DNA of 64,000 nt from Candidatus Bipolaricaulota bacterium (GTDB lineage: Bacteria; Patescibacteriota; Patescibacteriia; UBA11705; DATKZF01). Each line of letters begins with the position of its first letter. Within the stretch, counting starts at the first letter, position 1. The position numbers were made by a program, and so were the translations under genes. The notes beneath the pieces were generated by a model that was given only the letters and a program-made list of their open reading frames with translations, was not told the origin of the DNA and did not search any database. Location of the stretch: positions 292,651 to 356,650 of the forward strand of contig DATKZF010000003.1 in NCBI GenBank assembly GCA_035528115.1. The letters are read 5' to 3'. This document shows, piece after piece, positions 1 to 64,000 of this stretch.

Positions 1-435
1 TGATTAAAAAAGGAGAGAGCCGTTGCCATTCCGTTAAATGGCGCATCACTTTTACCCTAAATAGTTGAATAGTTGAAGGGTAAGGCCATAAGCTGAGGTC
101 TGCTTAAATGCCGCAAAAGGTGATGAATACTGATCGCCTAAAGCGATTGGGAGATCTCTTTCCTGGAATTCTTTTATCTTTTAGAAGTTTTCAGGGGAAG
201 AGATCCCTCAGTCGCTTTTTTCATGAATATAAAGATAGGGTATCCTCGCCAGCTTTTCCGGAAACAGGAAATTTGGCAAGGGTAATTTACCCTAAAGTGG
301 CATCGCTCGATAAAAAAAGGACGGGTAGTCCGGCCGGTCAACCGGTCATCGAGGATGAGAGTGGGTTCCTGCCTGCCGGCAGGCAGGCGACTCCCACCGG
401 TGCCGCTAAACAACCATGGATGGGAAGGAGGCAAC

Positions 436-654
436 ATGTTTTCCATCCTGATTGTCTTGAGTCTGGTCGTGAGCTTTCACATGCTGAAGTCCTTCGTCAA
501 GGAGGATATCAGCAAATTCCGCAGTCTGTGGGGTATCGTCCCCGCGGACTGCAAAGGGCCGCTCCTGCTCGAGCTCCTCTTCGACCCCACCGCTCTCAGG
601 GAGCGGTTCGAAAGAGAGAGCTCCTTCCAACACAATCTCACCCATTGGAGATAA
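436..654 (+). CDS. Small membrane protein (72 aa) inside GC-rich island 1
   Basis: RBS GGAAGGAGG 5 nt before the ATG; single TM helix FSILIVLSLVVSF. It overlaps the larger 108..728 ORF in another frame, which lacks an RBS and is low-complexity. Confidence 0.45.
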   Translation: MFSILIVLSLVVSFHMLKSFVKEDISKFRSLWGIVPADCKGPLLLELLFDPTALRERFERESSFQHNLTHWR

Positions 655-781
655 ACTCTCCGCTTCAACTGGGAGCACTCTCATCTGCTCCCAAATCCGC
701 TTTAGCCCACAAACTCTTTATTGGCTAAAGCGGGTTCTTTATTCAAAACAATGCCGACCTCGAGTCGGAGGGAGACGGAAA

Positions 782-1963
782 ATGAAGGTCATCGTGTGTG
801 GTCCCCCACACTCGGGGAAGTCGGTGTTCGTGGCAAACCTGAGAAGGTTTCTGCCACGAGAGGGTTCCTTCCTGTTCCGGTGCGCGCCGGACGGTGAGGG
901 AACGTGGAGCAACAAGGCAGATCAGGAGCTCGTCTCCCGGATTCGCCGCAAGGGCAAGTTCGACAGCAAGTTCATGGACTACGTCCTGAACGGTCTGGAG
1001 AACTGCCACATCCCCATCACCTTGGTGGATGTCGGCGGAATCAGGAGCGAGCAGAACGAGGCGATCTTCGCCAAGTGCGACGCCTTCATTGTGCTCTCGT
1101 CGAAGGACGAGGAGCTCAGTGAGTGGCAGCGCTTCGGCGAGGCCCTCGGTCTGAAGTGCCTGGCGCTCCTCCGATCCCGACTGGTCGGAAGTGAGGAGAT
1201 CGAAAACGTGCAGGCGGACGCCCCCATCGCCGGCACGATCTGTGGACTCGAGAGGGGGACGGAGATCGATTCCGAGCTGTTGCGGCAGATCGCCCAGCGG
1301 CTCACCACCATCACGGCGAGCGAGCTCGCCAAGTACGAAGAGGAGAAGGACATGAGCGAGAACACTACCATCACGACGGCCCAGATCGCGGACACCCTCG
1401 GCAAGGGCGTGATCGAGAAGACCCTCCCCAACGGGCGGGTCATCAAGACCATCGACTGGACCGGGGACGACCTCGCCGGGCTCGACGAGCACCTGCGGTC
1501 CCGCGGCTTCGGCCGGGCGGATCACGTCGTGTTCGACGGCCCGATGCCGGCGTGGATGGGCCTGGCGCTGGTGCACGGCGTGCACCCGGCGTTCAGCTCC
1601 CTAAACGATCCGAGGCTCGGCGCGGTCGGGATCGGCATGACCAACCCCGACGGGGAAGGCGCCGGCCCGAACCTGAAATTCTCGGTCGAAGACAAGGGTG
1701 GCTACATGCTGCTCACGTTCGAGATCGAGGGCGTAACGTTCGCCGTCGCCGACCTCGACAAGGTCGTGCCGCCGGCCATCCCCGAGCAGAAGGGTCTGGT
1801 CATCTCCGGCCGCGGACCCAACTGGCTCGCCGTCTCGCTGGCTCTGGCGTACCACGCCAAGGCCAAGTGGGTCGCGATGTTCCAGCCGGGCGTGGGCGCC
1901 ACCGTGGCGATGTCCCACGATCCCGACACCGTTCTCGGCTCGGTGATCCAGATCACCCTTTAA
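782..1963 (+). CDS. P-loop NTPase-domain protein (393 aa), GC-rich foreign-looking gene
   Basis: Walker A motif MKVIVCGPPHSGKS at the N-terminus, with a weak KTI12/PSTK-like kinase resemblance; DVGG switch-like motif; RBS GGAGGGAG 7 nt upstream. About 63% GC versus about 40% for the flanking DNA. Confidence 0.7.
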   Translation: MKVIVCGPPHSGKSVFVANLRRFLPREGSFLFRCAPDGEGTWSNKADQELVSRIRRKGKFDSKFMDYVLNGLENCHIPITLVDVGGIRSEQNEAIFAKCDAFIVLSSKDEELSEWQRFGEALGLKCLALLRSRLVGSEEIENVQADAPIAGTICGLERGTEIDSELLRQIAQRLTTITASELAKYEEEKDMSENTTITTAQIADTLGKGVIEKTLPNGRVIKTIDWTGDDLAGLDEHLRSRGFGRADHVVFDGPMPAWMGLALVHGVHPAFSSLNDPRLGAVGIGMTNPDGEGAGPNLKFSVEDKGGYMLLTFEIEGVTFAVADLDKVVPPAIPEQKGLVISGRGPNWLAVSLALAYHAKAKWVAMFQPGVGATVAMSHDPDTVLGSVIQITL

Positions 1964-2188
1964 TTCTTTTTCCAGCCCCCAGAAAGAAGACAGGGCTGCT
2001 ACAAATAATATGTCTTCTGCGGCACATCACAGCCCGCCGTTCCCTTGCACAGGGAAAAGGGCTGTTAACATAGGGCGAGACTGCACTAGTTTCGCCCCCT
2101 CAAGCAGAGTAAGCTTTACTCACTCCTCCTCTCCGCCTCTGGCGGAGAGAAAAGCTTGCTCTACTTGAGAGAAAAAATTAATACAAAA

Positions 2189-2222
2189 AATCGCCAACTA
2201 ATGTTGGTGATTTTTTGTTTGC
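2189..2222 (+). terminator. Intrinsic terminator downstream of the island-1 gene
   Basis: Stem atcgccaac / gttggtgat followed by TTTTTTGTTTG. Confidence 0.5.
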
Positions 2223-2353
2223 GTTCTACTGTGGAACACCATGAGCGATAATTGTCCCTCGACTTCCTGCCTGCCGGCAGGCGCTCGGGACACTCGACTC
2301 GTCATATGGTGGTACACCACGAGCGAGCCCGAGCAGCGCGAGGGCGAGTCGAG

Positions 2354-2430
2354 TGGTGGACCCGGCAGGGATCGAACCTGTGACCTCCTGTGTGCAAAAC
2401 AGGCGCTCTAGCCAACTGAGCTACGGGCCC
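2354..2430 (-). tRNA. tRNA-Ala (TGC)
   Basis: Cloverleaf with anticodon loop tttgcac and the G3:U70 identity pair; CCA is encoded. Its 3' end faces GC island 1. Confidence 0.9.
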
Positions 2431-2520
2431 GAGAATAGAAAATATTTTTTCGATCATCGACGCTAAAAAATTATACCAAATATATTATTCATCGTCAATC
2501 TCCGGTATTTCCCTGAAATA

Positions 2521-2556
2521 TTTTAAAAATAAAAGCGCCGGATCCGATAGCGCTTT
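2521..2556 (-). terminator. Intrinsic terminator of the helicase gene
   Basis: Hairpin aaagcgcc...ggcgcttt followed by a T-run on the minus strand, immediately after the stop at 2561. Confidence 0.7.
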
Positions 2557-2560
2557 TGAA

Positions 2561-5500
2561 TTACAGAGAATCTATTAAAATGGACTCCAACTCAGCGTCC
2601 AAATCTTCCGGGATATTTTTTTGTTGAGAAAACGATGCCAATTTGACTCGAATTTTCTCCCACGTCGGGTCATCTATTTCCACCTCTTGTTCTTTGGCTA
2701 TTTCTTTTACCCTCGCCGCGCATTGTCTCAAAACGCTCGGCCAATCCTCGTTCTTATTGGAGAGACGGGCGAATTCTTTGCCTGCGGATTCGGCTCGCCT
2801 GACAAGATCAGCGACTTTGCCGCGAGCATATGAGGCGTCATCCGTTTTGGCAAGTTCCGCGGCAAACGCCCCTAATTCTTTTTTCGCCTCTTTTATTCTT
2901 GCTTTTAATTTTGCTATTTTAGAAGCATTGGGATCTTTTTTTCCCGCGTCGGGAATTGAATTGACAATATCCCATAAAAAGCGGGCGTTGCTTAATTCTT
3001 CACCGAATTGATTTCTCAATTCCGATGTCATTTTTTCCCTTTCCTCCGTTTTGGATTTGGGCAAGTGTCTTTCTTCTTTCGGGACGGCTTTTGCCGTTTG
3101 CGCTTCTTTACCGGATATTTTACCCAGCAGTGTCGCGAACACACCCGCGGCAAGCCCTTCCTTGCGCTCCGGCATTTCTTCCTTTATCGATTGAGCCGCT
3201 CGGTATGTAGCGTCATTATCATAAGAAGTTTCAACATCATAAAAAGTTTCAACGCGAGAAATCGCCCTCCAACCGTATGGCGCGCCTGTTTTTTCTTCAA
3301 CCTTAAACACATCGCCGGCGTCTCTGGAAAAAAGATAATCTCCGTCGGTTAATTTCCAGCGTTCACCTTCGCGCCCGCTTCCATAAACAAACACCAGTCG
3401 CGACCCTTTTACCAAAAGCTCGCGTCCGGATCCGCCAATGGCTATTTCGTCCGGCGCGTGCGCTATATCGCTTGTCTGCCCGGGAGAAAAAGCCTCCGCC
3501 ACTCGTCCACCGCGAACGCGTATGATTTTAGCGTAGCCGGAATTACGACCGGATAATATATCAACCAACATTTCTTGTTCGGGAGTAAATTCTTGCTCTT
3601 CCGGCAATTCCGCCTCCAATTCTTGAAACAAAGTCTCGGATTTGTCGGGATCGAGCAAAACCGGCCGGCCGTATGGATCTTCCACCTTTAGAGCGTTAAC
3701 GGCCTCGCTCCATTTATTCCTTAGCGCTGAATATTGTTCATAGGAAAGTCCGAATCGGGCATAGTTATTATAATCGATTCTCTCTATTTTATCGGCAAGC
3801 CCATCCATTATTTTTTGAACTTCCGGAGCTCTTTTCAATCGTCTTTCAATTTCCATCGATCTTTCGGCGATAGCGGCGCGGATCGATTCCAAAATTTGAA
3901 GCGCTTTCTTCGGATCGGCGTCGGGACTCTCAATCACGGATCGCGCCTCGTTATATTGGCGCTCCAGCTCAGAACGCTCGTCATAAGAAAATCCTTTTTC
4001 GCGATATCCGGCAAGCAACTCTTTCATCGTGTCTTGCATAACCGCATATTGCTCTTTCGCCGGAGCCAGAAATTGCTCCCTGTCTATTTTTCTTTGTTTT
4101 CTCGCGTCATCTTGCGTTTTTTGCTCAATGGCTCTCTCGGTGGAATTTGCCGCGGCTTCGTTCGTGCGGAAATATCTCACACCGTATTCATATTTATATT
4201 CACGTTTATCGTAATCATAATTTGGCCCCAGAATATTTATTCCGGGCATAACGAAGACTTCTTCCCCTCGGTGATTTTTTGCGATAACGACCGGTCGCGC
4301 TCCCAGCTCTTCAACGGTTGGCAAGGGGAAAAAATCTTCGACTTTTATTTTCAATGTCTCCGGCGGTCTGAAATTATACCAAGCCTCATCAAGCCGTTTT
4401 TTATCCATTGCTTCTTTAAGCTTTGCAAGCGACTCAACGACAACATTGTATCCTTCCCCCGATTTGTACAATATCGCGGGACGCCCGGTCGCTCCGATTG
4501 ACGGAGCATCTTCTTCGGTCATAGAAAAAACCAAATCAACGGGAATATTCAAGGTAGCCGTAAATTTTTCAACTTTTTCGCTTTCCAACCAGCCGTTAGG
4601 ATTGGCAAGACGATAATCATAAGAAACTCTGACGGCCACGCCCTTAATTTCAACTGTCTCCGGATGCGATGCGTTAATTTCCGATAAAGTTTCAAGCGGA
4701 CAAAAATCTTCGATGTTGATTCTCATTTGCTCATCAATGTGGGCGGCCTCCTTTTTGCTTACGCAACCACCCGCTTTTTCTTTATACCAGTCGCCGATCA
4801 CGGGCAATTTGATCATGCCTCCGGATCGGACATAAAGCGAGTGAAGCAGCTCCATTGCCTCGTTATTGCGTTCAACGCATGGCAAATCCACTTTGCCTTC
4901 AACCAACGCTTTCATGAACACTTCCGCTGCTTTTTCATGATCTTTAACTATCCGCCTCTGTTCAACCAATGGCGAGCTCCGTCCCTTTAAACCGAGACGC
5001 GAGAGTTCAATCACTGAGTCTTGCTCGGGATCGTAGCTGAAAGATTTGTCATATTCCCTTAAAAGTTGCGGCGCTATTTCCGGCAGCCAGGTGGGATCAA
5101 CAGGCTGACAGCTGCGGGCGTATGTTTTCGAAGTCCTCATGACATCAGCGCCAATCATCAATTCCGGTTTCATCGAAAATACGGTTGAAGAAGGATGTAT
5201 ATAAATTCTATCAGATCGCTGCTCAGTTCCTTGAACCACGCGCTCATAAGCGAATTTACCGGAATAGGCCATCAAATGCTGAATCAAGCCCGCGGCAATG
5301 CACTTCTGAATCTCAACGGGATCGTTGCCGTTGGCGTCATCCACCGGCACTCCCCTTTTTCTCAATACGCGCATAAGCTGAGAGCGGATTTCTCTAACCT
5401 CAAACAATTGACGAACATTAAGATAATGATCTATCGCCCAGCCTTCACTGAAACCGGCCGCTGACCATTGACGCCCAATCTCCAGCAATCTTAAAAAATC

Positions 5501-7000
5501 CGAACCCTCTTTCGCAAACTGGTTATGCGCCGTATCTGCCTCATGCTCTTTGCCTTTCGGCCGCGCAAAAATGGATTTATCTCCAAGCATGGCCGCAATG
5601 GTGCAAATTTTTCCTACACAATGATGTTTTTCCGCCTCCAATACCATGCGGCTTATCTCCGGCCGCAATGGCAATTCAGCCATGACCTTGCCGATCGCGG
5701 TAAGCTTTTCTTGATCATCGAGAGCACCCAACATTTTCAGAGTCTCAACGGCTTGGGAGATGGCGCTCTCGCTTGGACGATCAATGAAATCAAATCCTCT
5801 GACATCTTCAATGCCCCCGTTCTTCATGGCCAAAATCACATGATCCAAATTGGAACGCGCGATTTCCGGCGTTTGAAAATCGGGTAAATTCTGATAATCC
5901 TGCTCGGTGTAAAGCCGATAGCACACGCCCGGGGCGGTGCGCCCGGCGCGCCCTTTTCGCTGTTCACAACCCGATTTGGCGTGTTGTTTAACCGTTAGCG
6001 CTTCTATGCCGGTTACTGGATTAAATTCTTTTTGCTTGATGAGACCCGAATCAACGACGAAACGAACGCCATCAATGGTCACCGATGTTTCAGCGATATT
6101 GGTGGCGACGATAATTTTTCGTTTGGCGCTTTTTAAAAAAATTTTATCTTGATCTTCCGAGGCCATGGCTCCGTAAAGCGGCAAAACCTCGACTTCTTTG
6201 ATGCCCAAAGATTCTATTTGCTTGATTGTCTGCTGTATTTCTGCTTTGCCCGGCATAAAAATCAAAACATCGCCTTCCGCGCCGCCTTGAACAATCTCTC
6301 TGACTTTTTCCGCGGCTTCTAATATGTAATCGCGGACAGTAGATTTTTCATATTTAACATCAACCGGAAACATTCTTCCGGCCACCTCTACTACCGGCGA
6401 CTTCTCGAAATAATTTGAAAACTTTTCTTTTTCGATCGTCGCCGAGGTGGCCAGCACTTTAAGCTGCTTTTTACCTACCTTTACCCTTTCTCTTTGAATA
6501 CGCTTTAAAAGTCCGAGCACAAAATCAATATTAAGAGACCTTTCATGAGCTTCGTCGACCATCACCACGTCATATTCTTCAAGCAACGGATCGCTTTGCA
6601 TTTTTCTAAGCAATATTCCTTCAGTCATGAAATTCGCTCGAGTGCCTTCAGTGGTTTTGTCCTCAAAACGCACTTGATAGCCGATCTCATCTCCAATCCT
6701 GCCGCCGCGTTGCTCCGCGACATAACGCGCGACCGAACGCGCGGCCACGCGCCGCGGCTGAGTGATGGCGATTTTCGCTTTTGGCAAAGCGTCAAGCAAA
6801 AAAACGGGGATTCGAGTGCTTTTGCCCGAACCGGTTTCGCCGATAATGACAGCGTTATTATTGTTTCGCACGCATTCAACCACTTCTTGACGCCGCTCAT
6901 CCATGGGCAACGCCGCCTTTTCTAAATTGCGCGCTCTTGGAATCTCCGAAGACGGTTTCGGCCGAGATTCCATTGAAGGATTCAAATTATTTTCCGTCAT
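2561..7000 (-). CDS. hrpA: DEAH-box ATP-dependent helicase HrpA/HrpB-like with a long E/K-rich coiled-coil C-terminal extension (1479 aa)
   Basis: Motifs GETGSGKST, DEAHERS and SATIE plus an HA2/OB-like region in the N-terminal ~650 aa. The C-terminal half is low-complexity coiled-coil. Confidence 0.8.
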   Translation of the reverse strand: MTENNLNPSMESRPKPSSEIPRARNLEKAALPMDERRQEVVECVRNNNNAVIIGETGSGKSTRIPVFLLDALPKAKIAITQPRRVAARSVARYVAEQRGGRIGDEIGYQVRFEDKTTEGTRANFMTEGILLRKMQSDPLLEEYDVVMVDEAHERSLNIDFVLGLLKRIQRERVKVGKKQLKVLATSATIEKEKFSNYFEKSPVVEVAGRMFPVDVKYEKSTVRDYILEAAEKVREIVQGGAEGDVLIFMPGKAEIQQTIKQIESLGIKEVEVLPLYGAMASEDQDKIFLKSAKRKIIVATNIAETSVTIDGVRFVVDSGLIKQKEFNPVTGIEALTVKQHAKSGCEQRKGRAGRTAPGVCYRLYTEQDYQNLPDFQTPEIARSNLDHVILAMKNGGIEDVRGFDFIDRPSESAISQAVETLKMLGALDDQEKLTAIGKVMAELPLRPEISRMVLEAEKHHCVGKICTIAAMLGDKSIFARPKGKEHEADTAHNQFAKEGSDFLRLLEIGRQWSAAGFSEGWAIDHYLNVRQLFEVREIRSQLMRVLRKRGVPVDDANGNDPVEIQKCIAAGLIQHLMAYSGKFAYERVVQGTEQRSDRIYIHPSSTVFSMKPELMIGADVMRTSKTYARSCQPVDPTWLPEIAPQLLREYDKSFSYDPEQDSVIELSRLGLKGRSSPLVEQRRIVKDHEKAAEVFMKALVEGKVDLPCVERNNEAMELLHSLYVRSGGMIKLPVIGDWYKEKAGGCVSKKEAAHIDEQMRINIEDFCPLETLSEINASHPETVEIKGVAVRVSYDYRLANPNGWLESEKVEKFTATLNIPVDLVFSMTEEDAPSIGATGRPAILYKSGEGYNVVVESLAKLKEAMDKKRLDEAWYNFRPPETLKIKVEDFFPLPTVEELGARPVVIAKNHRGEEVFVMPGINILGPNYDYDKREYKYEYGVRYFRTNEAAANSTERAIEQKTQDDARKQRKIDREQFLAPAKEQYAVMQDTMKELLAGYREKGFSYDERSELERQYNEARSVIESPDADPKKALQILESIRAAIAERSMEIERRLKRAPEVQKIMDGLADKIERIDYNNYARFGLSYEQYSALRNKWSEAVNALKVEDPYGRPVLLDPDKSETLFQELEAELPEEQEFTPEQEMLVDILSGRNSGYAKIIRVRGGRVAEAFSPGQTSDIAHAPDEIAIGGSGRELLVKGSRLVFVYGSGREGERWKLTDGDYLFSRDAGDVFKVEEKTGAPYGWRAISRVETFYDVETSYDNDATYRAAQSIKEEMPERKEGLAAGVFATLLGKISGKEAQTAKAVPKEERHLPKSKTEEREKMTSELRNQFGEELSNARFLWDIVNSIPDAGKKDPNASKIAKLKARIKEAKKELGAFAAELAKTDDASYARGKVADLVRRAESAGKEFARLSNKNEDWPSVLRQCAARVKEIAKEQEVEIDDPTWEKIRVKLASFSQQKNIPEDLDAELESILIDSL

Positions 7001-7010
7001 AAAATTTCAA

Positions 7011-7619
7011 TTATAAAAAAAGCGGAACGCTCGAAGCGTCGGCCTGTTTTTGATAAAAGATTCGCTTGCCATATGACCGCGAGAAATAAATTGCGGCAAA
7101 AAGCGGTAATGCCGGAATTTCTCCAATAAGGATAACCTTCTCAGCCGGTAAAAAAGCGTTTGGGAGCAATGGAATAAAATCTTGCGTCCGAGAGACAACC
7201 GCATCACCGGTAGTTTGTTCCCAAAGAGAAATAAGATCTATCTGGCGCGACGACCGCGCGCCAGCCAAGTCTGAAACGTTGGTTCTTTGATCTTTAACCT
7301 TTTTAATCTTATTCCAAACATCGTTGGAAAAAGTCTCAGCGTACGAAACCGGAGACTTTGAATGCAAAAAAAGTCGCATCAAACTATTATCCGGCATTCT
7401 AATCAGCGTTTCATCGGCTATATCGCAAAATATCGCGAAAGTCGCCGCCGACGCTTCAGCCGGCCAGTCGCTTGGCAAGACGGCTATCTCACCTTGAGCT
7501 TGAATCGCGACATGATTTCTAAAATCATGATATCCTTTCTCGTTACTCAAATTAAAATCATCCATTAACCGTATTGAAATGAAATCTCGCGCAATTACAG
7601 GCATCGCTCCGATCGTCAT
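7011..7619 (-). CDS. Hypothetical protein with weak resemblance to HPPK (FolK)
   Basis: Pattern GARSSRQIDLISLW resembles the HPPK motif GPRTLDLDIL. The stop lies 10 bp from the hrpA start, so the two are likely co-transcribed. Confidence 0.3.
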   Translation of the reverse strand: MTIGAMPVIARDFISIRLMDDFNLSNEKGYHDFRNHVAIQAQGEIAVLPSDWPAEASAATFAIFCDIADETLIRMPDNSLMRLFLHSKSPVSYAETFSNDVWNKIKKVKDQRTNVSDLAGARSSRQIDLISLWEQTTGDAVVSRTQDFIPLLPNAFLPAEKVILIGEIPALPLFAAIYFSRSYGKRIFYQKQADASSVPLFL

Positions 7620-8045
7620 AATTAAAAAAGTTAATATATTTCAACTGAGTTAATTATATCATCTGCTCCGCGCAACAACAACATTCAATCGGTCCGGCCA
7701 CGCCTTGCAATAAAATTTCATATTCCGAAATTCAAATTTCAACTTTTAACTTATTTTAAAAAATTTATAAAACATTTGTAACAAATAATAAAACAATAAA
7801 CCAAGGCTAGCTAATCGGAATTTTTAATTCGTAACGTAAAAGTTTTCCACAGTTTAAATAAAAAACATTGTTTGCATTTAAAAAACAGTTTATAATTTAA
7901 ATGTGATTGTTCTTTAAATAAAAAATAAAAATTAAATTATAAAAATTTGATTTTTTCTTCCAAAGACAAACTTGTCTTACAATATATTTCGAAAGTATTG
8001 TAATTCATTTTTGCAAGGAAGGCGAAAGGAGGTGAAAACAAAATT

Positions 8046-8222
8046 ATGCCAGCTAAAAAAAGAAAGAAAGCCGTGAAGAAGGCGGCTCCTAAGAGAAAGA
8101 AAGCAGTGAAGAAGACCGCGAAGAAAAAAGCGGCTCCTAAGAGAAAAAAAGCCGTAAAGAAGACCACTAAGAAAAAAGCGGCTCCTAAGAGAAAAAAAGC
8201 CAGTCGCAGAAAGAAAAAGTAG
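8046..8222 (+). CDS. Small basic Lys/Ala-rich repeat protein (58 aa), histone H1/Hc1-like DNA-binding candidate
   Basis: RBS AAAGGAGGTGA; AAPKRKKAVKKT repeated three times. It is absent from the ORF track because it is under 60 aa. The 7937..8239 minus-strand ORF is its antisense artifact. Confidence 0.6.
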   Translation: MPAKKRKKAVKKAAPKRKKAVKKTAKKKAAPKRKKAVKKTTKKKAAPKRKKASRRKKK

Positions 8223-8229
8223 TATAAAA

Positions 8230-8272
8230 ACAGCCCCATTTTCCTCGCGAAATATCAGGGCTGTTTTATTTT
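8230..8272 (+). terminator. Intrinsic terminator
   Basis: Stem acagccc...gggctgt followed by TTTTATTTT. Confidence 0.7.
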
Positions 8273-8339
8273 AAATATTTGAAATTTTGAAAATTGCTAA
8301 TTGGAGCTTATTTGTTATTTGACGCTTGTTATTTGGAAT

Positions 8340-9599
8340 TTACAATAAGGTCTCCTGCTTTGGCGCAAACTTTTTAATATCTTGATCATCGAATATTTTC
8401 ACCTGACCGTACACTCCGTCATATCCCGGCTTTATGCTGAGATTGCCCGTGCGAACTCTATTCACCGCTTCGGCCAGCAATTCATTTTCTTTTTTCAAAT
8501 CATCAATGCTTGATTCAAGCAAGACATTGAACTCGCTGCCAAAATTATTTATCAAATCGTCATAAACTTTGGCGACTTTTTTTGTTTTTGACTTGACCTG
8601 AAAACATTCGGCGATGATTTCGGCCAGCGGCACCAAGCTTTTATATGGAATGGCATTGGCCGGCGTAAATCCCGGCGGCCGATCAGCCAATTCATCCACG
8701 CGGTAATCAACGCCGAGCGTCAGCGGTTTTTTGCAGACCGGACAAATCCCTTTCAATTTTTTCGTTTCCGCGGGAGAAAAAGAAGTTTTACAGTCGGCGT
8801 GGCCGTCATAATGATACTTGCCTTCTTGCGGATAAAATTCAACGGTGTACAAAAATTTCTTTTTATCTTTATTTTTCAACAAATTGTAAATTTCATCATA
8901 ACTGAAATCATTCAACTCGAAAACATTAGCCTCTCTGCCGAGATTGGCCGGGCTGTGGCTGTCGCCGTTGGAAATCAAAGTAATGCGATCAAGAGCTGAT
9001 AAGCGCCAATTCATGGCAGGATCGGACGACAAACCGGTTTCAGCCGCGAAAATATTGGGCGACAATTCCTCAAAGCATTCTTCGATTGAATCAAATCCCG
9101 ATTTTGAGCCGAATAAAGAAAACCACGGCGTCCAAATGTGCGCCGGCGCGATTATGAATTTTTCATTGATGTCCAAAGCCATTTTCGCCAATTCTTTGGC
9201 GTCAAGGCCCAGAATCGGCCGGCCGTCCGACTTAATGTTAAATCCCATTTTGTCCAACCGCTCGTTCAATTTTCCAACCGCTTCAAGCGTTGGCGCGAAA
9301 AGTAGAATATGAATCCGCCTGGTCTTGTCATTTTTTTTGTAAATGCAAGAAATTTCATTGGATAATAAAAAATGAGTCTTTTTTTCGCCAAGATCGCCTT
9401 TGAAAGTAAAAATCCCGAGGCCGTTATCGACCAATCCGACTTTCAATTCCTTAAAATACGCCGGATGGCAAAAATCTCCGGTGGCGATAAGGTCAATGCC
9501 TTTGATTTTCGCTCGCTCGCTCAAATTCAAAATATCCATTTCCTTGGATGTGGCTCTCGAATATTTGGAATGCAAATGAAGATCGGCGATGATTTTCAT
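8340..9599 (-). CDS. PHP-domain nuclease, endonuclease Q-like
   Basis: N-terminal IADLHLHSKYSRA PHP motif; C-terminal Zn-finger-like CKTSF...CPVCKK. Confidence 0.5.
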   Translation of the reverse strand: MKIIADLHLHSKYSRATSKEMDILNLSERAKIKGIDLIATGDFCHPAYFKELKVGLVDNGLGIFTFKGDLGEKKTHFLLSNEISCIYKKNDKTRRIHILLFAPTLEAVGKLNERLDKMGFNIKSDGRPILGLDAKELAKMALDINEKFIIAPAHIWTPWFSLFGSKSGFDSIEECFEELSPNIFAAETGLSSDPAMNWRLSALDRITLISNGDSHSPANLGREANVFELNDFSYDEIYNLLKNKDKKKFLYTVEFYPQEGKYHYDGHADCKTSFSPAETKKLKGICPVCKKPLTLGVDYRVDELADRPPGFTPANAIPYKSLVPLAEIIAECFQVKSKTKKVAKVYDDLINNFGSEFNVLLESSIDDLKKENELLAEAVNRVRTGNLSIKPGYDGVYGQVKIFDDQDIKKFAPKQETLL

Positions 9600-10393
9600 A
9601 ATTTTTTCGATAAAAATTTTTCAACTAAAAGTCTTTCTTCTTCCGTATTAACGCCCAAGCATTCTTTCGGATCAACCTCCATATTTAAAATTTTATGACC
9701 GTCGGCCACGGCGATTTCAACCAAATCGGTCAGATAATATTCGCCTTGGGCGTTATTTTTATTCAATTTTTTCAAATTCTCGAAAAGCCACTTTCGGTCA
9801 AAGCAAAATTGCGAAGGATTTAATTCCTTAATCTTCAATTCCTCGGGGGTCGCGTCTTTTTTCTCTTTAATACCGATAATTTCGTCGGCTTCATTTCTTA
9901 AAATTCTGCCAAAGCCGAATAAACCGGCTCGCCAATCCGAAAAATCGTCGGCTTTAATGGTAATCATGGCCATCGGCTCGTCTTCGGTCTCGGCCAAATC
10001 GTTCAATCCGACAATGGTTTGCGCGGACAGACAAGGCATGTCTCCGTATAAAACGATTATTTTCTCAATGGCCGGATCGATAAACTTCTCGCAGACCGCC
10101 ACCGCGTGTCCGGTGCCGAGCCGCTCATGTTGCCAAACGAAATCTGCCCGATCTTTCAACCGTTCTATGACCAAATCGCCTTGAAAGCCTATGACCGCCA
10201 GCGGTTTTCCAATCTTGGACTCCGAGACTTTTTCCATCACCGAATCGATCATCGGCCGGCCGTTTATTTCAACCAATACTTTAGGCAATTCAATCGAGCC
10301 GAATCGTTTGCCTCGGCCGGCCGCCAAAATTATAATTTGAGTTTTATTGTCTTTCGTAAACATACGTTTTGCCCAACTTTTTATTTCCTTCAT
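9596..10393 (-). CDS. Sugar-phosphate nucleotidyltransferase (GlmU N-terminal domain-like)
   Basis: IILAAGRGKRF and LGTGHAV motifs; 4-bp overlap with the upstream gene. Confidence 0.7.
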   Translation of the reverse strand: MKEIKSWAKRMFTKDNKTQIIILAAGRGKRFGSIELPKVLVEINGRPMIDSVMEKVSESKIGKPLAVIGFQGDLVIERLKDRADFVWQHERLGTGHAVAVCEKFIDPAIEKIIVLYGDMPCLSAQTIVGLNDLAETEDEPMAMITIKADDFSDWRAGLFGFGRILRNEADEIIGIKEKKDATPEELKIKELNPSQFCFDRKWLFENLKKLNKNNAQGEYYLTDLVEIAVADGHKILNMEVDPKECLGVNTEEERLLVEKFLSKKL

Positions 10394-10904
10394 CCGTATA
10401 AATTATTTCCTTTGGCGTCCAGCCGTTGACTTGAAACCCGTATGAAATCACTGTCGCGCCGGCCGCCAACTCTTTTTCGAACTTCGGCCTTAATTTTTCC
10501 AAATATTTTTCCATCAAATAAACAAAAATCACATCGAATTCCTTTAAATTTATTTTTTCAAAATTTTTCAGTCGGATCAAAGTCTTTGACCTCAGACACA
10601 AATTTTTTATTTTGCCTATACAGTACGGCCAGAGATTCAGCTCATAACCGCGCAAATTTTTATACCCATTCTTTTCCAAAAATCTGAGCACCCTGCCGTC
10701 GCCGCAACCAAGGTCAACGATTTGAGCGTTAAAATCAAAACGCTGTTTTAAAAAAATCTTTTTAAGTCTTTTTTTCTTCAACGATACATAAGGAACTCCT
10801 CCGACAAACGGCAAAATAAACACATTCATTGAAAAAACTATCGCTATAATCAGCGAAAAAAATAAAAACGCGAATAATATTACCCAAAATAGCATTTCCG
10901 GCAT
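10344..10904 (-). CDS. Class I SAM-dependent methyltransferase with an N-terminal TM anchor
   Basis: Motif I VDLGCGDGR; N-terminal hydrophobic helix. Confidence 0.6.
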   Translation of the reverse strand: MPEMLFWVILFAFLFFSLIIAIVFSMNVFILPFVGGVPYVSLKKKRLKKIFLKQRFDFNAQIVDLGCGDGRVLRFLEKNGYKNLRGYELNLWPYCIGKIKNLCLRSKTLIRLKNFEKINLKEFDVIFVYLMEKYLEKLRPKFEKELAAGATVISYGFQVNGWTPKEIIYTDEGNKKLGKTYVYERQ

Positions 10905-10979
10905 ACATCTTCATTTTAACAAAAAAAACATGAAAGAACGAATAACGCATTTTAAATTTTTTAAAATATAAAAGAGGTA

Positions 10980-11098
<119 letters not shown>

Positions 11099-11160
11099 TA
11101 CCTCTTTAAAATTGTTGCTTTAAAATAAACTTTCTCATTTAAGTGGTTATGCATTTGACT

Positions 11161-14156
<2,996 letters not shown>

Positions 14157-14534
14157 GCATAACCACTAAAATGAGAAAATTTGTACTGTTATATTGATTC
14201 TCCATAGTATGTTGATATACTCGACGAATAAATTGAAAATTTATTTGTCATTTTTTAATTGTCAATGATCATGAGACAACTTAATCGGAAATAAAAAAGG
14301 CATTCGCAGCTCTGAAATCGTTATCTTGTTCGAGCAAACGACTACCTGTGGATAATTTAAATTGTCTGTGAAACATTATACATTAAATAAACGAACCATG
14401 TCAAGCAGCAAACCTTTTGCTTCAAAACATTGACATTTTCGCTAAATTACGGTATAATTATTCAGTTACAAGATTAAAGTTTCTAGTTGAAAGTATGGGG
14501 TGATTTTTAATCCTACTGAACTTTAATCTAACAA

Positions 14535-14620
14535 GCTGGGGTGGTGAAATTGGTATACACGCTTGCCTTAGGAGCAGGTGGGCATTGCCCGTGGAGGTTC
14601 GAGTCCTCTCCCCAGCACCA
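14535..14620 (+). tRNA. tRNA-Leu (TAG), class II
   Basis: Anticodon loop cttagga; long variable arm; CCA encoded. Confidence 0.85.
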
Positions 14621-14734
14621 TTCGACTCGGCTTTGCTGCGGCAAAGCCTCGCTCATGGTGTTCCACCACCTGCACAAGCGGGGCGAGGCGAATGCCCTGA
14701 GTGAGGAGCGGTAGTGACGAATCGAAGGGCATTC
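14621..14734 (+). repeat. Conserved tRNA 3'-trailer element (class 1)
   Basis: TTCGACTCG...CTCGCTCATGGTGTTCCACCACCTG...GAGGCGAATGCCCTGAG. Near-identical copies follow tRNA-Phe, tRNA-Gly(CCC) and tRNA-Ala. Confidence 0.7.
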
Positions 14735-15119
14735 TTAAAACCGGCATCTTGGCCGATTTTTTTATTTTTAAAAATTTTAATGAATTTTAAAAGCGGCCTG
14801 CGTTGCAGTCCGCTTGGTGGTTGACTTGAGAAGACGAGGTTCAGCTCACGAGGAAGCCCGAGGCAGAACCCCACTGCCGTCTGGCAAGCGCGCCCAGTAC
14901 GTCGTCTCCGACAACTTTCGTCGTCATGACAACTCTCCTTGCGCTCGCGCTGAAAAACCGGTCAGCGCTTCCGGCCCCGCCTCGACTTGAGAACAGGGAG
15001 ATTCGGAAAAAATTTGTCCGAATGTCTTTATTCTCAATTCAAGATAGTATGTTATACAACAACAGAAATGTCAATGATAAAATCTCTTATTATAACCGAA
15101 GTCAAAGGCATATTTTACA

Positions 15120-15148
15120 TTGACAGTACCTCCCTCATAAGTTAAAAT
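15120..15148 (+). promoter_or_regulatory. Sigma70-type promoter (TTGACA-17-TAAAAT) for the island-2 gene
   Basis: Exact -35 hexamer, 17-bp spacer, near-consensus -10, 33 bp upstream of the ATG. Confidence 0.6.
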
Positions 15149-15181
15149 TTATTCGAACTCAACACCCGGGAGGGCCACAAG

Positions 15182-15808
15182 ATGAGCGGGAACACAACGC
15201 CCGAAACTGGCGCGGATCAATCAACCCGCGATGAGGAGACGTGGCACAGCCGCGTCTTTCATCAGTGGGTCGGCCAGGCAAACGGCCGGCTGGTTGGATA
15301 TCCGGCCGCGTTCATCAGCGAAGTGATCGGAGACAATCCCTGTTTCTCAGATGCCGCGGCCACCGGATCAAGCGTGGCCAATGCCTGCATGGCCGCCATG
15401 TCAGTCGATTACTCGGACGAGCTCGGGCGCGGCGGAGCGCTCTGGCTGAGGCGACAGCCGGCAAGGATTTGGAAGCAGCTTCTAGGATTTTCAGAACATC
15501 ACCGCCAAGGAGTCGACGAAACATTCCTGGCCATGGTGATGTGGCTGTTTGACCCGGAAAGCGACCGAGCTCATGACAACGCCTTCGAATGGCTATGGGA
15601 TATACATCCTTACTTTTCCTGCGGTATGCACATGACCGGCAGACTCAGCTCCGACTTCGACAACCAGATTGAGGAGACAGCTCAATCCTGGCCGGCAGAT
15701 ACCAGGCGATGGACGCGCTGGGCGACCGAGAAATACCCGCTCGCGTTCCAAAATCTCGGAGGTTTTATCAAGCGCGGCGACTTAATAAGCGCGCCGATCC
15801 AAGAGTAG
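15182..15808 (+). CDS. Hypothetical protein (208 aa), GC-rich island 2
   Basis: RBS GGGAGGG 7 nt upstream; about 62% GC; no recognizable domain. Confidence 0.6.
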   Translation: MSGNTTPETGADQSTRDEETWHSRVFHQWVGQANGRLVGYPAAFISEVIGDNPCFSDAAATGSSVANACMAAMSVDYSDELGRGGALWLRRQPARIWKQLLGFSEHHRQGVDETFLAMVMWLFDPESDRAHDNAFEWLWDIHPYFSCGMHMTGRLSSDFDNQIEETAQSWPADTRRWTRWATEKYPLAFQNLGGFIKRGDLISAPIQE

Positions 15809-15833
15809 CCACGGCTGCTCTTTTTCAAATTTA

Positions 15834-15858
15834 AGAGAGCCAATGTGATGGCTCTCTA
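15834..15858. terminator. Bidirectional hairpin between convergent genes
   Basis: agagagcca-atgtga-tggctctct, a 9-bp stem. Confidence 0.4.
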
Positions 15859-16185
15859 GTTGAACGCGACTTCGTGATACGGAGCAAAAGACTCCGCGTC
15901 AAAGATCGACGCGACCATGCGGCCGTTCAATTCCGGGTCCCAGGCCGGTTTGATCGAAATCAACACTTTTTTGCCGACCACTTCGCCGAAAAGACAGCCC
16001 GAAAACACCATGACTTGTTCCTTGCCGTCAATTTCAACAACAATGACCGCTCGGTGTCTGGCATGTCTGCCATATTTGTCGGCCGTTACTTTCAGCAACC
16101 GGAACCTTTTGAACACGCCAAGCACTTGAAGCATCGTCTTCCCTCCCGGTTTAGGTTCCCATTCGACATACATTATAATTATCAA
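15856..16185 (-). CDS. Hypothetical protein (~105 aa)
   Basis: About 50% GC. TTGACA-N15-TATAAT lies immediately before the internal Met MYVEW, so it is possibly leaderless. Confidence 0.4.
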   Translation of the reverse strand: MIIIMYVEWEPKPGGKTMLQVLGVFKRFRLLKVTADKYGRHARHRAVIVVEIDGKEQVMVFSGCLFGEVVGKKVLISIKPAWDPELNGRMVASIFDAESFAPYHEVAFN

Positions 16186-16227
16186 GCAATCCTGTCAATT
16201 GCGATTTTTGTCTTTGAGTGGTAAAAT

Positions 16228-16320
16228 TTGGGTACAAGATTACAGATAAACACACGAGATTATACAGATTGGAGTTATATCTCGTACAATCTGTACACTA
16301 ATCTGTAATCTCGTAACCTA
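16228..16320 (+). repeat. Palindrome-rich ~70-nt intergenic element (copy 1)
   Basis: cgagattatacagattgg...aatctgtaatctcgtaa. Near-identical copy at 57085..57152. Confidence 0.7.
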
Positions 16321-16325
16321 AAAAT

Positions 16326-17372
16326 ATGCAAACGATTTACATAATCACCACCGTAATTTTCGCGATTCTTTTCATCGCTGCGCTTTTTTATTTTTCAAAA
16401 AAACTAAGCGCGCTCAAGCCCGAAGAAAAAGACGACAAAAGCATGCAGCTTTTGCAAGAGCAATTGAAAGAAATCCGGCAGACCATGGATTACAAGCTGG
16501 GTGAATCTCAAAAACAAATTCAAACGCAATTCGGCCAGAGCGCCAAAATAATTCGGGACGTCACGGAAAAATTGACCAAACTCGACGACACCAATAAACA
16601 AGTGATGGGCTTTGCCGAGCAGCTGCAAAGTCTGGAAAATATTTTAAAAAACCCGAAGCAAAGAGGAATTTTGGGAGAATATTATTTGGAAACTCTTTTG
16701 AAAAACGTTTTCGCGCCCAATCAATATCAATTGCAATACAAATTCACTGACGGAGAAATAGTGGATGCCGTGATTTTCATCAAAGACTATATCATTCCCA
16801 TTGATTCGAAATTTTCACTCGAAAATTACAATAAAATCGTGGAGGAAAAAGATCCGACTCGGCACGAGCAGCTGGAAAAACTTTTCAAACAGGATTTAAA
16901 AAACCGAATCGATGAAACATCCAAATACATCAGGCCTCAAGAAACAACGACTGACTTCGCTTTCATGTTTATCCCGTCCGAAGGAATTTACTACGACCTT
17001 TTGGTCAACCAAGTCGGCGCGGTCAAAGTCAACACGCGCGATCTGATCGAATACGCGTTCAAGGAAAAACATGTGATCATTGTTTCGCCGACTTCATTTT
17101 ACGCGTATTTGCAAACAGTGATTCAGGGCTTGAAAAAAATGCAAATAGAGGAGCAGACCAAGGAAATAATCAAACGCGTGGAAGAACTCAACAAACATAT
17201 CGCGGCTTATGACATGCACATGAAAAAATTGGGCAATAACATCGGCACGACCGTGAACACTTACAATACCGCTTATAAAGAATTCAAAAAAATAGACAAA
17301 GACGTAGTGCGGATTACCGGCAGCGAGCCGGCGATTGATCCGATGGAGATTGATAGGCCGCAGGCAGACTAA
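16326..17372 (+). CDS. rmuC: DNA recombination protein RmuC
   Basis: N-terminal TM, long coiled coil, C-terminal RmuC-like domain. Confidence 0.7.
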   Translation: MQTIYIITTVIFAILFIAALFYFSKKLSALKPEEKDDKSMQLLQEQLKEIRQTMDYKLGESQKQIQTQFGQSAKIIRDVTEKLTKLDDTNKQVMGFAEQLQSLENILKNPKQRGILGEYYLETLLKNVFAPNQYQLQYKFTDGEIVDAVIFIKDYIIPIDSKFSLENYNKIVEEKDPTRHEQLEKLFKQDLKNRIDETSKYIRPQETTTDFAFMFIPSEGIYYDLLVNQVGAVKVNTRDLIEYAFKEKHVIIVSPTSFYAYLQTVIQGLKKMQIEEQTKEIIKRVEELNKHIAAYDMHMKKLGNNIGTTVNTYNTAYKEFKKIDKDVVRITGSEPAIDPMEIDRPQAD

Positions 17373-17590
17373 TAAATCCAGCGGCATCGGTATTGAGGCT
17401 TGAACATTGAAATTCGTTATATCGAAATTCGAAATTGGCTATGGAAATTCGAGGTTCGAGATTCGTTTTAACCGATTTCCGACGTTCTATTTTCTATTAC
17501 TCTTCAGCTTCGCTCAGGACGGACGATTTTTCCTTCTAATTTGTAACCATTTGTAATATTTGTATTGATTTGTAAATTTGTAACCCCAAC

Positions 17591-17619
17591 TTGACAAGGC
17601 CTCAATTCCCCGCTATTAT
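17591..17619 (+). promoter_or_regulatory. Sigma70 promoter TTGACA-17-TATTAT for rpsT
   Basis: Exact -35 hexamer and 17-bp spacer. Confidence 0.65.
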
Positions 17620-17666
17620 ATCAAAAGTCATTATCTTTAATATTCAACCTTAATCTTACAACTGAT

Positions 17667-17945
17667 ATGCCAAATACCAATCAAGGTAAAAAAGAACTGA
17701 GAAAAAGCATCAAGCGATCCAAATTAAATCGCGTCGCTGTGGCAAAAGTTAAAACTTTGAGAAAGAAAACTCTCAAATCAATCGAATCAAAATCGGCCGA
17801 TGCGGAAAAAATGATCAAAGAGACCATTAAAAATATAGACAAGCAAACTCAAAAAGGCAGAATCAAAAAAAACACCGGCTCGAGAATGAAATCAAGGTTG
17901 ATAAAAAACTATAACAAGACCAAAGCCGCGACAGATTCAAAATAA
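17667..17945 (+). CDS. rpsT: 30S ribosomal protein S20
   Basis: KKR...RNK...QKGRIKKNTGSRMKSRL pattern typical of S20. Confidence 0.8.
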   Translation: MPNTNQGKKELRKSIKRSKLNRVAVAKVKTLRKKTLKSIESKSADAEKMIKETIKNIDKQTQKGRIKKNTGSRMKSRLIKNYNKTKAATDSK

Positions 17946-17962
17946 ATTCAATCCAATATAAA

Positions 17963-17992
17963 AAGACCGGCATAAAAGCCGGTTTTTTGTTT
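17963..17992 (+). terminator. Intrinsic terminator of rpsT
   Basis: accggc-ataaaa-gccggt followed by TTTTTTG. Confidence 0.75.
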
Positions 17993-18000
17993 TGATCGCG

Positions 18001-18078
18001 CGGGATGGGCGCATGCCCATCGTAGAGACGCGCCATGGCGCGTCTCTACGCGGCGGCGACCCGCCGCCGACCCGCGCG
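18001..18078. repeat. GC-rich nested palindromic element (copy 1 of 3)
   Basis: gatgggcgcatgcccatc, gtagagacgcgccatggcgcgtctctac, gcggcggcgacccgccgccg. The same core GTAGAGACGCGCC..GGCGCGTCTCTAC occurs at 50172 and 53987. Confidence 0.8.
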
Positions 18079-18081
18079 GTT

Positions 18082-19053
18082 TTACAACCCCATCACAAAC
18101 AAATCCAACAAAAGTTGCGGCGACCAGGAAGTGGATTTGAATTTTTTTTCAATCGATAAAAGCCGGCTGTAAATTTTTTTCAATTCTTCAAAAGTGAATC
18201 TGTCCGCCTGCTGCCAAGTCTTTTTGGCCACGAACGGGTGCAGTTTCAATTCCCTGGCCGCGAATTCCGGCGAACTTGTTCGGCCGCTGTTTTTAACGTC
18301 TTTGATCATCAAAATATTTCTGAATTGCCTGACAATCATGGTCAACAAATAAAATTGATTGGCGCCGCTGCCAAGTTGATCGGCCAAGAGCTTGCCGCTT
18401 AAAGCTTTATTTTTTACTGAAAGCGCGTCCACGAAATCGAAAATATTGTCGTTGAATTTTCCCTTGACCAAATCCTCGACATCTTTGACTGAAATTTCCC
18501 GATTCCGGCAATAGCTCGCCAACTTCTGAATTTCAGCGTCCAGCTGCCACAAATCATTGCCGACCAAAATTGCCAGCCGCTCAGCCGCCGAATTGGCAAT
18601 GGTCCCGCCGACCGAAGCGACTTGTTTTTTTATCCAATCATTTAGCAAAAAACCTTTGGGGCTGGCAAACGATTTTACTTCCGCCAAAGGCGCCTTAGCG
18701 AGCGCTTTGTAAATCTTGCTTCTTTTATCGATTTCGCCTTTTTGGGAAAAAATCACGAAAAATTTTTCCGGCAATTTTTCAACGCTCCCCAAAATCAATT
18801 CTTCTATTTTTTTATCTTGTTTTTTCGCGAAAAAATTTTTCAAAATAATCAATTTATTTTGGCCGAAAAGCGAATCGACCTGCAAAGCGTTCTTTAATGT
18901 TTGTTCGACATTCCCCTTTTCTTCAAAATCTATTTTTAGAATATTAAAATATCCGTATTTGTCTTCAAACAAGGTTGTCCATTTTTGAATTTGTTTTGAA
19001 ATCGCCCAGCCGTTTTCGCCTGACCAGACGTAGATTTGTTTTTTATCAACCAT
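18082..19053 (-). CDS. holA: DNA polymerase III delta subunit
   Basis: HolA-like sequence. The true start is probably MVDKKQIYVW; the upstream extension MQQQEIPAFAGMT is a translated hairpin repeat. Confidence 0.7.
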   Translation of the reverse strand: MVDKKQIYVWSGENGWAISKQIQKWTTLFEDKYGYFNILKIDFEEKGNVEQTLKNALQVDSLFGQNKLIILKNFFAKKQDKKIEELILGSVEKLPEKFFVIFSQKGEIDKRSKIYKALAKAPLAEVKSFASPKGFLLNDWIKKQVASVGGTIANSAAERLAILVGNDLWQLDAEIQKLASYCRNREISVKDVEDLVKGKFNDNIFDFVDALSVKNKALSGKLLADQLGSGANQFYLLTMIVRQFRNILMIKDVKNSGRTSSPEFAARELKLHPFVAKKTWQQADRFTFEELKKIYSRLLSIEKKFKSTSWSPQLLLDLFVMGL

Positions 19054-19075
19054 AATTAGACAATAACCTTTTGTG

Positions 19076-19146
19076 GATTCCCGCTTTCGCGGGAATGACT
19101 GCCGGGAGCGGAACAATGCCCTTTTTGTCATTCCCGCGAAAGCGGG
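19076..19146. repeat. Inverted pair of hairpins attcccgctttcgcgggaat / attcccgcgaaagcgggaat
   Basis: Two perfect 20-nt hairpins in opposite orientation. They generate the FAGMT-type spurious N-terminus. Confidence 0.7.
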
Positions 19147-19173
19147 AATCTCTTGCTGTTGCATTGCTGCTCC

Positions 19174-21900
19174 CTAATACAACTTCTCCAAATCCCTCCA
19201 ATTATCCCCGTAATCGGTTTCGACCGTGATCGGCACGCAGGTTTTGTGGATCTTCTCCATTTTTTCATCGATTATTTTCGCCACTTTTTCCAATTCTTTT
19301 TCCGGCACTTCGAAAACAAGCTCATCGTGAACTTGAAGCAGCATTTTTGTCTCGGGACTGATTTTTTTCAATTCTTTATAAACTTCAATCATGGCGATCT
19401 TTATCAAGTCAGCGGCCGTGCCCTGAATGGGCGTATTGATCGCTTCGCGCTCAGCCGCGGCCTTGATTTGCTGCACGCCCGAATGAATATCCGGGAAATA
19501 TCTTTTTCTGCCGAACATGGTTTCCGTGTAGCCGTTTTCGCGGGCGAATTCTTTGATGCTTTCCATGTATTCTTGAACACGGCTAAATGACCGGTAATAT
19601 TTATCGATAAATTCTTTGGCTCTTTGAATGGAAATGCCGGTTCTGGCCGCCAAACCGTACGCGCCCATGCCGTATAAAATGCCGAAATTAATCATCTTGG
19701 CTTCGCGGCGCATATCTTTGGTGACGTCTTCGAGCTTGACGCCGTGAATTTTGGCCGCGGTTGCCGTATGAATATCATGTCCGGCTTTGAAAATTTCTAT
19801 CATGTTCTCGTCTTTGGCGAGACAAGCGACCACTCGAAGCTCTACCTGGGAATAGTCCGAAGAAACCAGTTTGCTTCCGGGCGCGGCAATAAAAGCTTTT
19901 CTGATTTTCATGCCGAGCGTCGTTCTTTTCGGAATATTTTGCAAATTCGGATCGGAAGAAGACAGCCGTCCCGTGGCCGTGATCGTTTGATTGAAGCTGG
20001 TGTGCACGCGACCGTCCGGCTTGACCAGTCGCGGCAAGGCGTCGATATAAGTGGATTTTAATTTCGTCAATTCGCGATATTCGACTATCAATTCAATGAT
20101 GGCATGCTTGCCCAAAAGTTTTTCCAGCTCCCCGGCTGCGGTCGAAATGCCGGTCTTGGTTTTTTTCAGTCCTTCGGTCGGCAATTTCAATTTTTCGAAA
20201 AAAATCACTTTCAATTGCAACGGCGAATTGATGTTGAATTTTTCACCGGCTTGCTTGTAAATTTTTTTCTCGAGCTCGCCCAGTTTTTCTTCGAATTCTT
20301 CAGACAATTTTTTCAAATATTTCAAATCGAGTAAGACGCCGTTTTTCTCCATTTCCGCCAAAACGTAAATCAAAGGCATTTCCATTTTTTCGAGCAAATC
20401 AAACAGTCCGTTTTCTTTTAATCTCTTCTCCAAAATTTTGTAAATTCGATAAGAAATATCCGCGTCTTCGCAAGAATATTCCGAGACTTTTTCTTTGGCC
20501 ACTTCAAATAAAGATTTTTGTTCTTTGCCTTTGCCGATCAGCTCTTCAATGGCAATCATTTGATGCCCCAGCTCGCGAAACGCCAAATCATTCAAATTGT
20601 GGCCGCGAGATCCGGGATTTAAAAGATACGACGCGATCATGGTGTCGAAATACAACCCTTTGACTTCAAGACCCGCCGCTTCAATCACTTCAAAATCGAA
20701 TTTCAGGTTATGGCCGACTTTTTTTATCTCCTGATTTTTGAAAATGGATTTTAATTTTTCAAACCGCTCTTTGTCGTAAATCACGTAATAAGCTTTGCCC
20801 TCATGCCAAGAAAAGCTGACTCCCAAAAGTTTATTAAAAAAGGGATCCAAGCCATCGGTTTCGGTGTCAAACGCGAAAATATTTTGTTTTTTCAGATCCG
20901 CTAAAAACGACTCGAACTTTTCAGCCGTATCCACCAATCGGTAATCGAGATTTTCTTTGGTTTTGGCAATGACCTTTTCTTCCGTTTGGCCGGCAATCTC
21001 TATTTTTTCCAAACGGTTCATCAATGTTTTAAATTGCAATTTTTGAAACAGTTTGCTCACTTTTTCCAAATCAAAAGGTTTGACCTTGGAATCGGACAAT
21101 TTGAATTTAATCGGCGTGTCTTTGACCAAGGTAACCAATCTTTTACTCTCGAACGCCGCCTTTTTATTTTCTTTCAATAAATTAATCACCCGCGGCTTCA
21201 AGTTTTTCGACTTGGCCGTGTCTTTTTCCAATTCATCATATAAATTTTCCAGAGTGTCGAATTTATTCAGTAAATCAATAGCCGTTTTCTCGCCGATGCC
21301 CGGCACGCCCGGAATATTGTCCGAGGGGTCGCCGCGCAAAGCTTTGTAATCGATCATCTGTTCCGGACCCAAGCCGTTAAATTTTTCCCTGACTTCTTTT
21401 TCATTGTAAGTGATTGTCTCTGAAATTCCCTTATGCAAAGCGTAAACTTTGGTGTTATGGTCAACCAATTGCAAAGCATCCATGTCGCCGGTGACGATTA
21501 TCGACTCGACATCCGGGTTGTCAATGATTTTTCTATTGACCAAAGTGGCGATGATGTCATCGGCTTCATAACCCTTGAGATCGTAATAAGGAATTTTAAA
21601 AACATCCAAAATGTTTTTTACATCATCCAGCTGAGCGTACAATTCATCGGGCTGTTTCACTCTCTGCGCTTTATATTCTTTATACTCAATTTTTCGAAAA
21701 GTCGGTTCGCGCCGGTCAAAGGCCACGGCCAAATAATCCGGTTTCAAATCCGGATAAAGTCTCAGCAAAATCGAAGTAAAGCCGTAAGCGGCATTGATCA
21801 ATTTACCGTCTTCGGTGGTGAGCGGCGGCAAGGCGTGCCAAGCTCGATGCAAGATGGCATTGCCGTCGATAATGACGAATTTTTTCTTTTTTAAAGCCAT
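19174..21900 (-). CDS. polA: DNA polymerase I
   Basis: 5'-3' exonuclease N-terminus and a polymerase domain with DYSQVELRV...HD motifs. Confidence 0.92.
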   Translation of the reverse strand: MALKKKKFVIIDGNAILHRAWHALPPLTTEDGKLINAAYGFTSILLRLYPDLKPDYLAVAFDRREPTFRKIEYKEYKAQRVKQPDELYAQLDDVKNILDVFKIPYYDLKGYEADDIIATLVNRKIIDNPDVESIIVTGDMDALQLVDHNTKVYALHKGISETITYNEKEVREKFNGLGPEQMIDYKALRGDPSDNIPGVPGIGEKTAIDLLNKFDTLENLYDELEKDTAKSKNLKPRVINLLKENKKAAFESKRLVTLVKDTPIKFKLSDSKVKPFDLEKVSKLFQKLQFKTLMNRLEKIEIAGQTEEKVIAKTKENLDYRLVDTAEKFESFLADLKKQNIFAFDTETDGLDPFFNKLLGVSFSWHEGKAYYVIYDKERFEKLKSIFKNQEIKKVGHNLKFDFEVIEAAGLEVKGLYFDTMIASYLLNPGSRGHNLNDLAFRELGHQMIAIEELIGKGKEQKSLFEVAKEKVSEYSCEDADISYRIYKILEKRLKENGLFDLLEKMEMPLIYVLAEMEKNGVLLDLKYLKKLSEEFEEKLGELEKKIYKQAGEKFNINSPLQLKVIFFEKLKLPTEGLKKTKTGISTAAGELEKLLGKHAIIELIVEYRELTKLKSTYIDALPRLVKPDGRVHTSFNQTITATGRLSSSDPNLQNIPKRTTLGMKIRKAFIAAPGSKLVSSDYSQVELRVVACLAKDENMIEIFKAGHDIHTATAAKIHGVKLEDVTKDMRREAKMINFGILYGMGAYGLAARTGISIQRAKEFIDKYYRSFSRVQEYMESIKEFARENGYTETMFGRKRYFPDIHSGVQQIKAAAEREAINTPIQGTAADLIKIAMIEVYKELKKISPETKMLLQVHDELVFEVPEKELEKVAKIIDEKMEKIHKTCVPITVETDYGDNWRDLEKLY

Positions 21901-21912
21901 ATGGTCATTTGA

Positions 21913-21941
21913 ATTATAGCGTTTTATGATGAAATTTTCAA
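21913..21941 (-). promoter_or_regulatory. Sigma70 promoter TTGAAA-17-TATAAT for polA, near-leaderless
   Basis: -10 ends about 12 nt before the ATG; no RBS. Confidence 0.5.
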
Positions 21942-22010
21942 TGTTAGAGGGCTAATGTTAGGAATTACATCCACCTTTGGCCTTATGCTTGAGAAGATTG
22001 TATTTCGTAA

Positions 22011-22052
22011 CACTGTATTGAAAAAGCCCAATGGTCATGACCAAAGGGCTTT
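22011..22052 (-). terminator. Intrinsic terminator of the island-3 gene
   Basis: aaagccc...gggcttt hairpin followed by a T-run on the minus strand. Confidence 0.65.
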
Positions 22053-22067
22053 CGGGGGCGGGCCAAC

Positions 22068-23735
22068 CTAGTAGTTGCAGAAGTACCCGCCGTCGACCGT
22101 GTCAAACACCGCGTTGATGTTGGGGTACGTGGGCAAAACACACATGACTGCGTGTTCCCCTGGCGAAACGCAAGTCATGAATGGGGTCATCCCGGAAACC
22201 TCGTCCGGAGTGCCCGGATCGATGTACGCCGTAGGCGGGGGAGCCGACGTATTGCTGGTGATGCTCACCCATACCTTACCGGTCAGCGTCTCGCTGATCG
22301 GATCGCTTGACTGGACGTCGAACAACAGCGCTTTGTAATCCACGCAACTCGAATAAAACTCAAACACGTGGATTCCTGGACCAATCGCGATCTGGCAGTT
22401 GCCCGGCAATGTGGAGTTGCAGACCACGGTTCCGTCCAACCGCAGGGTAGACGACGGCTGGGAGGTGATCGGTACGGTCAGGTCTTCTGTGGCCGCGGCG
22501 AACGTCACGTCGAACGTGTTGTTCGTCGCATCGATGAACTCATCGAGAACGACCGGGACGAATCCCCAACTGTTCACGATGACCTCATGCTGTCCTTCCG
22601 GCACCTCCATGGAACATGGCGTGCGGCAGACAGCCGGCTCGTTGTCGATTGACACGACCGCGTCCGTGGGGGTGCTCGTCACCGTCAGGAGAACGGGCAG
22701 CATGGCCTCGAGCATGGCGTCCACGACGTAGTCGTTGTCCAAAAATGACTCAACCGTCTCGTCGTAGTACCCGTCGAGATTGAACACGTACGTATGAGCG
22801 CACGCGGTCTGCTCAACGGCCAGGCATGGAGTCGCTTCGCAAACAACTTCGCCGCCTTCAGTGACGGTCGCGCCGATCGGCTCGGACGTGAAATCGCCAA
22901 CCACGGTCAGCGGCACGAGTGTCACGTTGAACGCGAAGCTCGTTTCCGAGACCATGATCAAGATATCCTCCGAGACGAAGCACCCGGTCAAGTCAATGAT
23001 GTGCACGGTGTGCTGCCCCTCGGTCAGAGAGATCTCTGCCGGCGTATAGTTCGTGACCGTGTCATCATCTACTCGGAAATAGACTCCGATCGGCTCGGAC
23101 GTGATAGTCACGACCACCACGATCGGCGCAATGTCCGGCTGAACATCGACAGGAACCACGTCCACGGCCATGTCAACCGGCACATCCGGCTGCACGTCAG
23201 CCGGCACGTCCTCGGCCACGTCGATTAGCACGTCCGGCTGCACGTCGACCGGCGCGTCCTCGATCACGTCGGGCGTCACCTCCGGCTGAACTTCGGCCAA
23301 CGCGTCCTCGATCAGATCGACCGGAACGTCCGGCTGAACATCGACCGGAACATCTTCCACCAACTCCGGCGGAACGTCCGGCTGAACTTCGACCGGAATG
23401 TCCTCGACCACCTCGAGCGGCACATCCTCCGCCACTTCTACCGGAATGTCCTCGACCAGCTCGGCCGGCACATCCCGCGCGACGTCGAGCGGATGGAGAT
23501 CTCGCATGGGCCTGCTGTCAGCCTCTGCGTCTTCTTCCATGTCCGGAACGGTGGCGTCCTCCTTGATGTCCGGCAAGCGCGGGATGTCGGTGATGACCTC
23601 GAGGAAGTCCCCTCCGAAATCATGAGCCATTGCATCTTCCGTTTCGACCAGGCTCGGGCCGACCGTGGCCTCACTACCGCAAGCGGCGAAGAAAAGGCCG
23701 ACAAAAACAAAAAGAACAAATTGTCTCGGACTCAT
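22068..23735 (-). CDS. Secreted acidic-repeat lipoprotein with about five PEGA-like domains, GC-rich island 3
   Basis: RBS AGGAGGA-7-ATG; signal peptide plus lipobox-like FAACGS; about 120 aa of (E/D)DVPV(D/E)VQPDVP tandem repeats; repeated ITSEP..G..V..DG...G.TP..EGQH blocks. About 62% GC. Confidence 0.7.
   Translation of the reverse strand: MSPRQFVLFVFVGLFFAACGSEATVGPSLVETEDAMAHDFGGDFLEVITDIPRLPDIKEDATVPDMEEDAEADSRPMRDLHPLDVARDVPAELVEDIPVEVAEDVPLEVVEDIPVEVQPDVPPELVEDVPVDVQPDVPVDLIEDALAEVQPEVTPDVIEDAPVDVQPDVLIDVAEDVPADVQPDVPVDMAVDVVPVDVQPDIAPIVVVVTITSEPIGVYFRVDDDTVTNYTPAEISLTEGQHTVHIIDLTGCFVSEDILIMVSETSFAFNVTLVPLTVVGDFTSEPIGATVTEGGEVVCEATPCLAVEQTACAHTYVFNLDGYYDETVESFLDNDYVVDAMLEAMLPVLLTVTSTPTDAVVSIDNEPAVCRTPCSMEVPEGQHEVIVNSWGFVPVVLDEFIDATNNTFDVTFAAATEDLTVPITSQPSSTLRLDGTVVCNSTLPGNCQIAIGPGIHVFEFYSSCVDYKALLFDVQSSDPISETLTGKVWVSITSNTSAPPPTAYIDPGTPDEVSGMTPFMTCVSPGEHAVMCVLPTYPNINAVFDTVDGGYFCNY
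23093..23480. repeat. Tandem ~24-bp coding repeats (acidic DVPVDVQP array)
   Basis: cgtccggctgaacttcgaccggaa-like units iterated about 15 times. Confidence 0.75.
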
Positions 23736-24053
23736 GCTGTCATCCTCCTGTTGTTGCGCATGATTGATATATCGATATGTCAAACTGCTGACTTATTATA
23801 CTAGAACAAAATCGTATTCTTGTCAATTCCCCAAATTATTTCAAAAGCTCTGCCATTTTACAATATGTATGACTGATTGGAAAGTAAAAGTATTACAAAA
23901 AAATGTCCCGATCAAGGACACTTTTTCTACCGATTCATGCCATTCTTCGCTTCGCGAAGAATGGGGGCACGGACCCACCTTCGTCAAGACTACGGCAAGC
24001 AGGCGGGATTTGCACCCATGCATAGCGGTTTTGTCCCGATAAATAAATAAATT

Positions 24054-24128
24054 TGGAGGCACGGATGGGAATTGCACCCATGCGTTGCGGTTTTGCAGAC
24101 CGCTGCCTTACTGCTTGGCTACCGTGCC
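24054..24128 (-). tRNA. tRNA-Cys (GCA)
   Basis: Anticodon loop ctgcaaa, discriminator U, CCA encoded. Flanked by a 17-bp inverted repeat gataaataaataaattt, with partial self-duplicates at 24005..24037 and 24193..24232. Confidence 0.85.
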
Positions 24129-24300
24129 AACAAATTTATTTATTTATCGAGGATCCTCGAAAATTATAAAAATAAAGGATTTTTAATTTTCGGGACAGAC
24201 CGCTGCCTTACTAATTGGCTACCGTGCCTTAAAAAGATTAAAAATAAAAAAATATTGAATATCTATTTAATCTTATCATGCAAAAAGCAGGCTGTAAACA

Positions 24301-24326
24301 TAAAAGAAAAGCCCGCGGAAGCGGGC
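24301..24326 (-). terminator. Intrinsic terminator
   Basis: gcccgc-ggaa-gcgggc followed by a T-run on the minus strand. Confidence 0.65.
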
Positions 24327-24354
24327 ATTTTCTTCATATCGCGTTATATTATAA

Positions 24355-24912
24355 TTACTCAACAACCACTATTTTTACATTTTGCTTACCGAATTGAATG
24401 GCATCGCTTCTGTCTTTCATCCAGATATCGACACGGTTGGAATATCGTCTGTTCATACGATCATGAACAACGAATTCTTTATCACCGTATAATTCAGGAA
24501 TCTTAACCTTGGTGCCAAACGGCAAAAAGTTCGTGGCAATGACGTTTTCCTCGCCCGCGGCGCAAACGTTATAACCGTCGGCCGTAATACAAGGAGAAGC
24601 ATCGCACTGGTCAACCGTACTGGTATAAGCGGTAGCGGTCGTCCATAATTCGCCCTGCTTGGATTTCGGGTAAATAACCCTCTGTCTGACCAAGGCTTGA
24701 GTCTTAATCTTATCCTGTTTTTCCTTATAAGCGATTATATTCTCGGAAATAATATCTTTCTTATTGGCCGAAATCACGGAATTGATATTCCCTGAATTAT
24801 CGGTTTCTTTAGCCCAACTCGGCAAAGCGATATTGGTCAAAATCAACAAAACCATAACAAATAAGGAGATTTTGCTGATTTTGCGTAATTTTACGCTATT
24901 AAATATATTCAT
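24355..24912 (-). CDS. Secreted 3D-domain (MltA-like) cell-wall protein
   Basis: Signal/TM N-terminus; C-terminal TATAYTS...CDASPC...GT.V...DRMNRR...IW 3D-domain pattern. Confidence 0.55.
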   Translation of the reverse strand: MNIFNSVKLRKISKISLFVMVLLILTNIALPSWAKETDNSGNINSVISANKKDIISENIIAYKEKQDKIKTQALVRQRVIYPKSKQGELWTTATAYTSTVDQCDASPCITADGYNVCAAGEENVIATNFLPFGTKVKIPELYGDKEFVVHDRMNRRYSNRVDIWMKDRSDAIQFGKQNVKIVVVE

Positions 24913-25069
24913 ATATTATATGTTACTTAAGATTAAATTATAGCACAAATCGTTAAAAATGTCAATACCCCCAAACATACATCCACATACTATCATTTTC
25001 GCTTGACAATAGGCAATATTATAAGCTATTATTATTACTACGTTATTCGTAAAACATCTATATAACATT

Positions 25070-25480
25070 ATGTTAAAAATTATCTTGTCGAGAATAGGAA
25101 AAAAACATCAACCCTTTTATCGCATAACGGTTCTTGAAAAGAGCAAAGATCCGTGGGGAAATTATCTGGAAAAATTGGGTCATTACAACCCGAGAACAAA
25201 AGAAATAAAGTTGAATGCGGAGAGAATCAAGCACTGGATCGCGAACGGAGCCCAACCTTCTGCCACGGTTCACAATTTGCTGGTGAAGAACGAAATCATT
25301 TCCGGAAAAAAGGTTTCCGTAACGACAATCAGCAAAAAGCGACAAGCAAAGATGGCCGCAAAAAAAGCTGAAAGCGCGGCCAAAGAAGAAGCTGCCAAAC
25401 CGGCCGCGGAAATAAAAGAAGAAGCTCCGGCCGTTGAAGATACTCCCAAGGCGGAACAGACTGAAACTGAAAAAAAATAA
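25070..25480 (+). CDS. rpsP: 30S ribosomal protein S16 with a K/A/E-rich tail
   Basis: MLKIILSRIGKKHQPFYRI S16 signature. Confidence 0.85.
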   Translation: MLKIILSRIGKKHQPFYRITVLEKSKDPWGNYLEKLGHYNPRTKEIKLNAERIKHWIANGAQPSATVHNLLVKNEIISGKKVSVTTISKKRQAKMAAKKAESAAKEEAAKPAAEIKEEAPAVEDTPKAEQTETEKK

Positions 25481-25493
25481 ATTTATCACAAAA

Positions 25494-25528
25494 AAATCGC
25501 CCCTCGACCTAAATCGGGGCGTTTTTTA
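25494..25528 (+). terminator. Intrinsic terminator after rpsP
   Basis: cgcccc...ggggcg followed by TTTTTT. Confidence 0.7.
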
Positions 25529-25530
25529 TC

Positions 25531-25559
25531 TTGACAGAAAACCTGTATTTTGCTATAAT
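25531..25559 (+). promoter_or_regulatory. Consensus sigma70 promoter TTGACA-17-TATAAT
   Basis: Perfect hexamers and spacer; about 100-nt structured leader before the KH gene. Confidence 0.65.
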
Positions 25560-25660
25560 GGTTATAGATCCTTAAAAAGGGATTCTTCAGTAAATACCGC
25601 TGGTCTGGTCACCAGTAGATATTTCTGACTGAATTAAGAATTAAGCGCGAAAAGAATTTT

Positions 25661-25990
25661 ATGGCAGAAAAATTTGCTGACCAAGAGTTTGTTGAGTACC
25701 TTGTAAAGACGATCGTTTCTCATCCCGAAGATGTGCAAGTTGAACGAAAAGTTGATGAAATGGGAGTATTGCTTTCATTGACCATCAACGCGGAAGACAT
25801 GGGTTACGTCATCGGCAAACAAGGCAAAACAGCGAAGGCCATTAGAACTTTGCTGAAAATCGTCGGAGCGAAAAACAACGCTCGAGTCAACTTAAAAATC
25901 ATTGAACCGGAAGGCTCGACTCACGTTCGAAGACCGGAACCGGAAAGAGAAGAAGTTGACACCGACGTTGTTGATGATCTCAAGATCTAA
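25661..25990 (+). CDS. KH-domain RNA-binding protein (YlqC/UPF0109-like)
   Basis: GYVIGKQGKTAKAIRTL KH motif; conserved position after rpsP. Confidence 0.75.
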   Translation: MAEKFADQEFVEYLVKTIVSHPEDVQVERKVDEMGVLLSLTINAEDMGYVIGKQGKTAKAIRTLLKIVGAKNNARVNLKIIEPEGSTHVRRPEPEREEVDTDVVDDLKI

Positions 25991-26076
25991 ACAAATTTGT
26001 ATACTGCGAAAGCCACGGTAAAACGTGGCTTTTGTAATTTAAAAGGGCTACTGCTGTAAGTAGCCCGCGAGTAAGT

Positions 26077-26451
26077 TTACTCATTCAAAAAATCGTAAAA
26101 GAGCGAAGACGCATGGGAAATCAACCGCAGAATCTCCGTGAAATGCTTGCGCCTGAGTCTGGCGGACGCGCCCGCCACCATGCAATTTCTCCTCTTTAGA
26201 GCGGCCAGATCCGCCAAGGCGGCTCTCAAGGGCTCATTCTGCCTAATAATTTCTTTTATCAACATGTACACGGCGTCCGCGCCCGGGTAACGACGCAGGA
26301 AATTCTTCTTTCTTGTTCTGCGCGCCAGCTCGAGCGTTGCGCACAACTCAAAGACGCGATGCGCATCGCACATGCCACGGTTGTACAGCTGAAGGACGAA
26401 CAACTTCACCATCACCCTATTGAAAGTATCCAGCGTCGGTCGTCTGGTCAT
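26077..26451 (-). CDS. Hypothetical cytoplasmic protein (125 aa), GC-rich island 4
   Basis: Very strong RBS AGGAGGAGGAG immediately before ATG MTRRP; upstream promoter TTGACA-17-TATTTT. Confidence 0.5.
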   Translation of the reverse strand: MTRRPTLDTFNRVMVKLFVLQLYNRGMCDAHRVFELCATLELARRTRKKNFLRRYPGADAVYMLIKEIIRQNEPLRAALADLAALKRRNCMVAGASARLRRKHFTEILRLISHASSLFYDFLNE

Positions 26452-26579
26452 CTCCTCCTCCTTTAATAAATAAAAAATATCAATTCCGCGCCGCGCTGTC
26501 AAACGCGGCTTATTGGCTGATTGACAAAAAAGCGATTTTATGAGACGGTATACCAGGCCAAGCAACAAGGAGGATCGCC

Positions 26580-27353
26580 ATGAAACGGTCAATTTGTCTG
26601 GCTCTGTGTCTGTCTCTGTCGGTTTTGGCAAGCTGCGGAGCCAATGCTCCAAACACTTGCCCTGATCAAATCGTCTGGAACGTGCCGTATTCCTTGTGCG
26701 GCCAAAGCTGCGCCAAGTCCGAGACTGCGTGGGCAGGCGTCAACAAGAACATCTGCACAATGATGGAGGCAAGGATCTCACATGCCCCTGTCGTGAGCGG
26801 GCCATACCTGTTTCAGCTTTCGATGTCTTCGGCCTACGGAGCTTTGAGTCTTACTACCGCGCAAGAAGTCAGCGACTTGTTCCACATCTTCTACCCGCTG
26901 ACACAGCCGACGCACCAGCCGGGCGAGGTCGCGGGAGACTTGGTGTCAAACGAACAGCCATACCTCGTTCTGATTAACGGCGGCAACGTCAAAGAAATCA
27001 TTCAGTTGCGTGCGCTCGACGTTCCTTGGATGAACAAAGGCCGGGACTTTATTCCCACGGACAGGGACGCACTGCTTCTGGAAATCATGTCCAAAATGCA
27101 CGTCAACAATGACGGCGCATACACGTTGATACCTGTCAACATCAATTGTCCAATCTCGGAGTGCTATACCATCGATCTTGCTCCGGAGACCGTTGAAGGG
27201 TTTTTCCACATGGGTAAGACTCCTCGCAGAATATGGACTGTACAATATCAACAAAAGGAATTGACCGGCATCATCGAGATGGTCTTCCTCGATAACAACA
27301 GTTGCCGCAAACCTGAGACACCCGAGCCATTAGCCCCTGTCTTCGACCTCTGA
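26580..27353 (+). CDS. Lipoprotein (257 aa), GC-rich island 4
   Basis: RBS AAGGAGGA; signal peptide with lipobox LASCG; about 55% GC. Confidence 0.6.
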   Translation: MKRSICLALCLSLSVLASCGANAPNTCPDQIVWNVPYSLCGQSCAKSETAWAGVNKNICTMMEARISHAPVVSGPYLFQLSMSSAYGALSLTTAQEVSDLFHIFYPLTQPTHQPGEVAGDLVSNEQPYLVLINGGNVKEIIQLRALDVPWMNKGRDFIPTDRDALLLEIMSKMHVNNDGAYTLIPVNINCPISECYTIDLAPETVEGFFHMGKTPRRIWTVQYQQKELTGIIEMVFLDNNSCRKPETPEPLAPVFDL

Positions 27354-27418
27354 ACCTAGTCGCCATAGCCTCTAGGTTTTTTCAATTCATAATCCAGATG
27401 ATATAATGATTTCATAAT

Positions 27419-28090
27419 ATGAAATACGACATTTTAACTCTTTTCCCAGAAATCTTCGACTCTTATCTAAATGAGAGTATTTTGGGACGCGCTCAAAAAA
27501 ACAAGAAAATTCAAATCAAAATCCATGACATTAGAAAAAACGCGATTGATAAACACAACACCGCCGATGACAAGCCGTATGGCGGCGGACCGGGCATGGT
27601 CATGATGATCGAGCCGATTTACAAAACCTTAAAAAAAATCAGACGCAAAAAAAACTCCAAGGTTATCTTATTGTCCGCTCGCGGCAAAACATGGACTCAG
27701 CAAAGAGCGCAAAAATACAAAAAATTGGATCAGCTGATTTTAATCTGCGGACATTATGAAGGCGTGGACGAAAGAATCAAAAATTTCATTGATGAGGAAA
27801 TTTCCATCGGCGATTATGTTTTGACCGGGGGCGAGCTGGGCGCCATGGTTTTAGTTGATTCCATCTCAAGATTGATTCCCGGAGTACTGGGCAAAAAGGA
27901 ATCCTTGAAAGAAGAATCTCATTCCCAAAAAGGTTATTTGGAATATCCTCAATATACTCGGCCCGAAATATTTAAAGCTGGTGGCAAAAAATACGCGGTG
28001 CCGGAAATCTTACTCTCGGGCCACCATTTGAAAATAAACGAGTGGCGACAACGCCAATCAAAAAAGTTTGATTTTTTTAACAAGGTCTGA
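27419..28090 (+). CDS. trmD: tRNA (guanine37-N1)-methyltransferase
   Basis: PYGGGPGMVM and GDYVLTGGE SPOUT motifs. Confidence 0.9.
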   Translation: MKYDILTLFPEIFDSYLNESILGRAQKNKKIQIKIHDIRKNAIDKHNTADDKPYGGGPGMVMMIEPIYKTLKKIRRKKNSKVILLSARGKTWTQQRAQKYKKLDQLILICGHYEGVDERIKNFIDEEISIGDYVLTGGELGAMVLVDSISRLIPGVLGKKESLKEESHSQKGYLEYPQYTRPEIFKAGGKKYAVPEILLSGHHLKINEWRQRQSKKFDFFNKV

Positions 28091-28136
28091 TAAAATAAAA
28101 AAATAAACTCGCTATTCGCGAGTAAGGGAGCAACCA

Positions 28137-28331
28137 ATGAACGGGGAACGCAAAATTCTGATTCCACAAATCAGGGATTTCGAGAAGTTGAAGGTGAACG
28201 CGCCTTCTCAAGGAATCCAAGCTCTCTGCAACTTGCCCTGCCACCAGGTCTGCCGCGCCTGCAGCTGCAAGGCCCCTCAGGACAAACCAACAACACCCCA
28301 AAACGAATACAGGTTCAACTTCGGGGCGTAA
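28137..28331 (+). CDS. Cys-rich small ORF (64 aa), candidate RiPP precursor
   Basis: RBS AAGGGAG; CNLPCHQVCRACSCK cluster; convergent with the rSAM/peptidase genes. Confidence 0.3.
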   Translation: MNGERKILIPQIRDFEKLKVNAPSQGIQALCNLPCHQVCRACSCKAPQDKPTTPQNEYRFNFGA

Positions 28332-28361
28332 CAACGCATCCCGAGAAAGCGTCTCTCAAGT

Positions 28362-28391
28362 GAGAAGGAAAAACCCTTCTCATTTTAATTT
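28362..28391. terminator. Bidirectional intrinsic terminator
   Basis: gagaagg-aaaaa-ccttctc followed by ATTTTAATTT. Confidence 0.55.
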
Positions 28392-29063
28392 CAAAAATAA
28401 GTACTTTAATAATTTGTCAATATTAGCGTCTCGATAAAGCTCAATAGAATTTTTATAAATTTTTTCATGTTCCGGATAAGGCTTTTGCTTTCCGATGTTA
28501 AACTTTTCTTTGCATTTACTGGAATTCATTATATGTATATTTATAATCTCAGAAACCGCCCATAATATATTCTCGTTCTTCTTGCCAGTAAACGCTGGGA
28601 ACCTTGCAAAAACATAATCATAAAAAATAAAATGAAGCATTTCATGAATAATTGTTTCAATTATACCGACCCTTTTATAATATGCCTGAAATATCTTATT
28701 CTTTATATCCCGTGGATTGCAATTCCAGATAGATAAATAGCACTTGTATACCCCCTTTGGGAAGGGGTGGCAATTAAAATACTCTTCGGCGAAACAAAAA
28801 AATTCATCACTTTTTCTATCCCACGCCTTCTCAGATGCAACTTTCGCTTTCAATATATCTTTTAAATGCGTTTTATAATATGAGGCCGTGTATGACTTTA
28901 GTACACATGGACTTATTCTTCCTTTCTTTTTCAATTCAGGATGCGAATTCAAAATACCTTTTTCAAAAAAAGAAAAACCTCCAAATTTAATTTTTCTAAA
29001 TTGGCAAGCTATTTTATAATCCAACTTTTCATCTAGACGAAACAGTAATTTAGGATGGTTCAT
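28380..29063 (-). CDS. HExxH-motif protein (putative metallopeptidase)
   Basis: IIHEMLHFIF motif. Confidence 0.5.
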   Translation of the reverse strand: MNHPKLLFRLDEKLDYKIACQFRKIKFGGFSFFEKGILNSHPELKKKGRISPCVLKSYTASYYKTHLKDILKAKVASEKAWDRKSDEFFCFAEEYFNCHPFPKGVYKCYLSIWNCNPRDIKNKIFQAYYKRVGIIETIIHEMLHFIFYDYVFARFPAFTGKKNENILWAVSEIINIHIMNSSKCKEKFNIGKQKPYPEHEKIYKNSIELYRDANIDKLLKYLFLKLK

Positions 29064-29106
29064 AAAAAAATGGCAAACTTCAATGTAAGTTTACCATCTC
29101 GAAACA

Positions 29107-30495
29107 CTATCGCAAAGACTTGTAAAACGTCCAGATGAGGTATTCAAGCGTCCTTTTTGCATGGACGCAGAACACCTCATCAATATCATAGAGATTCCCA
29201 TGTTTGATTTCGGCATAATAAGGACAGCCTCCACCGCATATTGCCAACGCCGGACAAGAAAAGCAATGGGCTATATTCAACGGAGATCTTTGTCCCCAGT
29301 ATTTGAATTCCGCAGAACCTCGGAAATCGAAAGACTGCTCCTTCACGTCGGTAATGAAATATTTACCTGTTCCCAAAAACCCCGCACAAATACCTACGCT
29401 CCCTTTGGGAGATACCACAATCTGACTACCGCACCCAGCGCAATCATAGGGGTGGCAGTTCCCCATGACAAACGCATCGAACTTTCTACCCATTCTATCT
29501 TCATAAATTCCCCTGCGTTTCAAATGTTCAAATCCAGAAATCAAGGCCTTGGCAACCCTTTCGCCATAATCATCCGAGACTGCATATGGTGGTATTGGCC
29601 TAACAATATTGAAACCGACACTTTTGATTGCCGGCGTTTTATCTATCCATTCCAAAATTTGATCAAAGTCCCTCAGGCTTTCTTCACCCAAGGTACAGGA
29701 GATCCCGAACTCTGCGCCCACTTGATGCAGTAATTCCATCCCCGCAAAAATTGCCCTCACTGTTTTATGACTCTGACTGCGGTTAAGGTTCAATGCGGCC
29801 GGGCCGTCGATTGAAATAACCACAGTAACCCCATGCTCTTTCAAAAAAACGGCTATCTCCCTGGTCAACAAGGTACCATTTGTAATAATCGAAATGTCGG
29901 TCTTTTTAGGCAGTTGTGACCTCTCCACAAAGGAAAGAATTGACAGAATGGCCCTTTTCAGACCTCGCTCATTAATCAAAGGTTCCCCGCCATAAAGAAT
30001 CACCTAGCATTCAGAATGACTGGCCAATGTCACCTGGCGGGCGAAAAATTGAATCGCCGCATCCACGGTCGACTCAGACATCAAAGCAGGACGGTATGTG
30101 GACGGAAAACTATTTCGGACAAAACAATACCTGCATGATAGATTGCATTTATCAGTCAGCAACAAGTACATTACAGAGACGCCCCATATCATCTGCTTTG
30201 AACGAAAAGACTCCAGTTCTGCTTGACTGTCATGCGTATCCAAGACAATGAACTTCTTCGACAGAAGAAGCTCGAACATTTTTTCCGAATCATCCTGTCC
30301 CATTCTCAAATGGTCAACAAATTCTTCCCTTATAAACAAAGTGCCGGTCAACCATTGAATGAATGGCTCGTTGCTCATGGGAAAAAAGATTGGGCTAATT
30401 CCCAAAGAATGATAGAGACAAAGGGCCTCATCTCCCTTATAAAAGTGCGTGAACGGAGATATTCTATACTTGTTTTCAAGGTTCAATCCTGGCAT
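29107..30495 (-). pseudogene. Radical SAM / SPASM-domain enzyme interrupted by a single in-frame TAG (at 30004..30006)
   Basis: The N-part carries CNLSCRYC (CxxxCxxC). The C-part begins VILYGGEPL and ends with the Cys-rich SPASM motif CAGCGS...CFSCPALAICGGGCP. Both parts share one frame, separated only by TAG. RBS AAAGGAGA before MPGLNL. Confidence 0.6.
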
Positions 30496-30615
30496 TTCCG
30501 TCTCCTTTCGTTGTTTAGGCTTTGCCACTCGCATTTTAGAATATTATTTGAAAATATTCAAAAATCCCGTAAAAACTACCCACAATTAATCCACCTTTTG
30601 GAACCAAAAAAAGAT

Positions 30616-30644
30616 TTGACATCTTTTTTATATTGCGATATAAT
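30616..30644 (+). promoter_or_regulatory. Consensus sigma70 promoter TTGACA-17-TATAAT for 16S rRNA
   Basis: About 100 nt upstream of the 16S 5' end. Confidence 0.6.
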
Positions 30645-30744
30645 CTTTACCACATTGATCTTTACAATAGAAAATTGATAGAAAGAAGTCCATTGTTTAC
30701 TTTTTTTCAGAGTTTTGACCAACTCTTTTCAAAATGGTCAAATT

Positions 30745-32231
<1,487 letters not shown>

Positions 32232-32378
32232 TGGAGATATCGAATAAGTGACCTTGACATTGCTTATTCAAATTCGGTCGAGATTCCGATTTATCGGAGT
32301 CAGGACTTCCTTTCTATCAATTTTCTGTTGTAAATAAAAAAAGCGGCCTGATTGGCTGTTTTTTTATTCAATAAAACA

Positions 32379-32407
32379 TTGACTATTTCATACATTTTTG
32401 ATATAGT
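32379..32407 (+). promoter_or_regulatory. Promoter TTGACT-17-TATAGT for the tRNA cluster
   Basis: Follows a weak hairpin plus T-run after the 16S. Confidence 0.45.
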
Positions 32408-32464
32408 TTCTATTGAAGTTTTTGTAATAATCCGATAGAATAAAGCCATAGTCGGTTCCCTTTA

Positions 32465-32541
<77 letters not shown>

Positions 32542-32631
32542 GCCTTCGCTAAAGCTTCGGCTGGCAGGCCAACTTTTAGAAATCGGTCCGATTCATCGGG
32601 ACTCCAAAATTTTTCACTTTTAACTTTTTAC

Positions 32632-32708
32632 GGGCGTGTAGCTCAGTTGGTTAGAGCGCAGCACTGATAATGCTGAGGTCATAGGTTCGATTCCTATCAC
32701 GCCCACCA
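32632..32708 (+). tRNA. tRNA-Ile (GAT)
   Basis: Anticodon loop ctgataa. Confidence 0.85.
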
Positions 32709-32774
32709 GCCTTCGCTAAAGCTTCGGCTGGCAGGCCATAAGATGCTTGCCCGACAAAGCCTTGGCGAAGTCGG

Positions 32775-32849
32775 GCCAGGTTAGCTCAGTGGTAGAGCGA
32801 AGGACTGAAAATCCTTGCGTCCCCAGTTCAATTCTGGGACCTGGCACCA
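32775..32849 (+). tRNA. tRNA-Phe (GAA)
   Basis: Anticodon loop ctgaaaa. Confidence 0.85.
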
Positions 32850-32960
32850 TTCGACTCGCCCTCGGTGCCACTCGGGCTCGCTCATGGTGTGCCACCACCT
32901 GAATGTACGAAGTGAGGCGAGTGCCCTGAGTTTATGGAAGGGTTTTTTTATTTTTGTTTG
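32850..32960 (+). repeat. tRNA 3'-trailer element (class 1) copy
   Basis: TTCGACTCG...CTCGCTCATGGTGTGCCACCACCTG...GAGGCGAGTGCCCTGAG followed by a terminator-like hairpin and T-run. Confidence 0.7.
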
Positions 32961-33025
32961 TTATTTGATATTTGTTGTTTGGAATTTGTTTAGGATTTAG
33001 TGTTTAGAATTTATAATTTAATCCA

Positions 33026-33102
33026 CGGGGTGTGGCGCAGTTGGCTAGCGCGCTTGCTTTGGGAGCATGAGGCCGTGGGTTCGAGTCCCACCACCCCGAC
33101 CA
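33026..33102 (+). tRNA. tRNA-Pro (TGG)
   Basis: Anticodon loop tttggga with one mismatch in the anticodon stem; acceptor CGGGGTG. Confidence 0.75.
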
Positions 33103-33162
33103 GCCTTCGCTCCTCCTCGCTCCGCTCGTCGGGGCTTCGGCTGGCGGGCCAGCCAAAAAAAT

Positions 33163-33420
33163 ATGCAAAACCATTTAAAATATTTTGTTTATATAGCACA
33201 AAGTTTAATTAAAGATGATGAATTTTATAAGGGATATTCAGTTGATATTGACGAAAGATTGATTAAGCATAATTTAGGATTATCCAAGCATACTGCAAAA
33301 TATAAACCATGGAAAATTATATTTTATTGCGCTCTTAGCAATAGAGAAAAAGCTATCGCTTTTGAGAAATATCTTAAATCCGGATCAGGAAGGGCTTTTG
33401 CCAAAAAAAGATTCATATAA
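33163..33420 (+). CDS. GIY-YIG nuclease superfamily protein (UPF0213/YhbQ-like, 85 aa)
   Basis: YFVYIAQSL...GYSVDIDERL...KYL.SGSG pattern. Confidence 0.6.
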   Translation: MQNHLKYFVYIAQSLIKDDEFYKGYSVDIDERLIKHNLGLSKHTAKYKPWKIIFYCALSNREKAIAFEKYLKSGSGRAFAKKRFI

Positions 33421-33561
33421 TTTAAATCGCTTGGCGGGTTTACCCCGCTAAAATTTCAACATGCCTACGAGATGGCGGGCCTGCTCCTCGAGTCTGAGCG
33501 ACGAGATCGTCAGACCTCGGAGTCGAAGACCCGCCGAAGCTCGAACATAGTGAGAGCGCAG

Positions 33562-33636
33562 GCGGGTATAGTATAATGGCTATTATGTCAGCCTTCCAAG
33601 CTGAATATACGGGTTCGATTCCCGTTACCCGCTCCA
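33562..33636 (+). tRNA. tRNA-Gly (TCC)
   Basis: Anticodon loop cttccaa. A partial 3' duplicate lies at 33750..33772. Confidence 0.85.
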
Positions 33637-33645
33637 ATAAAAAAA

Positions 33646-33682
33646 TCCCAACGATGTGTTGGAGTTTTTTTATTTAGGAATC
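33646..33682 (+). terminator. Intrinsic terminator
   Basis: tccaac-gatgt-gttgga followed by GTTTTTTTATTT. Confidence 0.65.
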
Positions 33683-33826
33683 GAACCCATACCAAGAGCA
33701 AAACAGATTCCCGCTGCCCTGAGCGAGAGAGGCTTTACCGAACGAGTCGAAGGGTTACCCGCTCCAATAAAAGAACTTCAACATTGCGTTGAAGCTTTTT
33801 TATATCAGTAAAATAATCTCAAAAAT

Positions 33827-34591
33827 TTACGCCACCTCAAAAAACAATCTTAACAGCAACATAAAGCCCAAACCCAGCAAAAAGAAAATAAACGCGAGAA
33901 TCGATTTGCTAAGCTTCAGCTCGCGATTGAGCTCGGGAATCAAATCCGAGGCCGCAATATAGATAAATCCGCCGGCGGTAATGGCCAAAAGCAGCGGCGT
34001 AACGCCCTCAATATGTCTGGCCAAAATCAAACCGATCACAGCGCCAACAACCGCGATAAGCGCGGACATAAAATTGTAAAACAAGGCTCTTGCTTTAGTA
34101 AAACCGCCATAAATTAAAACTCCGAAGTCACTGATCTCCTGCGGAATTTCATGAGTAATAACCGCCAATGTTGTCACCAACCCCAGATGAAAATCAGCCG
34201 CGAAAGAAGCGGCAATCACCAAGCCGTCGATAAAATTATGAAAACCATCGCCGATCAAATTCATATAAGATAACGCTTTTCGATGTCTTTTCTCATCGCA
34301 CTCGCCTTTGCATTTATGATTGTGGTGCCAGTGAAAAACCCTTTCGATGATAAAAAACAACGTGAATCCCGACAAGATGAAAAAGGTTATGGAGATCGCC
34401 GGTTTTTCCGCCAGCGCCTCGGGGATCAGATGAAGCAAAGCCCCGCCCAAAAGCGATCCGGCGGAAAACCCCACCAAAAGCAATAAAATTTTCTCAAGCA
34501 ATTTATCTTTTAACAGCAATGCCAAGATGCCCGCGAACGATAAAAGGCTGACCAAAAAAGTTGCTCCGATTGTCCAAAGAATGATTTGCAT
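33827..34591 (-). CDS. zupT: ZIP-family zinc transporter
   Basis: Multi-TM; HNFIDGLVIA and HEIPQEISDF motifs. Confidence 0.8.
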   Translation of the reverse strand: MQIILWTIGATFLVSLLSFAGILALLLKDKLLEKILLLLVGFSAGSLLGGALLHLIPEALAEKPAISITFFILSGFTLFFIIERVFHWHHNHKCKGECDEKRHRKALSYMNLIGDGFHNFIDGLVIAASFAADFHLGLVTTLAVITHEIPQEISDFGVLIYGGFTKARALFYNFMSALIAVVGAVIGLILARHIEGVTPLLLAITAGGFIYIAASDLIPELNRELKLSKSILAFIFFLLGLGFMLLLRLFFEVA

Positions 34592-34678
34592 ATGCTCTCA
34601 GCATAGCAAAATATCAAGGCGCAATCAAGCGCTCAACGCTTGTTTTAAGCCTCAGGAATTGCTAAAATAATAATGCTC

Positions 34679-34753
34679 GCGGGCGTCGTATAGTGGTTAT
34701 TACATCGGCTTCCCAAGCCGAGAACGGCGGTTCGATTCCGCTCGCCCGCTCCA
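34679..34753 (+). tRNA. tRNA-Gly (CCC)
   Basis: Anticodon loop ttcccaa. Confidence 0.85.
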
Positions 34754-34850
34754 CTCGACTCGGTCTTCGCAAGCTCAGACCTCGCTCGTGGTCTTCGACC
34801 ATTATTGACCGAGGCGAGTGCCCCGAGCATGCCGAGGGGCATTCTCAAAT
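34754..34850 (+). repeat. tRNA 3'-trailer element (class 1) copy
   Basis: CTCGACTCG...CTCGCTCGTGG...CCGAGGCGAGTGCCCCGAG followed by a GC hairpin. Confidence 0.7.
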
Positions 34851-34862
34851 TATAAAACCTAC

Positions 34863-36386
34863 ATGAGCGAAAAAATAAAAAATCTAATTTTAAAAAACAA
34901 AGCGTTAATTTGTCTTTTTTTAATTTACGCGATTTCCACGATATTCTTCGCTTCCCATTACCTGGCCAATTGGGACGCCGGGCAATTCGCTTTGGGAACG
35001 CAAAACTTCAATCTCGAAAATCATCAGCCTCATCCGCCCGGCTATTTTTTATTTATTTTTTGCGCCAAGGGTCTTAATTATTTCATTTCAAATATCAATG
35101 CTTGCTTTTTGGTCATCAATTTTCTGGCCGGATTTTTCGCCTTGATTTTCCTTCATAAATTGACACTGGAAATTTCCAAAAATGAAAAAACATCTTTTAT
35201 AATCGCTCTGCTTTTTATTTTCAATCCTGTTTTCTGGTACTATCGCGATATTGCCAATACCTACGTCTTTGAATCATTGGCCATATTATCGACGGCTTTT
35301 TTCGCTTATGAGTCGATTGTCGGAGAAAAAAACAGATTTGCTTTGTCCGTTGGCATTATTGCCATTTTAATGGGCTTTCGGCCGTCGATTATTTTGGCAG
35401 CCGCGCCCATACTTTTTATCCACTGGATTTTCAGCAAAGATAAAATCAAGAATATTTTTTTGGGCGCGGCTGCCTTTCTAATCATTTTTTCCGCCTGGTT
35501 TATTCCTTTCGCGAAAACAGTCGGTTGGCACAATCTGTCCGCTTTAATCAAAGGACAACTTACGTCAGCTCATGAATCATTTTCTCAAAAATCGCAACTG
35601 ATGTTTTTAATTAAAAGTTTAATTTTTTCCGTGAGCGCTTCTCTTTTAGTCGCGTTCTTTTTCATCAAGAAAAATTTGAATTTCCTCAAAGAAAAAAAAC
35701 TTTTTTATTTTCTGATTTCGCCCGCTTTTTTAATCTTTTTTTACGCGCTCGTTCATTTCGGCGAGGTCGGCTATCTTCTCGGCATAATTTCACTTTTTTC
35801 TTTGTTGATCATCTACCCCGTATCCAAGCTCCTAAACAAATCATGGGGTCTGATTTTATTGATCGCCGTTTTAATCGGACAAATTTGCTGTTTTATTTAC
35901 CCGCAAAAATATTTTCAAAATGAAAAAATCGAAAAAATAAATTATGTCTCGATTCGCGCTCGTGACACTCTTTTGAACAATTATATTTCTTTCATCAAAA
36001 CGCTTGATCCCAAAGAATCCTTGATCCTGATTTTGCGCGGGCAATATTTCAACGCGGAAAATAAAGTCGATAAATACGAAAACGAGGACATTCGAGCTCT
36101 CGGCTATTATCTGCCCGAATACAAGCTTTACGACTTTTCCGGCGTGACGAGCGAATATTCGATTTTGGAAAATTTTGACACTGCCAAATATTTCAGCAAT
36201 GACATTGAAATAAACTCAGGAATTAAAAACTTTTATGTTCTCGCAAATTACGTCAATCCGATCGACTACACGGATGAATTCACGTTATCAGAGCAAAACA
36301 TGCCTGATTCGGCTCTGAATTATTACTTGGGAAACATTGAAAACATTGATGAATTTGAATTTAAGGGATTCTTTTTTACAAAATAA
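34863..36386 (+). CDS. Polytopic membrane protein, GT-C-fold glycosyltransferase-like (PMT/ArnT-like)
   Basis: At least 12 predicted TM helices; family commonly expanded in CPR genomes. Confidence 0.5.
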   Translation: MSEKIKNLILKNKALICLFLIYAISTIFFASHYLANWDAGQFALGTQNFNLENHQPHPPGYFLFIFCAKGLNYFISNINACFLVINFLAGFFALIFLHKLTLEISKNEKTSFIIALLFIFNPVFWYYRDIANTYVFESLAILSTAFFAYESIVGEKNRFALSVGIIAILMGFRPSIILAAAPILFIHWIFSKDKIKNIFLGAAAFLIIFSAWFIPFAKTVGWHNLSALIKGQLTSAHESFSQKSQLMFLIKSLIFSVSASLLVAFFFIKKNLNFLKEKKLFYFLISPAFLIFFYALVHFGEVGYLLGIISLFSLLIIYPVSKLLNKSWGLILLIAVLIGQICCFIYPQKYFQNEKIEKINYVSIRARDTLLNNYISFIKTLDPKESLILILRGQYFNAENKVDKYENEDIRALGYYLPEYKLYDFSGVTSEYSILENFDTAKYFSNDIEINSGIKNFYVLANYVNPIDYTDEFTLSEQNMPDSALNYYLGNIENIDEFEFKGFFFTK

Positions 36387-36457
36387 TATTAAACCCGAAA
36401 AACAGCCGTCAAAAGCGGCTTTTTTGTTTAATTTAAGACAAATTTTAACAGAAAACC

Positions 36458-36486
36458 TTTACAAAATATTAGAATTGTGATATAAT
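36458..36486 (+). promoter_or_regulatory. Promoter TTTACA-17-TATAAT for the island-5 gene
   Basis: Follows the terminator of the preceding gene. Confidence 0.6.
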
Positions 36487-36542
36487 TTTTTGATTGTCCG
36501 AAAAGACTATCAATCGCAACACTGCAACCCTGGAGGAGATCG

Positions 36543-37259
36543 ATGGGAATAAAACGCTTTGTGGCGACGAGTGAGCTCCCTGAGCTCGCGCTCGGGGGAT
36601 GCGGACTCGTGCTCAAGGATCCCGAAGAACTGCCGGCAGAACTCGAGCCGGCCTTGACCTCGACCAAGTTCCTCGGGGTCAACGCCTATAGTAATGGCTC
36701 CCGCCTGCCCTGTCGGTTCCTCAAAGTCGTCAACGAAGGAGCCGGGGACTCCTTCTGGTACAAACTGCCGCAGGGGCTCGAGGAAAACTTCGACTCGTTC
36801 GAGGTCTCCTTGCGCGTGTCCTGCGCGGAGGAGGACCCGGACACCGGCGCCGGGGTTGAGATCCTGTTCGGCAGAGAAAGCGAGAGTCAGTGCTTTCTCT
36901 TCATGAACACCAGGGACCGCTCGTCGTTCCTGCGGTTCGGCAAGCTCCGCATCGCGCGGGGCGTCGAGTTTCCGACACTGTTCATTCGGTGCCGGCGACT
37001 CGTCGGCGGCCAGGTCGTCTTCAAGTACTTCGCGCTCAACGCCGAAGTGAAAGAAGCGGCCGGCCGGCTCGTCGTCTCGTTCGAGCCGATCAGCCTGGCC
37101 GAACTGCCCGAGTCGCTCCGGACCAAGACGTTCTGGACGCCGCGGCCCGAGCACCTCGAGCGCATGCGCGAGGACCTGGCTCTGCGCGAGGAGCAGAGCG
37201 AGTGCTTCCTGCTGCCGCACAAAGTGCGCGTGCAGCTCGTTCACACCCCGGCCGAGTAG
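36543..37259 (+). CDS. Hypothetical protein (238 aa), GC-rich island 5
   Basis: RBS GGAGGAG; about 63% GC; no recognizable domain. Confidence 0.6.
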   Translation: MGIKRFVATSELPELALGGCGLVLKDPEELPAELEPALTSTKFLGVNAYSNGSRLPCRFLKVVNEGAGDSFWYKLPQGLEENFDSFEVSLRVSCAEEDPDTGAGVEILFGRESESQCFLFMNTRDRSSFLRFGKLRIARGVEFPTLFIRCRRLVGGQVVFKYFALNAEVKEAAGRLVVSFEPISLAELPESLRTKTFWTPRPEHLERMREDLALREEQSECFLLPHKVRVQLVHTPAE

Positions 37260-37274
37260 AGGCAGAGGATTCTT

Positions 37275-37316
37275 GGCGGCGGAAAGATCGAGATCTTTCC
37301 GCCGCCTTTTGATTTT
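37275..37316 (+). terminator. Intrinsic terminator of the island-5 gene
   Basis: ggcggcggaaagatcgagatctttccgccgcc followed by TTTTGATTTT. Confidence 0.75.
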
Positions 37317-37370
37317 AAAAGCATGGAAAAAAAATCCATGCTTATTTATATCAAATTAAATTCAGGCTTG

Positions 37371-40300
37371 CTATTTCGCTTCTATTTTCTCCGCTTCTTT
37401 CAGATCAATGGATAACACTCGCGACACGCCGTCATCGCCCATGGAAACGCCATACAAAATATCGGCCGAGTGCATGACTACGCGATTGTGAGTGATGACC
37501 AAAAACTGCGTTTTATAAGACAACTCATTAATGATATTGGCAAAGCGCTCGGAATTGGCCTCATCGAGAGCGGCATCGACTTCATCCATGACCACGAACG
37601 GCGAGGGATTGCTGTCTATGATGGCGCACAGCAAGGCGATCGAAGTCATGGTGCGCTCGCCGCCCGAGAGCGCCGTGATATGAACAATCTTTTTATTGGG
37701 CGGAGAGACCATGATGTCTATACCTTGATTTACCGGTTTGTATTTTTTATCAAAATATTCCTTTTCAACCGGCTCTTCGACGACTTGGCCTTCAATCTGC
37801 GGAATTTTTTCGTCCTTTGAGCTTTCTTCCGACTGAACCAAGCTCAGCTTGGCCTTGCCGCCTTGAAAAATTTTCTGAAAATATTCGCTGAAAGATTTAT
37901 TGATTTTTTTAAATGAAGATTCGAATTGTCCTCTGATCACTTTATCGAGTTCGATGATTATTTGTTCCAAATCGGCGATGGCTTTTTCCAAATCCTTCAG
38001 CTGGCCGCTCAAAAACTCATATCTTTCTTTGACTTCGCTGTATTCGCCGACTATTTCCGGATCAATACCGCCGATCAAATCCAAATCATGTTTTATCTTG
38101 CCGATTTCATGCCACAATTGATCGATATTGAGCTGACCCTTGGGCTCAGGCAGATTATCAGGATTTATACTATCTCCCAGCTCCTGCCCGATTTCCCGCG
38201 ACAAATCCTCGGCCTTGGCTTCCAGCTTGGCCAGCATGATTTTCGCTTGATTTACTTTGTCCGTTATTTCATTGACTTCCGCCTGCTTTTTTTGCATTTC
38301 TTCTTGCAGTTTGAAAACCTGCGCGGTCTTTTTTTCTTCTTCGAGATTGAACCTGTCCATTTTTTCTTTGCTGACCAAAATCTTTTTCTCCAAAGACTGC
38401 AAACGATCTTCCAATTCTTTCTTTTGCCTGCTGACTTCAACCAAAAACTTGGGCTGATCTTTTGGAGACAGTTTGTTTTCTTCAAGCTCCATGACCACTT
38501 TTCTTTTTTCCACCGAAAGTCCGCCCAAATCGTTTTTCAAACCTTTTTCCTTGGTGTCATTGACTTCAATATTAACTTTCAAGTCGTTTATCTCATTGAT
38601 TAGAATTTCTTTTTCTCTCGACGAATTGTTTAATTTGTTTTTCAGGGTTTCTATTTCCTGCATTTTCGTTTCCTGCGAAATTTCAGCAATGGCGGCTTTG
38701 GCGCCGAATGAAAACACGGCTTCGCGGATTCGCCGAAAACCGCCGCGGATCGAACCGGCTTTTTCCACCAAATCTCCATCCAAAGTCACCATTCTGACCG
38801 CGCCGAATCCGATGGATTTGGCCGAATTCATTTCATCGACCACGATGGTGTCGCCCAAAACGTATGAAAAAATCTTTTTAAATTGGGGATCGAAAGACAC
38901 CAAGTCGATCGCTTTCGCTATGGCGCCTCTCTCCGCCAAAATATTTTTATGATCCGATCTTGACTCAAAAGGATTGATTTTGGTCAGCGGCAAAAAAGTG
39001 GCGATGCCCAACCTGTTTTCTTTCAAATAATTTATGCACCTGATGGCCGCGTCCTCGTCTTTGACCACGATCGAGCCGAGCCGACCGCCGGACGCCGCTT
39101 CCAAAGCGATCTGATATTTTTCATCGACTTTGCCCAGCTGGCTGACGCTGCCGAAAATACCCTTGAGATGATTTTGCTGACGCAAAATCGCGGCCACGGC
39201 CTGCTGATTGGAGGAAAAGCCCTGGCCGCCGCGGCCTTTGATTTTCGCCAAATCGTTTTGCGCCGCCTCCAAATTATTGGAAAAAAGCGTAATATTTTTC
39301 AATACCTCTTGATAGCAGTCTTGCTTTTCCGCCAGCATGCCTCGCTGATGCTCCAGCTTGGTCTGCAAATGAGACAAAGACTCGGACACTTCATTGATTC
39401 GAGACAAAACTTCTTCCTTTTTTTCTTCCATCCAGGAAATGTTTTGTTTGCCGAGTTTGGAATATTCCAAATTCGACTTGCCTTTTAAAACGGTCAAGTC
39501 TCCCAGCATCTGATTTTTTTCAGCCTGAAGCTTGTTGTATTCTTTTTGCAAATTATAAAACAGATCTTTTCTTGATTCCTGACGGGCCAGCTCAGCCAAT
39601 TGGCGCTGCAACTCACCCAATTCGGCCGCGGCTTCGGCTCTGACTTTTTCCTGAACCTGATATTCGCGATTATAATTTTTTCTTTTGCCCGAAAGATCCT
39701 TCCATAAATAGCCGTAATATTTTTCCTGCAAATCCTTGAGCGCCGCTTCCAATTCTTTTCTTTTTTCCAACTTTTTAACCTGCCGAGTCAAGGATTTCAG
39801 TCGCGGCTCCAGTTCGGCCAAAATGCCGTTTGATTGATCCAAGTTTTCCCTGGATCTCCGCAACTTATTGACCGATTGATCTCTTTTTATTTGATACTGC
39901 TTGATGCCCGTGGCTTCGTCGAAAAATTCTTTGCGCTCGGTCGGGGAAATATTGATCACGTAATCAACCATGCCTTGGCCGATGATGCTGTATGACTTTT
40001 GGCCGAAATTCGCTTTGGCCAAAAGCATTAAAATATCGAAAAGCCTGACTTTGTTTTTATTGATCAAGTATTCGCCTTCGCCGTCCCGATAAACTCGGCG
40101 AGTGATGGCCACTTCCGAATAATCAATGGGCAATTTTTTGTCTTCGTTGTTCAAAAAAAGAGAAACCTCGGCAAAACCCTGCCTGGCCAGACTCGGCGAA
40201 CCGGAAAAAATAACGTCTTCGGATTTTTTGCCGCGAAGCAATTTCAAACTTTGCTCGCCCAAAACCCAGCGCACAGCGTCGGAGATGTTGGATTTGCCAG

Positions 40301-40430
40301 AACCGTTCGGCCCGACAATGGCCGTGACACTGTTGGCCGCTTTGTCTTTGTGCGATTTTTCCGGAAATTCCAAGACCGTCTTTTTGGCGAACGATTTAAA
40401 TCCTTGGATTTCTATTTTTGATAAATACAT
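37371..40430 (-). CDS. smc: Chromosome segregation protein SMC
   Basis: N-terminal GPNGSGKSN, long coiled coils, C-terminal LSGGE...DEVDAALD. Confidence 0.9.
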   Translation of the reverse strand: MYLSKIEIQGFKSFAKKTVLEFPEKSHKDKAANSVTAIVGPNGSGKSNISDAVRWVLGEQSLKLLRGKKSEDVIFSGSPSLARQGFAEVSLFLNNEDKKLPIDYSEVAITRRVYRDGEGEYLINKNKVRLFDILMLLAKANFGQKSYSIIGQGMVDYVINISPTERKEFFDEATGIKQYQIKRDQSVNKLRRSRENLDQSNGILAELEPRLKSLTRQVKKLEKRKELEAALKDLQEKYYGYLWKDLSGKRKNYNREYQVQEKVRAEAAAELGELQRQLAELARQESRKDLFYNLQKEYNKLQAEKNQMLGDLTVLKGKSNLEYSKLGKQNISWMEEKKEEVLSRINEVSESLSHLQTKLEHQRGMLAEKQDCYQEVLKNITLFSNNLEAAQNDLAKIKGRGGQGFSSNQQAVAAILRQQNHLKGIFGSVSQLGKVDEKYQIALEAASGGRLGSIVVKDEDAAIRCINYLKENRLGIATFLPLTKINPFESRSDHKNILAERGAIAKAIDLVSFDPQFKKIFSYVLGDTIVVDEMNSAKSIGFGAVRMVTLDGDLVEKAGSIRGGFRRIREAVFSFGAKAAIAEISQETKMQEIETLKNKLNNSSREKEILINEINDLKVNIEVNDTKEKGLKNDLGGLSVEKRKVVMELEENKLSPKDQPKFLVEVSRQKKELEDRLQSLEKKILVSKEKMDRFNLEEEKKTAQVFKLQEEMQKKQAEVNEITDKVNQAKIMLAKLEAKAEDLSREIGQELGDSINPDNLPEPKGQLNIDQLWHEIGKIKHDLDLIGGIDPEIVGEYSEVKERYEFLSGQLKDLEKAIADLEQIIIELDKVIRGQFESSFKKINKSFSEYFQKIFQGGKAKLSLVQSEESSKDEKIPQIEGQVVEEPVEKEYFDKKYKPVNQGIDIMVSPPNKKIVHITALSGGERTMTSIALLCAIIDSNPSPFVVMDEVDAALDEANSERFANIINELSYKTQFLVITHNRVVMHSADILYGVSMGDDGVSRVLSIDLKEAEKIEAK

Positions 40431-40439
40431 GTTTTTGAG

Positions 40440-40680
40440 ATTACGATATGTCCTGGGTCATGGATCACGTAACAATGAAGCATCGTTACTAATTACATTC
40501 ACTAAAAAGCTCTTTATTTGTATTGTTACAAATTACATTCATCAATGGCTTTAAACCTGAGAATCTTGTAATTAGTAACAAATTACCTAAAAGCTAAATA
40601 GTCGATTGTAATTCGTAACAGAAAGCTAAATAGAATCTTGTAATTCGTAACAAACCAATTATACAATTAATATTATAGCC
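40440..40680. repeat. Repeat region A of the TTGTAATTCGTAACA family, with about 2.5 tandem ~36-bp units
   Basis: Imperfect inverted copy of 56380..56600; tandem units aaagctaaatag..cttgtaattcgtaaca. Confidence 0.7.
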
Positions 40681-40757
40681 CATTTCAAACCTCCGAACAA
40701 GCCCGCCATGTAGATATTTTCAAACAAAAAAGAGGCGGAAATGGCCTCTTCTTCAAA

Positions 40758-43574
40758 TTATCTCAAGGTTATTGGAATTGCGCTGGTCGCGTGAGTCTGC
40801 CCCGCTTTATCAATGATTTGCGCGCTGATGGCATAGCTGCCCGAGCCGGGAAAATCAGTCCAGGAGACAAAAACCGTCTTCGAATCCGGATTTTGAACGG
40901 AACCGATTTCGGTCGAATCGTAAAAAAACTTCACTTCCTTGGTTTGACTCAAATCGGTCAACCGCCCCTTCACCACCAAAGGGAAATTATCAATCGAATA
41001 ATCGCCGCCCACCGCCGGGAACATCCAGGTCATGCTCGGAGCCGGCCGATCGGCTTTAATATTTATGTCAATCGATGTCTCGGCGAAATTATCAACGTCA
41101 TCGTAGGCGATCGCTTTCAAATTATGGTAACCGTTGACCGTATCGGATTTAATTTGATAATAAAGAGAATAAGGAGCGCTGCCGGCCGTAAAGATATAAT
41201 CGTTGTCCAAATAATATTCAACCCGGCGAATCCCGCGCGGAGCGTTGGCGAAAATCTGAGCCGATAAATTCAAATCCGTTATATCTTGCCCGCTTTGCGG
41301 CGAAGTGAATCTGACGGTCGGCTTTAATTCCGGCAAATGAACATCATCATATTCCGTGGGAGCTTTGGCGAATTCCAATTCTTTGCCCTCGGCCTTGGCT
41401 TTCTCGGAGGCTTTATCAAGCCAAGCCTGCACCGCCGCTTCCCAATTTTTATATTCGGGATCGAAATTATTTTCCGTCGGCGCCGAGCCCAACGGATCTT
41501 CTTTTCTGATATAATGCAAAATATTGTGAACTTCCATGAAGGTTTTTTCTTCAATGGCTGAAGCGGGCGTGTATTCCGTGGCCAACTTGCCGCTGAACTT
41601 ATCTATTTTTTCCGTTTTTTCCGCGGTATAACTGCCGTTTAAAATCGCTTTATCCGTTTTCGGTTTGTTGTAGCCCGCGAAACTCTCCATGGGCAAATCT
41701 TTGACCGCTTCCGCCATATAAGCGTGCCAGATCGGCGCTGCCACAACGCCGCCGGCCGCGCCTCTTTTCATTTCGCTGTTATCATTATTGCCCACCCAGA
41801 CGCCGGCCACCAAATTGGGCGTGTAGCCCATGGTCCAAGCATCGCGATAATCATTGGTGGTGCCGGTTTTGGCCGCGACGGGCCGGCCGCCCAAAGTCAA
41901 CGGATTTTGAGTTCCGAAAACGTATGCTCGCGCTTCATTGTCAGACAAAACACTGCTGATCATGCGCGAAATATTGGGATCGATCACGTCTCTGGGATCG
42001 GGATCTTCGAATTCCTCGATCAATTGACCGCCATTATCCTCTATTCTTAAAATCGCGACTGACGGCACGTATTTCCCCTCGTTGGCGTAAACCGCGTAGG
42101 CGTTGGCGTGTTCCAATAATTCGACTTCGCCGCCACCCAAAACGAGCGCCAAGCCGAAACGGCTGCGATCCTGAAATGAAGTATAACCGAATTTTTCCAA
42201 TAAATTTATAACATTGTCCACGCCGGACAAATACAGCGCTTTGACCGCCGTAGTATTGAGCGAGCCGGCCAAAGCCTTTCTGATGCTGACCGGACCTCTT
42301 TCGGCATTGTCATAATTGTGCGGAGTGTACGGCTTGCCGCCGGTGCTGAAAGTGGTCACTACGTCGAATAAAATGCTTTCCGGAGAAAATCCTTTTTCAA
42401 ACAAGGCGGAATAAACCATTGGCTTAAGCGATGAACCGGGCTGCCGAGGCCTGGTGGTCACATTAACTTGGCCATCAATGGAATCGTCAAAAAAATCTTT
42501 GGAACCGACCATGGCCAGAATCTGTCCTGTTTTCGGATCCAAAGAAATCAAGGCGGCATTGGAAAAACCGTATTGCTCGCCTCTGGCCTCCACGCCTTCG
42601 GTCACCGCTTTTTCCGCTATCAGCTGTTTGTCCAAATCCAAGGTGGTGATGACTTTTAAACCCTCTTCCAATGTTTTCTCTCCGTATTTTTCAGACAATA
42701 ATTCTTTGACATACATGACAAAGTGCGGCGCGATGATGCTTTCCGATTTTTGTTGAAAAGAAATCTCCTCTTTTTTGGCTTCATCGGCCTGCTCTTGAGT
42801 GATGTAACCCTGTTCGGCCATCTTATCCAAAACAAAATGCTGGCGATTGATCAATTCATCTTGATTGCTGCCGTAAGGCGAATAATAGCTCGGGCGTTGC
42901 GGCAATGAGGCCAAAAGAGCGCTCTCGGCCAATGTCAAATCCCGGACATCTCTGCCCAAAAAAGTCTGAGAAGCCGCGGCGATGCCGTAAGACACCGACC
43001 CGTAAGGAATTTCATTCAAATACATTTGCAATATCTGGTCCTTGGTAAATTTCTTTTCCATCTGATAAGACAAAATCAATTCTTTTATTTTTCTGGTGTA
43101 AGTTTTTTCCGAAGTCAAAATCGCGTTTTTCACGAATTGCTGAGTAATGGTCGAGCCTCCGCCGCGCGAACCGCCGAAAATCACCGCGCGCAAAACTCCG
43201 GTATAACTGAATCCGTGATGCTTATAAAAATCTTTGTCTTCAACGGCTATCGTGGCCCATTTGACCGTGTCCGGTATCTCTTCGATCGGCACCAAAGTTC
43301 TTTTCTCTTCGCCATGAACTTCATACAAAACGGTCTGGCCGGTGCGGTCGTAAATTTTCGTGCTTTGAGCGATGTCTCGCTCCATTATTTTGTTCGGATC
43401 GGGCAAGTCGCGCGAAAACCAGGCGAAAGCGCCGATTAAACAAATCACGCCGATAACAAAGCAAAAAATGCCGGCCAAAATCAATCGGCGAAGCCATAAT
43501 TTATAATCGAATTTGCCTCTTTTTTTCGGCTGGCGGTCCAGCGTGCTTTTAGATTTGATATAAGGAATCGGCAT
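40758..43574 (-). CDS. Bifunctional class A penicillin-binding protein (PBP1A-type) with a C-terminal beta-rich extension
   Basis: Transglycosylase GSTITQQ motif; transpeptidase SxxK and KTGTT motifs. Confidence 0.88.
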   Translation of the reverse strand: MPIPYIKSKSTLDRQPKKRGKFDYKLWLRRLILAGIFCFVIGVICLIGAFAWFSRDLPDPNKIMERDIAQSTKIYDRTGQTVLYEVHGEEKRTLVPIEEIPDTVKWATIAVEDKDFYKHHGFSYTGVLRAVIFGGSRGGGSTITQQFVKNAILTSEKTYTRKIKELILSYQMEKKFTKDQILQMYLNEIPYGSVSYGIAAASQTFLGRDVRDLTLAESALLASLPQRPSYYSPYGSNQDELINRQHFVLDKMAEQGYITQEQADEAKKEEISFQQKSESIIAPHFVMYVKELLSEKYGEKTLEEGLKVITTLDLDKQLIAEKAVTEGVEARGEQYGFSNAALISLDPKTGQILAMVGSKDFFDDSIDGQVNVTTRPRQPGSSLKPMVYSALFEKGFSPESILFDVVTTFSTGGKPYTPHNYDNAERGPVSIRKALAGSLNTTAVKALYLSGVDNVINLLEKFGYTSFQDRSRFGLALVLGGGEVELLEHANAYAVYANEGKYVPSVAILRIEDNGGQLIEEFEDPDPRDVIDPNISRMISSVLSDNEARAYVFGTQNPLTLGGRPVAAKTGTTNDYRDAWTMGYTPNLVAGVWVGNNDNSEMKRGAAGGVVAAPIWHAYMAEAVKDLPMESFAGYNKPKTDKAILNGSYTAEKTEKIDKFSGKLATEYTPASAIEEKTFMEVHNILHYIRKEDPLGSAPTENNFDPEYKNWEAAVQAWLDKASEKAKAEGKELEFAKAPTEYDDVHLPELKPTVRFTSPQSGQDITDLNLSAQIFANAPRGIRRVEYYLDNDYIFTAGSAPYSLYYQIKSDTVNGYHNLKAIAYDDVDNFAETSIDINIKADRPAPSMTWMFPAVGGDYSIDNFPLVVKGRLTDLSQTKEVKFFYDSTEIGSVQNPDSKTVFVSWTDFPGSGSYAISAQIIDKAGQTHATSAIPITLR

Positions 43575-43637
43575 AATATTTAAGTTAAATTTACCGCAAT
43601 TTACAGTTTAGCAATATTCGTCAAATTTGCAAATCAA

Positions 43638-44702
43638 TCATCTTTTCGCCGAGCCACGACTCTTTTTACTTGGCTTTTTTCGCTTTAATTTCTTCACGGT
43701 CTCCGGATACAGCTGATCTATAATCGCTCCCGCGGCATTGCGAGGTTTTCCGGAGTACGGTTCATGATGAATACTGAGCATTGGCGAATCATTGACTTCA
43801 ATAATGATATAATTTTTTTTGTTTGGCTTTTTGGTGACATCGGTTGTCAGATAATCGATCCCGCCAAAACCCAGACCGGGAATTGCTCTGATTACTTTCA
43901 CGGCCAATTTTTTCACTTCCGGATGAATATCTTCAGTCGAGTCATAACTGTCCCCGCCCGTGGATATATTGGAATTGGCTCTCAAAAAAATTTGCTCTCC
44001 TTTTTTTGGAATACAATCGAGATTCTTTTTTTGTTTTTTCAAATTCATTCTGACCGCCTCGTCAACTTTTATTTTAACCAGACTTTTTTCATGACTCATC
44101 CCCCTTCTGGTATCCATATTCTTTTCCTTAATCAAATCCTTTATCGTGTGAAAGCCGTCTCCCACCACATTGGCGGGCACTCGAAGCGTCGCGGCCACGA
44201 ATTTATCCTTCGTTGCCAATAAACGATACTCTTTGCCGAAAAACATTTTTTCCACGATAATTTTTTTAAATTTGGTGTTTTTGAATTCCGCCAAAGCCGC
44301 TCTGACCTTTTGATCGGAATTCAAATCAACAAAAACATGTTTTCCCTGAATGCCGCTCAAGGGCTTAATAACGACGGGAAATTTAATTTTATGACAAAAA
44401 CTTAATATTTCTCGACTGTCGCTATAATTAAAAATTTGTCCTTCAGACACGTTTATACCGGCTTTTTTGAAAAAAAACTTGGCCAATTGCTTGTTTTTTT
44501 GAATCCAATAAGCGATGCAATCCGTTTTAGATGTTCTCTGGCCAACGATTATTTCGCGATGTCCTTTATAATTCAATTCCAACAAACTGTCCTTGGCCAT
44601 CGGCCCCTCCGTAAAAATTTTATTTACCTCAATTTCCCTGTCTTCCGATTCTTTGGCGAGAAGATATGTGCTGGACTGTAAAAATTGCCACGGTTTTAAC
44701 AT
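43638..44702 (-). CDS. ATP-grasp domain protein (cyanophycin-synthetase/RimK-like ligase)
   Basis: FPVVIKPLSGIQGKHV; C-terminal IIIEVNDSP. Confidence 0.55.
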   Translation of the reverse strand: MLKPWQFLQSSTYLLAKESEDREIEVNKIFTEGPMAKDSLLELNYKGHREIIVGQRTSKTDCIAYWIQKNKQLAKFFFKKAGINVSEGQIFNYSDSREILSFCHKIKFPVVIKPLSGIQGKHVFVDLNSDQKVRAALAEFKNTKFKKIIVEKMFFGKEYRLLATKDKFVAATLRVPANVVGDGFHTIKDLIKEKNMDTRRGMSHEKSLVKIKVDEAVRMNLKKQKKNLDCIPKKGEQIFLRANSNISTGGDSYDSTEDIHPEVKKLAVKVIRAIPGLGFGGIDYLTTDVTKKPNKKNYIIIEVNDSPMLSIHHEPYSGKPRNAAGAIIDQLYPETVKKLKRKKPSKKSRGSAKR

Positions 44703-44739
44703 AGAGTTTGAATTTATTTTTTAAGGGAAATATCTTCAG

Positions 44740-45630
44740 CTACTTTTTCTCGCGATATACTTTTTCTAAAAACTTAATAATTCTATCCGCGATATTTATG
44801 CCGGTGACCAAAGACAATCTTTCAAAACCCGGGCAGCGATTGACCTCCAGTATATAAGGTTTGCCGTCCCGATCATAAATCAAATCCACCCCGGCAATGT
44901 CGGTATTGGCGGCTTTGGCCGCTCTGACGGCCAAGTCTTTTTGTTTTTTGCTCAAAACATGTTTTTGGCTGCGTTGTGCAAGCGGCACCCGATGATTTTT
45001 AAGATAACTCAATGTATAGCGCTTTATTGACCCGACAGATTCATTGCCGATAACAAAAACTCTGTAATAATGATCCGCCTCTATAATTTCCTGAATAAAA
45101 AAATCATTTATCTTGTGTTTGCTCAAAAATTTCAACAACTGATTATTGCTGTTCTCATTGAAAATATTTTTTCCATGCATGCCCTGAATATCCTTGACCA
45201 ATACCGGAAAAGGCAGTTTAACTCCGCTTTTCTTGAATTCTTTGATGTCGGAAAAATACCAACAGTCGGGGCAAGGCAGCCCATGATAGCTGAGCGCGGC
45301 ATAGCCGAACATTTTGTCGAATACATATACTTTGCGGTACAATTCACGATCAACCACTTCTTTGCCGCAACGCTTGAGGTATTTGGCAATGGTATGCGCT
45401 TTTTCCATATACGGATAAATGCCGCGGATCAAACAAATATCAAAGTCCCGGATGTCTTGCCTGCCGATCTTCACGATAAATTTTTTATCCTTTAAAACAA
45501 AACAAAAATCAACAATGGACGCCAGCTTAACCCGATGACCGCGAACTTTGACCGCTTTGGCCAGCGCTCGATTGGCATAATTTTCAGGTCCCACTATGAG
45601 TATTTTCATAATATTATTTAGACGGATCAA
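44740..45630 (-). CDS. RimK-family ATP-grasp ligase
   Basis: PVLVKDIQGMHGKNIF and GVDLIYDRDGKPYILEVN motifs. Confidence 0.75.
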   Translation of the reverse strand: MIRLNNIMKILIVGPENYANRALAKAVKVRGHRVKLASIVDFCFVLKDKKFIVKIGRQDIRDFDICLIRGIYPYMEKAHTIAKYLKRCGKEVVDRELYRKVYVFDKMFGYAALSYHGLPCPDCWYFSDIKEFKKSGVKLPFPVLVKDIQGMHGKNIFNENSNNQLLKFLSKHKINDFFIQEIIEADHYYRVFVIGNESVGSIKRYTLSYLKNHRVPLAQRSQKHVLSKKQKDLAVRAAKAANTDIAGVDLIYDRDGKPYILEVNRCPGFERLSLVTGINIADRIIKFLEKVYREKK

Positions 45631-47014
45631 CCAAAAATCGCTGCAAATCGCGGCGACCGATGATCGCCTGATAAGCCAGCTCTTTTCGACTGACGACCGA
45701 GACGCGGGTGTTAATATCGAAACCGGATAAATTAATGGTCACCGGCACTTCGATGCGGTAAGTGGCGCCGTGGCTGCTCAAGGTCTTGGCCACGGCCACG
45801 ATGTCGGGGTGTTTTTCCAATTCTTTGAAAACTTTTTTCGCGGACAGCTCCTCCATTTCTTCCCTGGTCAGGACGCTTTTGATGTTGAATGAATTGTAAT
45901 AATCAATCGCTTCTTGAAATCCCAGCTCAATGGCCAATTCTTCGTCAATCGCGGAAATACCCGCTCCGGTGTCTATCTTGGCTTCGATTTCAACCGCTTT
46001 GGTTTTATTCTTGCCTAAAATTTTAACTTGCTCAATAATGCCGACCACTTGTTTGCCGGAAATTTCTTCAATCTCTTGCTCCACGTCTCCGCCGAAAAGT
46101 TCTTTGGCCACCTTAATACCCTTGGCCACTGTTTTTATTTTCAAACCCTGCACTCGAAGCAAACGTTCTTTGAGCGGCGCCATATTGGCGATCTGAATGG
46201 ATAAGCCCGGATGCGCGTTCAATTCCAAAATAACCGGCCCCTTTTCCCGATCAATGGCCACGTCGACTCCAAGATAATTCAATTTGGTGGCTTGTTGCGA
46301 CTCAATGGCGATTTCCAAAATCTTGTTCCAAAAAGGAATTTTAATGCCACTCATCGGAAATCTCGTGCCCGGCAGATATTCGATCAATTTGTTATTTAAA
46401 ATGGCGCGAGTGGTAATTCCCGTAGTGATATCAATGCCCACGCCGATGCCGCCCATGTGCAGATTGGCTTTGCCTCCCGAATCTTTGGTGGGCAGCCGCA
46501 GCATGGACATGACCGGCACGCCGTTGAACACGATAATGCGGATATCGGGAATGCCCTTATACGCGTAAAGTTTAAAACTGGGATGAATCTTCAATCTCTC
46601 CTCGAAAAAAGCGATGTCTGACGCGTGGCTTTTCGAATAATCACCGTCCAAGATATTGCTGGCATGCTCTTTGATTTCATCCAAGGTGATTTCCCTGTCT
46701 TTTGACATGATCCAAACGCCGTTTCTCTTGCGACCGAAGGTGACGATAATGCCTTCTCCGCCGAGTCCCATGTTGGGCTTTAACACAAAACTTGAAGGCA
46801 AAAGATCCCAGTCGAAATTATACAATTCTTGACGGTCTGAAATCACGGCGATCAAATCCGCGACGGGCAGACCGACTTCAAACAAGACCTCTTTCGATAA
46901 AAGTTTGTTGTCCGCGATTTTAACGGCAGAAGATTTATTGTATCTTCTGACAAATTGCAGGTTCCGGGCGTTCATGCCCAAAATACCTTTACTTTTTTTC
47001 AGCATCTTCAACAT
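45614..47014 (-). CDS. Alpha-L-glutamate ligase-like ATP-grasp fused to a zinc-protease/retropepsin-like domain
   Basis: N-terminal sugar-transfer-associated ATP-grasp pattern; C-terminal IDTGAGISAIDEELA...RIEVPVT. Confidence 0.6.
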   Translation of the reverse strand: MLKMLKKSKGILGMNARNLQFVRRYNKSSAVKIADNKLLSKEVLFEVGLPVADLIAVISDRQELYNFDWDLLPSSFVLKPNMGLGGEGIIVTFGRKRNGVWIMSKDREITLDEIKEHASNILDGDYSKSHASDIAFFEERLKIHPSFKLYAYKGIPDIRIIVFNGVPVMSMLRLPTKDSGGKANLHMGGIGVGIDITTGITTRAILNNKLIEYLPGTRFPMSGIKIPFWNKILEIAIESQQATKLNYLGVDVAIDREKGPVILELNAHPGLSIQIANMAPLKERLLRVQGLKIKTVAKGIKVAKELFGGDVEQEIEEISGKQVVGIIEQVKILGKNKTKAVEIEAKIDTGAGISAIDEELAIELGFQEAIDYYNSFNIKSVLTREEMEELSAKKVFKELEKHPDIVAVAKTLSSHGATYRIEVPVTINLSGFDINTRVSVVSRKELAYQAIIGRRDLQRFLVDPSK

Positions 47015-48557
47015 TTTTTATAACCTTTCTAAATCTTATGTATTCGACCAATCTGATGCCGGCCCACTTGCCCAAAATCATATTGACGATAATGCACAAA
47101 AATATCACTTCGGGATAGCCGAGTAATATCGACTTGGTAAATTGCAAACTGGCGATCCAATAACAAAAGCTGGACAACACCAAAGTTTCCAGCGTCAGCA
47201 TGATCGCCGCCTTATTGCCTTTTTCAATTTGCACGGACACGAATTTTTCGGATAAAACAATGAGAATCAAAATCGGAAAAATGGAAATGGTGAGCATGCC
47301 GGCGTCTTTTATCATCGCGCCGCCAAGCAGCAAAGCGAAAATCGTTAAACTGACCAGGATCAAAATCAGCGCCATCCTGGGCAGATAAAGCAACCTTAAT
47401 TTTTTAGCCAGAATCCTGCCGATGCTGGCGATGGCGATAATAATGCCGAAAATAATCAAACCGTAAACAATGCCCGTGCCCAGAAACGATAAGGCGATGA
47501 TCGCGGGCGTATAAATGCCGAAGGCTTTAAATCCGATGAACTGCCGGCTGAATGATAAAATGGTGGCGATGACCGGCAAAACCAATAAAAGGTAAAGGGT
47601 GTTGATGGGCACGCCTTGATTGACCATGTAACTGATGGCGTAAGCCAAAAAATTCCAAGGCCGAAGCTGCTGTATTTCCCGCTGAGTATGAAGACCGATA
47701 ATCTGATACTCGATGTCGTCTTCTTTCAAATCGCGAAGCAATGAATCCAAATTAATAACCGTTACGGAGCTATTGATCGCGCTCTGGTCAGCCAAAACTA
47801 TAAATTGAGGTTCCACCAGATTGAACAATGTTTGCGCCAATCTGGAGGTGGAAGCGAATTTATTGGTTATGTTGATGATGACCTTGTTGGAAAAGCCGAA
47901 ATCGACCAAGCCCGTGCGGTCGGGAGACCCGGTGGCGCCCAACGCTTGCGCGGCGTCAATCATGGCATTGAGGCCGATATTGCCTTGCGTCCAAATAATA
48001 ATATTTTTCGCCTGTTTGATGTTTTCTTTTGATTCGATTATTTTTTGCGCCAACTCATTTTCCACGGCCAGGTCCAAATCCTTGGTTTCGTTTTTAATAT
48101 TCACGATCAAAATACCTTGGGTGCTGGAGATCATTTGCAGATTATTTATCTCTTCCGCGGAAATGGTGTGATCCGTGATTAAAATAATCAAATCTTTATC
48201 CACGGAAACAATAAATTGATCTACCGATTGTTCGTTGGTCAATTTATTTTGGAGAGTCAGGCTGGCTCGATAAAAACCCGGATTTTTGTAAGTGTAAACC
48301 GCTTCGCTGCCGGTCGCTCGTCCGTCATCGCCGAAATTCCAAATATATTCCACTTCCGAACCTTCGGGAACACTCGATCCGGCCGCTGAAAACAGCACCT
48401 GCCGGCCGACGACCACGTTACGGTCTCCGCCCGATACGGCTTTGAGGGGCACTTGCAATATTTCGCTTTGATTGTTTGTTTCAGCCGCGATCGCGGAATT
48501 TAATAACAGACCGCCGGCCATAAACGATAAAACCAACAAGGCTAAAAATTTTTTCAT
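46989..48557 (-). CDS. Secreted PKD-like domain fused to a 7TM membrane domain
   Basis: Signal peptide; VYTYKNPGFYRASLT PKD-like motif; seven C-terminal TM helices. Overlaps the ATP-grasp gene. Confidence 0.55.
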   Translation of the reverse strand: MKKFLALLVLSFMAGGLLLNSAIAAETNNQSEILQVPLKAVSGGDRNVVVGRQVLFSAAGSSVPEGSEVEYIWNFGDDGRATGSEAVYTYKNPGFYRASLTLQNKLTNEQSVDQFIVSVDKDLIILITDHTISAEEINNLQMISSTQGILIVNIKNETKDLDLAVENELAQKIIESKENIKQAKNIIIWTQGNIGLNAMIDAAQALGATGSPDRTGLVDFGFSNKVIINITNKFASTSRLAQTLFNLVEPQFIVLADQSAINSSVTVINLDSLLRDLKEDDIEYQIIGLHTQREIQQLRPWNFLAYAISYMVNQGVPINTLYLLLVLPVIATILSFSRQFIGFKAFGIYTPAIIALSFLGTGIVYGLIIFGIIIAIASIGRILAKKLRLLYLPRMALILILVSLTIFALLLGGAMIKDAGMLTISIFPILILIVLSEKFVSVQIEKGNKAAIMLTLETLVLSSFCYWIASLQFTKSILLGYPEVIFLCIIVNMILGKWAGIRLVEYIRFRKVIKNVEDAEKK

Positions 48558-48566
48558 ATTTTGTTT

Positions 48567-49070
48567 TTATTTCACTCTCAACATTTTTAAAGAATTTGAT
48601 GCGCAAATGGCCGCGGCCAGCGCGTCGGCCGCATGGCTTGGCGTCGGTAGAACGTCCATATTCAACAATATTTGAACCATTTTTTGAACTTGTGTTTTGT
48701 CGGCTCGGCCATAAGCGGCCAAAGCCTGCTTTATTTGCAAAGGCGTAAAAACCAAAACGGGCACGCTTGCCAAGCTGGCGGTCAAACTGATCACGCCGCA
48801 CGCTTGACTGACTTTCAAGGCACTTTTGGCATTCTTGGCGAAAAAAAGATCTTCGACGGATAAGTAGTCGGGCCGATATTTTTTAATAAGCTCTCCGAGC
48901 TTTTTGTGAATTTCAAGCAACCGATGGGAAAATTCAAGACCGCTTTCGGTATGAATACAGCCGTACTCCAACAAGGAATCTTGCCCGAGGATATTTGAAA
49001 TAACGCCGTAACCGGTGTCCGCCAAACCCGGATCGACCCCCAAAATAATTGTGGATTTAATTTTTGGCAT
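48567..49070 (-). CDS. ruvC: Crossover junction endodeoxyribonuclease RuvC
   Basis: ILGVDPGLADTGYGVI ... SHAADALA. Confidence 0.85.
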   Translation of the reverse strand: MPKIKSTIILGVDPGLADTGYGVISNILGQDSLLEYGCIHTESGLEFSHRLLEIHKKLGELIKKYRPDYLSVEDLFFAKNAKSALKVSQACGVISLTASLASVPVLVFTPLQIKQALAAYGRADKTQVQKMVQILLNMDVLPTPSHAADALAAAICASNSLKMLRVK

Positions 49071-49782
49071 TTGAATACACGCAGCTTATATCATCCGAGT
49101 CTTCCAGCGCTTCGATTATCTCTTCAAGCTTGGCCTTATCATCAGCCGATATTTCAACTTTTTCTTTGGAGATCCATTCGAGACCCGCGTAATCCGGCGA
49201 CAGGCCGGCTTGCCTGATTTCATTTTCCAAATTTTTCAAATTCTCGCGCGTCGTCAAAACCGTTAACCCGCCCTCTTCCGATTTAACGTCATCAGCTCCA
49301 AAATCTATGATTTCCAGAGCCACCTGGTCTTCTGATTTGCCAGCCAAGGCGTCCGCCGGTACTCTGATCACGCCTTTTTGTTCGAACATCCATTTCACCG
49401 AGTTGGCGCCGCCGAGAGCGCCGCCCATTTTATTGAAAACAGCCTTCACGTCGGAAACGGTTCGGTTGCGATTGTCCGTGGTTCCCTCGATTAAAAGTCC
49501 GACGCCCGCCGGACCGAAAGCTTCGTATAAAACTTCTTCGATAACATCTCCTCCCAGCTCTCCCGCGCCTCTGGCAATGGCTCTCTCGATGTTGTCTTTG
49601 GGCATATTGCTCGCGCGCGCTTGGTCAATGGCCAGCCGCAACTTAAAATTGGCCTCGGGATCTTTCCCTTCCCTGGCCGCCAGGATAATATTTCGCGCCA
49701 ATTTCGTAAAAACCGAAGCTTTCTTTTTGTCTGACGCTTCTTTTTGCCTGTGGGTCGTTGCCCACTTGGAATGGCCTGACAT
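49057..49782 (-). CDS. yebC: YebC/PmpR-family transcriptional regulator
   Basis: MSGHSKWATTHRQK start. The ORF-track N-terminal extension is spurious. Confidence 0.85.
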   Translation of the reverse strand: MSGHSKWATTHRQKEASDKKKASVFTKLARNIILAAREGKDPEANFKLRLAIDQARASNMPKDNIERAIARGAGELGGDVIEEVLYEAFGPAGVGLLIEGTTDNRNRTVSDVKAVFNKMGGALGGANSVKWMFEQKGVIRVPADALAGKSEDQVALEIIDFGADDVKSEEGGLTVLTTRENLKNLENEIRQAGLSPDYAGLEWISKEKVEISADDKAKLEEIIEALEDSDDISCVYSNAKN

Positions 49783-50171
49783 ATTCAAAAATAAAATATA
49801 AAATATAAAAAATAAAGAAAATGGAGGTCTTGCTTGAAATAAAACAAAGATTAGCGCCGCGAGGCTCGTATTAAATATACCAAAAACAAGTCTTAAAATC
49901 AAGCCGCCGGCACACTCAAGTATAGTTATACACACTTCTTAAATTTCTCTTGTTGCAAATTTTTCAAAAATTATGCAAGATAATAATAACACAAATTTGA
50001 ACTCGACTTTTATCGGCGGTATCGACAAGAAAAAATCAAAAACAGGAGGGGAAAATCTCTCTGTTTAAATAAAAACAAAAACGAAAATCTCCGCGGCCAT
50101 GCTTGGCGGAGATTTTCGTTTTATTCGTTAATTTGATGATATAATGATAAGGCAACGGGGCGCGGATATGC

Positions 50172-50213
50172 GGCCGCCGTAGAGACGCGCCGCGGCGCGT
50201 CTCTACGGCGGCC
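50172..50213. repeat. 42-bp perfect GC-rich palindrome (copy 2)
   Basis: ggccgccgtagagacgcgccgcggcgcgtctctacggcggcc. Confidence 0.85.
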
Positions 50214-50252
50214 CCCAAATGTTTCATGCAAAATATTTTCCCAAAAATAAAA

Positions 50253-51755
50253 ATGTCTCTTTTCTGGCAAACTATCATTGTTTTTTGTATCTCCTTGTTT
50301 TTATTTTCCCTGACCCAATTTCCCCACACGTTCTATGACCCGGACGGATTTTATCACGCCAAAATTTCCGAAACGATCGCCGAGCGCGGCCTTGTCAAAT
50401 CTTTTCCCTGGACGCAATTCGCCACGCTCAAAGACGGCTTTGTCGATCATCACCTCGGATTTCATCTGCTGATCGCGCCGCTAACCAAAATCTTCCCCTC
50501 GGAATACGCGCTCAAACTGGGCAACCTTTTCATCAATTCCGCTTTTGTCTCCGTATTTTTTCTTTTCCTCAAAAAAAATAAAATAAAATACTCCTGGCTG
50601 TTCACTTCATTTTTATTTCTAACCGCTCCGCTTTACGCCAGACTGAGCATGAATAAAGCCATTGGGTTGGCCCTGCTTTTGCTGATGTTTTTTATCTGGG
50701 CGCTTATGGCTGAAAAAAAATGGCCGTTGTTTTTCATCAGCGCTCTTTTTGTCTGCAGTTATGGCGGCTGGCCGATAAGCATTATCGTTTTAATTTGCTA
50801 TATCGTTGCCAGAATTCTTTTCCAAATAGTGGAAAATAAAAAAATGGATAAGAAATTAAAAAATCATTTACTCGGCGCCGCCTGCTTGACTTTGGCCGGA
50901 CTGGCGGCGGGCCTGGTGATCAATCCATATTTTCCGCAAAATCTGAATTTTTATTGGCAGCAAGTGGTTCAAATCGGCCTGATCAATTATCAAAATCAGC
51001 TCAACGTGGGCTCGGAATGGCTGCCTTATGATTTCATTACTTTGGCGGCCGGCACTTTTTTCCTCTGGGGCATTTTGATTTTTTCGCTGAAAGCGATTAT
51101 GGATCAAAAAGCAAAACTTAATTGGCGACACATTTTTCTGACCTTCTCTTTTATCATCTTTTTCGCCGTCACTTTGAAGTCGCGAAGGTATATCGAATAT
51201 TTCGCGCCATTTTTTATTCTCTACATCGCTTTTTTATCCCGTGAATTGGATTTGAAAAAATTGCTGGGAGGCCTCGGCGTCAAAATGAAATGGTTTTGCC
51301 TGTCTTTGACCGCTTTGTTGGCCGGACTGATCCTCGCCAATTTCAGCTCGACCATCCAAATATTTCAAACCAAGCACTCCGTTGACAAATTCAGCGGCGC
51401 CGCGGCTTGGCTGGCTGAAAACACGGCCGAAGGGTCAATTGTTTTTCACACCGATTGGGATGATTTTCCCATGCTGTGGTTTCACAATGACCGCAATTAT
51501 TATATCGGCGGCCTGGATCCGACATTCACCTATTTATTCAACCCGGAATTGTCGAAAAAATGGATGAGCATCTCTTCGGGCAGCCAAGCGGACGAACTTT
51601 ATCTAATAATTAAAAACGATTTTCAGGCAAACTATGTCTTTGTGGAGAAAAACAATCACGCGCTTTTTTTAAACAATTTGGAAAATAACTTTTTGGCTGA
51701 AAAAAAATTCGAAGACGCTGAAAGCGCAATTTTTCACCTTAAAAACAACGATTGA
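50253..51755 (+). CDS. Polytopic membrane protein, GT-C glycosyltransferase-like
   Basis: Multiple TM helices; start chosen at MSLFWQ. Confidence 0.5.
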   Translation: MSLFWQTIIVFCISLFLFSLTQFPHTFYDPDGFYHAKISETIAERGLVKSFPWTQFATLKDGFVDHHLGFHLLIAPLTKIFPSEYALKLGNLFINSAFVSVFFLFLKKNKIKYSWLFTSFLFLTAPLYARLSMNKAIGLALLLLMFFIWALMAEKKWPLFFISALFVCSYGGWPISIIVLICYIVARILFQIVENKKMDKKLKNHLLGAACLTLAGLAAGLVINPYFPQNLNFYWQQVVQIGLINYQNQLNVGSEWLPYDFITLAAGTFFLWGILIFSLKAIMDQKAKLNWRHIFLTFSFIIFFAVTLKSRRYIEYFAPFFILYIAFLSRELDLKKLLGGLGVKMKWFCLSLTALLAGLILANFSSTIQIFQTKHSVDKFSGAAAWLAENTAEGSIVFHTDWDDFPMLWFHNDRNYYIGGLDPTFTYLFNPELSKKWMSISSGSQADELYLIIKNDFQANYVFVEKNNHALFLNNLENNFLAEKKFEDAESAIFHLKNND

Positions 51756-53362
51756 ATCAAATGACCAAAAACATTTCGCAAATTATCAAAAGTTTTTCAA
51801 AAAAAGACTGGCTCTGTCTGTCTATTATTTCTTTGGTTTTGATTGCGATCGTTTCAATTACCTATATTTTCGGTTTGACTTCATCTGATGCCGATCATAT
51901 TTTCAACGGACGGCGCGCCACATCTCCCGGAGACACCTCGGTTTATTTTTCATACATCAATCAAGCGAAACAAGGCGACGGTTTTTTCATCAATCAATTC
52001 ACTTCCGAAAAAGACGAACTTAAAGTCTTCAATATCTTCTGGCTGATGGCCGGCAAATTCGCGGCCGTTTTCCGCCTGTCCGCGCCGGCAACCATGCTGG
52101 CGCTAAAAATTTTACTGGCGCCGATTTTTGTTTTATTTTGCTATGTCTTTTTGAGTTTGTTTTTTGAAAATAAACGCGTAAAGCGCCTCGCGCTGATTCT
52201 GATTTCATTTTCTTCCGGAGTCGGGCTTTGGTTCGGTTTTCTGAATGGAGAGCAAAATACTTTTTTGAAAGCGCCGATCGATCTGTGGGTGACGGAAAGT
52301 AATTTTTTCACTTCGTTTTTGCACTCGCCGCATTTCATTTTGGCCTGGACATTGCTTTTGATCGTTTTTTCTTTTTTCATTTTGGCCGTTCGAAACAATA
52401 ATTGGAAACAAAGCTTTCTGGCCGGCCTGACCGCGCTTTTTCTCTTTCAATTTCATCCCTATAATTTTCTGACGGTTTACGCGGTCTGCCTGACTTTCAC
52501 GATTTATGAAATTTTTCTTAAAAAAACATGGCGACCTTCGGTCCACTTTTTACTTCTGACCGTTGTTTCCGTTCCTTCCGTAATTTATCATTTTTTCACG
52601 CTTTCCGACACTCTCATCGCCGCGCGTTCCGCTCAAAACATCACCCTGACTCCCCCGCTCATTTACGTGGCTTTGGGCTTTGGAATATTTTTCCCTTTGG
52701 CGATTTGGGGCGTTTGGAAAATTTTCAAAAACAACATGGAAGACAAATATATTTTCCTTGTCATCTGGCTGTTGGTCGGTTTATTGCTGATATATTTTCC
52801 GGGTTTTCAATTTCAACGGCGCTTGCTTTTGGGTCTTCAAATTCCGATAATCATGTTGGCTTTCATCGGTCTTGGAAATTTCGTTGAAAAAACGGCTGAC
52901 AAAATAAAACGATCCAAACTGTCCGCCATGATCGCCGTGTATTTGGCCATGATTTTTATTTTGCCGACCTCTTTTTACCACCTTGCTTCCGATTTTTTAT
53001 ATTATTTCAATCACGAGCCTCTTTTCTATCAAACGTCCGAGCAAAAAAAAATCATTGAAGCAATAGAAGCGGACAATGGCCCGGTCAATATCATTATCTG
53101 CGAAGACATTCCTTTCGCCAATACTTTGCCGATTTATTTGCCGAATAAAATTTTTCTGGCTCACCTTCATGAAACGACTTTTTTCGAAAACAAAAAAAGC
53201 CTGCAAGCAAACTTTTTCAATCAAGCGATGACGCCGCTCGATGCTGAAAATTTTATTCGGAACAATTTTATCGAATATGTCATTTCAAAAAAACCGCTGC
53301 CTTATAATTTTCTGGAACCGATTATTGGCGGAGAAAAATATTTCTTATATCGAGTCAATTGA
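51752..53362 (+). CDS. Polytopic membrane protein, GT-C glycosyltransferase-like
   Basis: Multiple TM helices; 4-bp overlap with the upstream gene. Confidence 0.5.
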   Translation: MNQMTKNISQIIKSFSKKDWLCLSIISLVLIAIVSITYIFGLTSSDADHIFNGRRATSPGDTSVYFSYINQAKQGDGFFINQFTSEKDELKVFNIFWLMAGKFAAVFRLSAPATMLALKILLAPIFVLFCYVFLSLFFENKRVKRLALILISFSSGVGLWFGFLNGEQNTFLKAPIDLWVTESNFFTSFLHSPHFILAWTLLLIVFSFFILAVRNNNWKQSFLAGLTALFLFQFHPYNFLTVYAVCLTFTIYEIFLKKTWRPSVHFLLLTVVSVPSVIYHFFTLSDTLIAARSAQNITLTPPLIYVALGFGIFFPLAIWGVWKIFKNNMEDKYIFLVIWLLVGLLLIYFPGFQFQRRLLLGLQIPIIMLAFIGLGNFVEKTADKIKRSKLSAMIAVYLAMIFILPTSFYHLASDFLYYFNHEPLFYQTSEQKKIIEAIEADNGPVNIIICEDIPFANTLPIYLPNKIFLAHLHETTFFENKKSLQANFFNQAMTPLDAENFIRNNFIEYVISKKPLPYNFLEPIIGGEKYFLYRVN

Positions 53363-55094
53363 TCTTAAGCGGTTCGGTCAAATTTTCTATTTTTGAAAAA
53401 TTATTTTCGACGAAATATAAATTGTTCAAATACAAGCCGCCTTCGACTTCAACCGAATAGGCAAAAATTTCAGCGTCTTTTTCCCGCGAAACCGTCAATT
53501 CATCAGTAAACGGCCAAAACAGCCGTTTTTTTATGGTTTTCCCATCAATTTGATATTCAATCAGCATGGGCTTTTTATCTTCGCTTGCCTCAAAATTTTC
53601 AAGGTTGATTTTTACAAAATTAGCCTCATCAAAGGCAACCTCCTGTCCCGATTTTCCGTAAATCAAATATCTGTCTTTATTTTCCAGCAAAACAAGGCCG
53701 TTTTTTTTGATTTTTTCCAGCAACTCATCGCCACCGCTAGAATAATATTTTTGATAATACGGCCGATTGTCTTTTTGCAAATAAAAAGTCAGCAATTCGT
53801 CCTGATCAATGATCAAGTAATCCAACCCGGGCGTCTCGTATTTTTGATCGGAAAATTGTCGGTGGCCCCAAAAAATTCTGGTCGTTGAATAGACAACGTT
53901 TTTTTCGGACAAATAAACGGCCAAAGACGCGGGCGCGGCTACAATGGAATTTTCAATGGCCGTGGCCGGCGGCGCCGCCGCCGCCGTAGAGACGCGCCGC
54001 GGCGCGTCTCTACCCGCCCGCGCGAACGCGGGCGGCCACGGCCCGAAAAACCAATTTAAATAAATAATGGCCGCGATCAAAACAAACGGCGCCATTTTTT
54101 TGTAGGCGTTAAAAATAAAAATTTTGCCCGGCCGGTCATTTTTTAAAACCTCGATCAAAGCCAAATAGCAGGGAATAAAAAGCGGCGCGCCATAATGCAG
54201 ATTGGCGACCGGCGCGCCGAAGGCCAAGGCGATTTGCAAATAATAAAAAAGGCCGATAACCAGATATCTGGGACGCAGGAGCGGCAAAAAAACCAACGGC
54301 AAGAAAATCTGCACCAAAAGCTCCAGTTGTCCGAGGCTGAAAACGCGGCCAAGAACCGTGTGCCAATCAAAATAGACCAAAAATTTGCTGGCCTCGCCGT
54401 TAAAATGCTTTATCGTCAGCCAACCGATAATTAAAAACAATAGACTAGAAAAAATAGTCGTCAAAACCTTGGGAAAAAACAAGGCTTTTTGGAAACCGAC
54501 AATCCTTCTTTTTTCCAAAAAGATAAACAGAGCAAAGCCGAGTAGCAAAATTCCCATATCTTCCCTGATCAGCAAAGTCAAAAACAAAAAAACATAATAA
54601 CCGGCTTGATTGTTTTCAAGATAAAAATAGTACAGCCAAAAAAAGAAAAAGAACAAAAACGGCAAAAAGTGAAATTCGAACAAGTTCATGCCGATGATGA
54701 ACGGATTGAATAAATAGGCGATCAAAACCAAAATTGTTTTATTGAAATTTAAACTCTTTCGACAAATCAAATACAACGGCCAAGCTCCGAGGCCGATAAA
54801 CAACGTTTGCAAAAAGAGCAACAAAATCGGTGATTGTAAAAAATGATACAGCGGATAAAATATAAAAAACAAAAAGCTGAAATGGTCCGCAAAATACTGC
54901 GCTCCCTGCAAAGGCACGAACAAAAAATTGCCCGCGTCAAGACTTTGGAACGCCTGAAAAAAAATGGTCAAGTCAAGACCGTTATAAAGATGGTTGTGAT
55001 ATTTGAAAAGGCAAACCGAAAAAACAGCGGCCACGTAAACCGTGATTGAGCAAATTAGAATCACTTTGCGTTTCATATGACTTAATGATATCAA
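53355..55094 (-). CDS. Polytopic membrane protein (DUF2079-like) carrying an in-frame GC palindrome insertion
   Basis: N-terminal TM bundle; palindromic element at 53961..54040 encodes GRDAPRRVSTAAAAPPATA in frame. Confidence 0.5.
   Translation of the reverse strand: MISLSHMKRKVILICSITVYVAAVFSVCLFKYHNHLYNGLDLTIFFQAFQSLDAGNFLFVPLQGAQYFADHFSFLFFIFYPLYHFLQSPILLLFLQTLFIGLGAWPLYLICRKSLNFNKTILVLIAYLFNPFIIGMNLFEFHFLPFLFFFFFWLYYFYLENNQAGYYVFLFLTLLIREDMGILLLGFALFIFLEKRRIVGFQKALFFPKVLTTIFSSLLFLIIGWLTIKHFNGEASKFLVYFDWHTVLGRVFSLGQLELLVQIFLPLVFLPLLRPRYLVIGLFYYLQIALAFGAPVANLHYGAPLFIPCYLALIEVLKNDRPGKIFIFNAYKKMAPFVLIAAIIYLNWFFGPWPPAFARAGRDAPRRVSTAAAAPPATAIENSIVAAPASLAVYLSEKNVVYSTTRIFWGHRQFSDQKYETPGLDYLIIDQDELLTFYLQKDNRPYYQKYYSSGGDELLEKIKKNGLVLLENKDRYLIYGKSGQEVAFDEANFVKINLENFEASEDKKPMLIEYQIDGKTIKKRLFWPFTDELTVSREKDAEIFAYSVEVEGGLYLNNLYFVENNFSKIENLTEPLKIN
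53961..54040. repeat. GC-rich nested palindromic element (copy 3), located inside a CDS
   Basis: ggccgtggcc...gccgtagagacgcgccgcggcgcgtctctac...ccgcccgcgcgaacgcgggcgg...ggccacggcc. Confidence 0.8.
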
Positions 55095-55155
55095 ACATCA
55101 ACCAAACAAAAAAGCGCCCGCCAAAGACGGAACGCTTTCTTTTTCGCTTTCGTTA

Positions 55156-55572
55156 TTAAGCTCCCAAAGTCACATTGACCAATTCACCGACCACATAACT
55201 GGAAATGGCATAAGCCAACAAAACGATGACCAAGCCGATGATGCCGTTGATGATCCAGTCTTTGGCTTTTTTAACCTTTTCATCGGCTCCGCCGGCGGTC
55301 ATGTACAAAAAGCCTCCGTACAAGATGACCACGAGCAAAATAATGCCCATGAAAGTCAAAACGATTCTGATGATGTCGCCGATCACTACCGGCAAAGATC
55401 TTGACTCCGCTCCGAACTGATCGCCCGTCGTTCCCAATGTCCCGATAATGTCAGGCGTGCCCGCGGCGCCGGTGCTGTCGGCTAAAACCACTGCCGGCGT
55501 AACCAGCAACGCGATGGTTGCGAGCGCCAGTAAAGCCGGGACGAATTTTTTCAATGAAATTTTCGTACGCAT
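55156..55572 (-). CDS. VirB2/TrbC-like pilin-family protein (paralog 1)
   Basis: Signal peptide; two hydrophobic helices separated by the YMTAGG loop; KVKKAKDWIINGIIGL. Confidence 0.6.
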   Translation of the reverse strand: MRTKISLKKFVPALLALATIALLVTPAVVLADSTGAAGTPDIIGTLGTTGDQFGAESRSLPVVIGDIIRIVLTFMGIILLVVILYGGFLYMTAGGADEKVKKAKDWIINGIIGLVIVLLAYAISSYVVGELVNVTLGA

Positions 55573-55610
55573 AAATTTTTTAATTTATTGATATTTAAGT
55601 TAATTTTATT

Positions 55611-56000
55611 TTATGCCGCCGGGGGCAAACTGCCGCCCGTCGCTTCAATCATGCTTCTTACCACATAGTCTGAGATGGCGTAAGCCGATAGTACTATCGC
55701 TAAGCCGATCATGGCATTGATAATCATTTCCTTAGCTTTTTTTACCTGATTTGCATCCCCGCCGGCAGTCATCCACATGATGCCCGCATAAATTAATAAT
55801 AATAGTAAAATTACACCCAGCAAAGTCAAGATCACTCTAATTATTCTGCCCACGATGACCGCGATGCTCTCGGACTGAAGCCCTGCCTGATCGGCGGTTT
55901 GTTCTAATCCGGTCGCAATGGCCAGGGTTGGCTGAACGCAACTTGAAAAAAATATAATCGCCACGGACAATATAGTTATAATATATAAAAAATGATTCAT
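55611..56000 (-). CDS. VirB2/TrbC-like pilin-family protein (paralog 2)
   Basis: Signal peptide; IYAGIMWMTAGG; KKAKEMIINAMIGL. Confidence 0.6.
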   Translation of the reverse strand: MNHFLYIITILSVAIIFFSSCVQPTLAIATGLEQTADQAGLQSESIAVIVGRIIRVILTLLGVILLLLLIYAGIMWMTAGGDANQVKKAKEMIINAMIGLAIVLSAYAISDYVVRSMIEATGGSLPPAA

Positions 56001-56005
56001 ATTTA

Positions 56006-56374
56006 CTATGTTATACCTCCAGGCTGAATCTGCGAAAAAATATATTTTAGTATAGCATATGAAGCCAGCACTAAAATCAAACCAATTATCCCGTTAATTA
56101 TTATTGTTCTGGCTTTTTGCACTTTGGATTTAGCCCCCACTTGCAGGGTTATTGATCCGCCGGCGGTCATCCACAAAACTCCGCCGTAAATAATCATAAC
56201 CAAAAAAAGTACTCCAACAAATCCCAATGCATAATTCAAGATATTGCCGATAATTTCAGGCAACGCCTTGTCCGTCTGCAATTCCGCCTGACCCGCCGCC
56301 GTATTCAGTCCTTCTTGCAAGGCGCCGGCTTTGGCGCAGGAAATACCGACTAGTTCTTTTATCCATTGTCTCAT
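56006..56374 (-). CDS. VirB2/TrbC-like pilin-family protein (paralog 3)
   Basis: IIYGGVLWMTAGG; QKARTIIINGIIGL; no clear signal peptide. Confidence 0.55.
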   Translation of the reverse strand: MRQWIKELVGISCAKAGALQEGLNTAAGQAELQTDKALPEIIGNILNYALGFVGVLFLVMIIYGGVLWMTAGGSITLQVGAKSKVQKARTIIINGIIGLILVLASYAILKYIFSQIQPGGIT

Positions 56375-56379
56375 ATCGG

Positions 56380-56600
56380 TTACAAATTTACAAATCTTTT
56401 ACTAATGCACAAATTGTTACACGCTATATGTTACGAATTACAATATCCTATTTAACTTTCAGGTTATTTGTTACTAATTACAAGATTCTCAGGCTTAAGG
56501 CTATAGGTGAATGTCCCAATGGGATCACTTCGTGATACTTCGTAACAATACAAATAAAGAGCCATTTAGTGAATGTAATTCGTAACATCTTCTCGATTCA
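56380..56600. repeat. Repeat region B of the TTGTAATTCGTAACA family (inverted relative to region A)
   Basis: Reverse complement aligns to 40485..40600. Confidence 0.7.
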
Positions 56601-56675
56601 GCCATCTACAAAGATAAATGACTGAACCAAGAAGGGCAGAGTTTCCCAGCTGGGACGCAAACCCTGCCTCCTCTT

Positions 56676-57056
56676 TTATTCCGCGATTGTGGCTGAAACC
56701 AAGGAATTGATGACGAAAGTGGTAATGGCATATGCGGCCAAGATAATGGCCAAACCGATAATGCCGGAGATAAGCCACTGTCTGGCTGCCGTGACCTTTT
56801 CATCGCTGCCTCCGGCGGTCATGTATTTGAAGCCGCCGATTAAAACGATGACAATAGCCACCACACCCAAAAATCCCAACGCCGCTTTGATGATATCTCC
56901 GATCACTTCTCTTAAATCTCGAGTTGAATAACCAACGCTGTTTTCAATCGCGTTGAATCCGAAATCGATTTGAGCTGAAGCGAGCAAAGGCACGGCCGCC
57001 ATGAAAAGAACGGCCAATACCATGGTAGCGGTAGTAAACTTTTGAATTTTGTTCAT
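56676..57056 (-). CDS. VirB2/TrbC-like pilin-family protein (paralog 4)
   Basis: Signal peptide; LIGGFKYMTAGG; ARQWLISGIIGL. Confidence 0.6.
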   Translation of the reverse strand: MNKIQKFTTATMVLAVLFMAAVPLLASAQIDFGFNAIENSVGYSTRDLREVIGDIIKAALGFLGVVAIVIVLIGGFKYMTAGGSDEKVTAARQWLISGIIGLAIILAAYAITTFVINSLVSATIAE

Positions 57057-57084
57057 ATTTTTTATTACAAGATTACGAAATTTG

Positions 57085-57152
57085 CATACGAGATTGTACG
57101 GATTGGAATTATCTCGTATAATCTGTACACAAATCTGTAATCTCGTAAAAAC
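57085..57152 (+). repeat. Palindrome-rich ~70-nt element (copy 2)
   Basis: acgagattgtacggattgg...aatctgtaatctcgtaa, about 85% identical to 16248..16320. Confidence 0.7.
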
Positions 57153-57184
57153 TAAATTTATTCGACCTTTTATTAATTGTTAAA

Positions 57185-57973
57185 TTATTGAAATTGGGTT
57201 TGACATTTGGCGCGGCATTCTTTGGAGTCATTGGCGAGAAGGGCCATGCAATCCTTATATTGCTCATCTTGCTCGGGCTCATTGTATTCTTGAAGACAAT
57301 GATTTTCACCGTTGGTGTCCATTTGCTGGCAATCGGACAGGCAATCGCCTCGTTGCTTTTCGACGGAACCCAGTCCGCTGGTGAGCGGGGTTATTATCGC
57401 CGAAACAATAGCATAGCTCGAAAAAACCACAATCAAGCCCAGGATGGACCAAACCAAGGTACCGCGAGCCTTGCTCGCTTTTTCCGCCGCGCCACCCGAA
57501 GTCATATACATAATGCCTCCGTACACGAACATGGCCAAGGCGACCGAACCGATGATGCCAAGCAGGGCTTTGATGATTTTTCCCGCGATAGTGGGAACAT
57601 CCCCGCTAATCAATTCTCCCTTGATCGGCTCTTTATTTAAAAACGAATCCAGCTTTTGAATGGTCTGATTCAGCCCTCCTTCAGAGGCGGGTGTCGCCGC
57701 GGTTTCCGCCGTAGAGGAGGTGGGTTTGCAATAGGTCAGGCAAGTCGTTGAATCGGGCTGCGAACTGCAGGCATCCTGACTTAATAAATCCACGTCGACG
57801 TCCCCACAATAACAAACAGGGGCGTTGCCTGCGCCGCAAGCCGCGCAAATTTTTGCGCAATCTCCGACGGCGTTTTCGCAACTGGCGCAAAAACCGTCAG
57901 CCAGCGCGCTCGACGCGAAGCCAAGCGATAAAATCGCGCAAAAAAAGATGATTGAAAAAAGCTTAAACTTCAT
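57185..57973 (-). CDS. Pilin-family core embedded between Cys-rich N- and C-terminal extensions (262 aa)
   Basis: Signal peptide; 12 Cys in CASCENAVGDCAKICAACG...CYCGD; core VYGGIMYMTSGG; C-terminal 6-Cys region. Confidence 0.6.
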   Translation of the reverse strand: MKFKLFSIIFFCAILSLGFASSALADGFCASCENAVGDCAKICAACGAGNAPVCYCGDVDVDLLSQDACSSQPDSTTCLTYCKPTSSTAETAATPASEGGLNQTIQKLDSFLNKEPIKGELISGDVPTIAGKIIKALLGIIGSVALAMFVYGGIMYMTSGGAAEKASKARGTLVWSILGLIVVFSSYAIVSAIITPLTSGLGSVEKQRGDCLSDCQQMDTNGENHCLQEYNEPEQDEQYKDCMALLANDSKECRAKCQTQFQ

Positions 57974-57978
57974 ATTTA

Positions 57979-58332
57979 TTATCCTTGGAGCGCGCTTAAA
58001 ACGAATTTAATGATGACCCCGGCGCCCAAGATCAAAGCCAGACCGATTACCGACGTTGATAAGACTTTTTTGGCTTTGGACACCGTGTCCGAAGAGCCGC
58101 CGGAAAAAATATACATGAACCCGCCGATCACGAACATCAACAAGGCGATGGACCCACTCAGTCCCAAAATAATGCCGGCCACGTTGGCCATAAGATTTTC
58201 AACCGAACCCAGATTGCACTCCGTGGCGTCGCCCAAACATTCTTGCGGCACCAGAGTCGGCAGAGCGGCCATGACCGGACAGGCCACGAGCAGAATCAAT
58301 ATTGGCATTAATATTTTTTTCATAATTCTCAA
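57979..58332 (-). CDS. VirB2/TrbC-like pilin-family protein (paralog 6)
   Basis: Signal peptide; VIGGFMYIFSGG; SKAKKVLSTSVIGL. Confidence 0.55.
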   Translation of the reverse strand: MRIMKKILMPILILLVACPVMAALPTLVPQECLGDATECNLGSVENLMANVAGIILGLSGSIALLMFVIGGFMYIFSGGSSDTVSKAKKVLSTSVIGLALILGAGVIIKFVLSALQG

Positions 58333-58333
58333 A

Positions 58334-59704
58334 TTATTCTTTCCAAGTCAGCTTTATCCTCTGCGCGGCCAGGTCGATCGCGTCCTTGATTTTCTCACCG
58401 CTTAAAACATCATTTATTAAATCGGCAAACACCGATTCGGCGGCCGCGGAATCTTTGCCTCGATACCAGCTCTGAGCCGTCAGCAATTGATCCGCGAAAA
58501 CATCCAAGTCCGGATCATTGAGCTGTTCGTTGATCAGCGCCCTTAACGCCGTGGGGCGCTTGCTCGATGCTAAATATTTTCTGGCTTCATCCGGTGAGGT
58601 GATGAATTGAATGAAGTTCCAGGCGTGATTTACATTTTTGGTTTTTTTGGATACGGTTTCCACCCAATAATTGGCGTAATTGGTGCGATTGTCTTCATAT
58701 ATTTGAGGAGTTCCGGCGATGTCGTAATTCAATTTCGGCGCTCGAGAATCTATAACCGGAATATGGTAAGCATACCCGAAAAAATAAGCGGTCTGCCCGG
58801 TAATGAAAGCATCCAGCGAATTGGGCATGTCTTCGTTCCAAGTGTAAAACCCGCTGTCTATTTGAGAAAAACCCGTATAAAAAGTCAAAGCTTCCTGTCC
58901 GGGCGGCAATTGCGAGGTCGAGCCGGCAGGTTTTTGATTGAATAAAACATTGCCTTGCTTGTCCGCCATGACCGCGCGATTTTGCATCATCAACAGAGAC
59001 AAAATATCAAAAGATCTGACAATATTGTTGGCCGTGCCCAGAGCCACTCCCGAAATCAAAATATTTCCATCCGAATCTTTTTGGGTCAGTTGTTGCGCTT
59101 GGCTGATGAAATCCTCCCAATTTCTCGCCGGCTGGGCAATGTTCGCGTTATTTAACAAATCGCGATTATAGAACAAAACCAAGGTGTCCAAACTGATCGG
59201 CAGACCAAAGATCCGCTCGACCCCGTCCTGCGTCCAAATCACGTCTTGAGTCACCACTTCCGGAAAAATCTTGGGCGCGTCTTTGACGGCCAAAGAAGTT
59301 TTTACTTCATTGATCACGCTTTCTTTTTTTCTGATATCGCCTTCCGTTATCTTTCTGGCCACCTGCGTTTGAGCCGGCAGAGGGGAAATCAAGGTCTGAT
59401 ATTTATTCACCCACGTATTGTGTATGGAATAAATATCCGGTCCCCGATCCTGCGCGAAAGCCTCGATCAATTCTTTTTCATATTCTTCAAATCTGAATTT
59501 ACGGTAATTGATGGTGACATTGGGATAAATCGCTCGATAATCGTTGATTAATGTCCTAATATCGTTCGGTTCTTCCCAAACGCCCCAATATTCGAGCACC
59601 ACGGACTCATAAGAAACTGCCGGCGCGGATCCGCAAGACAGACCGGTGGTCAACAAAAACAATAATATCAAAAAAATAACGCTGGCTTTTATTTTTATTC
59701 TCAT
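58334..59704 (-). CDS. ABC transporter substrate-binding lipoprotein (family-1 solute-binding, sugar type)
   Basis: Lipobox LSCGS; length and composition typical of a sugar-binding SBP. Confidence 0.65.
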   Translation of the reverse strand: MRIKIKASVIFLILLFLLTTGLSCGSAPAVSYESVVLEYWGVWEEPNDIRTLINDYRAIYPNVTINYRKFRFEEYEKELIEAFAQDRGPDIYSIHNTWVNKYQTLISPLPAQTQVARKITEGDIRKKESVINEVKTSLAVKDAPKIFPEVVTQDVIWTQDGVERIFGLPISLDTLVLFYNRDLLNNANIAQPARNWEDFISQAQQLTQKDSDGNILISGVALGTANNIVRSFDILSLLMMQNRAVMADKQGNVLFNQKPAGSTSQLPPGQEALTFYTGFSQIDSGFYTWNEDMPNSLDAFITGQTAYFFGYAYHIPVIDSRAPKLNYDIAGTPQIYEDNRTNYANYWVETVSKKTKNVNHAWNFIQFITSPDEARKYLASSKRPTALRALINEQLNDPDLDVFADQLLTAQSWYRGKDSAAAESVFADLINDVLSGEKIKDAIDLAAQRIKLTWKE

Positions 59705-59726
59705 ACGGTAAAAATAATATTGCTCT

Positions 59727-60608
59727 TTATTTAATTGTTTTTTTCAAAAATGCCAAAAATTCTTTTCTCAAGCTCGCATTTTTCAAGCCGAAATTCACAT
59801 TGGCTCTCAGATAGCCGTGCTTATTGCCGCAATCATAGTACTCGCCTTCATATTCTAGCGCGTAGCCATCTTCTTCTTTCAATAAATCGTTAAAAGCGTC
59901 AGCCAGCCAGATTTCGCCGCCTTTGCCCGGCTTGGTATTTTCCAATTTTTCAAAAATTTTCTCGGACAAAACATATCTCATCCCCAAAATCGCCAAGTTC
60001 GACGGCGCGCTCGCGAGCGAAGGTTTTTCCACGGTTTTTTTTATTTTGTGCAATTTGCCGATCGAGGAAATCGGGTCCACAATGCCGTATCTGTCCACCA
60101 ATTTTTTATCAACCTTTTGCACGCCCACGTAATTGCCCGGATGTTTTTTATAACTTTGCAAAAGTTGCTTCATGGCCGGGACTTTGCTGTCGATGATGCT
60201 GTCGCCGTCGGAAAAAACAAACGGCTCATCGCCCACGATTTCTTTGGCCATCAGGAGAGCGTGGCCGTTGCCGAGAGGTTTGTTTTGCCTGACGTAAACG
60301 AATTTGGCCATGGAAGAAATTTTCCTGACCTCGGCCAATTCTTCTTTCTTGCCCTTTTCCTCCAATTGATATTCCAATTCAAACGACGGATCAAAATGAT
60401 CCTCAATCGCGCGTTTGGTTCTGCCGGTGATAAAAATAATTTCTTCAATGCCTGACGCCACCATTTCCTCAACAATATATTGAATAACGGGTTTGTCCAC
60501 GACCGGCAGCATTTCTTTCGGCTGGGCGATGGTGGCCGGCAAAAACCTGGTGCCGAAGCCCGCGACCGCGATAACCGCTTTTCTGATTGGCTTCATACGC
60601 TGTTTCAA
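59727..60608 (-). CDS. galU: UTP--glucose-1-phosphate uridylyltransferase
   Basis: KAVIAVAGFGTRFLPATIAQPKEMLPV signature. Confidence 0.85.
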   Translation of the reverse strand: MKQRMKPIRKAVIAVAGFGTRFLPATIAQPKEMLPVVDKPVIQYIVEEMVASGIEEIIFITGRTKRAIEDHFDPSFELEYQLEEKGKKEELAEVRKISSMAKFVYVRQNKPLGNGHALLMAKEIVGDEPFVFSDGDSIIDSKVPAMKQLLQSYKKHPGNYVGVQKVDKKLVDRYGIVDPISSIGKLHKIKKTVEKPSLASAPSNLAILGMRYVLSEKIFEKLENTKPGKGGEIWLADAFNDLLKEEDGYALEYEGEYYDCGNKHGYLRANVNFGLKNASLRKEFLAFLKKTIK

Positions 60609-60765
60609 AATAACGAATTAATATTCTCTTTCATTTTAACATATTTTTCAAATATCTGACAAAAAACTTATAAACAAAAAAGCGCGGGCGCCCGCCTTTG
60701 GCGGACTGTAAGAACAGAATAATATTCTGGCCCTACACGCGGACATGCGTCCGCCCTACCCGCGC

Positions 60766-61332
60766 CTATCCGAAAATACGCTTCTTCAAAACATTATAGC
60801 CATCGGGCTGTCTTAAGATTTTCGCCACGTCCACGGCGAAATCCCGTTCAAAAAATTCATCTGAAAAAACGATATTTAAAAATTCATCGAAATCAACCTC
60901 TTTTATTTCAATCTTCTCCCCGGGATCAAAATTTTGCTCGCCGATTTTCGCCGCGTTTCTGGCGACGTAGATAAAAATCGTCCAATCGATTTTGGATTCG
61001 GGTTCGTATTCCGCAAAAAGCTCCCAGTCATTTGTTTCCATGCCGCTTTCTTCTCTAAATTCCCTTTTCGCCGCTTCAAGCGGCTCTTCGCCCGCCTCGA
61101 TCCTGCCGCCGAAAAACGAATGGCACCAATCCATGTCGGGCTGCTTCTCGCGGGCGATTAAAATTTTATCTCCGACAGTCGGAATGATTTGCGCGGTGTT
61201 TGGCCGCTTGATCCGCTCGAAAGTGGCGCTCGAGCCGTCGAACATTTTCTGCTGCCATTGATAAACATCGAAAATTATTCCCTTGAAAACCTTTTTGGCG
61301 TCTTTTGGTATTTTCATAATTCTATATAACAT
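60766..61332 (-). CDS. NUDIX hydrolase
   Basis: Nudix box GGRIEAGEEPLEAAKREFREESG. Confidence 0.75.
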   Translation of the reverse strand: MLYRIMKIPKDAKKVFKGIIFDVYQWQQKMFDGSSATFERIKRPNTAQIIPTVGDKILIAREKQPDMDWCHSFFGGRIEAGEEPLEAAKREFREESGMETNDWELFAEYEPESKIDWTIFIYVARNAAKIGEQNFDPGEKIEIKEVDFDEFLNIVFSDEFFERDFAVDVAKILRQPDGYNVLKKRIFG

Positions 61333-61392
61333 TTCCCCAGATGCTAATGTTGCGGCATGAGTGAGCTGGAACGAAGCCAAATATTCGCAATT

Positions 61393-62277
61393 TTATTTTC
61401 CATAAACATTATCCAACAACCTGTTAAAAAAAGGAAAATCCTTCTTATCGTAGTGTTCGCTAATCATTGCCAAAACATCTTCTCTGCTTTTACTTTGATC
61501 TTTTAGATATTGAAATTGCTTGGTGAAGGTATAACGTTCAACTGGATTATTTGGATAGTAGACAGGCATTTTAATAACATCTTCATCAGTTGATTTAAGC
61601 AACTTCTTCATATCTTCAATTGCCTGTTTATCGCCTCCATGACTTTCAATTTGGCTAAGTTCATGTTCTAGATCTGTTCGAGAAATACTTGCGTATTGTG
61701 CGATATCCTCAAAAGCAAATTTTTGCATATTTCCGCGATAACTCTCAGGTGACTCAAAATCCAAAAAGTTTTGGCAATGCGCCAATTCATGACACAACCA
61801 AGCAATTTCATCGGGATTTCCCCGCGCTTCAAAATAACTCTGTTTGATTAAGATGAGTTGTTTTTCAGCACTTGATTCCGAGGGTTGGTTTCCCTTGTCC
61901 CATAAATCATCCGGGACCACCGCGATAGTAACTCCGTCTAATCTTTCATCATGAAGAGCCTCGCGTTGTGCTTTATATTTTGTTGGCAAATCCTTTGCTT
62001 TCAATAATCCTACTCTTTCAACAGCGCCTTCTTTTAAGCCAAGGTGTTCTTGCAAGTATTGTTTGGTATCGTTCTGTTCCAGAGGCCGCTCTAAGTCATG
62101 CGATACTCCGATCTCTGCTATTTTAGCGTCATCTTGTTTGTTTGCCTCTGCTCGCCCGGCTTCCACACCACCGGAACCCGGCTCCTCTGAATCGACAATC
62201 GGGGATTTTACAGGTTTTTCACCCTTTGGTAATTCAGGTTGTTGATCAATTGGTTTTGGTACTTTTTCAGCGTCCAT
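61393..62277 (-). CDS. Hypothetical acidic protein with an HExxH motif
   Basis: WLCHELAHC; no signal peptide. Confidence 0.45.
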   Translation of the reverse strand: MDAEKVPKPIDQQPELPKGEKPVKSPIVDSEEPGSGGVEAGRAEANKQDDAKIAEIGVSHDLERPLEQNDTKQYLQEHLGLKEGAVERVGLLKAKDLPTKYKAQREALHDERLDGVTIAVVPDDLWDKGNQPSESSAEKQLILIKQSYFEARGNPDEIAWLCHELAHCQNFLDFESPESYRGNMQKFAFEDIAQYASISRTDLEHELSQIESHGGDKQAIEDMKKLLKSTDEDVIKMPVYYPNNPVERYTFTKQFQYLKDQSKSREDVLAMISEHYDKKDFPFFNRLLDNVYGK

Positions 62278-62403
62278 ATTTTGTTTTTTATAATATTTTC
62301 TATTTTACTTAACTATCATTCATTAATATATTAGCATCGATCCGCGTCAACGAGCAATGATTGATTTTTTCACACGTTTATGCTATAATTCCTAAGATCG
62401 TGA

Positions 62404-62501
62404 TTTCATGTTTCATGTTTCATGTTTCATGTTTCATGTTTCATGTTTCATGTTTCATGTTTCATGTTTCATGTTTCATGTTTCATGTTTCATGTTTCAT
62501 G
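62404..62501. repeat. (TTTCATG)14 heptanucleotide microsatellite
   Basis: 14 perfect tandem units immediately 5' of tRNA-Ser, downstream of a TGcTATAAT -10 element. Confidence 0.95.
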
Positions 62502-62506
62502 AAAAT

Positions 62507-62596
62507 GGAGAGGTGGCCGAGTGGTTGAAGGCGCAGCTCTCGAAAAGCTGTAGGGGCGAAAGCTCCTCGTGGGTTCAAATCCCACCCTCTCCGCCA
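62507..62596 (+). tRNA. tRNA-Ser (CGA), class II
   Basis: Anticodon loop ctcgaaa, long variable arm, discriminator G, CCA. Followed by the 18-bp palindrome cgtcgctcgcgagcgacg. Confidence 0.85.
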
Positions 62597-62637
62597 CGTC
62601 GCTCGCGAGCGACGTGGCTCAGCCAATTTCCAAAATT

Positions 62638-63141
62638 ATGACAATGGAAAAAAAAATCGCGAAGATATTCAATCTCACCGATGAAAATTGGATGAAGCAC
62701 GCCAATCCATGGAGCGTCTGGACTCGATATTCGGTCTTGCCGATCATTGTCTTGGCTTTTTGGAGCAGGCTTTGGATCGGCCGGTGGTGCCTTATCCCTG
62801 CATTGATTTCTCTGGGCTGGATGTTTTTCAATCCGATATTTTTTCCAAAACCCAAGTCAACGAATAATTGGGCGTCAAAATCCGTTTTGGGCGAGCGCGT
62901 TTATTTGAATCGGGACAAGATAGCGATTCCAAAGCATCATAAATCTTTGCCAAAAATATTGAACGCGATTTCATTTTCCGGAATAATTTTGTCCGTTTGG
63001 GGAATCGTCGCGCTGTCCATCTGGCCGGCAATATTGGGCGTGACTTTGGCTTACTTGGGAAAAAGCTGGTATTTGGACAGAATGGTTTGGTTGTATGAAG
63101 ACATGAAAGAGCGGCCGGAATACAAAGCATGGATGTATTGA
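62638..63141 (+). CDS. Hypothetical membrane protein (167 aa)
   Basis: Start at MTMEKK after the tRNA; about four TM helices. The ORF-track N-terminal extension spans the tRNA. Confidence 0.5.
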   Translation: MTMEKKIAKIFNLTDENWMKHANPWSVWTRYSVLPIIVLAFWSRLWIGRWCLIPALISLGWMFFNPIFFPKPKSTNNWASKSVLGERVYLNRDKIAIPKHHKSLPKILNAISFSGIILSVWGIVALSIWPAILGVTLAYLGKSWYLDRMVWLYEDMKERPEYKAWMY

Positions 63142-63172
63142 TAAACAATTACGAAAATATTACTTTAAATGA

Positions 63173-63198
63173 TTCGCCGCTATCGGCGGTTTTTTATT
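63173..63198 (+). terminator. Intrinsic terminator
   Basis: cgccgctatcggcgg followed by TTTTTT. Confidence 0.7.
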
Positions 63199-63298
63199 GG
63201 ACGGCAAACCGCGCTTTTGATAAAATGAGTGTATCACCAAATTCTTTTCGGAAAAACAAAAAAAACTTCAAATAAAAACTAAAAATCAAAACGCCTTT

Positions 63299-63952
63299 AT
63301 GAAACAGCGGGGCACAAAATTAAAACATTACTTTTTAAAAGACATAAATCCGACCATTCGATTTTTGATAATGTCAGACACCGTTCTGGTGGGCGCGGCC
63401 GGACTTTTGGGCCCGATCTTCGCGCTGTTTATTGAAGGCTTCATTGATGGCGGCAACGCGGCGGTCGCGGGCGTGGCCGCGGGCATTTATCTTTTCACCA
63501 AAAGCGTTTTGCAAATTCCCATCGCGCATTTTATTGATAAAATAAGAGGAGAAAAAGACGACTTCTGGTTCATGTTCATTTTCACCATGCTGATCGCTTT
63601 CATCCCGCTTTTATATCTGGTTATTTCCACGCCTTTACAACTTTATCTCGTGCAATTTCTGCTCGGCTTCTTCACGGCCTTCACTTTTCCGACTTACATG
63701 GCTATTTTCACCCGACATGTCGATAAATCAAAAGAAGGCACGGAATGGGGCGTTTATTTCACGCTGACCGACCTAACCAGCGCCGCGCTGGCCACCATCG
63801 GCGGTTATGTGGCGGCCACGCAAGGCTTTCCCACTTTGATTATCACCGTCGTCGCGATATCGTTTCTCGGCTCCTTGCTCCTCTGGCCGATTAAGCCGTA
63901 TATCAGGCTGGCCAGAAAAAATAGGAGGAAGACTCGGCAAGCGCGAGCTTAA
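63299..63952 (+). CDS. Membrane transporter-like protein (MFS half-size-like)
   Basis: Six predicted TM helices, basic C-terminus. Confidence 0.45.
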   Translation: MKQRGTKLKHYFLKDINPTIRFLIMSDTVLVGAAGLLGPIFALFIEGFIDGGNAAVAGVAAGIYLFTKSVLQIPIAHFIDKIRGEKDDFWFMFIFTMLIAFIPLLYLVISTPLQLYLVQFLLGFFTAFTFPTYMAIFTRHVDKSKEGTEWGVYFTLTDLTSAALATIGGYVAATQGFPTLIITVVAISFLGSLLLWPIKPYIRLARKNRRKTRQARA

Positions 63953-64000
63953 ATCAAAAGCAACAGCAAACCGGCATTATAATATCAATTGCCGGTTTTA

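Follow-up and report, generated by a model that had tools for sequence, protein, structure and literature searches.

A putative patescibacterial variant of the Rlo envelope-stress system that may build and trim an acidic peptide at the membrane

Gene neighborhoods that combine an ATP-grasp amidoligase, a 7TM protein with an inactive transglutaminase, and an aspartyl peptidase were reportedly predicted by Iyer, Abhiman, Burroughs, and Aravind in 2009 (Mol Biosyst 5:1636). That study is said to be where PF14397 and PF14402 of Pfam originated and to have described the transglutaminase-headed proteobacterial form; its three-component theme is the same as that of the cluster described here.

The closest characterized system is the rloABC operon of Pseudomonas aeruginosa (Lormand et al. 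2025, mBio, PMC12239564). The protease RloA contacts polyglutamate through K46, R114, and R137 and requires stretches of at least 8 Glu, and mutation of R114 or R137 abolishes its function (PMC12239564). A protease triple mutant is relieved of its defects when rloB or rloC is lost (PMC12239564), which indicates that the 7TM protein and the ligase make what the protease removes. The Rlo phenotypes comprise altered cell shape and sensitivity to β-lactams and hypo-osmotic conditions, the orthologues in Vibrio cholerae are members of the VxrAB regulon for cell-wall damage, and 96% of RloB matches were reported from Proteobacteria (PMC12239564). A related pairing is found in the RimABK system for polyglutamylation of S6, where the ATP-grasp α-L-glutamate ligase RimK works with the cytoplasmic retropepsin RimB, which cleaves polyGlu tails and stimulates polymer synthesis by RimK (Little et al. 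2025, JBC, PMC11957791).

The window, i.e., the whole 64,000-nucleotide stretch of DNA that was analyzed, comes from a tiny genome of the candidate phyla radiation (Patescibacteria). Four codirectional minus-strand ORFs (A to D) span 43638-48557, exactly where the original prediction had placed a four-gene cluster, and the public gene calls on the same contig concur. In the order of transcription, the genes are as follows.

49057-49782, minus strand: yebC (Pfam and gene calls).
48567-49043, minus strand: ruvC (Pfam and gene calls), 9 nt upstream of A.
46989-48557, minus strand: gene A, membrane protein with a PKD domain, an orphan α/β domain, and an RloB-type 7TM module, 522 aa.
45614-47014, minus strand: gene B, RloC/TIGR02291-type ATP-grasp with a C-terminal retropepsin-like peptidase, 466 aa (public call, 463 aa).
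44740-45609, minus strand: gene C, α-L-glutamate-ligase-like ATP-grasp of the RimK/LysX/MptN family, 289 aa from ATG; the ORF reaches upstream to a TTG at 45630.
43638-44702, minus strand: gene D, stand-alone cyanophycin-synthetase G-domain-like ATP-grasp ligase, 354 aa.
40758-43574, minus strand: PBP1A, class A penicillin-binding protein (Pfam Transgly 5e-58, Transpeptidase 3.9e-24, and Big_7).

PBP1A starts 63 nt downstream of D; its shared direction with the cluster had been noted before. The cluster genes had also been predicted to overlap translationally. This holds for A and B (17-26 nt), the sole true overlap among the four, but 4 nt separate B from C if C begins at its ATG, and the gap from C to D is 37 nt. 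No minus-strand terminator-like site was found between yebC and PBP1A. The codirectional block probably begins at yebC/ruvC; an SMC gene sits in the same block as these two.

Gene A had been described as a PKD-domain protein fused to a 7TM module, and it is composed of the following parts.

48483-48557, minus strand: residues 1-25, predicted N-terminal signal peptide or membrane anchor (MKKFLALLVLSFMAGGLLLNSAIA, followed by AE), read from the sequence, with a hydropathy peak of 2.16.
48222-48440, minus strand: residues 40-112, PKD β-sandwich with the conserved WxFGDG motif.
47658-48206, minus strand: residues 118-300, family-specific Rossmann/flavodoxin-like α/β ectodomain with invariant D129, T190, and G195.
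47016-47651, minus strand: residues 303-514, 7TM module homologous to RloB/PF14402.

Both named modules were recovered in profile searches, with Pfam matches of residues 40-112 to PKD_4 (3.9e-15) and PKD (4.6e-11) and of residues 320-512 to 7TM_transglut (PF14402; 7.3e-29, 101 bits, cutoff 25). The NCBIfam RloB match is confined to residues 303-514 (1.2e-20) and reaches 74 bits against a cutoff of 900, so A is not an RloB equivalog. A transglutaminase head was ruled out, given that HMM and profile searches of A gave no PF14400-type match, that the RloB profile covers the 7TM part only, and that the AF2 model (pLDDT 76.5; about 85-90 in the head) shows a PKD and a Rossmann-like domain. The proposal that a PKD head replaces the inactive transglutaminase is thus correct as to the absence of the one and the presence of the other, but incomplete, since the head also has a second, unannotated α/β domain. 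More than 115 homologue clusters share this architecture. The conserved 7TM motifs are RQxIGxKAxGIYxP, YLPRMA, and GxRLxEYxRFR, which hydropathy and the positive-inside rule place on the predicted cytoplasmic face. In tblastn across loci, the 7TM part shows 43-77% identity, compared with 37-78% in the ligase and 22-65% in the head of A, which is modular or missing in some lineages that retain the 7TM and ligase core.

The fusion of a glutamate-ligase-like ATP-grasp to a protease that was expected in gene B was also found, in two domains.

46124-46996, minus strand: residues 7-297, ATP-grasp; catalytic D251, E264, and N266 and the KANLH-GG motif are invariant.
45617-46060, minus strand: residues 319-466, RimB/RloA-type retropepsin with D348-T-G, G453-R-R-D, and basic K346, R420, and R443.

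The ATP-grasp matches ATPgrasp_ST (1.8e-68, 231 bits) and, just under the cutoff of 314 bits, TIGR02291 (4.8e-88, 295 bits). Its catalytic residues were located by alignment to RimK and from the invariant columns of the family alignment. An AF2 model was obtained for B (pLDDT 82.7), and the best Foldseek matches of its ATP-grasp are RimK (4iwx), ArgX/LysX, and CphA1. The retropepsin carries a helical insert of about 55 aa. In this copy, the Zn_protease/RimB-like family PF05618 is matched at 9e-4, under the Pfam cutoff, whereas 31 of 35 family members contain it (best, 5.7e-11); NCBIfam RloA3 matches at 4.4e-5, and gag-asp_proteas is also matched by three relatives. Within the family, D348, G350, G453, and the GRRD motif are invariant and T349 is nearly so. 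The family profile of this domain matches the RloA crystal structures 9g58/9g59 (E, 1.2e-3). RloA K46, R114, and R137 align to K/R346, R420, and R443 of B, all invariant or nearly so, in a mapping of three residues that comes from a weak profile match (E about 1e-3) and spans the 55-aa insert. Such conserved basic residues suggest that the chain is polyanionic. No signal peptide was found on the protease, and the B peptidase is predicted to be cytoplasmic and to retain the polyglutamate-binding positions of RloA.

Gene C matches RimK (PF08443, 1.7e-22) and TIGR00768 (8.7e-37; 127 bits, cutoff 143), in agreement with its description as a RimK-like ligase. It was, however, ruled out as a RimK orthologue by the E. 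coli RimK equivalog model (57 bits, cutoff 331), and its clade occurs in only four loci besides the window. The third ATP-grasp, gene D, can now be refined to a CphA G-domain-like ligase. It matches the cyanophycin synthetase model TIGR02068 at positions 159-474 (7.3e-91; 305 bits versus an equivalog cutoff of 850) and is ~40% identical to the G domain of CphA1 (PDB 7lgn residues 173-465, 9.4e-57), with the nucleotide and Mg motifs intact. The alignment extends across the entire G (ATP-grasp) domain of CphA1 (PDB 7lgn, 7lg5, 7wac), and there is similarity to the C-terminal domain of GshAB; the C-terminal tail of D is rich in Lys/Arg. D is, however, the G domain alone, with 354 aa against about 880-930 in CphA1. 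Having neither the N domain nor the MurE-like M domain, it cannot make the β-Asp-Arg polymer and was ruled out as a cyanophycin maker. The D family holds 348 proteins; among those listed, most have about 315-365 aa and the named ones are from Patescibacteria. Six of the seven D homologues examined sit right after a 7TM and ATPgrasp_ST pair in otherwise different contexts, which indicates that accessory ligases track the A-B pair.

Co-occurrence separates the two halves of the cluster. A and B are neighbors in all 74 loci with enough flank, from many lineages of Patescibacteria, an arrangement far beyond chance, and the ends of their tblastn matches overlap by up to 22 nt in many of them. In contrast, C and D are variable and missing from 42 of 67 loci, and the number of accessory ATP-grasp ligases per locus varies by lineage from 0 to 5. 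By these comparisons, the A-B pair is the conserved functional core, with C and D as part of a lineage-variable cassette, and the system is widespread in Patescibacteria rather than confined to this genome. Upstream, ruvC lies immediately next to the pair in 66 of 76 loci. Of 67 related loci, 31 have PBP1A on the same strand downstream, 14 of them right behind B; in the window, as in L083, L086, and L087, it comes directly after the ligases. In Kerfeldbacteria-type loci, a FemAB-family bridge-building enzyme is encoded two genes after B.

Each domain assignment of the original prediction, which a lack of HMM backing would have refuted, was borne out by HMMs, profiles, or structure models. The resemblance to ATP-grasp amidoligase-7TM systems that was part of that prediction holds as well and is closest for rloABC. 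Both sets encode together a PF14402/RloB-type 7TM protein, an ATPgrasp_ST/TIGR02291 (RloC)-type ATP-grasp, and a RimB/RloA-type retropepsin with DTG and the K/R/R polyglutamate-contact residues, and both have an envelope link, through phenotypes in Rlo and through PBP1A synteny here. They differ in the head, an inactive transglutaminase in Rlo and a PKD with an orphan α/β domain in A; in the protease, which is secreted in RloA but fused C-terminally to a cytoplasmic ligase in B, so that the logic of the two systems may differ; in the 0 to 5 extra ligases and the occasional MATCAP-like peptidase of the cluster relatives; and in the host, Patescibacteria versus mostly Proteobacteria. The Rim likeness extends to known ligase-protease fusions (RimBK) and to the RimK-family gene C encoded immediately past the RimB-like domain. 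In RimBK, however, the protease is N-terminal to a true RimK, whereas B has the reverse order and its ATP-grasp is of another subfamily; a 7TM partner is absent from the Rim system, which acts on S6, and no link to S6 was found for the cluster. The PKD and α/β head, the ligase-retropepsin(-MATCAP) fusions, and the patescibacterial distribution were not found in the searchable literature, and on homology the cluster would be a variant, not described before, of the Rlo envelope-stress system that was recently named in Pseudomonas.

Our tentative reading, to which we give a probability of roughly 0.45, is that this Rlo-type system makes an acidic poly-α-glutamate-type peptide at the membrane and also trims it, probably for the cell envelope; the acceptor and the role of the 7TM protein are what we infer. 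The ATP-grasp of B, which has all catalytic residues, would by homology activate a carboxylate as an acyl-phosphate and then add amino acids. The product is presumed to be an acidic, poly-α-glutamate-type chain, because the ligase-fused retropepsin keeps the DTG and the three basic residues with which RloA grips polyglutamate; this domain may act as a homodimer on the cytoplasmic side and, like RimB toward RimK, trim the chain or limit its length. A, whose gene always precedes B and is often translationally coupled to it, would rely on its highly conserved cytoplasmic loops and C-terminal helix to dock the ligase at the membrane, where it would either present the product or hand it across. The outward PKD and α/β head, replacing the inactive transglutaminase of RloB, may bind a ligand on the wall or the surface. 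C, as a Glu-adding enzyme of the RimK family, and D, as a CphA G-domain type that extends a peptide C-terminal carboxylate, would lengthen or diversify the chain as lineage-variable add-ons. The cell envelope is the likely destination in view of the downstream PBP1A, the FemAB gene, and the Rlo phenotypes. Several points count against this reading: a locus with up to five different accessory ligases would sooner make a defined hetero-oligopeptide than a homopolymer, C and D are missing from 42 of 67 loci, the Rlo protease is secreted whereas that of B is fused to a cytoplasmic ligase, the polyglutamate-contact positions were mapped through a weak profile match, B scores just under the TIGR02291 cutoff, and the PBP1A synteny could be inherited gene order, as with ruvC/yebC.

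Several of these observations bear on other explanations. The 2-6 distinct ligases per cassette suggest sequential addition of different residues, as would be expected if B, C, D, and their paralogues tailored peptidoglycan precursors at the inner leaflet: a short defined peptide, serving as cross-bridge or side chain, would be attached to UDP-MurNAc-peptide or lipid II through a free amine or carboxylate of these precursors, with the peptidases proofreading, the 7TM protein coupling to export or wall sensing, and PBP1A polymerizing. ATP-grasp enzymes have a precedent in wall-peptide synthesis (Ddl), and the PBP1A and FemAB neighbors, the shape and β-lactam phenotypes of Rlo mutants, and the VxrAB regulon would all fit. 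We nevertheless consider precursor tailoring unlikely, given that PBP1A is nonadjacent in more than half of the loci, that the synteny of ruvC/yebC is tighter without a plausible functional link, that Mur and flippase genes are absent from the cluster, and that the basic residues of the retropepsin indicate a polyanionic chain rather than the stem peptide of the wall. The predicted cytoplasmic, RimB-like location of the B peptidase, the position of C, which echoes rimB-rimK and the RimBK hybrid, and the retention of the 7TM and ligase core where the head is modular or absent would also suit a 7TM sensor of an external cue, e.g., host contact, that switches B (and C) on or off. These ligases would then polyglutamylate the C terminus of a cytoplasmic protein such as S6, and the retropepsin would erase the mark, as in translational control by RimK/RimB. 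This is more doubtful: C is not a RimK orthologue and is found in only five loci including the window, neither an S6 gene nor an acidic-tailed ORF lies near the cluster, headless 7TM variants are unexplained by a pure sensor role, and Rlo genetics indicate a product acting outside the cytoplasm.

The affinity of D to the cyanophycin synthetase G domain, the GshAB C-terminal domain, and NAGGN synthetase could instead mean that C and D (with B) make a free small peptide or polyamide that the 7TM protein releases or senses in osmotic shifts, such as an N-acetylglutaminylglutamine amide-like osmolyte, a glutathione-like thiol, or a cyanophycin-like reserve. Glutamate is an osmolyte, Rlo mutants are hypo-osmotically sensitive, and one D-type cluster (L085) lacks A-B and adjoins a GATase/peptidase C26 gene. 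Such a metabolite is improbable, however, since cyanophycin is excluded by the domain content of D, a GshA or GNAT partner is absent from the window, most loci have the A-B core but neither C nor D, and an endopeptidase with the length requirement of RloA is mismatched to a dipeptide product. Lastly, genomes of Patescibacteria are gene dense and codirectional, and the unrelated ruvC/yebC and SMC genes share the block, so that the four genes might be adjacent merely through inherited order in a compact genome. This is disfavored and very improbable in view of the invariant A-B adjacency with overlapping ends in many lineages, the recurrence of D homologues beside 7TM-ligase pairs, and the single genetic pathway formed by the 7TM, ligase, and retropepsin trio in Pseudomonas.

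For the building and trimming of an acidic peptide by the Rlo-type system, the C-terminal tail code of eukaryotic tubulin offers an analogy, with TTL/TTLL ATP-grasp ligases adding Glu or Tyr and MATCAP/CCP peptidases erasing them. In both cases ATP-grasp writers and peptidase erasers would act on acidic tails; the cluster, however, has no tubulin-like substrate and is coupled to the membrane, and the window's own B lacks a MATCAP domain. In sister lineages, a MATCAP-like carboxypeptidase with intact HEIETH...EEGLA motifs is fused to the B ligase (PF08014, 3.3e-48) or encoded directly after it, where it may serve the same trimming purpose as the retropepsin.

The 37.3- to 49.9-kb part of the window is a single co-directional block on the minus strand, containing yebC, ruvC, the four genes of the cluster (A to D), the class A penicillin-binding protein gene PBP1A, and SMC. 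The coordinates originally predicted for the cluster (43638-48557) correspond exactly to four ORFs. Overlap of the ligase genes with A had also been predicted; it was found for A and B (17 to 26 nt), but B and C are separated by 4 nt (with an ATG start) and C and D by 37 nt. The spacing from D to PBP1A is 63 nt. No terminator-like site was found on the minus strand from yebC to PBP1A in a promoter/terminator scan, the counts of which did not exceed those of shuffled sequence and which was used solely for the absence of an internal minus-strand terminator. Genes A and B occupy the following positions:

46989-48557, minus strand: gene A, 522 aa, a PKD-headed protein with an RloB-type 7TM module
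45614-47014, minus strand: gene B, an ATP-grasp ligase whose C-terminal ~150 residues are retropepsin-like

The fusion of an ATP-grasp with a retropepsin-like domain in B, as predicted, is supported by HMMs, family-level Pfam matches, a profile match to RloA structures, and motifs. Its N-terminal part matches ATPgrasp_ST (PF14397) at 1.8e-68 (231 bits; cutoff, 31.4) and nearly the full TIGR02291 model ("alpha-L-glutamate ligase-like") at an E value of 4.8e-88, with 295.2 bits against a curated cutoff of 314.2. In the confident AlphaFold model (pLDDT 82.7), the closest structural matches of this part are RimK, ArgX/LysX, and CphA1. Residues K79, R159, D251, E264, and N266 are invariant, and the Mg/ATP D...E-x-N motif and the nucleotide contacts are intact. 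A nearly invariant LGMNARN motif at the N terminus, which the monomer model shows as disordered, may be a docking peptide.

The C-terminal domain of the window copy matches PF05618 (19.6 bits versus a cutoff of 27; E 9e-4) and RloA3 (4.4e-5), both weakly. At the family level, PF05618 matches 31 of 35 aligned members (best, 5.7e-11), three match retroviral gag-aspartyl-protease models, and the precomputed annotation of homologues is "RimB-like". Searched with a profile of the domain, the PDB gives the crystal structures 9g58 and 9g59 (E 1.2e-3), which are those of RloA, the retropepsin of the Pseudomonas aeruginosa Rlo system, deposited by Lormand et al. (PMC12239564). ATP-grasp matches took up the whole Foldseek list for the B model, and the retropepsin assignment rests on the PDB profile, Pfam, and motifs. 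No variation is seen at D348, G350, or G453 of the GRRD motif, and very little at T349. RloA cuts stretches of at least 8 Glu via K46, R114, and R137 (PMC12239564). These residues, numbered K26, R94, and R117 in the 9g58 chain, align in a weak alignment (E 1.2e-3) to K/R346, R420, and R443 of B, which are invariant or nearly so across Patescibacteria.

At E ≤ 0.001, the B family accounts for 6223 of 8000 scored candidates, the 120 listed being mostly of 450 to 480 aa. The retropepsin domain in the window contains a helical insert of ~55 residues that Andersenbacteria-type relatives lack. Some lineages have an additional stand-alone retropepsin; these paralogues begin directly at the domain and carry no signal peptide.

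The N terminus of A is a typical signal or anchor sequence, followed by a PKD domain with both an HMM match (PKD_4, 3.9e-15) and a β-sandwich fold, and the C-terminal part is a PF14402 "7TM_transglut" module (7.3e-29; 101.4 bits versus a cutoff of 25). Only residues 303 to 514 align to the RloB model NF052267 (positions 298 to 507 of 508; E 1.2e-20), and A as a whole scores 73.7 bits against it, far under the equivalog cutoff of 900. The HMMs, the extent of this alignment, and the AF2 model all agree with the original prediction of a PKD head in place of an inactive transglutaminase, to which must be added that the head (the outward-facing ectodomain) also contains a second, orphan domain. A diverged inactive transglutaminase was considered for the head and rejected, given that there is no HMM match, that the RloB model covers the 7TM part only, and that the AF2 fold is PKD plus Rossmann-like.

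Hydropathy and the positive-inside rule predict seven transmembrane segments, with the head outside and a Lys/Arg-rich C-terminal helix inside. The invariant motifs of the 7TM module lie on the cytoplasmic side by this topology. Across loci, identity (tblastn) is 43 to 77% for the 7TM part, 37 to 78% for the ligase, and 22 to 65% for the head. The conservation of the module, its many invariant Pro and Gly residues, and its basic cytoplasmic motifs would argue for an active role (docking and translocation or signalling) and not simple anchoring. Headless 7TM proteins (222 to 230 aa, PF14402 only) occur at L084:5889-6557, L086:4856-5548, and L087:4897-5583 of related loci. Even so, the ligase-retropepsin gene and accessory ATP-grasps come after them, from which it follows that the core module can do without the ectodomain.

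The calls of C as a RimK-like ligase and of D as a third ATP-grasp are both supported by HMM and profile searches. C belongs to the RimK/LysX/MptN family (TIGR00768 rimK_fam, 8.7e-37, 127 bits; cutoff, 143.4), scores 80.4 bits with the Pfam RimK domain (cutoff, 21) and 57.2 bits with the RimK equivalog PRK10446 (cutoff, 331), and has intact ATP-grasp motifs (GVDLIYD...ILEVN). Judged from its sequence, it is a superfamily member only and not a RimK orthologue. D is a stand-alone version of the cyanophycin synthetase G (ATP-grasp) domain and matches positions 159 to 474 of the 862 in TIGR02068 (7.3e-91; 305.5 bits versus a cutoff of 850). It is ~40% identical to CphA1 structures, with the PDB alignment spanning residues 173 to 465 of the 909-aa chain, and its motifs GIDYLTTD...IIEVN align to those of CphA1. 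Since it consists of the G domain only, without the N and MurE-like M domains, D is not a cyanophycin synthetase. At its C terminus (window 43638-43700), D carries a Lys/Arg-rich tail, KKLKRKKPSKKSRGSAKR, which could bind the membrane or a polyanion; most D homologues are shorter (~335 to 343 aa) and appear to lack it. Overall, the original observation of the cluster is confirmed and its interpretation supported: homology supports three ATP-grasp carboxylate-amine ligases, one of them fused to a retropepsin, the ligases and the retropepsin alike being predicted from their residues to be catalytically intact.

Pattern scanning of the GTDB species representatives yielded 371 relatives of A that were confirmed, and the analysis covered the best 80 loci among them. 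B lies directly after A in 74 of the 74 loci with enough flank, many tblastn match ends overlapping by up to 22 nt. Homology supports A as an obligate 7TM partner of B, with translation of the two probably coupled. Within 7 kb downstream of B, extra stand-alone ATP-grasps number 0 in 42 loci, 1 in 11, 2 in 8, 3 in 5, and 5 in 1; the D clade is found in 21 loci and the C clade in 4 loci and the window. The three ATP-grasps grouped in the original prediction are present; the trio is one state of a variable cassette, and the conserved functional unit is A-B. Immediately upstream is ruvC in 66 of 76 loci. Of 67 loci, 31 have PBP1A downstream in the same orientation, and in 14 it is the gene right behind B. 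When D homologues were looked up independently, 6 of 7 were found directly after a 7TM_transglut and ATPgrasp_ST pair; the accessory ligases there number up to five, and PBP1A again comes next in three of the six loci.

In Kerfeldbacteria-type loci (L011:10941-16136), A-B is followed by ruvA, a FemAB-family gene (2.7e-36), NTP-transferase, CofD-like, HAD hydrolase, xseA, and a D-like ATP-grasp, which places the pair as an insertion between ruvC on one side and ruvA on the other. A D-type ligase cluster without the 7TM-ligase pair adjoins ruvA-ruvB at L085:3322-12299, and contains two small ATP-grasps, ATP-grasp_IQCH/PGM1_C, a GATase/peptidase-C26, a GalT-like protein, and a large GT4 glycosyltransferase.

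In Peregrini/Gracilibacteria-type loci, B is a 790- to 800-aa triple fusion of ATP-grasp, retropepsin, and a MATCAP-like metallopeptidase (PF08014, 3.3e-48) with intact HEIETH...EEGLA motifs. Substitution of the retropepsin by MATCAP in these ~800-aa proteins was rejected, as their sequences are triple fusions that retain it. In other loci, a separate MATCAP gene comes immediately behind B. Examples in related loci are as follows:

L018:9403-11805: triple-fusion B (also in L032, L052, L065, L070, L072, L075, L079, and L080)
L038:10962-12053: stand-alone MATCAP copy
L036:5325-6446: stand-alone MATCAP copy
L088:2352-3296: stand-alone MATCAP copy

Meaningfully named close homologues of A, B, and D are nearly all from Patescibacteria (Kuenen-, Falkow-, Kerfeld-, Andersen-, Peregrini-, Gracili-, Doudna-, and Moranbacteria, among others). 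For this reason, and given the small size of the source contig (762,837 bp), its NCBI label "Candidatus Bipolaricaulota bacterium" looks wrong. Many GTDB "binchicken" relatives bear placeholder names, such as "uncultured Gammaproteobacteria".

No description of the PKD-headed, fused Patescibacteria form was found in the literature searched, and full-text searches gave nothing relevant on bacterial MATCAP with ATP-grasp or on Patescibacteria ATP-grasp/PKD; Iyer et al. 2009 reportedly first predicted the association of ATP-grasp, 7TM-transglutaminase, and peptidase. The cluster would work like the Rlo and Rim systems and is outside the Rlo system as defined. The rlo system, named in 2025 in P. 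aeruginosa, controls osmotic tolerance, cell shape, biofilm formation, and β-lactam susceptibility, and RloB was reported to be 96% proteobacterial (Lormand et al., PMC12239564). Lethality of the loss of the RloA proteases is suppressed by deleting rloB (7TM) or rloC (ligase), so whatever the protease removes must be produced by the 7TM protein and the ligase. RimK builds α-polyGlu tails; the retropepsin endopeptidase RimB takes them off and also stimulates RimK (PMC11957791). The cluster shares with Rlo the 7TM module and the DTG and polyGlu-contact residues of the retropepsin; B adjoins the 7TM gene, and its RloC-type ligase match is borderline (295 versus 314 bits). In contrast, the head of A lacks the inactive transglutaminase that RloB carries, and the retropepsin is the C-terminal domain of a cytoplasmic ligase, whereas RloA is secreted and stand-alone. 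In the RimBK hybrid, the domains come in the reverse order and the ligase is a true RimK. The MATCAP fusions and pairs join a ligase to a detyrosinase-like enzyme in bacteria, which recalls the tubulin tail code.

Because the equivalents of K46, R114, and R137 are conserved in B, its peptidase would most likely act on an acidic chain of the polyGlu type, most likely made by the ligase(s). Membrane-coupled ligase(s) would build the peptide, the fused retropepsin would edit it, and the 7TM partner would dock the ligase and translocate the peptide or signal, with the envelope as destination. The recurrence of MATCAP as a second, carboxypeptidase-type eraser is in keeping with peptide-tail editing. 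That PBP1A and FemAB lie nearby, and that Rlo affects cell shape and sensitivity to β-lactams and to hypo-osmotic conditions and belongs to the VxrAB regulon in V. cholerae, suggests the cell envelope as destination. We place the probability of this building-and-trimming model as a whole at roughly 45%.

The multi-ligase cassettes and PBP1A would also agree with a defined hetero-peptide added to peptidoglycan precursors, which we consider unlikely. Receptor-controlled, Rim-like modification of a cytoplasmic protein is quite unlikely; a search of the 64-kb window for an acceptor revealed no S6 homologue, no ORFs with acidic C-terminal tails, and no LysW-like small carrier ORF, the intergenic gaps being of 4 to 63 nt. 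That the product is a soluble peptide, osmolyte, or reserve appears improbable, and that the cluster is a mere neighbourhood of genes, very improbable.

A bolder reading, against which the odds are rather long, is that A-B is a widespread Patescibacteria envelope device. Its family-specific PKD and α/β ectodomain would read the state of the wall or host surface, and the 7TM module would couple this signal to, or translocate, a peptide from a variable ATP-grasp "assembly line" edited by retropepsin and MATCAP-type peptidases. If so, surface peptides would be made by a pathway that needs neither ribosome nor NRPS and is tied to PBP1A, and this would show what Rlo does in pathogens.

The cluster is real, widespread, and uncharacterised, and bears on what Rlo systems make; its chemistry and acceptor are what we infer. 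The Patescibacteria variant marks the 7TM module and the ligase as the indispensable parts, and indicates that the peptidase of such systems can be cytoplasmic and fused, with polyGlu-binding residues kept across phyla. The MATCAP fusion, the headless 7TM, and the 0 to 5 extra ligases are natural "experiments" that narrow the chemistry to peptide-tail editing. Patescibacteria have minimal genomes and are episymbionts, and that three to six ATP-consuming ligases have been kept next to the main wall synthase suggests an important, unexplored envelope feature. The compact ligase-protease on a single polypeptide is also an attractive biochemical object.

Elsewhere in the window, the following features were located:

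10985-14164, minus strand: 23S-5S rRNA, unlinked from the 16S gene (~16.6 kb apart)
30744-32229, plus strand: 16S rRNA, then a loose run of six tRNAs (32465-34750)
~55156-58323, minus strand: tandem array of six small genes matching T4SS_pilin/TrbC (PF18895/PF04956); a DUF2079 membrane protein lies downstream of it

The 23S match spans 3022 nt versus a 2925-position model and, on this alignment, may contain an insertion of ~100 nt. A GC-rich island at 36500-37500 (0.58 versus ~0.44 in its neighbours) has long ORFs in either orientation; public annotation calls a 238-aa gene there (36543-37259, plus strand), which has no Pfam match. Between this gene and the end of SMC lies a strong palindromic hairpin with a 14-bp stem (37275-37306). 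At 50226-55094, divergent from or adjacent to the block, are three large polytopic membrane proteins of 509 aa (weak DUF5935), 536 aa (no Pfam match), and 579 aa (DUF2079), possibly glycosyltransferase-C-like envelope enzymes. A pilin array similar to that of the window occurs a few kilobases upstream of the cluster in one relative (L083:1-1937).

Follow-up and report, generated by a model that had tools for sequence, protein, structure and literature searches.

A conserved galU–solute-binding lipoprotein–pilin unit carries six divergent VirB2/TrbC-type pilin genes in a Patescibacteria genome

VirB2-type pilins polymerise into an extracellular pilus and, in the F and T pili whose structures are solved, bind lipid. 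To our knowledge, every known member of the VirB2/TrbC superfamily depends on a VirB4-type machine. In Patescibacteria (CPR), 441 VirB2 arrays of 2–11 genes, with a mean identity of 25% and a maximum of 54%, have been described in 383 assemblies, and 2,474 VirB4 detections were made in 3,035 genomes of the phylum (PMC12102498). One such array, from Southlakia epibionticum, encodes six VirB2-like pilins that are essential and lie inside a T4SS cluster (PMC10633639; PMC12857230). A pilus has yet to be observed in any Patescibacterium, and PMC12857230 mentions only a 'potential to elaborate conjugative pili'. PMC11665869 calls what the T4SS and pilin arrays do in the phylum 'completely unknown'; they are essential in the one species tested.

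The 64-kb window, which is the whole stretch of DNA analysed here, contains six consecutive minus-strand ORFs at positions 55156–58332 (Table 1). These are exactly the genes described in the initial annotation, except that its tally of the 262-aa gene on top of six others does not hold: the array comprises five short genes (ORFs of 117–138 aa) and one 262-aa gene, six in total. The VirB2/TrbC-like assignment made there was borne out by profile searches. All six products passed the gathering score of PF18895 T4SS_pilin (26.6 bits) with 33.5–42.9 bits and E values of 5e-11 to 4e-8. The gathering score of PF04956 TrbC/VirB2 (27.9 bits) was passed by one product of the six, that of position 1, which is the most TrbC-like; positions 2 (16.8 bits) and 3 fell below it, and positions 4, 5 and 6 gave no match to this profile. 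A local HMM built on the pilin core matched exactly these six ORFs in the window and nothing else, and family membership is therefore not due to chance. Public annotation pipelines assign the same family to the same genes. The six proteins are members of the VirB2/TrbC-type T4SS pilin family.

Table 1. Features of the galU–SBP–pilin locus, in the direction of transcription (window coordinates; aa, residues of the encoded protein)
Feature	Coordinates	Strand	Evidence
galU (UTP–glucose-1-phosphate uridylyltransferase)	59727..60608	-	TIGR01099 338.6 bits, cut-off 326.8
SBP, family-1 extracellular solute-binding protein	58334..59704	-	SBP_bac_1 75.9 bits, SBP_bac_8 66.6
Pilin position 1	57979..58323	-	114 aa from ATG 58323; PF18895 34.4, PF04956 31.8 bits
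Pilin position 2	57185..57973	-	262 aa; PF18895 41.3 bits over aa 126-193
Position 2, signal peptide	aa 1-25	-	part of 57185..57973
Position 2, Cys-rich N-module, 10 Cys	aa 26-~119, nt 57617-57898	-	Cys map
Position 2, pilin core	aa ~120-199, nt 57377-57616	-	PF18895 match aa 126-193
Position 2, C-module, 6 Cys	aa 200-262, nt 57188-57376	-	C-x3-C-x10-C-x15-C-x10-C-x3-C
Gap upstream of pilin 3, 128 nt	57057..57184	-	weak promoter-like match
Pilin position 3	56676..57056	-	126 aa; PF18895 42.4 bits; TrbC 23.1, below threshold
Stem-loop directly 3' of pilin 3	56629..56675	-	RNA fold -26.1 kcal/mol, z -2.9
Rest of the 301-nt pilin 3/4 gap	56375..56628	.	holds copies of a dispersed intergenic repeat
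Pilin position 4	56006..56374	-	122 aa; PF18895 34.0 bits
Pilin position 5	55611..56000	-	129 aa; PF18895 33.5 bits
Pilin position 6, last of array	55156..55572	-	138 aa; PF18895 42.9 bits
Terminator-like hairpin then T-run, after last pilin	55115..55131	-	terminator scan and sequence

Matches by hydrophobic composition alone, from generic two-helix membrane proteins, were considered as an explanation of these scores. The profiles are short (71 positions) and consist mostly of transmembrane helices, weak matches to the unrelated membrane families DUF898 and DctQ were obtained in the profile search, and structure searches were non-specific. However, the curated PF18895 threshold is passed by every member, the TrbC profile passes for one and gives an E value of 9e-5 for another, and NCBIfam NF045849 matches three paralogs at E ∼1e-8 across its whole 80-position model, with a best score of 33.6 bits that lies under the curated cut-off of 40 and does not confer membership. 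Moreover, the paralogs have a non-hydrophobic signature in common (Y/W-M-T-A/S-G-G and K-x-K-A-K/R), and the 262-aa protein carries a pilin annotation at NCBI. The explanation is highly improbable and is effectively ruled out by the profile scores.

The turn, basic and second-helix motifs reported earlier are all present. The Gly-rich turn occurs as YMTAGG, WMTAGG, WMTAGG, YMTAGG, YMTSGG and YIFSGG, the basic loop as KVKKAK, QVKKAK, KVQKAR, KVTAAR, KASKAR and TVSKAK, and the second helix follows the consensus ..IIGL.IVL..YAI. Hydropathy and loop charge reveal two hydrophobic helices joined by a short basic loop in all six proteins. A signal peptide, previously attributed to every member, is found in five; the 122-aa product of position 4 has no hydrophobic N-terminal segment by hydropathy, and its loop carries a 7-residue insertion. 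Position 1 combines its signal peptide with a C-x6-C pair in the mature N-terminus. Its start is probably the ATG at 58323, as called in public assemblies, and the TTG at 58332 (117 aa) is probably a mechanical ORF start only. AF2 models show helical hairpins with pLDDT values of ∼85–96 over the pilin core; the model of position 3 (pLDDT 82) consists of helices 48–79 and 85–125. Structure searches with these models returned generic helical hairpins only, with no VirB2 or TraA, and a profile search of PDB sequences found nothing; none of the solved pilins is detectably similar to array members by sequence or fold search.

The layout of signal peptide, two helices and basic loop is shared with Agrobacterium VirB2, RP4 TrbC and F TraA. 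In contrast to the VirB2/TrbC pilins of Gram-negative T4SS, five of the six proteins score below the TrbC threshold, no VirB4, VirB5 or VirB6 gene is adjacent, the host is monoderm, one member is devoid of a signal peptide, and another carries ∼180 extra, predicted extracellular residues. The Mbov_0395/MMCAP2_0565 proteins of Mollicutes ICEs (NF045849) are likewise small, two-helix and pilin-like and come from a wall-less or monoderm lineage, but the Mbov_0395-type gene is present as a single copy inside an ICE, whereas the genes described here form a chromosomal array.

The closest counterparts are the Patescibacteria arrays, including S. epibionticum ML1 SEML1_0006-0019, the 'Sec secreted array' of N. 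lyticus TM7x and the 441 arrays mentioned above, which likewise consist of small PF18895/PF04956 genes in tandem. An array was defined in PMC12102498 as at least two such genes, in tandem or with one gene between, with low mutual identity. The present locus, with six tandem genes (as in S. epibionticum) and pairwise local identities of 27–48%, fits this definition and is similarly chromosomal in a reduced-genome CPR host. The low identity reported in the initial annotation (30–40%) was thus correct in kind, with a slightly wider measured range; the novelty that it attached to the array was misplaced. Divergent pilin arrays are an already described hallmark of Patescibacteria, and the locus is a further example rather than a new kind.

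The host genome belongs to Patescibacteria. The best genome matches are all Falkow-, Magasanik- or Uhrbacteria or 'Patescibacteria group', 14 genes are syntenic with Patescibacteria MAG187, and the SBP homologs are labelled Patescibacteria, Parcubacteria, Falkowbacteria or Uhrbacteria. The NCBI label 'Candidatus Bipolaricaulota' disagrees with this placement and seems to be wrong.

The order of the six genes is matched position by position in a six-gene array from another, distantly related Patescibacteria MAG (locus L005). The bit-score matrix between the two arrays is essentially diagonal (147, 134, 181, 99, 118 and 97 bits for positions 1–6), although position 6 is effectively tied with an off-diagonal match (97 versus 99 bits), and positions 1–3 are also diagonal against a Falkowbacteria locus. 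Ortholog identities are 67, 38, 70, 43, 48 and 49% for positions 1–6, compared with 67% for the SBP and 74% for GalU of the same locus. Individual features are retained as well: the position 1 ortholog in L005 keeps the C-x6-C pair, and the position 4 ortholog also has no hydrophobic N-terminal segment. By sequence comparison, the array is of ancient origin, its genes being orthologous position by position to those of the other MAG, in agreement with the earlier proposal that the paralogs are old rather than recent. Positional orthology therefore favours specialised subunits over recent or variable copies.

This result bears on a variation system, in which the six genes would encode alternative major pilins for host-strain adaptation or evasion of host defences. 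The idea has been proposed for arrays in Patescibacteria on the model of the VirB2 paralogs of Bartonella and Anaplasma (PMC12102498), and it is consistent with the low paralog identity, an array size that ranges from 5 to 11 genes among relatives and the faster evolution of positions 2 and 4–6 (38–49% ortholog identity). However, each position has a same-order ortholog in a relative with an SBP identity of only 67%, and recent duplication or gene conversion has left no sign, with inter-gene DNA repeats within the array only 60–74% identical over the core. Paralog architectures also differ, as seen in the missing signal peptide of position 4 and the Cys modules of position 2, and these differences are conserved. 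A variation system is accordingly an improbable account of the locus.

The 262-aa pilin at position 2 embeds its core between two Cys-containing modules. The six C-terminal Cys residues noted previously (211, 215, 226, 242, 253 and 257) were recovered, but the 18 claimed for the N-terminal side were not: that region contains 11 including the signal peptide and 10 in the mature protein (12, inside the signal peptide, and 29, 32, 39, 43, 46, 54, 56, 69, 78 and 82). In the AF2 model (helices 126–158 and 163–229), the core hairpin and a helical hairpin in the C-module are predicted at pLDDT 84–95, and the N-module is below 50. All six Cys residues of the C-module are kept in the relatives P0003–P0007, and the protein falls into a small subfamily in which the 6-Cys helical hairpin at the C-terminus is conserved. 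Cys-rich extended pilins are widespread among relatives, in which giant Ig-domain proteins also bear the same pilin domain N-terminally. Position 2 would be a decorated subunit that displays disulfide-stapled modules outside the cell: the N-module, which is Cys-rich and variable, and a twin-CX3C helical hairpin, which is conserved and extends the second core helix. A role as an adhesive tip, as put forward in the initial annotation, would be plausible for this candidate.

The pilin array is the tail of a conserved unit of galU, an SBP_bac_1 lipoprotein gene and the pilin genes. The first gene, galU, matches TIGR01099 at the equivalog level (Pfam, NTP_transferase) and is separated by 22 nt from the SBP gene, whose stop adjoins the first pilin gene. 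The SBP passes the SBP_bac_1 threshold of 26 bits, and its signal end reads ...TTGLSC↓G, which predicts a lipoprotein; a hydrophobic N-terminal segment that ends in a conserved Cys is found in nearly all of 54 SBP homologs. The nearest PDB relatives are sugar-binding proteins (E = 4e-14), and the family is large, with 1,186 clusters at E ≤ 1e-30. At least three pilin ORFs were found in 65 of 80 genome-scan loci. Of 55 related arrays, 52 are directly preceded by the SBP gene, and at most of these junctions the genes overlap or stand only a few nucleotides apart; a search started from SBP homologs located a pilin array downstream in all three loci (L084–L086). In 40 related loci and in L084–L086, a co-oriented galU homolog is found upstream. 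Beside the SBP gene in the window, no ABC permease or ATPase gene was found, the neighbours being galU and the pilins, and no permease-like family recurs in the flanks of the 54 homologs. The literature searched yielded no description of a link between SBP and array, of positional orthology among the pilins, or of their Cys-rich and giant extensions.

The 64-kb window yielded no VirB4, VirD4, VirB6 or any other component of a T4SS, as the initial annotation had stated for VirB4 and VirD4. The term 'orphan pilins' that it derived from this absence is an over-reading, because pilin genes lie away from virB4 in ∼40% of the assemblies with both (PMC12102498), and the window measures 64 kb against public contigs of 438 kb and up to 763 kb with the same pilin. 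T4SS genes were also not found within ±10 kb of ∼80 related loci, either among recurrent flanking ORF families (Pfam) or among Walker-A ORFs of 450–1100 aa put through Pfam. The T4SS link therefore rests on homology and on another class, the Saccharimonadia. Unlike the S. epibionticum array, which sits within its T4SS cluster, the array here and in the ABY1-type relatives examined is detached from T4SS genes and joined to the galU–SBP unit.

This arrangement raises the question of an envelope device independent of any T4SS, in which the hairpins and the SBP lipoprotein, together with galU-dependent glycans, would form a self-sufficient surface or membrane structure such as a sugar-capturing fibre or a membrane channel. 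The tight SBP–array adjacency, the SBP without permease or ATPase neighbours and the lack of T4SS genes within ±10 kb are in line with it, as is the abundance of envelope-glycan genes (galU, Wzy_C, LytR and DUF2079) in the neighbourhoods of related arrays. On the other hand, conserved adjacency indicates linkage and not mechanism, all VirB2/TrbC members known to us need a VirB4-type machine, and the homologous Saccharibacteria array is part of an essential T4SS cluster. VirB4 is, in addition, present almost throughout the phylum, where scattered T4SS genes are common (PMC12102498). Such a device is unlikely, if somewhat less so than a variation system. More speculatively, the ABY1-type galU–SBP–pilin unit could be a self-contained module for host contact or nutrient capture, possibly without a classical T4SS. 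The SBP lipoprotein would then serve as the receptor or as a tip or base component of a hetero-oligomeric VirB2-like filament made of six non-redundant subunits, among them decorated pilins armoured by disulfides. This proposal is doubtful; if true, the architecture would be without counterpart in known T4SS.

The locus is best explained, with moderate confidence, as a chromosomal galU, SBP lipoprotein and six-paralog pilin locus of the Falkow-/Magasanik-/Uhrbacteria type that makes a T4SS-assembled filament or conduit. The pilins would enter the membrane through Sec as hairpins whose basic loop faces the cytoplasm and whose two termini face outwards. From there they would be extracted to polymerise as either a pilus-like filament or a cell-wall-spanning conduit. 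By analogy with Saccharibacteria, the assembly motor is likely a monoderm-like T4SS of the VirB4 type, with its genes at another site in the genome. The co-transcribed SBP lipoprotein would most likely act with the filament in host-surface glycan recognition or substrate capture.

Within such a filament, the six paralogs would be fixed, specialised subunits and not interchangeable variants. Position 3 is the likely major subunit: it has the highest identity and bit score to its L005 ortholog, is set off by a gap of its own upstream and is followed by a conserved hairpin. Position 1 would be a second highly constrained component. Both assignments are candidates drawn from conservation and gene spacing. 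In the upstream gap, a sigma-70-like TTAACA-17-TAAATT (57183–57155) matches 9 of 12 positions, no better than shuffled expectation. The stem-loop after pilin 3 has no clean T-run and may be a partial terminator or an RNA-stabilising hairpin; a stem-loop is also present 3' of the L005 pilin 3 ortholog (-23.9 kcal/mol, z -4.0). The L005 gap between pilins 3 and 4 is only 88 nt long versus 301 nt here. The remainder of the longer gap contains an exact 15-nt inverted repeat (56428–56442/56574–56588) and a 33-nt tandem, and has sequence blocks in common with the gap at 40431–40757; the window contains 13 copies of the dispersed repeat motif, where 1.9 would be expected. Type IV pili and chaperone-usher operons likewise have divergent paralogs in a fixed order, larger decorated subunits that are possibly adhesins and one conserved candidate major subunit, here with a flanking hairpin, but the fold and assembly machinery are unrelated and the likeness is an analogy only.

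The comparative results sharpen the question posed by Patescibacteria pilin arrays. The six paralogs behave like fixed subunits, each conserved in its own right; in many lineages the pilins are linked to galU and an orphan sugar-binding lipoprotein; and Cys-rich or giant Ig-domain ectodomains are repeatedly found anchored on the pilin core. These features provide testable handles on epibiont–host contact and feeding: the identity of the major subunit, the ligand of the SBP (filament or host glycan) and a possible adhesin role of the decorated pilins.

Six consecutive minus-strand ORFs make up the array, as the initial annotation had proposed and the ORF listing bears out. In public assemblies the position-1 gene starts at ATG 58323, giving 114 aa.

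Pilin genes of the window, in transcription order after the two upstream genes
Gene	Coordinates	Strand	Length (aa)	Source
galU	59727-60608	-		
SBP (SBP_bac_1 solute-binding predicted lipoprotein)	58334-59704	-		
Pilin position 1	57979-58332	-	117	ORF listing
Pilin position 2	57185-57973	-	262	ORF listing
Pilin position 3	56676-57056	-	126	ORF listing
Pilin position 4	56006-56374	-	122	ORF listing
Pilin position 5	55611-56000	-	129	ORF listing
Pilin position 6	55156-55572	-	138	ORF listing

All six products match the Pfam profile PF18895 (T4SS_pilin) with 33.5-42.9 bits against a curated threshold of 26.6, and it is very improbable that the pilin profile matches are spurious. The proposed similarity to TrbC/VirB2 (PF04956) holds for position 1 (31.8 vs 27.9 bits), whereas positions 3 and 2 score below threshold (23.1 and 16.8 bits). 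Matches to the NCBIfam family of the Mollicutes ICE 'Mbov_0395 pilin-like conjugal transfer protein' reach at most 33.6 bits, below its cut-off of 40. A local HMM of the core region retrieves the six pilins and no further ORF in the window. The alignment contains the motifs described initially, namely a Y/W-M-T-A/S-G-G turn, a K/R-rich loop and a second helix with the pattern ..IGL..L..YAI. Paralog identity, first put at ~30-40%, spans 27-48% in pairwise local comparisons, and the signal peptide ascribed to every member is missing from position 4, which has no signal-peptide-like segment. Fold and PDB searches gave no information on the structural membership of the pilins, and the six-pilin profile yielded a single spurious match among PDB sequences (E 1.1). 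The array is real and was classified correctly. Quiñonero-Coronel et al. (2025; PMC12102498) described 1,948 Patescibacteria assemblies in which VirB2-like pilins co-occur with VirB4, the pilins lying near virB4 in 1,135; the array is a re-discovery of this phenomenon in another lineage.

Querying a genome collection with the alignment of the six pilins returned 80 related loci. In a six-frame HMM search, 65 of these loci hold tandem arrays of 3-11 pilin ORFs, and such arrays are the rule among relatives. A direct comparison is provided by L005, a Patescibacteria MAG locus (JBMORT010000002.1) with an orthologous six-pilin array. BLAST scores between the two arrays are essentially diagonal (147, 134, 181, 99, 118 and 97 bits for positions 1-6) against off-diagonal values of mostly 40-90 bits, with position 6 effectively tied (97 vs 99). 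Positions 1-3 are also diagonal in BLAST against one Falkowbacteria array. Identities to the L005 orthologs are 67, 38, 70, 43, 48 and 49% for positions 1-6, compared with 67% for SBP and 74% for GalU, and positions 1 and 3 are thus as constrained as their housekeeping neighbours. Architectural oddities are inherited as well; no signal peptide is present in the position-4 ortholog, and the C-x6-C pair of position 1 is retained in its ortholog. The diagonal orthology, the ortholog identities and the inherited oddities argue for an old, ordered array of specialised, non-redundant subunits rather than an interchangeable pool of variants. An array serving as a cassette for host-range or antigenic variation is weakened by this positional orthology and appears quite unlikely. 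At L086, a locus located through an SBP homolog, the array is broken just after SBP (11436-13633) by a 23S_rRNA_IVP-family gene and a Y1_Tnp (IS200-type) transposase gene; mobile elements therefore do insert within such arrays.

The 262-aa pilin at position 2 carries Cys-rich modules on both sides of the pilin core. The N-terminal module contains 10 mature Cys residues, or 11 including one in the signal peptide, instead of the 18 counted initially, and the count of six in the C-terminal module was accurate. The mature protein contains an even number of Cys residues (16). A single-sequence homolog search returned the protein itself and one core-only match. A profile of position 2 and its L005 ortholog retrieved a small subfamily, P0003-P0007, that conserves all six C-terminal Cys residues within the motif CLxxC…C…C…CRxxCxxxFQ; its N-modules differ in length, and all are Cys-rich. 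Two C-x3-C motifs with a further Cys pair between them point to a helical hairpin held together by three disulfides, with 211-257, 215-253 and 226-242 as the predicted pairs. In agreement with such a hairpin, the AlphaFold2 model extends the second core helix to residue 229 and places a return helix at residues 236-261 (pLDDT 84-95); it gives no confident model of the N-module. A Foldseek search of the 262-aa model against the PDB returned insignificant long-helix matches only (BAR domains, 14-3-3; best E 0.74). With the basic loop intracellular, both modules would be extracellular. The position-2 pilin is a putative adhesin or tip subunit. Because related arrays commonly have Cys-rich N- or C-terminal extensions of other types (e.g. 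C-x8-C-x21-C-x4-C-x7-CC) at their upstream end, such a 'decorated pilin' is a recurrent design and not peculiar to this genome.

Thirteen related loci without an array (L012, L013, L014, L019, L021, L032, L045, L046, L058, L069, L073, L074 and L082) encode a protein pair of ~550-780 aa and 1,360-3,470 aa, several of which are cut by the locus end. Each protein of the pair begins with a signal peptide and a T4SS_pilin domain, and in L013 (7904-9832 and 9836-19954) the remainder contains Big_5/TIG Ig-like domains. These look like giant ectodomains of an adhesin-like kind, for which the pilin core would serve as anchor.

The array is tightly associated with the SBP gene. When flanking ORFs were clustered, an SBP homolog stood directly upstream, in the same orientation, in 52 of 55 arrays whose upstream sequence reached 1.5 kb or more, mostly with gaps of -10 to +10 nt, and at none of the 13 giant-protein loci. 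Starting from SBP homologs, all three look-ups found galU–SBP followed by 7-9 T4SS_pilin genes, one of them in a genome of 886 kb (OZ246416.1) that is probably complete. SBP is predicted to be a lipoprotein, its hydrophobic segment being followed by a conserved Cys; it resembles sugar-binding proteins, and its family is large (1,186 clusters at E<=1e-30). Among its neighbours there is no ABC permease or ATPase gene. Upstream of it lies galU, a match at equivalog level that is present in 40 loci. No mention of the SBP–pilin linkage was found in searchable papers. The arrays also tend to adjoin envelope-glycan genes (DUF2079, Wzy_C O-antigen-ligase-like, Polysacc_synt, LytR_cpsA_psr, MGDG synthase and galU), as at 50226-55094 of the window and in the flanks of L022, L084, L085 and others. 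Since Wzy_C-family enzymes include pilin O-glycosyltransferases, the pilins may possibly be glycosylated.

Separated by 22 nt (galU–SBP), abutting (SBP–pilin 1) and separated by 5 nt (pilin 1–pilin 2), the first four genes look co-transcribed. Pilin 3 is set apart by a 128-nt upstream gap and a strong downstream stem-loop, which also follows its L005 ortholog; the gap, the conserved stem-loop and the sequence conservation make position 3 a candidate major subunit. A terminator-like hairpin lies 3' of pilin 6. A promoter scan gave match counts not above the shuffled expectation, and an Rfam scan of the intergenic gaps produced nothing near a gathering score. Beyond the stem-loop, the 301-nt pilin 3–pilin 4 gap contains copies of a dispersed repeat that is absent from the orthologous L005 gap. 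Position 4 has a 7-residue insertion in the loop and an N-terminus of ~40 residues. Its interpretation as a pseudogene truncated by the repeat-bearing gap was rejected, as the N-terminus is equally short in the L005 ortholog, where the preceding gap measures 88 nt. The intergenic repeat motif, TGTTACGAATTACA, has 13 matches with at most three mismatches (1.9 expected), including copies at 40483-40653, 56428-56588, 21955-22013 and 7823-7837, often spaced by ~40 nt and oriented either way. Shared sequence blocks of greater length (ATTACATTCACTAAAnnGCTCTTTATTTGTATTGTTAC) link the SMC/PBP gap with the pilin 3–pilin 4 gap. The element looks REP- or MITE-like or like a repeated operator.

The window is ordinary chromosome with housekeeping genes such as PolA, SMC, PBP1, RuvC, YebC, TrmD and S16, an unlinked 16S gene, a 23S-5S pair and 10 tRNAs. 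The 16S gene (30744-32229, plus strand) precedes a Val, Ile, Phe, Pro and Gly tRNA cluster and is opposite in strand to the unlinked 23S-5S pair (10985-14164, minus strand), whose 23S match of 3,022 nt to a 2,925-position model suggests small insertions. An ENA contig of 438 kb (ERZ27256828, k141_4005742) carries the same genes, and the longest contig with a record of the pilin, an NCBI contig on which the protein is identical, measures 763 kb. Close relatives of the pilins and SBP all belong to Falkowbacteria, Magasanikbacteria, Uhrbacteria or the 'Patescibacteria group', and synteny with L005 extends over ~14 genes. Gene content, synteny and these homologs point to Patescibacteria, so the NCBI name 'Candidatus Bipolaricaulota bacterium' is probably a taxonomic mislabel; we treat the host as a Patescibacterium, presumably of the ABY1 type. 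Many related GTDB representatives bear the placeholder title 'uncultured Gammaproteobacteria bacterium'. Elsewhere in the window, a 393-aa ORF (782-1963, plus strand), assigned PF09620 Cas_csx3 in a public record, sits in a 58.5% GC patch (1-2000) ~14 points over the window average, and a 571-aa PEGA-domain protein (22068-23783, minus strand) occupies a second such patch (56.7% vs ~44%). A holA-like ORF (18082-19164) has no exact match among public records. A PKD and 7TM_transglut membrane protein gene followed by three ATP-grasp genes (RimK/ATPgrasp_ST), one with a weak Zn_protease tail, resembles a peptide-ligase-type cassette (43638-48557, minus strand) and is kept downstream of the L005 array too.

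Pfam searches of all ORFs of ~180 aa or more matched no VirB4, VirD4, VirB6 or other T4SS family in the window, in line with the original observation for VirB4 and VirD4. Within ±10 kb of the related loci, Pfam identified no T4SS genes among recurrent flank families (YchF, HisRS, Wzy_C, PGI, LytR, MGDG synthase, PNPase and LeuRS) or the Walker-A ORFs of 450-1100 aa that were examined. The proteins returned by the T4SS searches are the housekeeping YchF, EngA, ABC-F, FtsK, UvrA, DnaA and RecG and one T2SSE. The detachment of the arrays from T4SS genes and the tight SBP linkage would fit an SBP–pilin device that operates independently of a T4SS, a reading that runs against everything known of the superfamily and that we consider unlikely. 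We favour as reasonably probable a model in which the pilins insert through Sec as VirB2-like hairpins and a VirB4-type machine, encoded elsewhere, would build a hetero-oligomeric filament or conduit from them. Each subunit would have a fixed role, and the SBP lipoprotein would be a functional partner. Modest new observations that merit follow-up are the linkage to SBP, the positional orthology and the subfamily of decorated pilins.

Follow-up and report, generated by a model that had tools for sequence, protein, structure and literature searches.

A heptanucleotide array upstream of a tRNA-Ser gene

The window (the whole 64-kb stretch of DNA that was analysed) contains a tRNA-Ser(CGA) gene and a gene for an HExxH protein on the opposite strand. 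As originally predicted, the two genes diverge from a common region, which is 229 nt long and intergenic. A heptanucleotide microsatellite is located within it, and the features of the locus are as follows.

61393..62277, minus strand: gene for a 294-residue HExxH protein that contains HELAH and has no Pfam match (open reading frame call; given as context only)
62290..62319, minus strand: best candidate promoter of the HExxH gene, ATGATA-18-TATTAT (consensus scan only; 9/12, weak)
62361..62389, plus strand: sigma-70-type promoter TTGATT-17-TGcTATAAT, presumed to be the sole promoter of tRNA-Ser (consensus match)
62390..62403, plus strand: unique 5′ part of the leader with the presumed transcript start (placed by its distance from the −10 element)
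62404..62501, plus strand: heptanucleotide microsatellite (TTTCATG)14, as RNA (UUUCAUG)14 (Tandem Repeats Finder and regular expression; identical in contig L001, described below)
62502..62506, plus strand: AAAAT spacer from the array to the mature tRNA 5′ end, the RNase P site (sequence)
62507..62596, plus strand: tRNA-Ser(CGA) with an encoded CCA end (ARAGORN; Rfam RF00005, 60.7 bits)
62593..62618, plus strand: 26-nt perfect palindrome GCCACGTCGCTCG/CGAGCGACGTGGC, which includes the CCA end and forms the 3′ trailer hairpin (sequence and fold)

Tandem Repeats Finder describes the array as a period-7 repeat of 14.0 copies with 100% matches and 0 indels. A regular-expression search agrees, and the prediction of 14 perfect TTTCATG units at 62404-62501 is thus borne out. 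As in the long simple sequence repeats (LSSRs) of prokaryotes, a unit within the 1-11-nt range is repeated head to tail without interruption, and the 98 nt of the perfect array exceed statistical expectation. A perfect periodic tract of this length cannot have originated by chance. The other period-7 matches of Tandem Repeats Finder in the 64-kb window have at most ~8 copies and are mostly imperfect, and a second long perfect array was not found in the window by this program. Across the ~72 kb formed by the window and contig L001, one such array is present, and no heptamer richness is observed. The 3′ end of the array is separated by 5 nt from the mature 5′ end of tRNA-Ser.

Promoter, leader and predicted transcript

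In a consensus scan of positions 61000-64000, the best promoter-like site is TTGATT-17-TGcTATAAT (10/12 plus TG), with the −35 element TTGATT at 62361-62366, a 17-nt spacer and the extended −10 element TGCTATAAT. The original prediction placed the array between an extended −10 element and the tRNA-Ser(CGA) gene, an arrangement that is supported by the promoter scan, ARAGORN and Rfam. The element TGcTATAAT is present as predicted, but it is located at 62381-62389 rather than at ~62374. The promoter is of like type to those of tRNA-Ala, tRNA-Leu and tRNA-Val in the window, which are near-consensus (TTGACx-17-TATAAT). Transcription most likely starts near 62396, ~7 nt past the TGcTATAAT element. 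The array would then make up ~98 of the ~110 nt of the leader, which we infer to be removed by RNase P. At other tRNA genes of the window, leaders measure roughly 40-70 nt.

The 5 nt between the array and the tRNA leave no room for a promoter downstream of the array, and because the upstream gene is divergent, read-through is excluded as a source of its transcription. On this reasoning, the array would be transcribed as leader. A promoter within the array was considered and rejected, because no periodic match closer than ~6/12 to the sigma-70 consensus was seen by eye. The plus strand through the array is open in 3/3 frames, with the translation (FHVSCFM)n. A peptide gene in the array was likewise rejected: the reading frame runs into the tRNA, lacks a Shine-Dalgarno sequence and was not called by the gene caller.

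In the minimum-free-energy fold of the leader and tRNA, the cloverleaf and the 3′ palindrome are both intact. The leader RNA is predicted to self-pair through 4-bp CAUG:CAUG helices, with an energy of ~−31 kcal/mol for the 14 units, or ~−2.2 per unit. As single-stranded DNA, the array is predicted to fold likewise (~−12 kcal/mol), and this modelled fold would be compatible with slipped-strand intermediates. The array is located neither between the −35 and −10 elements nor within the open reading frames of the gene caller. Because it lies downstream of the −10 element and outside any open reading frame, a change in copy number would affect leader length only. Copy number had been predicted to alter both leader length and promoter spacing; the former part of this proposal stands, whereas the latter is not compatible with a position outside any core promoter.

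tRNA-Ser(CGA) and the other tRNA genes of the window

Among the Ser codons in the long open reading frames of the window, UCG ranks first in use, with a share of 23% (13.9 per thousand). Based on this codon usage, tRNA-Ser(CGA) is a housekeeping tRNA for which an OFF state would be costly, and on/off phase variation of a gene that reads the commonest Ser codon is unlikely.

In all tRNA genes of the window that were examined, a conserved trailer that pairs with the CCA end lies directly 3′ of the tRNA. These trailers are found at the following positions.

2316-2352 (minus strand), 14622-14659, 32851-32888 and 34755-34792: tRNA trailers
32539-32564, 32706-32731 and 33100-33144: tRNA trailers
62593-62618: tRNA trailer at tRNA-Ser

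Type A trailers, TCGACTCG-hairpin-CTCGCTCRTGGTG..CCACCA, follow tRNA-Ala, tRNA-Leu, tRNA-Phe and tRNA-Gly-ccc, and their inner hairpins differ by compensatory changes. Type B trailers, CCAGCCTTCGCT..CTTCGGCTGG, follow tRNA-Val, tRNA-Ile and tRNA-Pro. Both patterns had 0 matches in shuffled sequence. The tRNA-Ser trailer is distinct from types A and B and has its own 26-nt perfect palindrome. Upstream of tRNA-Pro, a degenerate, T-rich stretch of period 7 with TTTGTTA and TTTAGAA units is observed at 32944-33020. It was rejected as an example of the same architecture because it overlaps a TTTAGG-17-TATAAT promoter-like site and is not part of a leader.

Several other features of the window were observed. 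The 23S-5S (10985-14164, minus strand) and 16S (30744-32229, plus strand) rRNA genes are unlinked, ~16 kb apart and on opposite strands, and a cluster of tRNA genes (Val-Ile-Phe-Pro) lies 3′ of the 16S rRNA gene. With 3,022 nt, the 23S match is longer than the model (2,925) and may contain an insertion. Degenerate GAAATTC-like and ATTTGTAAC-like arrays are found at 17409-17465 and 17538-17585, with a TTGACA..TATTAT promoter-like site downstream of them near 17590. Two tandem repeats with a 48-nt period, at 23157-23487 and 8075-8201, probably both code for repetitive protein segments; one is GC-rich (6.9 copies, 75% matches) and the other A-rich (2.6 copies, 91% matches).

The divergent gene and the host lineage

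The array is located ~85 nt beyond the −35 element of the candidate HExxH promoter (62319-62290). The HExxH protein has 145 homologues of 45-67% identity, almost all of which derive from Patescibacteria-type metagenome bins. The closest homologues are at most 67% identical and their loci do not contain tRNA-Ser. Synteny is therefore not conserved, and the locus cannot be traced in relatives through the HExxH protein. Multiple PF18895 (T4SS_pilin) genes are observed in the neighbourhood of the HExxH gene. An identical HExxH protein in NCBI is labelled Candidatus Bipolaricaulota, a label that looks inconsistent with the gene content. The host probably belongs to the Patescibacteria.

Assembly support for the 14 copies

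The ENA contig ERZ27256828 k141_4005742 (438 kb; L001) shows 0 mismatches to the window over 12,608 nt and contains the same 14 units, although it may be the source assembly of the window itself. Judging from the contig name, this is a MEGAHIT assembly with k=141, a length that exceeds the 98-nt array, so that single k-mers would bridge both flanks. In contrast, a Logan contig (k=31) with an identical HExxH protein stops after 4 units, in keeping with a repeat whose length exceeds k. The HExxH protein is encoded on seven contigs of 0.2-1 Mb, and the DUF6653 protein from the other side likewise on seven. The unique left flank of the array has 0 exact matches in JGI metagenomes.

It is extremely improbable that the tract or its copy number was made, collapsed or expanded by an assembler. 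The failure of the short-k Logan assembly to cross the array would be in line with an artefact, as would the possibility that both full copies that can be read are one and the same assembly. Such an origin is contradicted by the contig of apparent k=141 that spans the array, by the seven large contigs that carry each flanking gene and by the common occurrence of similar arrays across independent data sets.

Copy-number variation in other TTTCATG arrays

An exact search of metagenomes for (TTTCATG)4 returned at least 120 loci, and those of the matches listed that recur with identical flanks in two or more contigs were tallied. In this set, the arrays of 4-5 units are invariant (5 loci, 12 contigs), whereas those of at least 8 units differ at 3/3 loci, with 14/13, 12/9 and 8/6 units. 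A geometry like that of the window is seen at locus L230, where (TTTCATG)8 ends 5 nt before a tRNA-Val(CAC) gene. Using the adjacent DnaN protein, this locus was found in three assemblies whose flanks are the same and whose arrays have 8, 8 and 4 units.

L263:3058-3113: tRNA-Val(CAC) array of 8 units
L264:3086-3113: tRNA-Val(CAC) array of 4 units
L265/L230: tRNA-Val(CAC) array of 8 units

Contigs with 8 and with 4 units share 99.85-99.97% identity over 9.5 kb, and k=141 was used to assemble both kinds. At this locus, an inverted array of the CATGAAG type is located ~35 nt upstream of the forward array. With tRNA-Val included in the tally, variation is observed at 4/4 loci with at least 8 units and at 0/5 loci with 4-5 units (Fisher p ~0.008, hand-calculated). 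The tRNA-Val locus shows that a tRNA leader tolerates differing unit numbers. By analogy, these results from other loci, rather than from the window locus, support the expectation that a 14-unit array would be unstable, and the window array is probably unstable in length.

Heptamer arrays before genes elsewhere

Among the matches listed, TTTCATG arrays of at least 4 units adjoin a start codon in the forward orientation at 29/110 loci, compared with 12/110 in the reverse orientation and ~10% of random positions. The last ATG of the array is often the start codon itself; the unit contains ATG, and the association with start codons is inflated as a result. The genes that follow TTTCATG arrays include rplF (twice), fusA, atpG, adk, topA, murG, clpP, dnaG and pilins. 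Arrays of (TTTCATG)4-5 were found at the following start codons.

L168 and L247: rplF
L186: fusA
L142: atpG
L220: adk
L155: topA
L172: murG
L153, L176 and L224: pilins

This start-codon pattern matches that of the published TAACTGA repeats. A Shine-Dalgarno sequence is not observed at the start-codon arrays of 4-5 units, and longest-frame calls at start-codon TTTCATG arrays would gain a spurious MFHVSCF N-terminus. Several contigs, among them L138, L196 and L214, contain 6-7 heptamer arrays of various units within ~12 kb. The named sources of arrays include a Parcubacteria MAG (L186) and Beggiatoa/Parabeggiatoa (L138). A preference for the TTTCATG motif itself was considered and rejected because viral contigs contain composition-matched heptamers just as often (4, 2 and 7 matches). 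The more than 120 metagenome matches thus reflect the general abundance of heptamer SSRs.

For comparison, control loci were collected from GTDB genomes with a tRNA-Ser 5′-half pattern (at least 120 loci from many phyla). A close relative was not found among them, with a best score of 70 for the 90-nt tRNA. The pattern proved too unspecific to trace the locus, and these loci served solely as controls. Period-7 arrays number 198 in 590 kb of the TTTCATG-seeded set versus 1 in 843 kb of control loci. In the control genomes, a short-unit array is located upstream of 1/187 tRNAs. This array, (TTAATNG) with ~6.6 units (L040:131-176), ends 4 nt before another tRNA-Ser(CGA) gene (minus strand, 37-126); upstream of the array is a promoter-like site, TTGAGC-17-TGnTAAAAT. 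The spacer between array and tRNA is 5 nt in the window, 5 nt at the tRNA-Val gene of L230 and 4 nt at L040.

Interpretation of the array

The array is proposed, with a probability of about 0.68, to be a genuine, slippage-prone heptanucleotide SSR that is tolerated in the discarded leader of tRNA-Ser(CGA). A heptanucleotide repeat would have expanded inside the 5′ leader of this gene. The precursor would begin with ~110 nt that comprise a short unique stretch, (UUUCAUG)14 and AAAAU, all of which would be cut off by RNase P. Slipped-strand mispairing would be favoured by the perfect 7-nt periodicity of the array and by the CATG palindrome that each unit contains, and drift in copy number is therefore expected. 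Such drift, between cells and between strains, would alter the length of the leader alone. The effect on tRNA supply would be nil or graded rather than on/off, and the array would be a near-neutral, largely tolerated product of mutation. Against such tolerance, an array of 14 perfect units in a genome that is small and compact could owe its persistence to selection. In addition, arrays located 4-5 nt before a tRNA in three unrelated contigs (the window, L230 and L040) hint at something beyond accident. Finally, both readable copies of the locus have 14 units, although they may come from one assembly.

The original prediction regarded the heptamers as substrates for slipped-strand phase variation. 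Copy-number change does occur in natural TTTCATG arrays, but the use of UCG codons disagrees with on/off switching of tRNA-Ser(CGA). A phase-variable switch, in which slipped-strand changes turn tRNA-Ser(CGA), the HExxH gene or both on and off or modulate them strongly, is considered unlikely, even though arrays of at least 8 units are polymorphic elsewhere and the array and the HExxH gene have an intergenic region in common. An experimental precedent is also available in the 7-bp upstream repeat of Haemophilus influenzae hmw1A/hmw2A (PMC2424069). However, the array is located outside the −35 and −10 elements of both candidate promoters and outside open reading frames, and loss of the tRNA that reads the commonest Ser codon would be costly. 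The regulated gene has no evident surface or host-interaction role, and the presence of 4 or 8 units at the tRNA-Val locus of near-identical genomes looks like drift. By analogy with hmw, a graded effect is at most what would be plausible at tRNA-Ser. Likewise improbable is an alternative in which the leader is a functional platform for pre-tRNA processing or stability: its repeats would be bound by a factor that recognises RNA or DNA, or the leader would act through its structure or its lack of structure. It would agree with the forward bias of start-codon adjacency (29/110 versus 12/110 reverse, among the matches listed), with the housekeeping genes and pilins downstream of metagenome arrays, with the like geometry of TAACTGA repeats (PMC4679880) and with the three independent arrays that end 4-5 nt before a tRNA. 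At some loci, the forward array is also preceded by an inverted one, and the two could pair. In contrast, the window has no inverted partner array like that of L230, and a single array in ~72 kb gives no sign of a regulon. Moreover, the enrichment at start codons is partly built into a unit that contains ATG, TTTCATG is no commoner than its composition-matched permutations in viral contigs, and a role related to translation is not applicable to a tRNA.

A more far-reaching proposal is that hypervariable heptamer arrays that fill the leader to within 4-5 nt of the mature end are recurrent in the tRNA genes of uncultivated small-genome bacteria, where they would serve as rheostats of RNA maturation that are heritable yet rapidly adjustable. 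The efficiency with which RNase P releases tRNA-Ser(CGA) would be set by leader length and CAUG:CAUG self-pairing, decoding of the most used serine codon would be tuned across the population, and arrays would also stand before housekeeping mRNAs. Taken as a whole, this proposal is very unlikely. If leader length affects tRNA yield, the locus would be the first at which slippage heritably tunes a tRNA and not a surface protein, and the heptamer repeats directly before housekeeping genes in several uncultivated lineages would be tied to RNA maturation and not to translation alone; the present evidence does not reach that significance. If, as preferred here, the array is merely tolerated in the leader, its use would be to mark strains and to caution assemblers, given that short-k assemblies break at it.

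Comparison with known repeat systems

Prokaryotic LSSRs consist of head-to-tail units of 1-11 nt, extend far beyond chance length and are proposed to arise by replication slippage, as outlined in PMC4679880. According to Mrazek et al. 2007, as relayed there, heptanucleotides are the most abundant LSSRs with 5-11-nt units in most repeat-rich genomes. The same account describes heptanucleotide LSSRs as mostly intergenic because the number of nucleotides in their unit is not divisible by three (PMC4679880). The window array is the same in kind; its position in a pre-tRNA leader and its small-genome, uncultivated host, probably of the Patescibacteria, did not turn up among the published examples found. 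The TAACTGA repeats are related to the cyanobacterial STRR heptamers. They are located directly upstream of start codons, including those of fusA and ribosomal protein genes (MacGregor 2015, PMC4679880). Their hosts are Beggiatoaceae, cyanobacteria and Bacteroidetes, and they are proposed to be post-transcriptional regulatory sites; tRNA genes are not named as targets (PMC4679880). Like TAACTGA repeats, the metagenome (TTTCATG)n arrays are intergenic, forward in orientation and end a few nucleotides before a functional gene start. The geometry of the window array is analogous, as it ends 5 nt before a functional 5′ end. TAACTGA genomes, however, have tens to hundreds of arrays of one unit, usually of 2-6 copies and before start codons, whereas the ~72 kb studied here have one array, of 14 copies, and the gene downstream of it is a tRNA gene rather than one with a start codon.

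In H. influenzae, hmw1A and hmw2A are preceded by 9-28 copies of a 7-bp repeat, and more repeats lead to less mRNA (PMC2424069). The window array shares with them the 7-bp unit, a similar array size and a location in the upstream or promoter region, between a promoter, here a consensus match, and the start of the gene. At hmw, the copy number varies among isolates and grades the transcript level without a shift in reading frame. In H. influenzae, a host-adapted pathogen, the repeats stand before the mRNA of an adhesin and have a measured effect on expression, whereas the window array precedes a housekeeping tRNA. In the Moraxella catarrhalis example mentioned in PMC4679880, 6-23 copies of AGAT in the 5′ UTR of uspA2 modulate expression. 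As in the window, a short tandem repeat is located between promoter and gene start. As presented in that source, the uspA2 repeat has a strain-dependent copy number and differs from the window array in being a tetranucleotide, in preceding the mRNA of a surface protein and in having been verified experimentally. A description of heptamer repeats in Patescibacteria, or of SSRs upstream of tRNA genes, was not found in the literature. In kind, the array is a common bacterial repeat; its position, the leader of a pre-tRNA, is unusual and undescribed in the literature searched.
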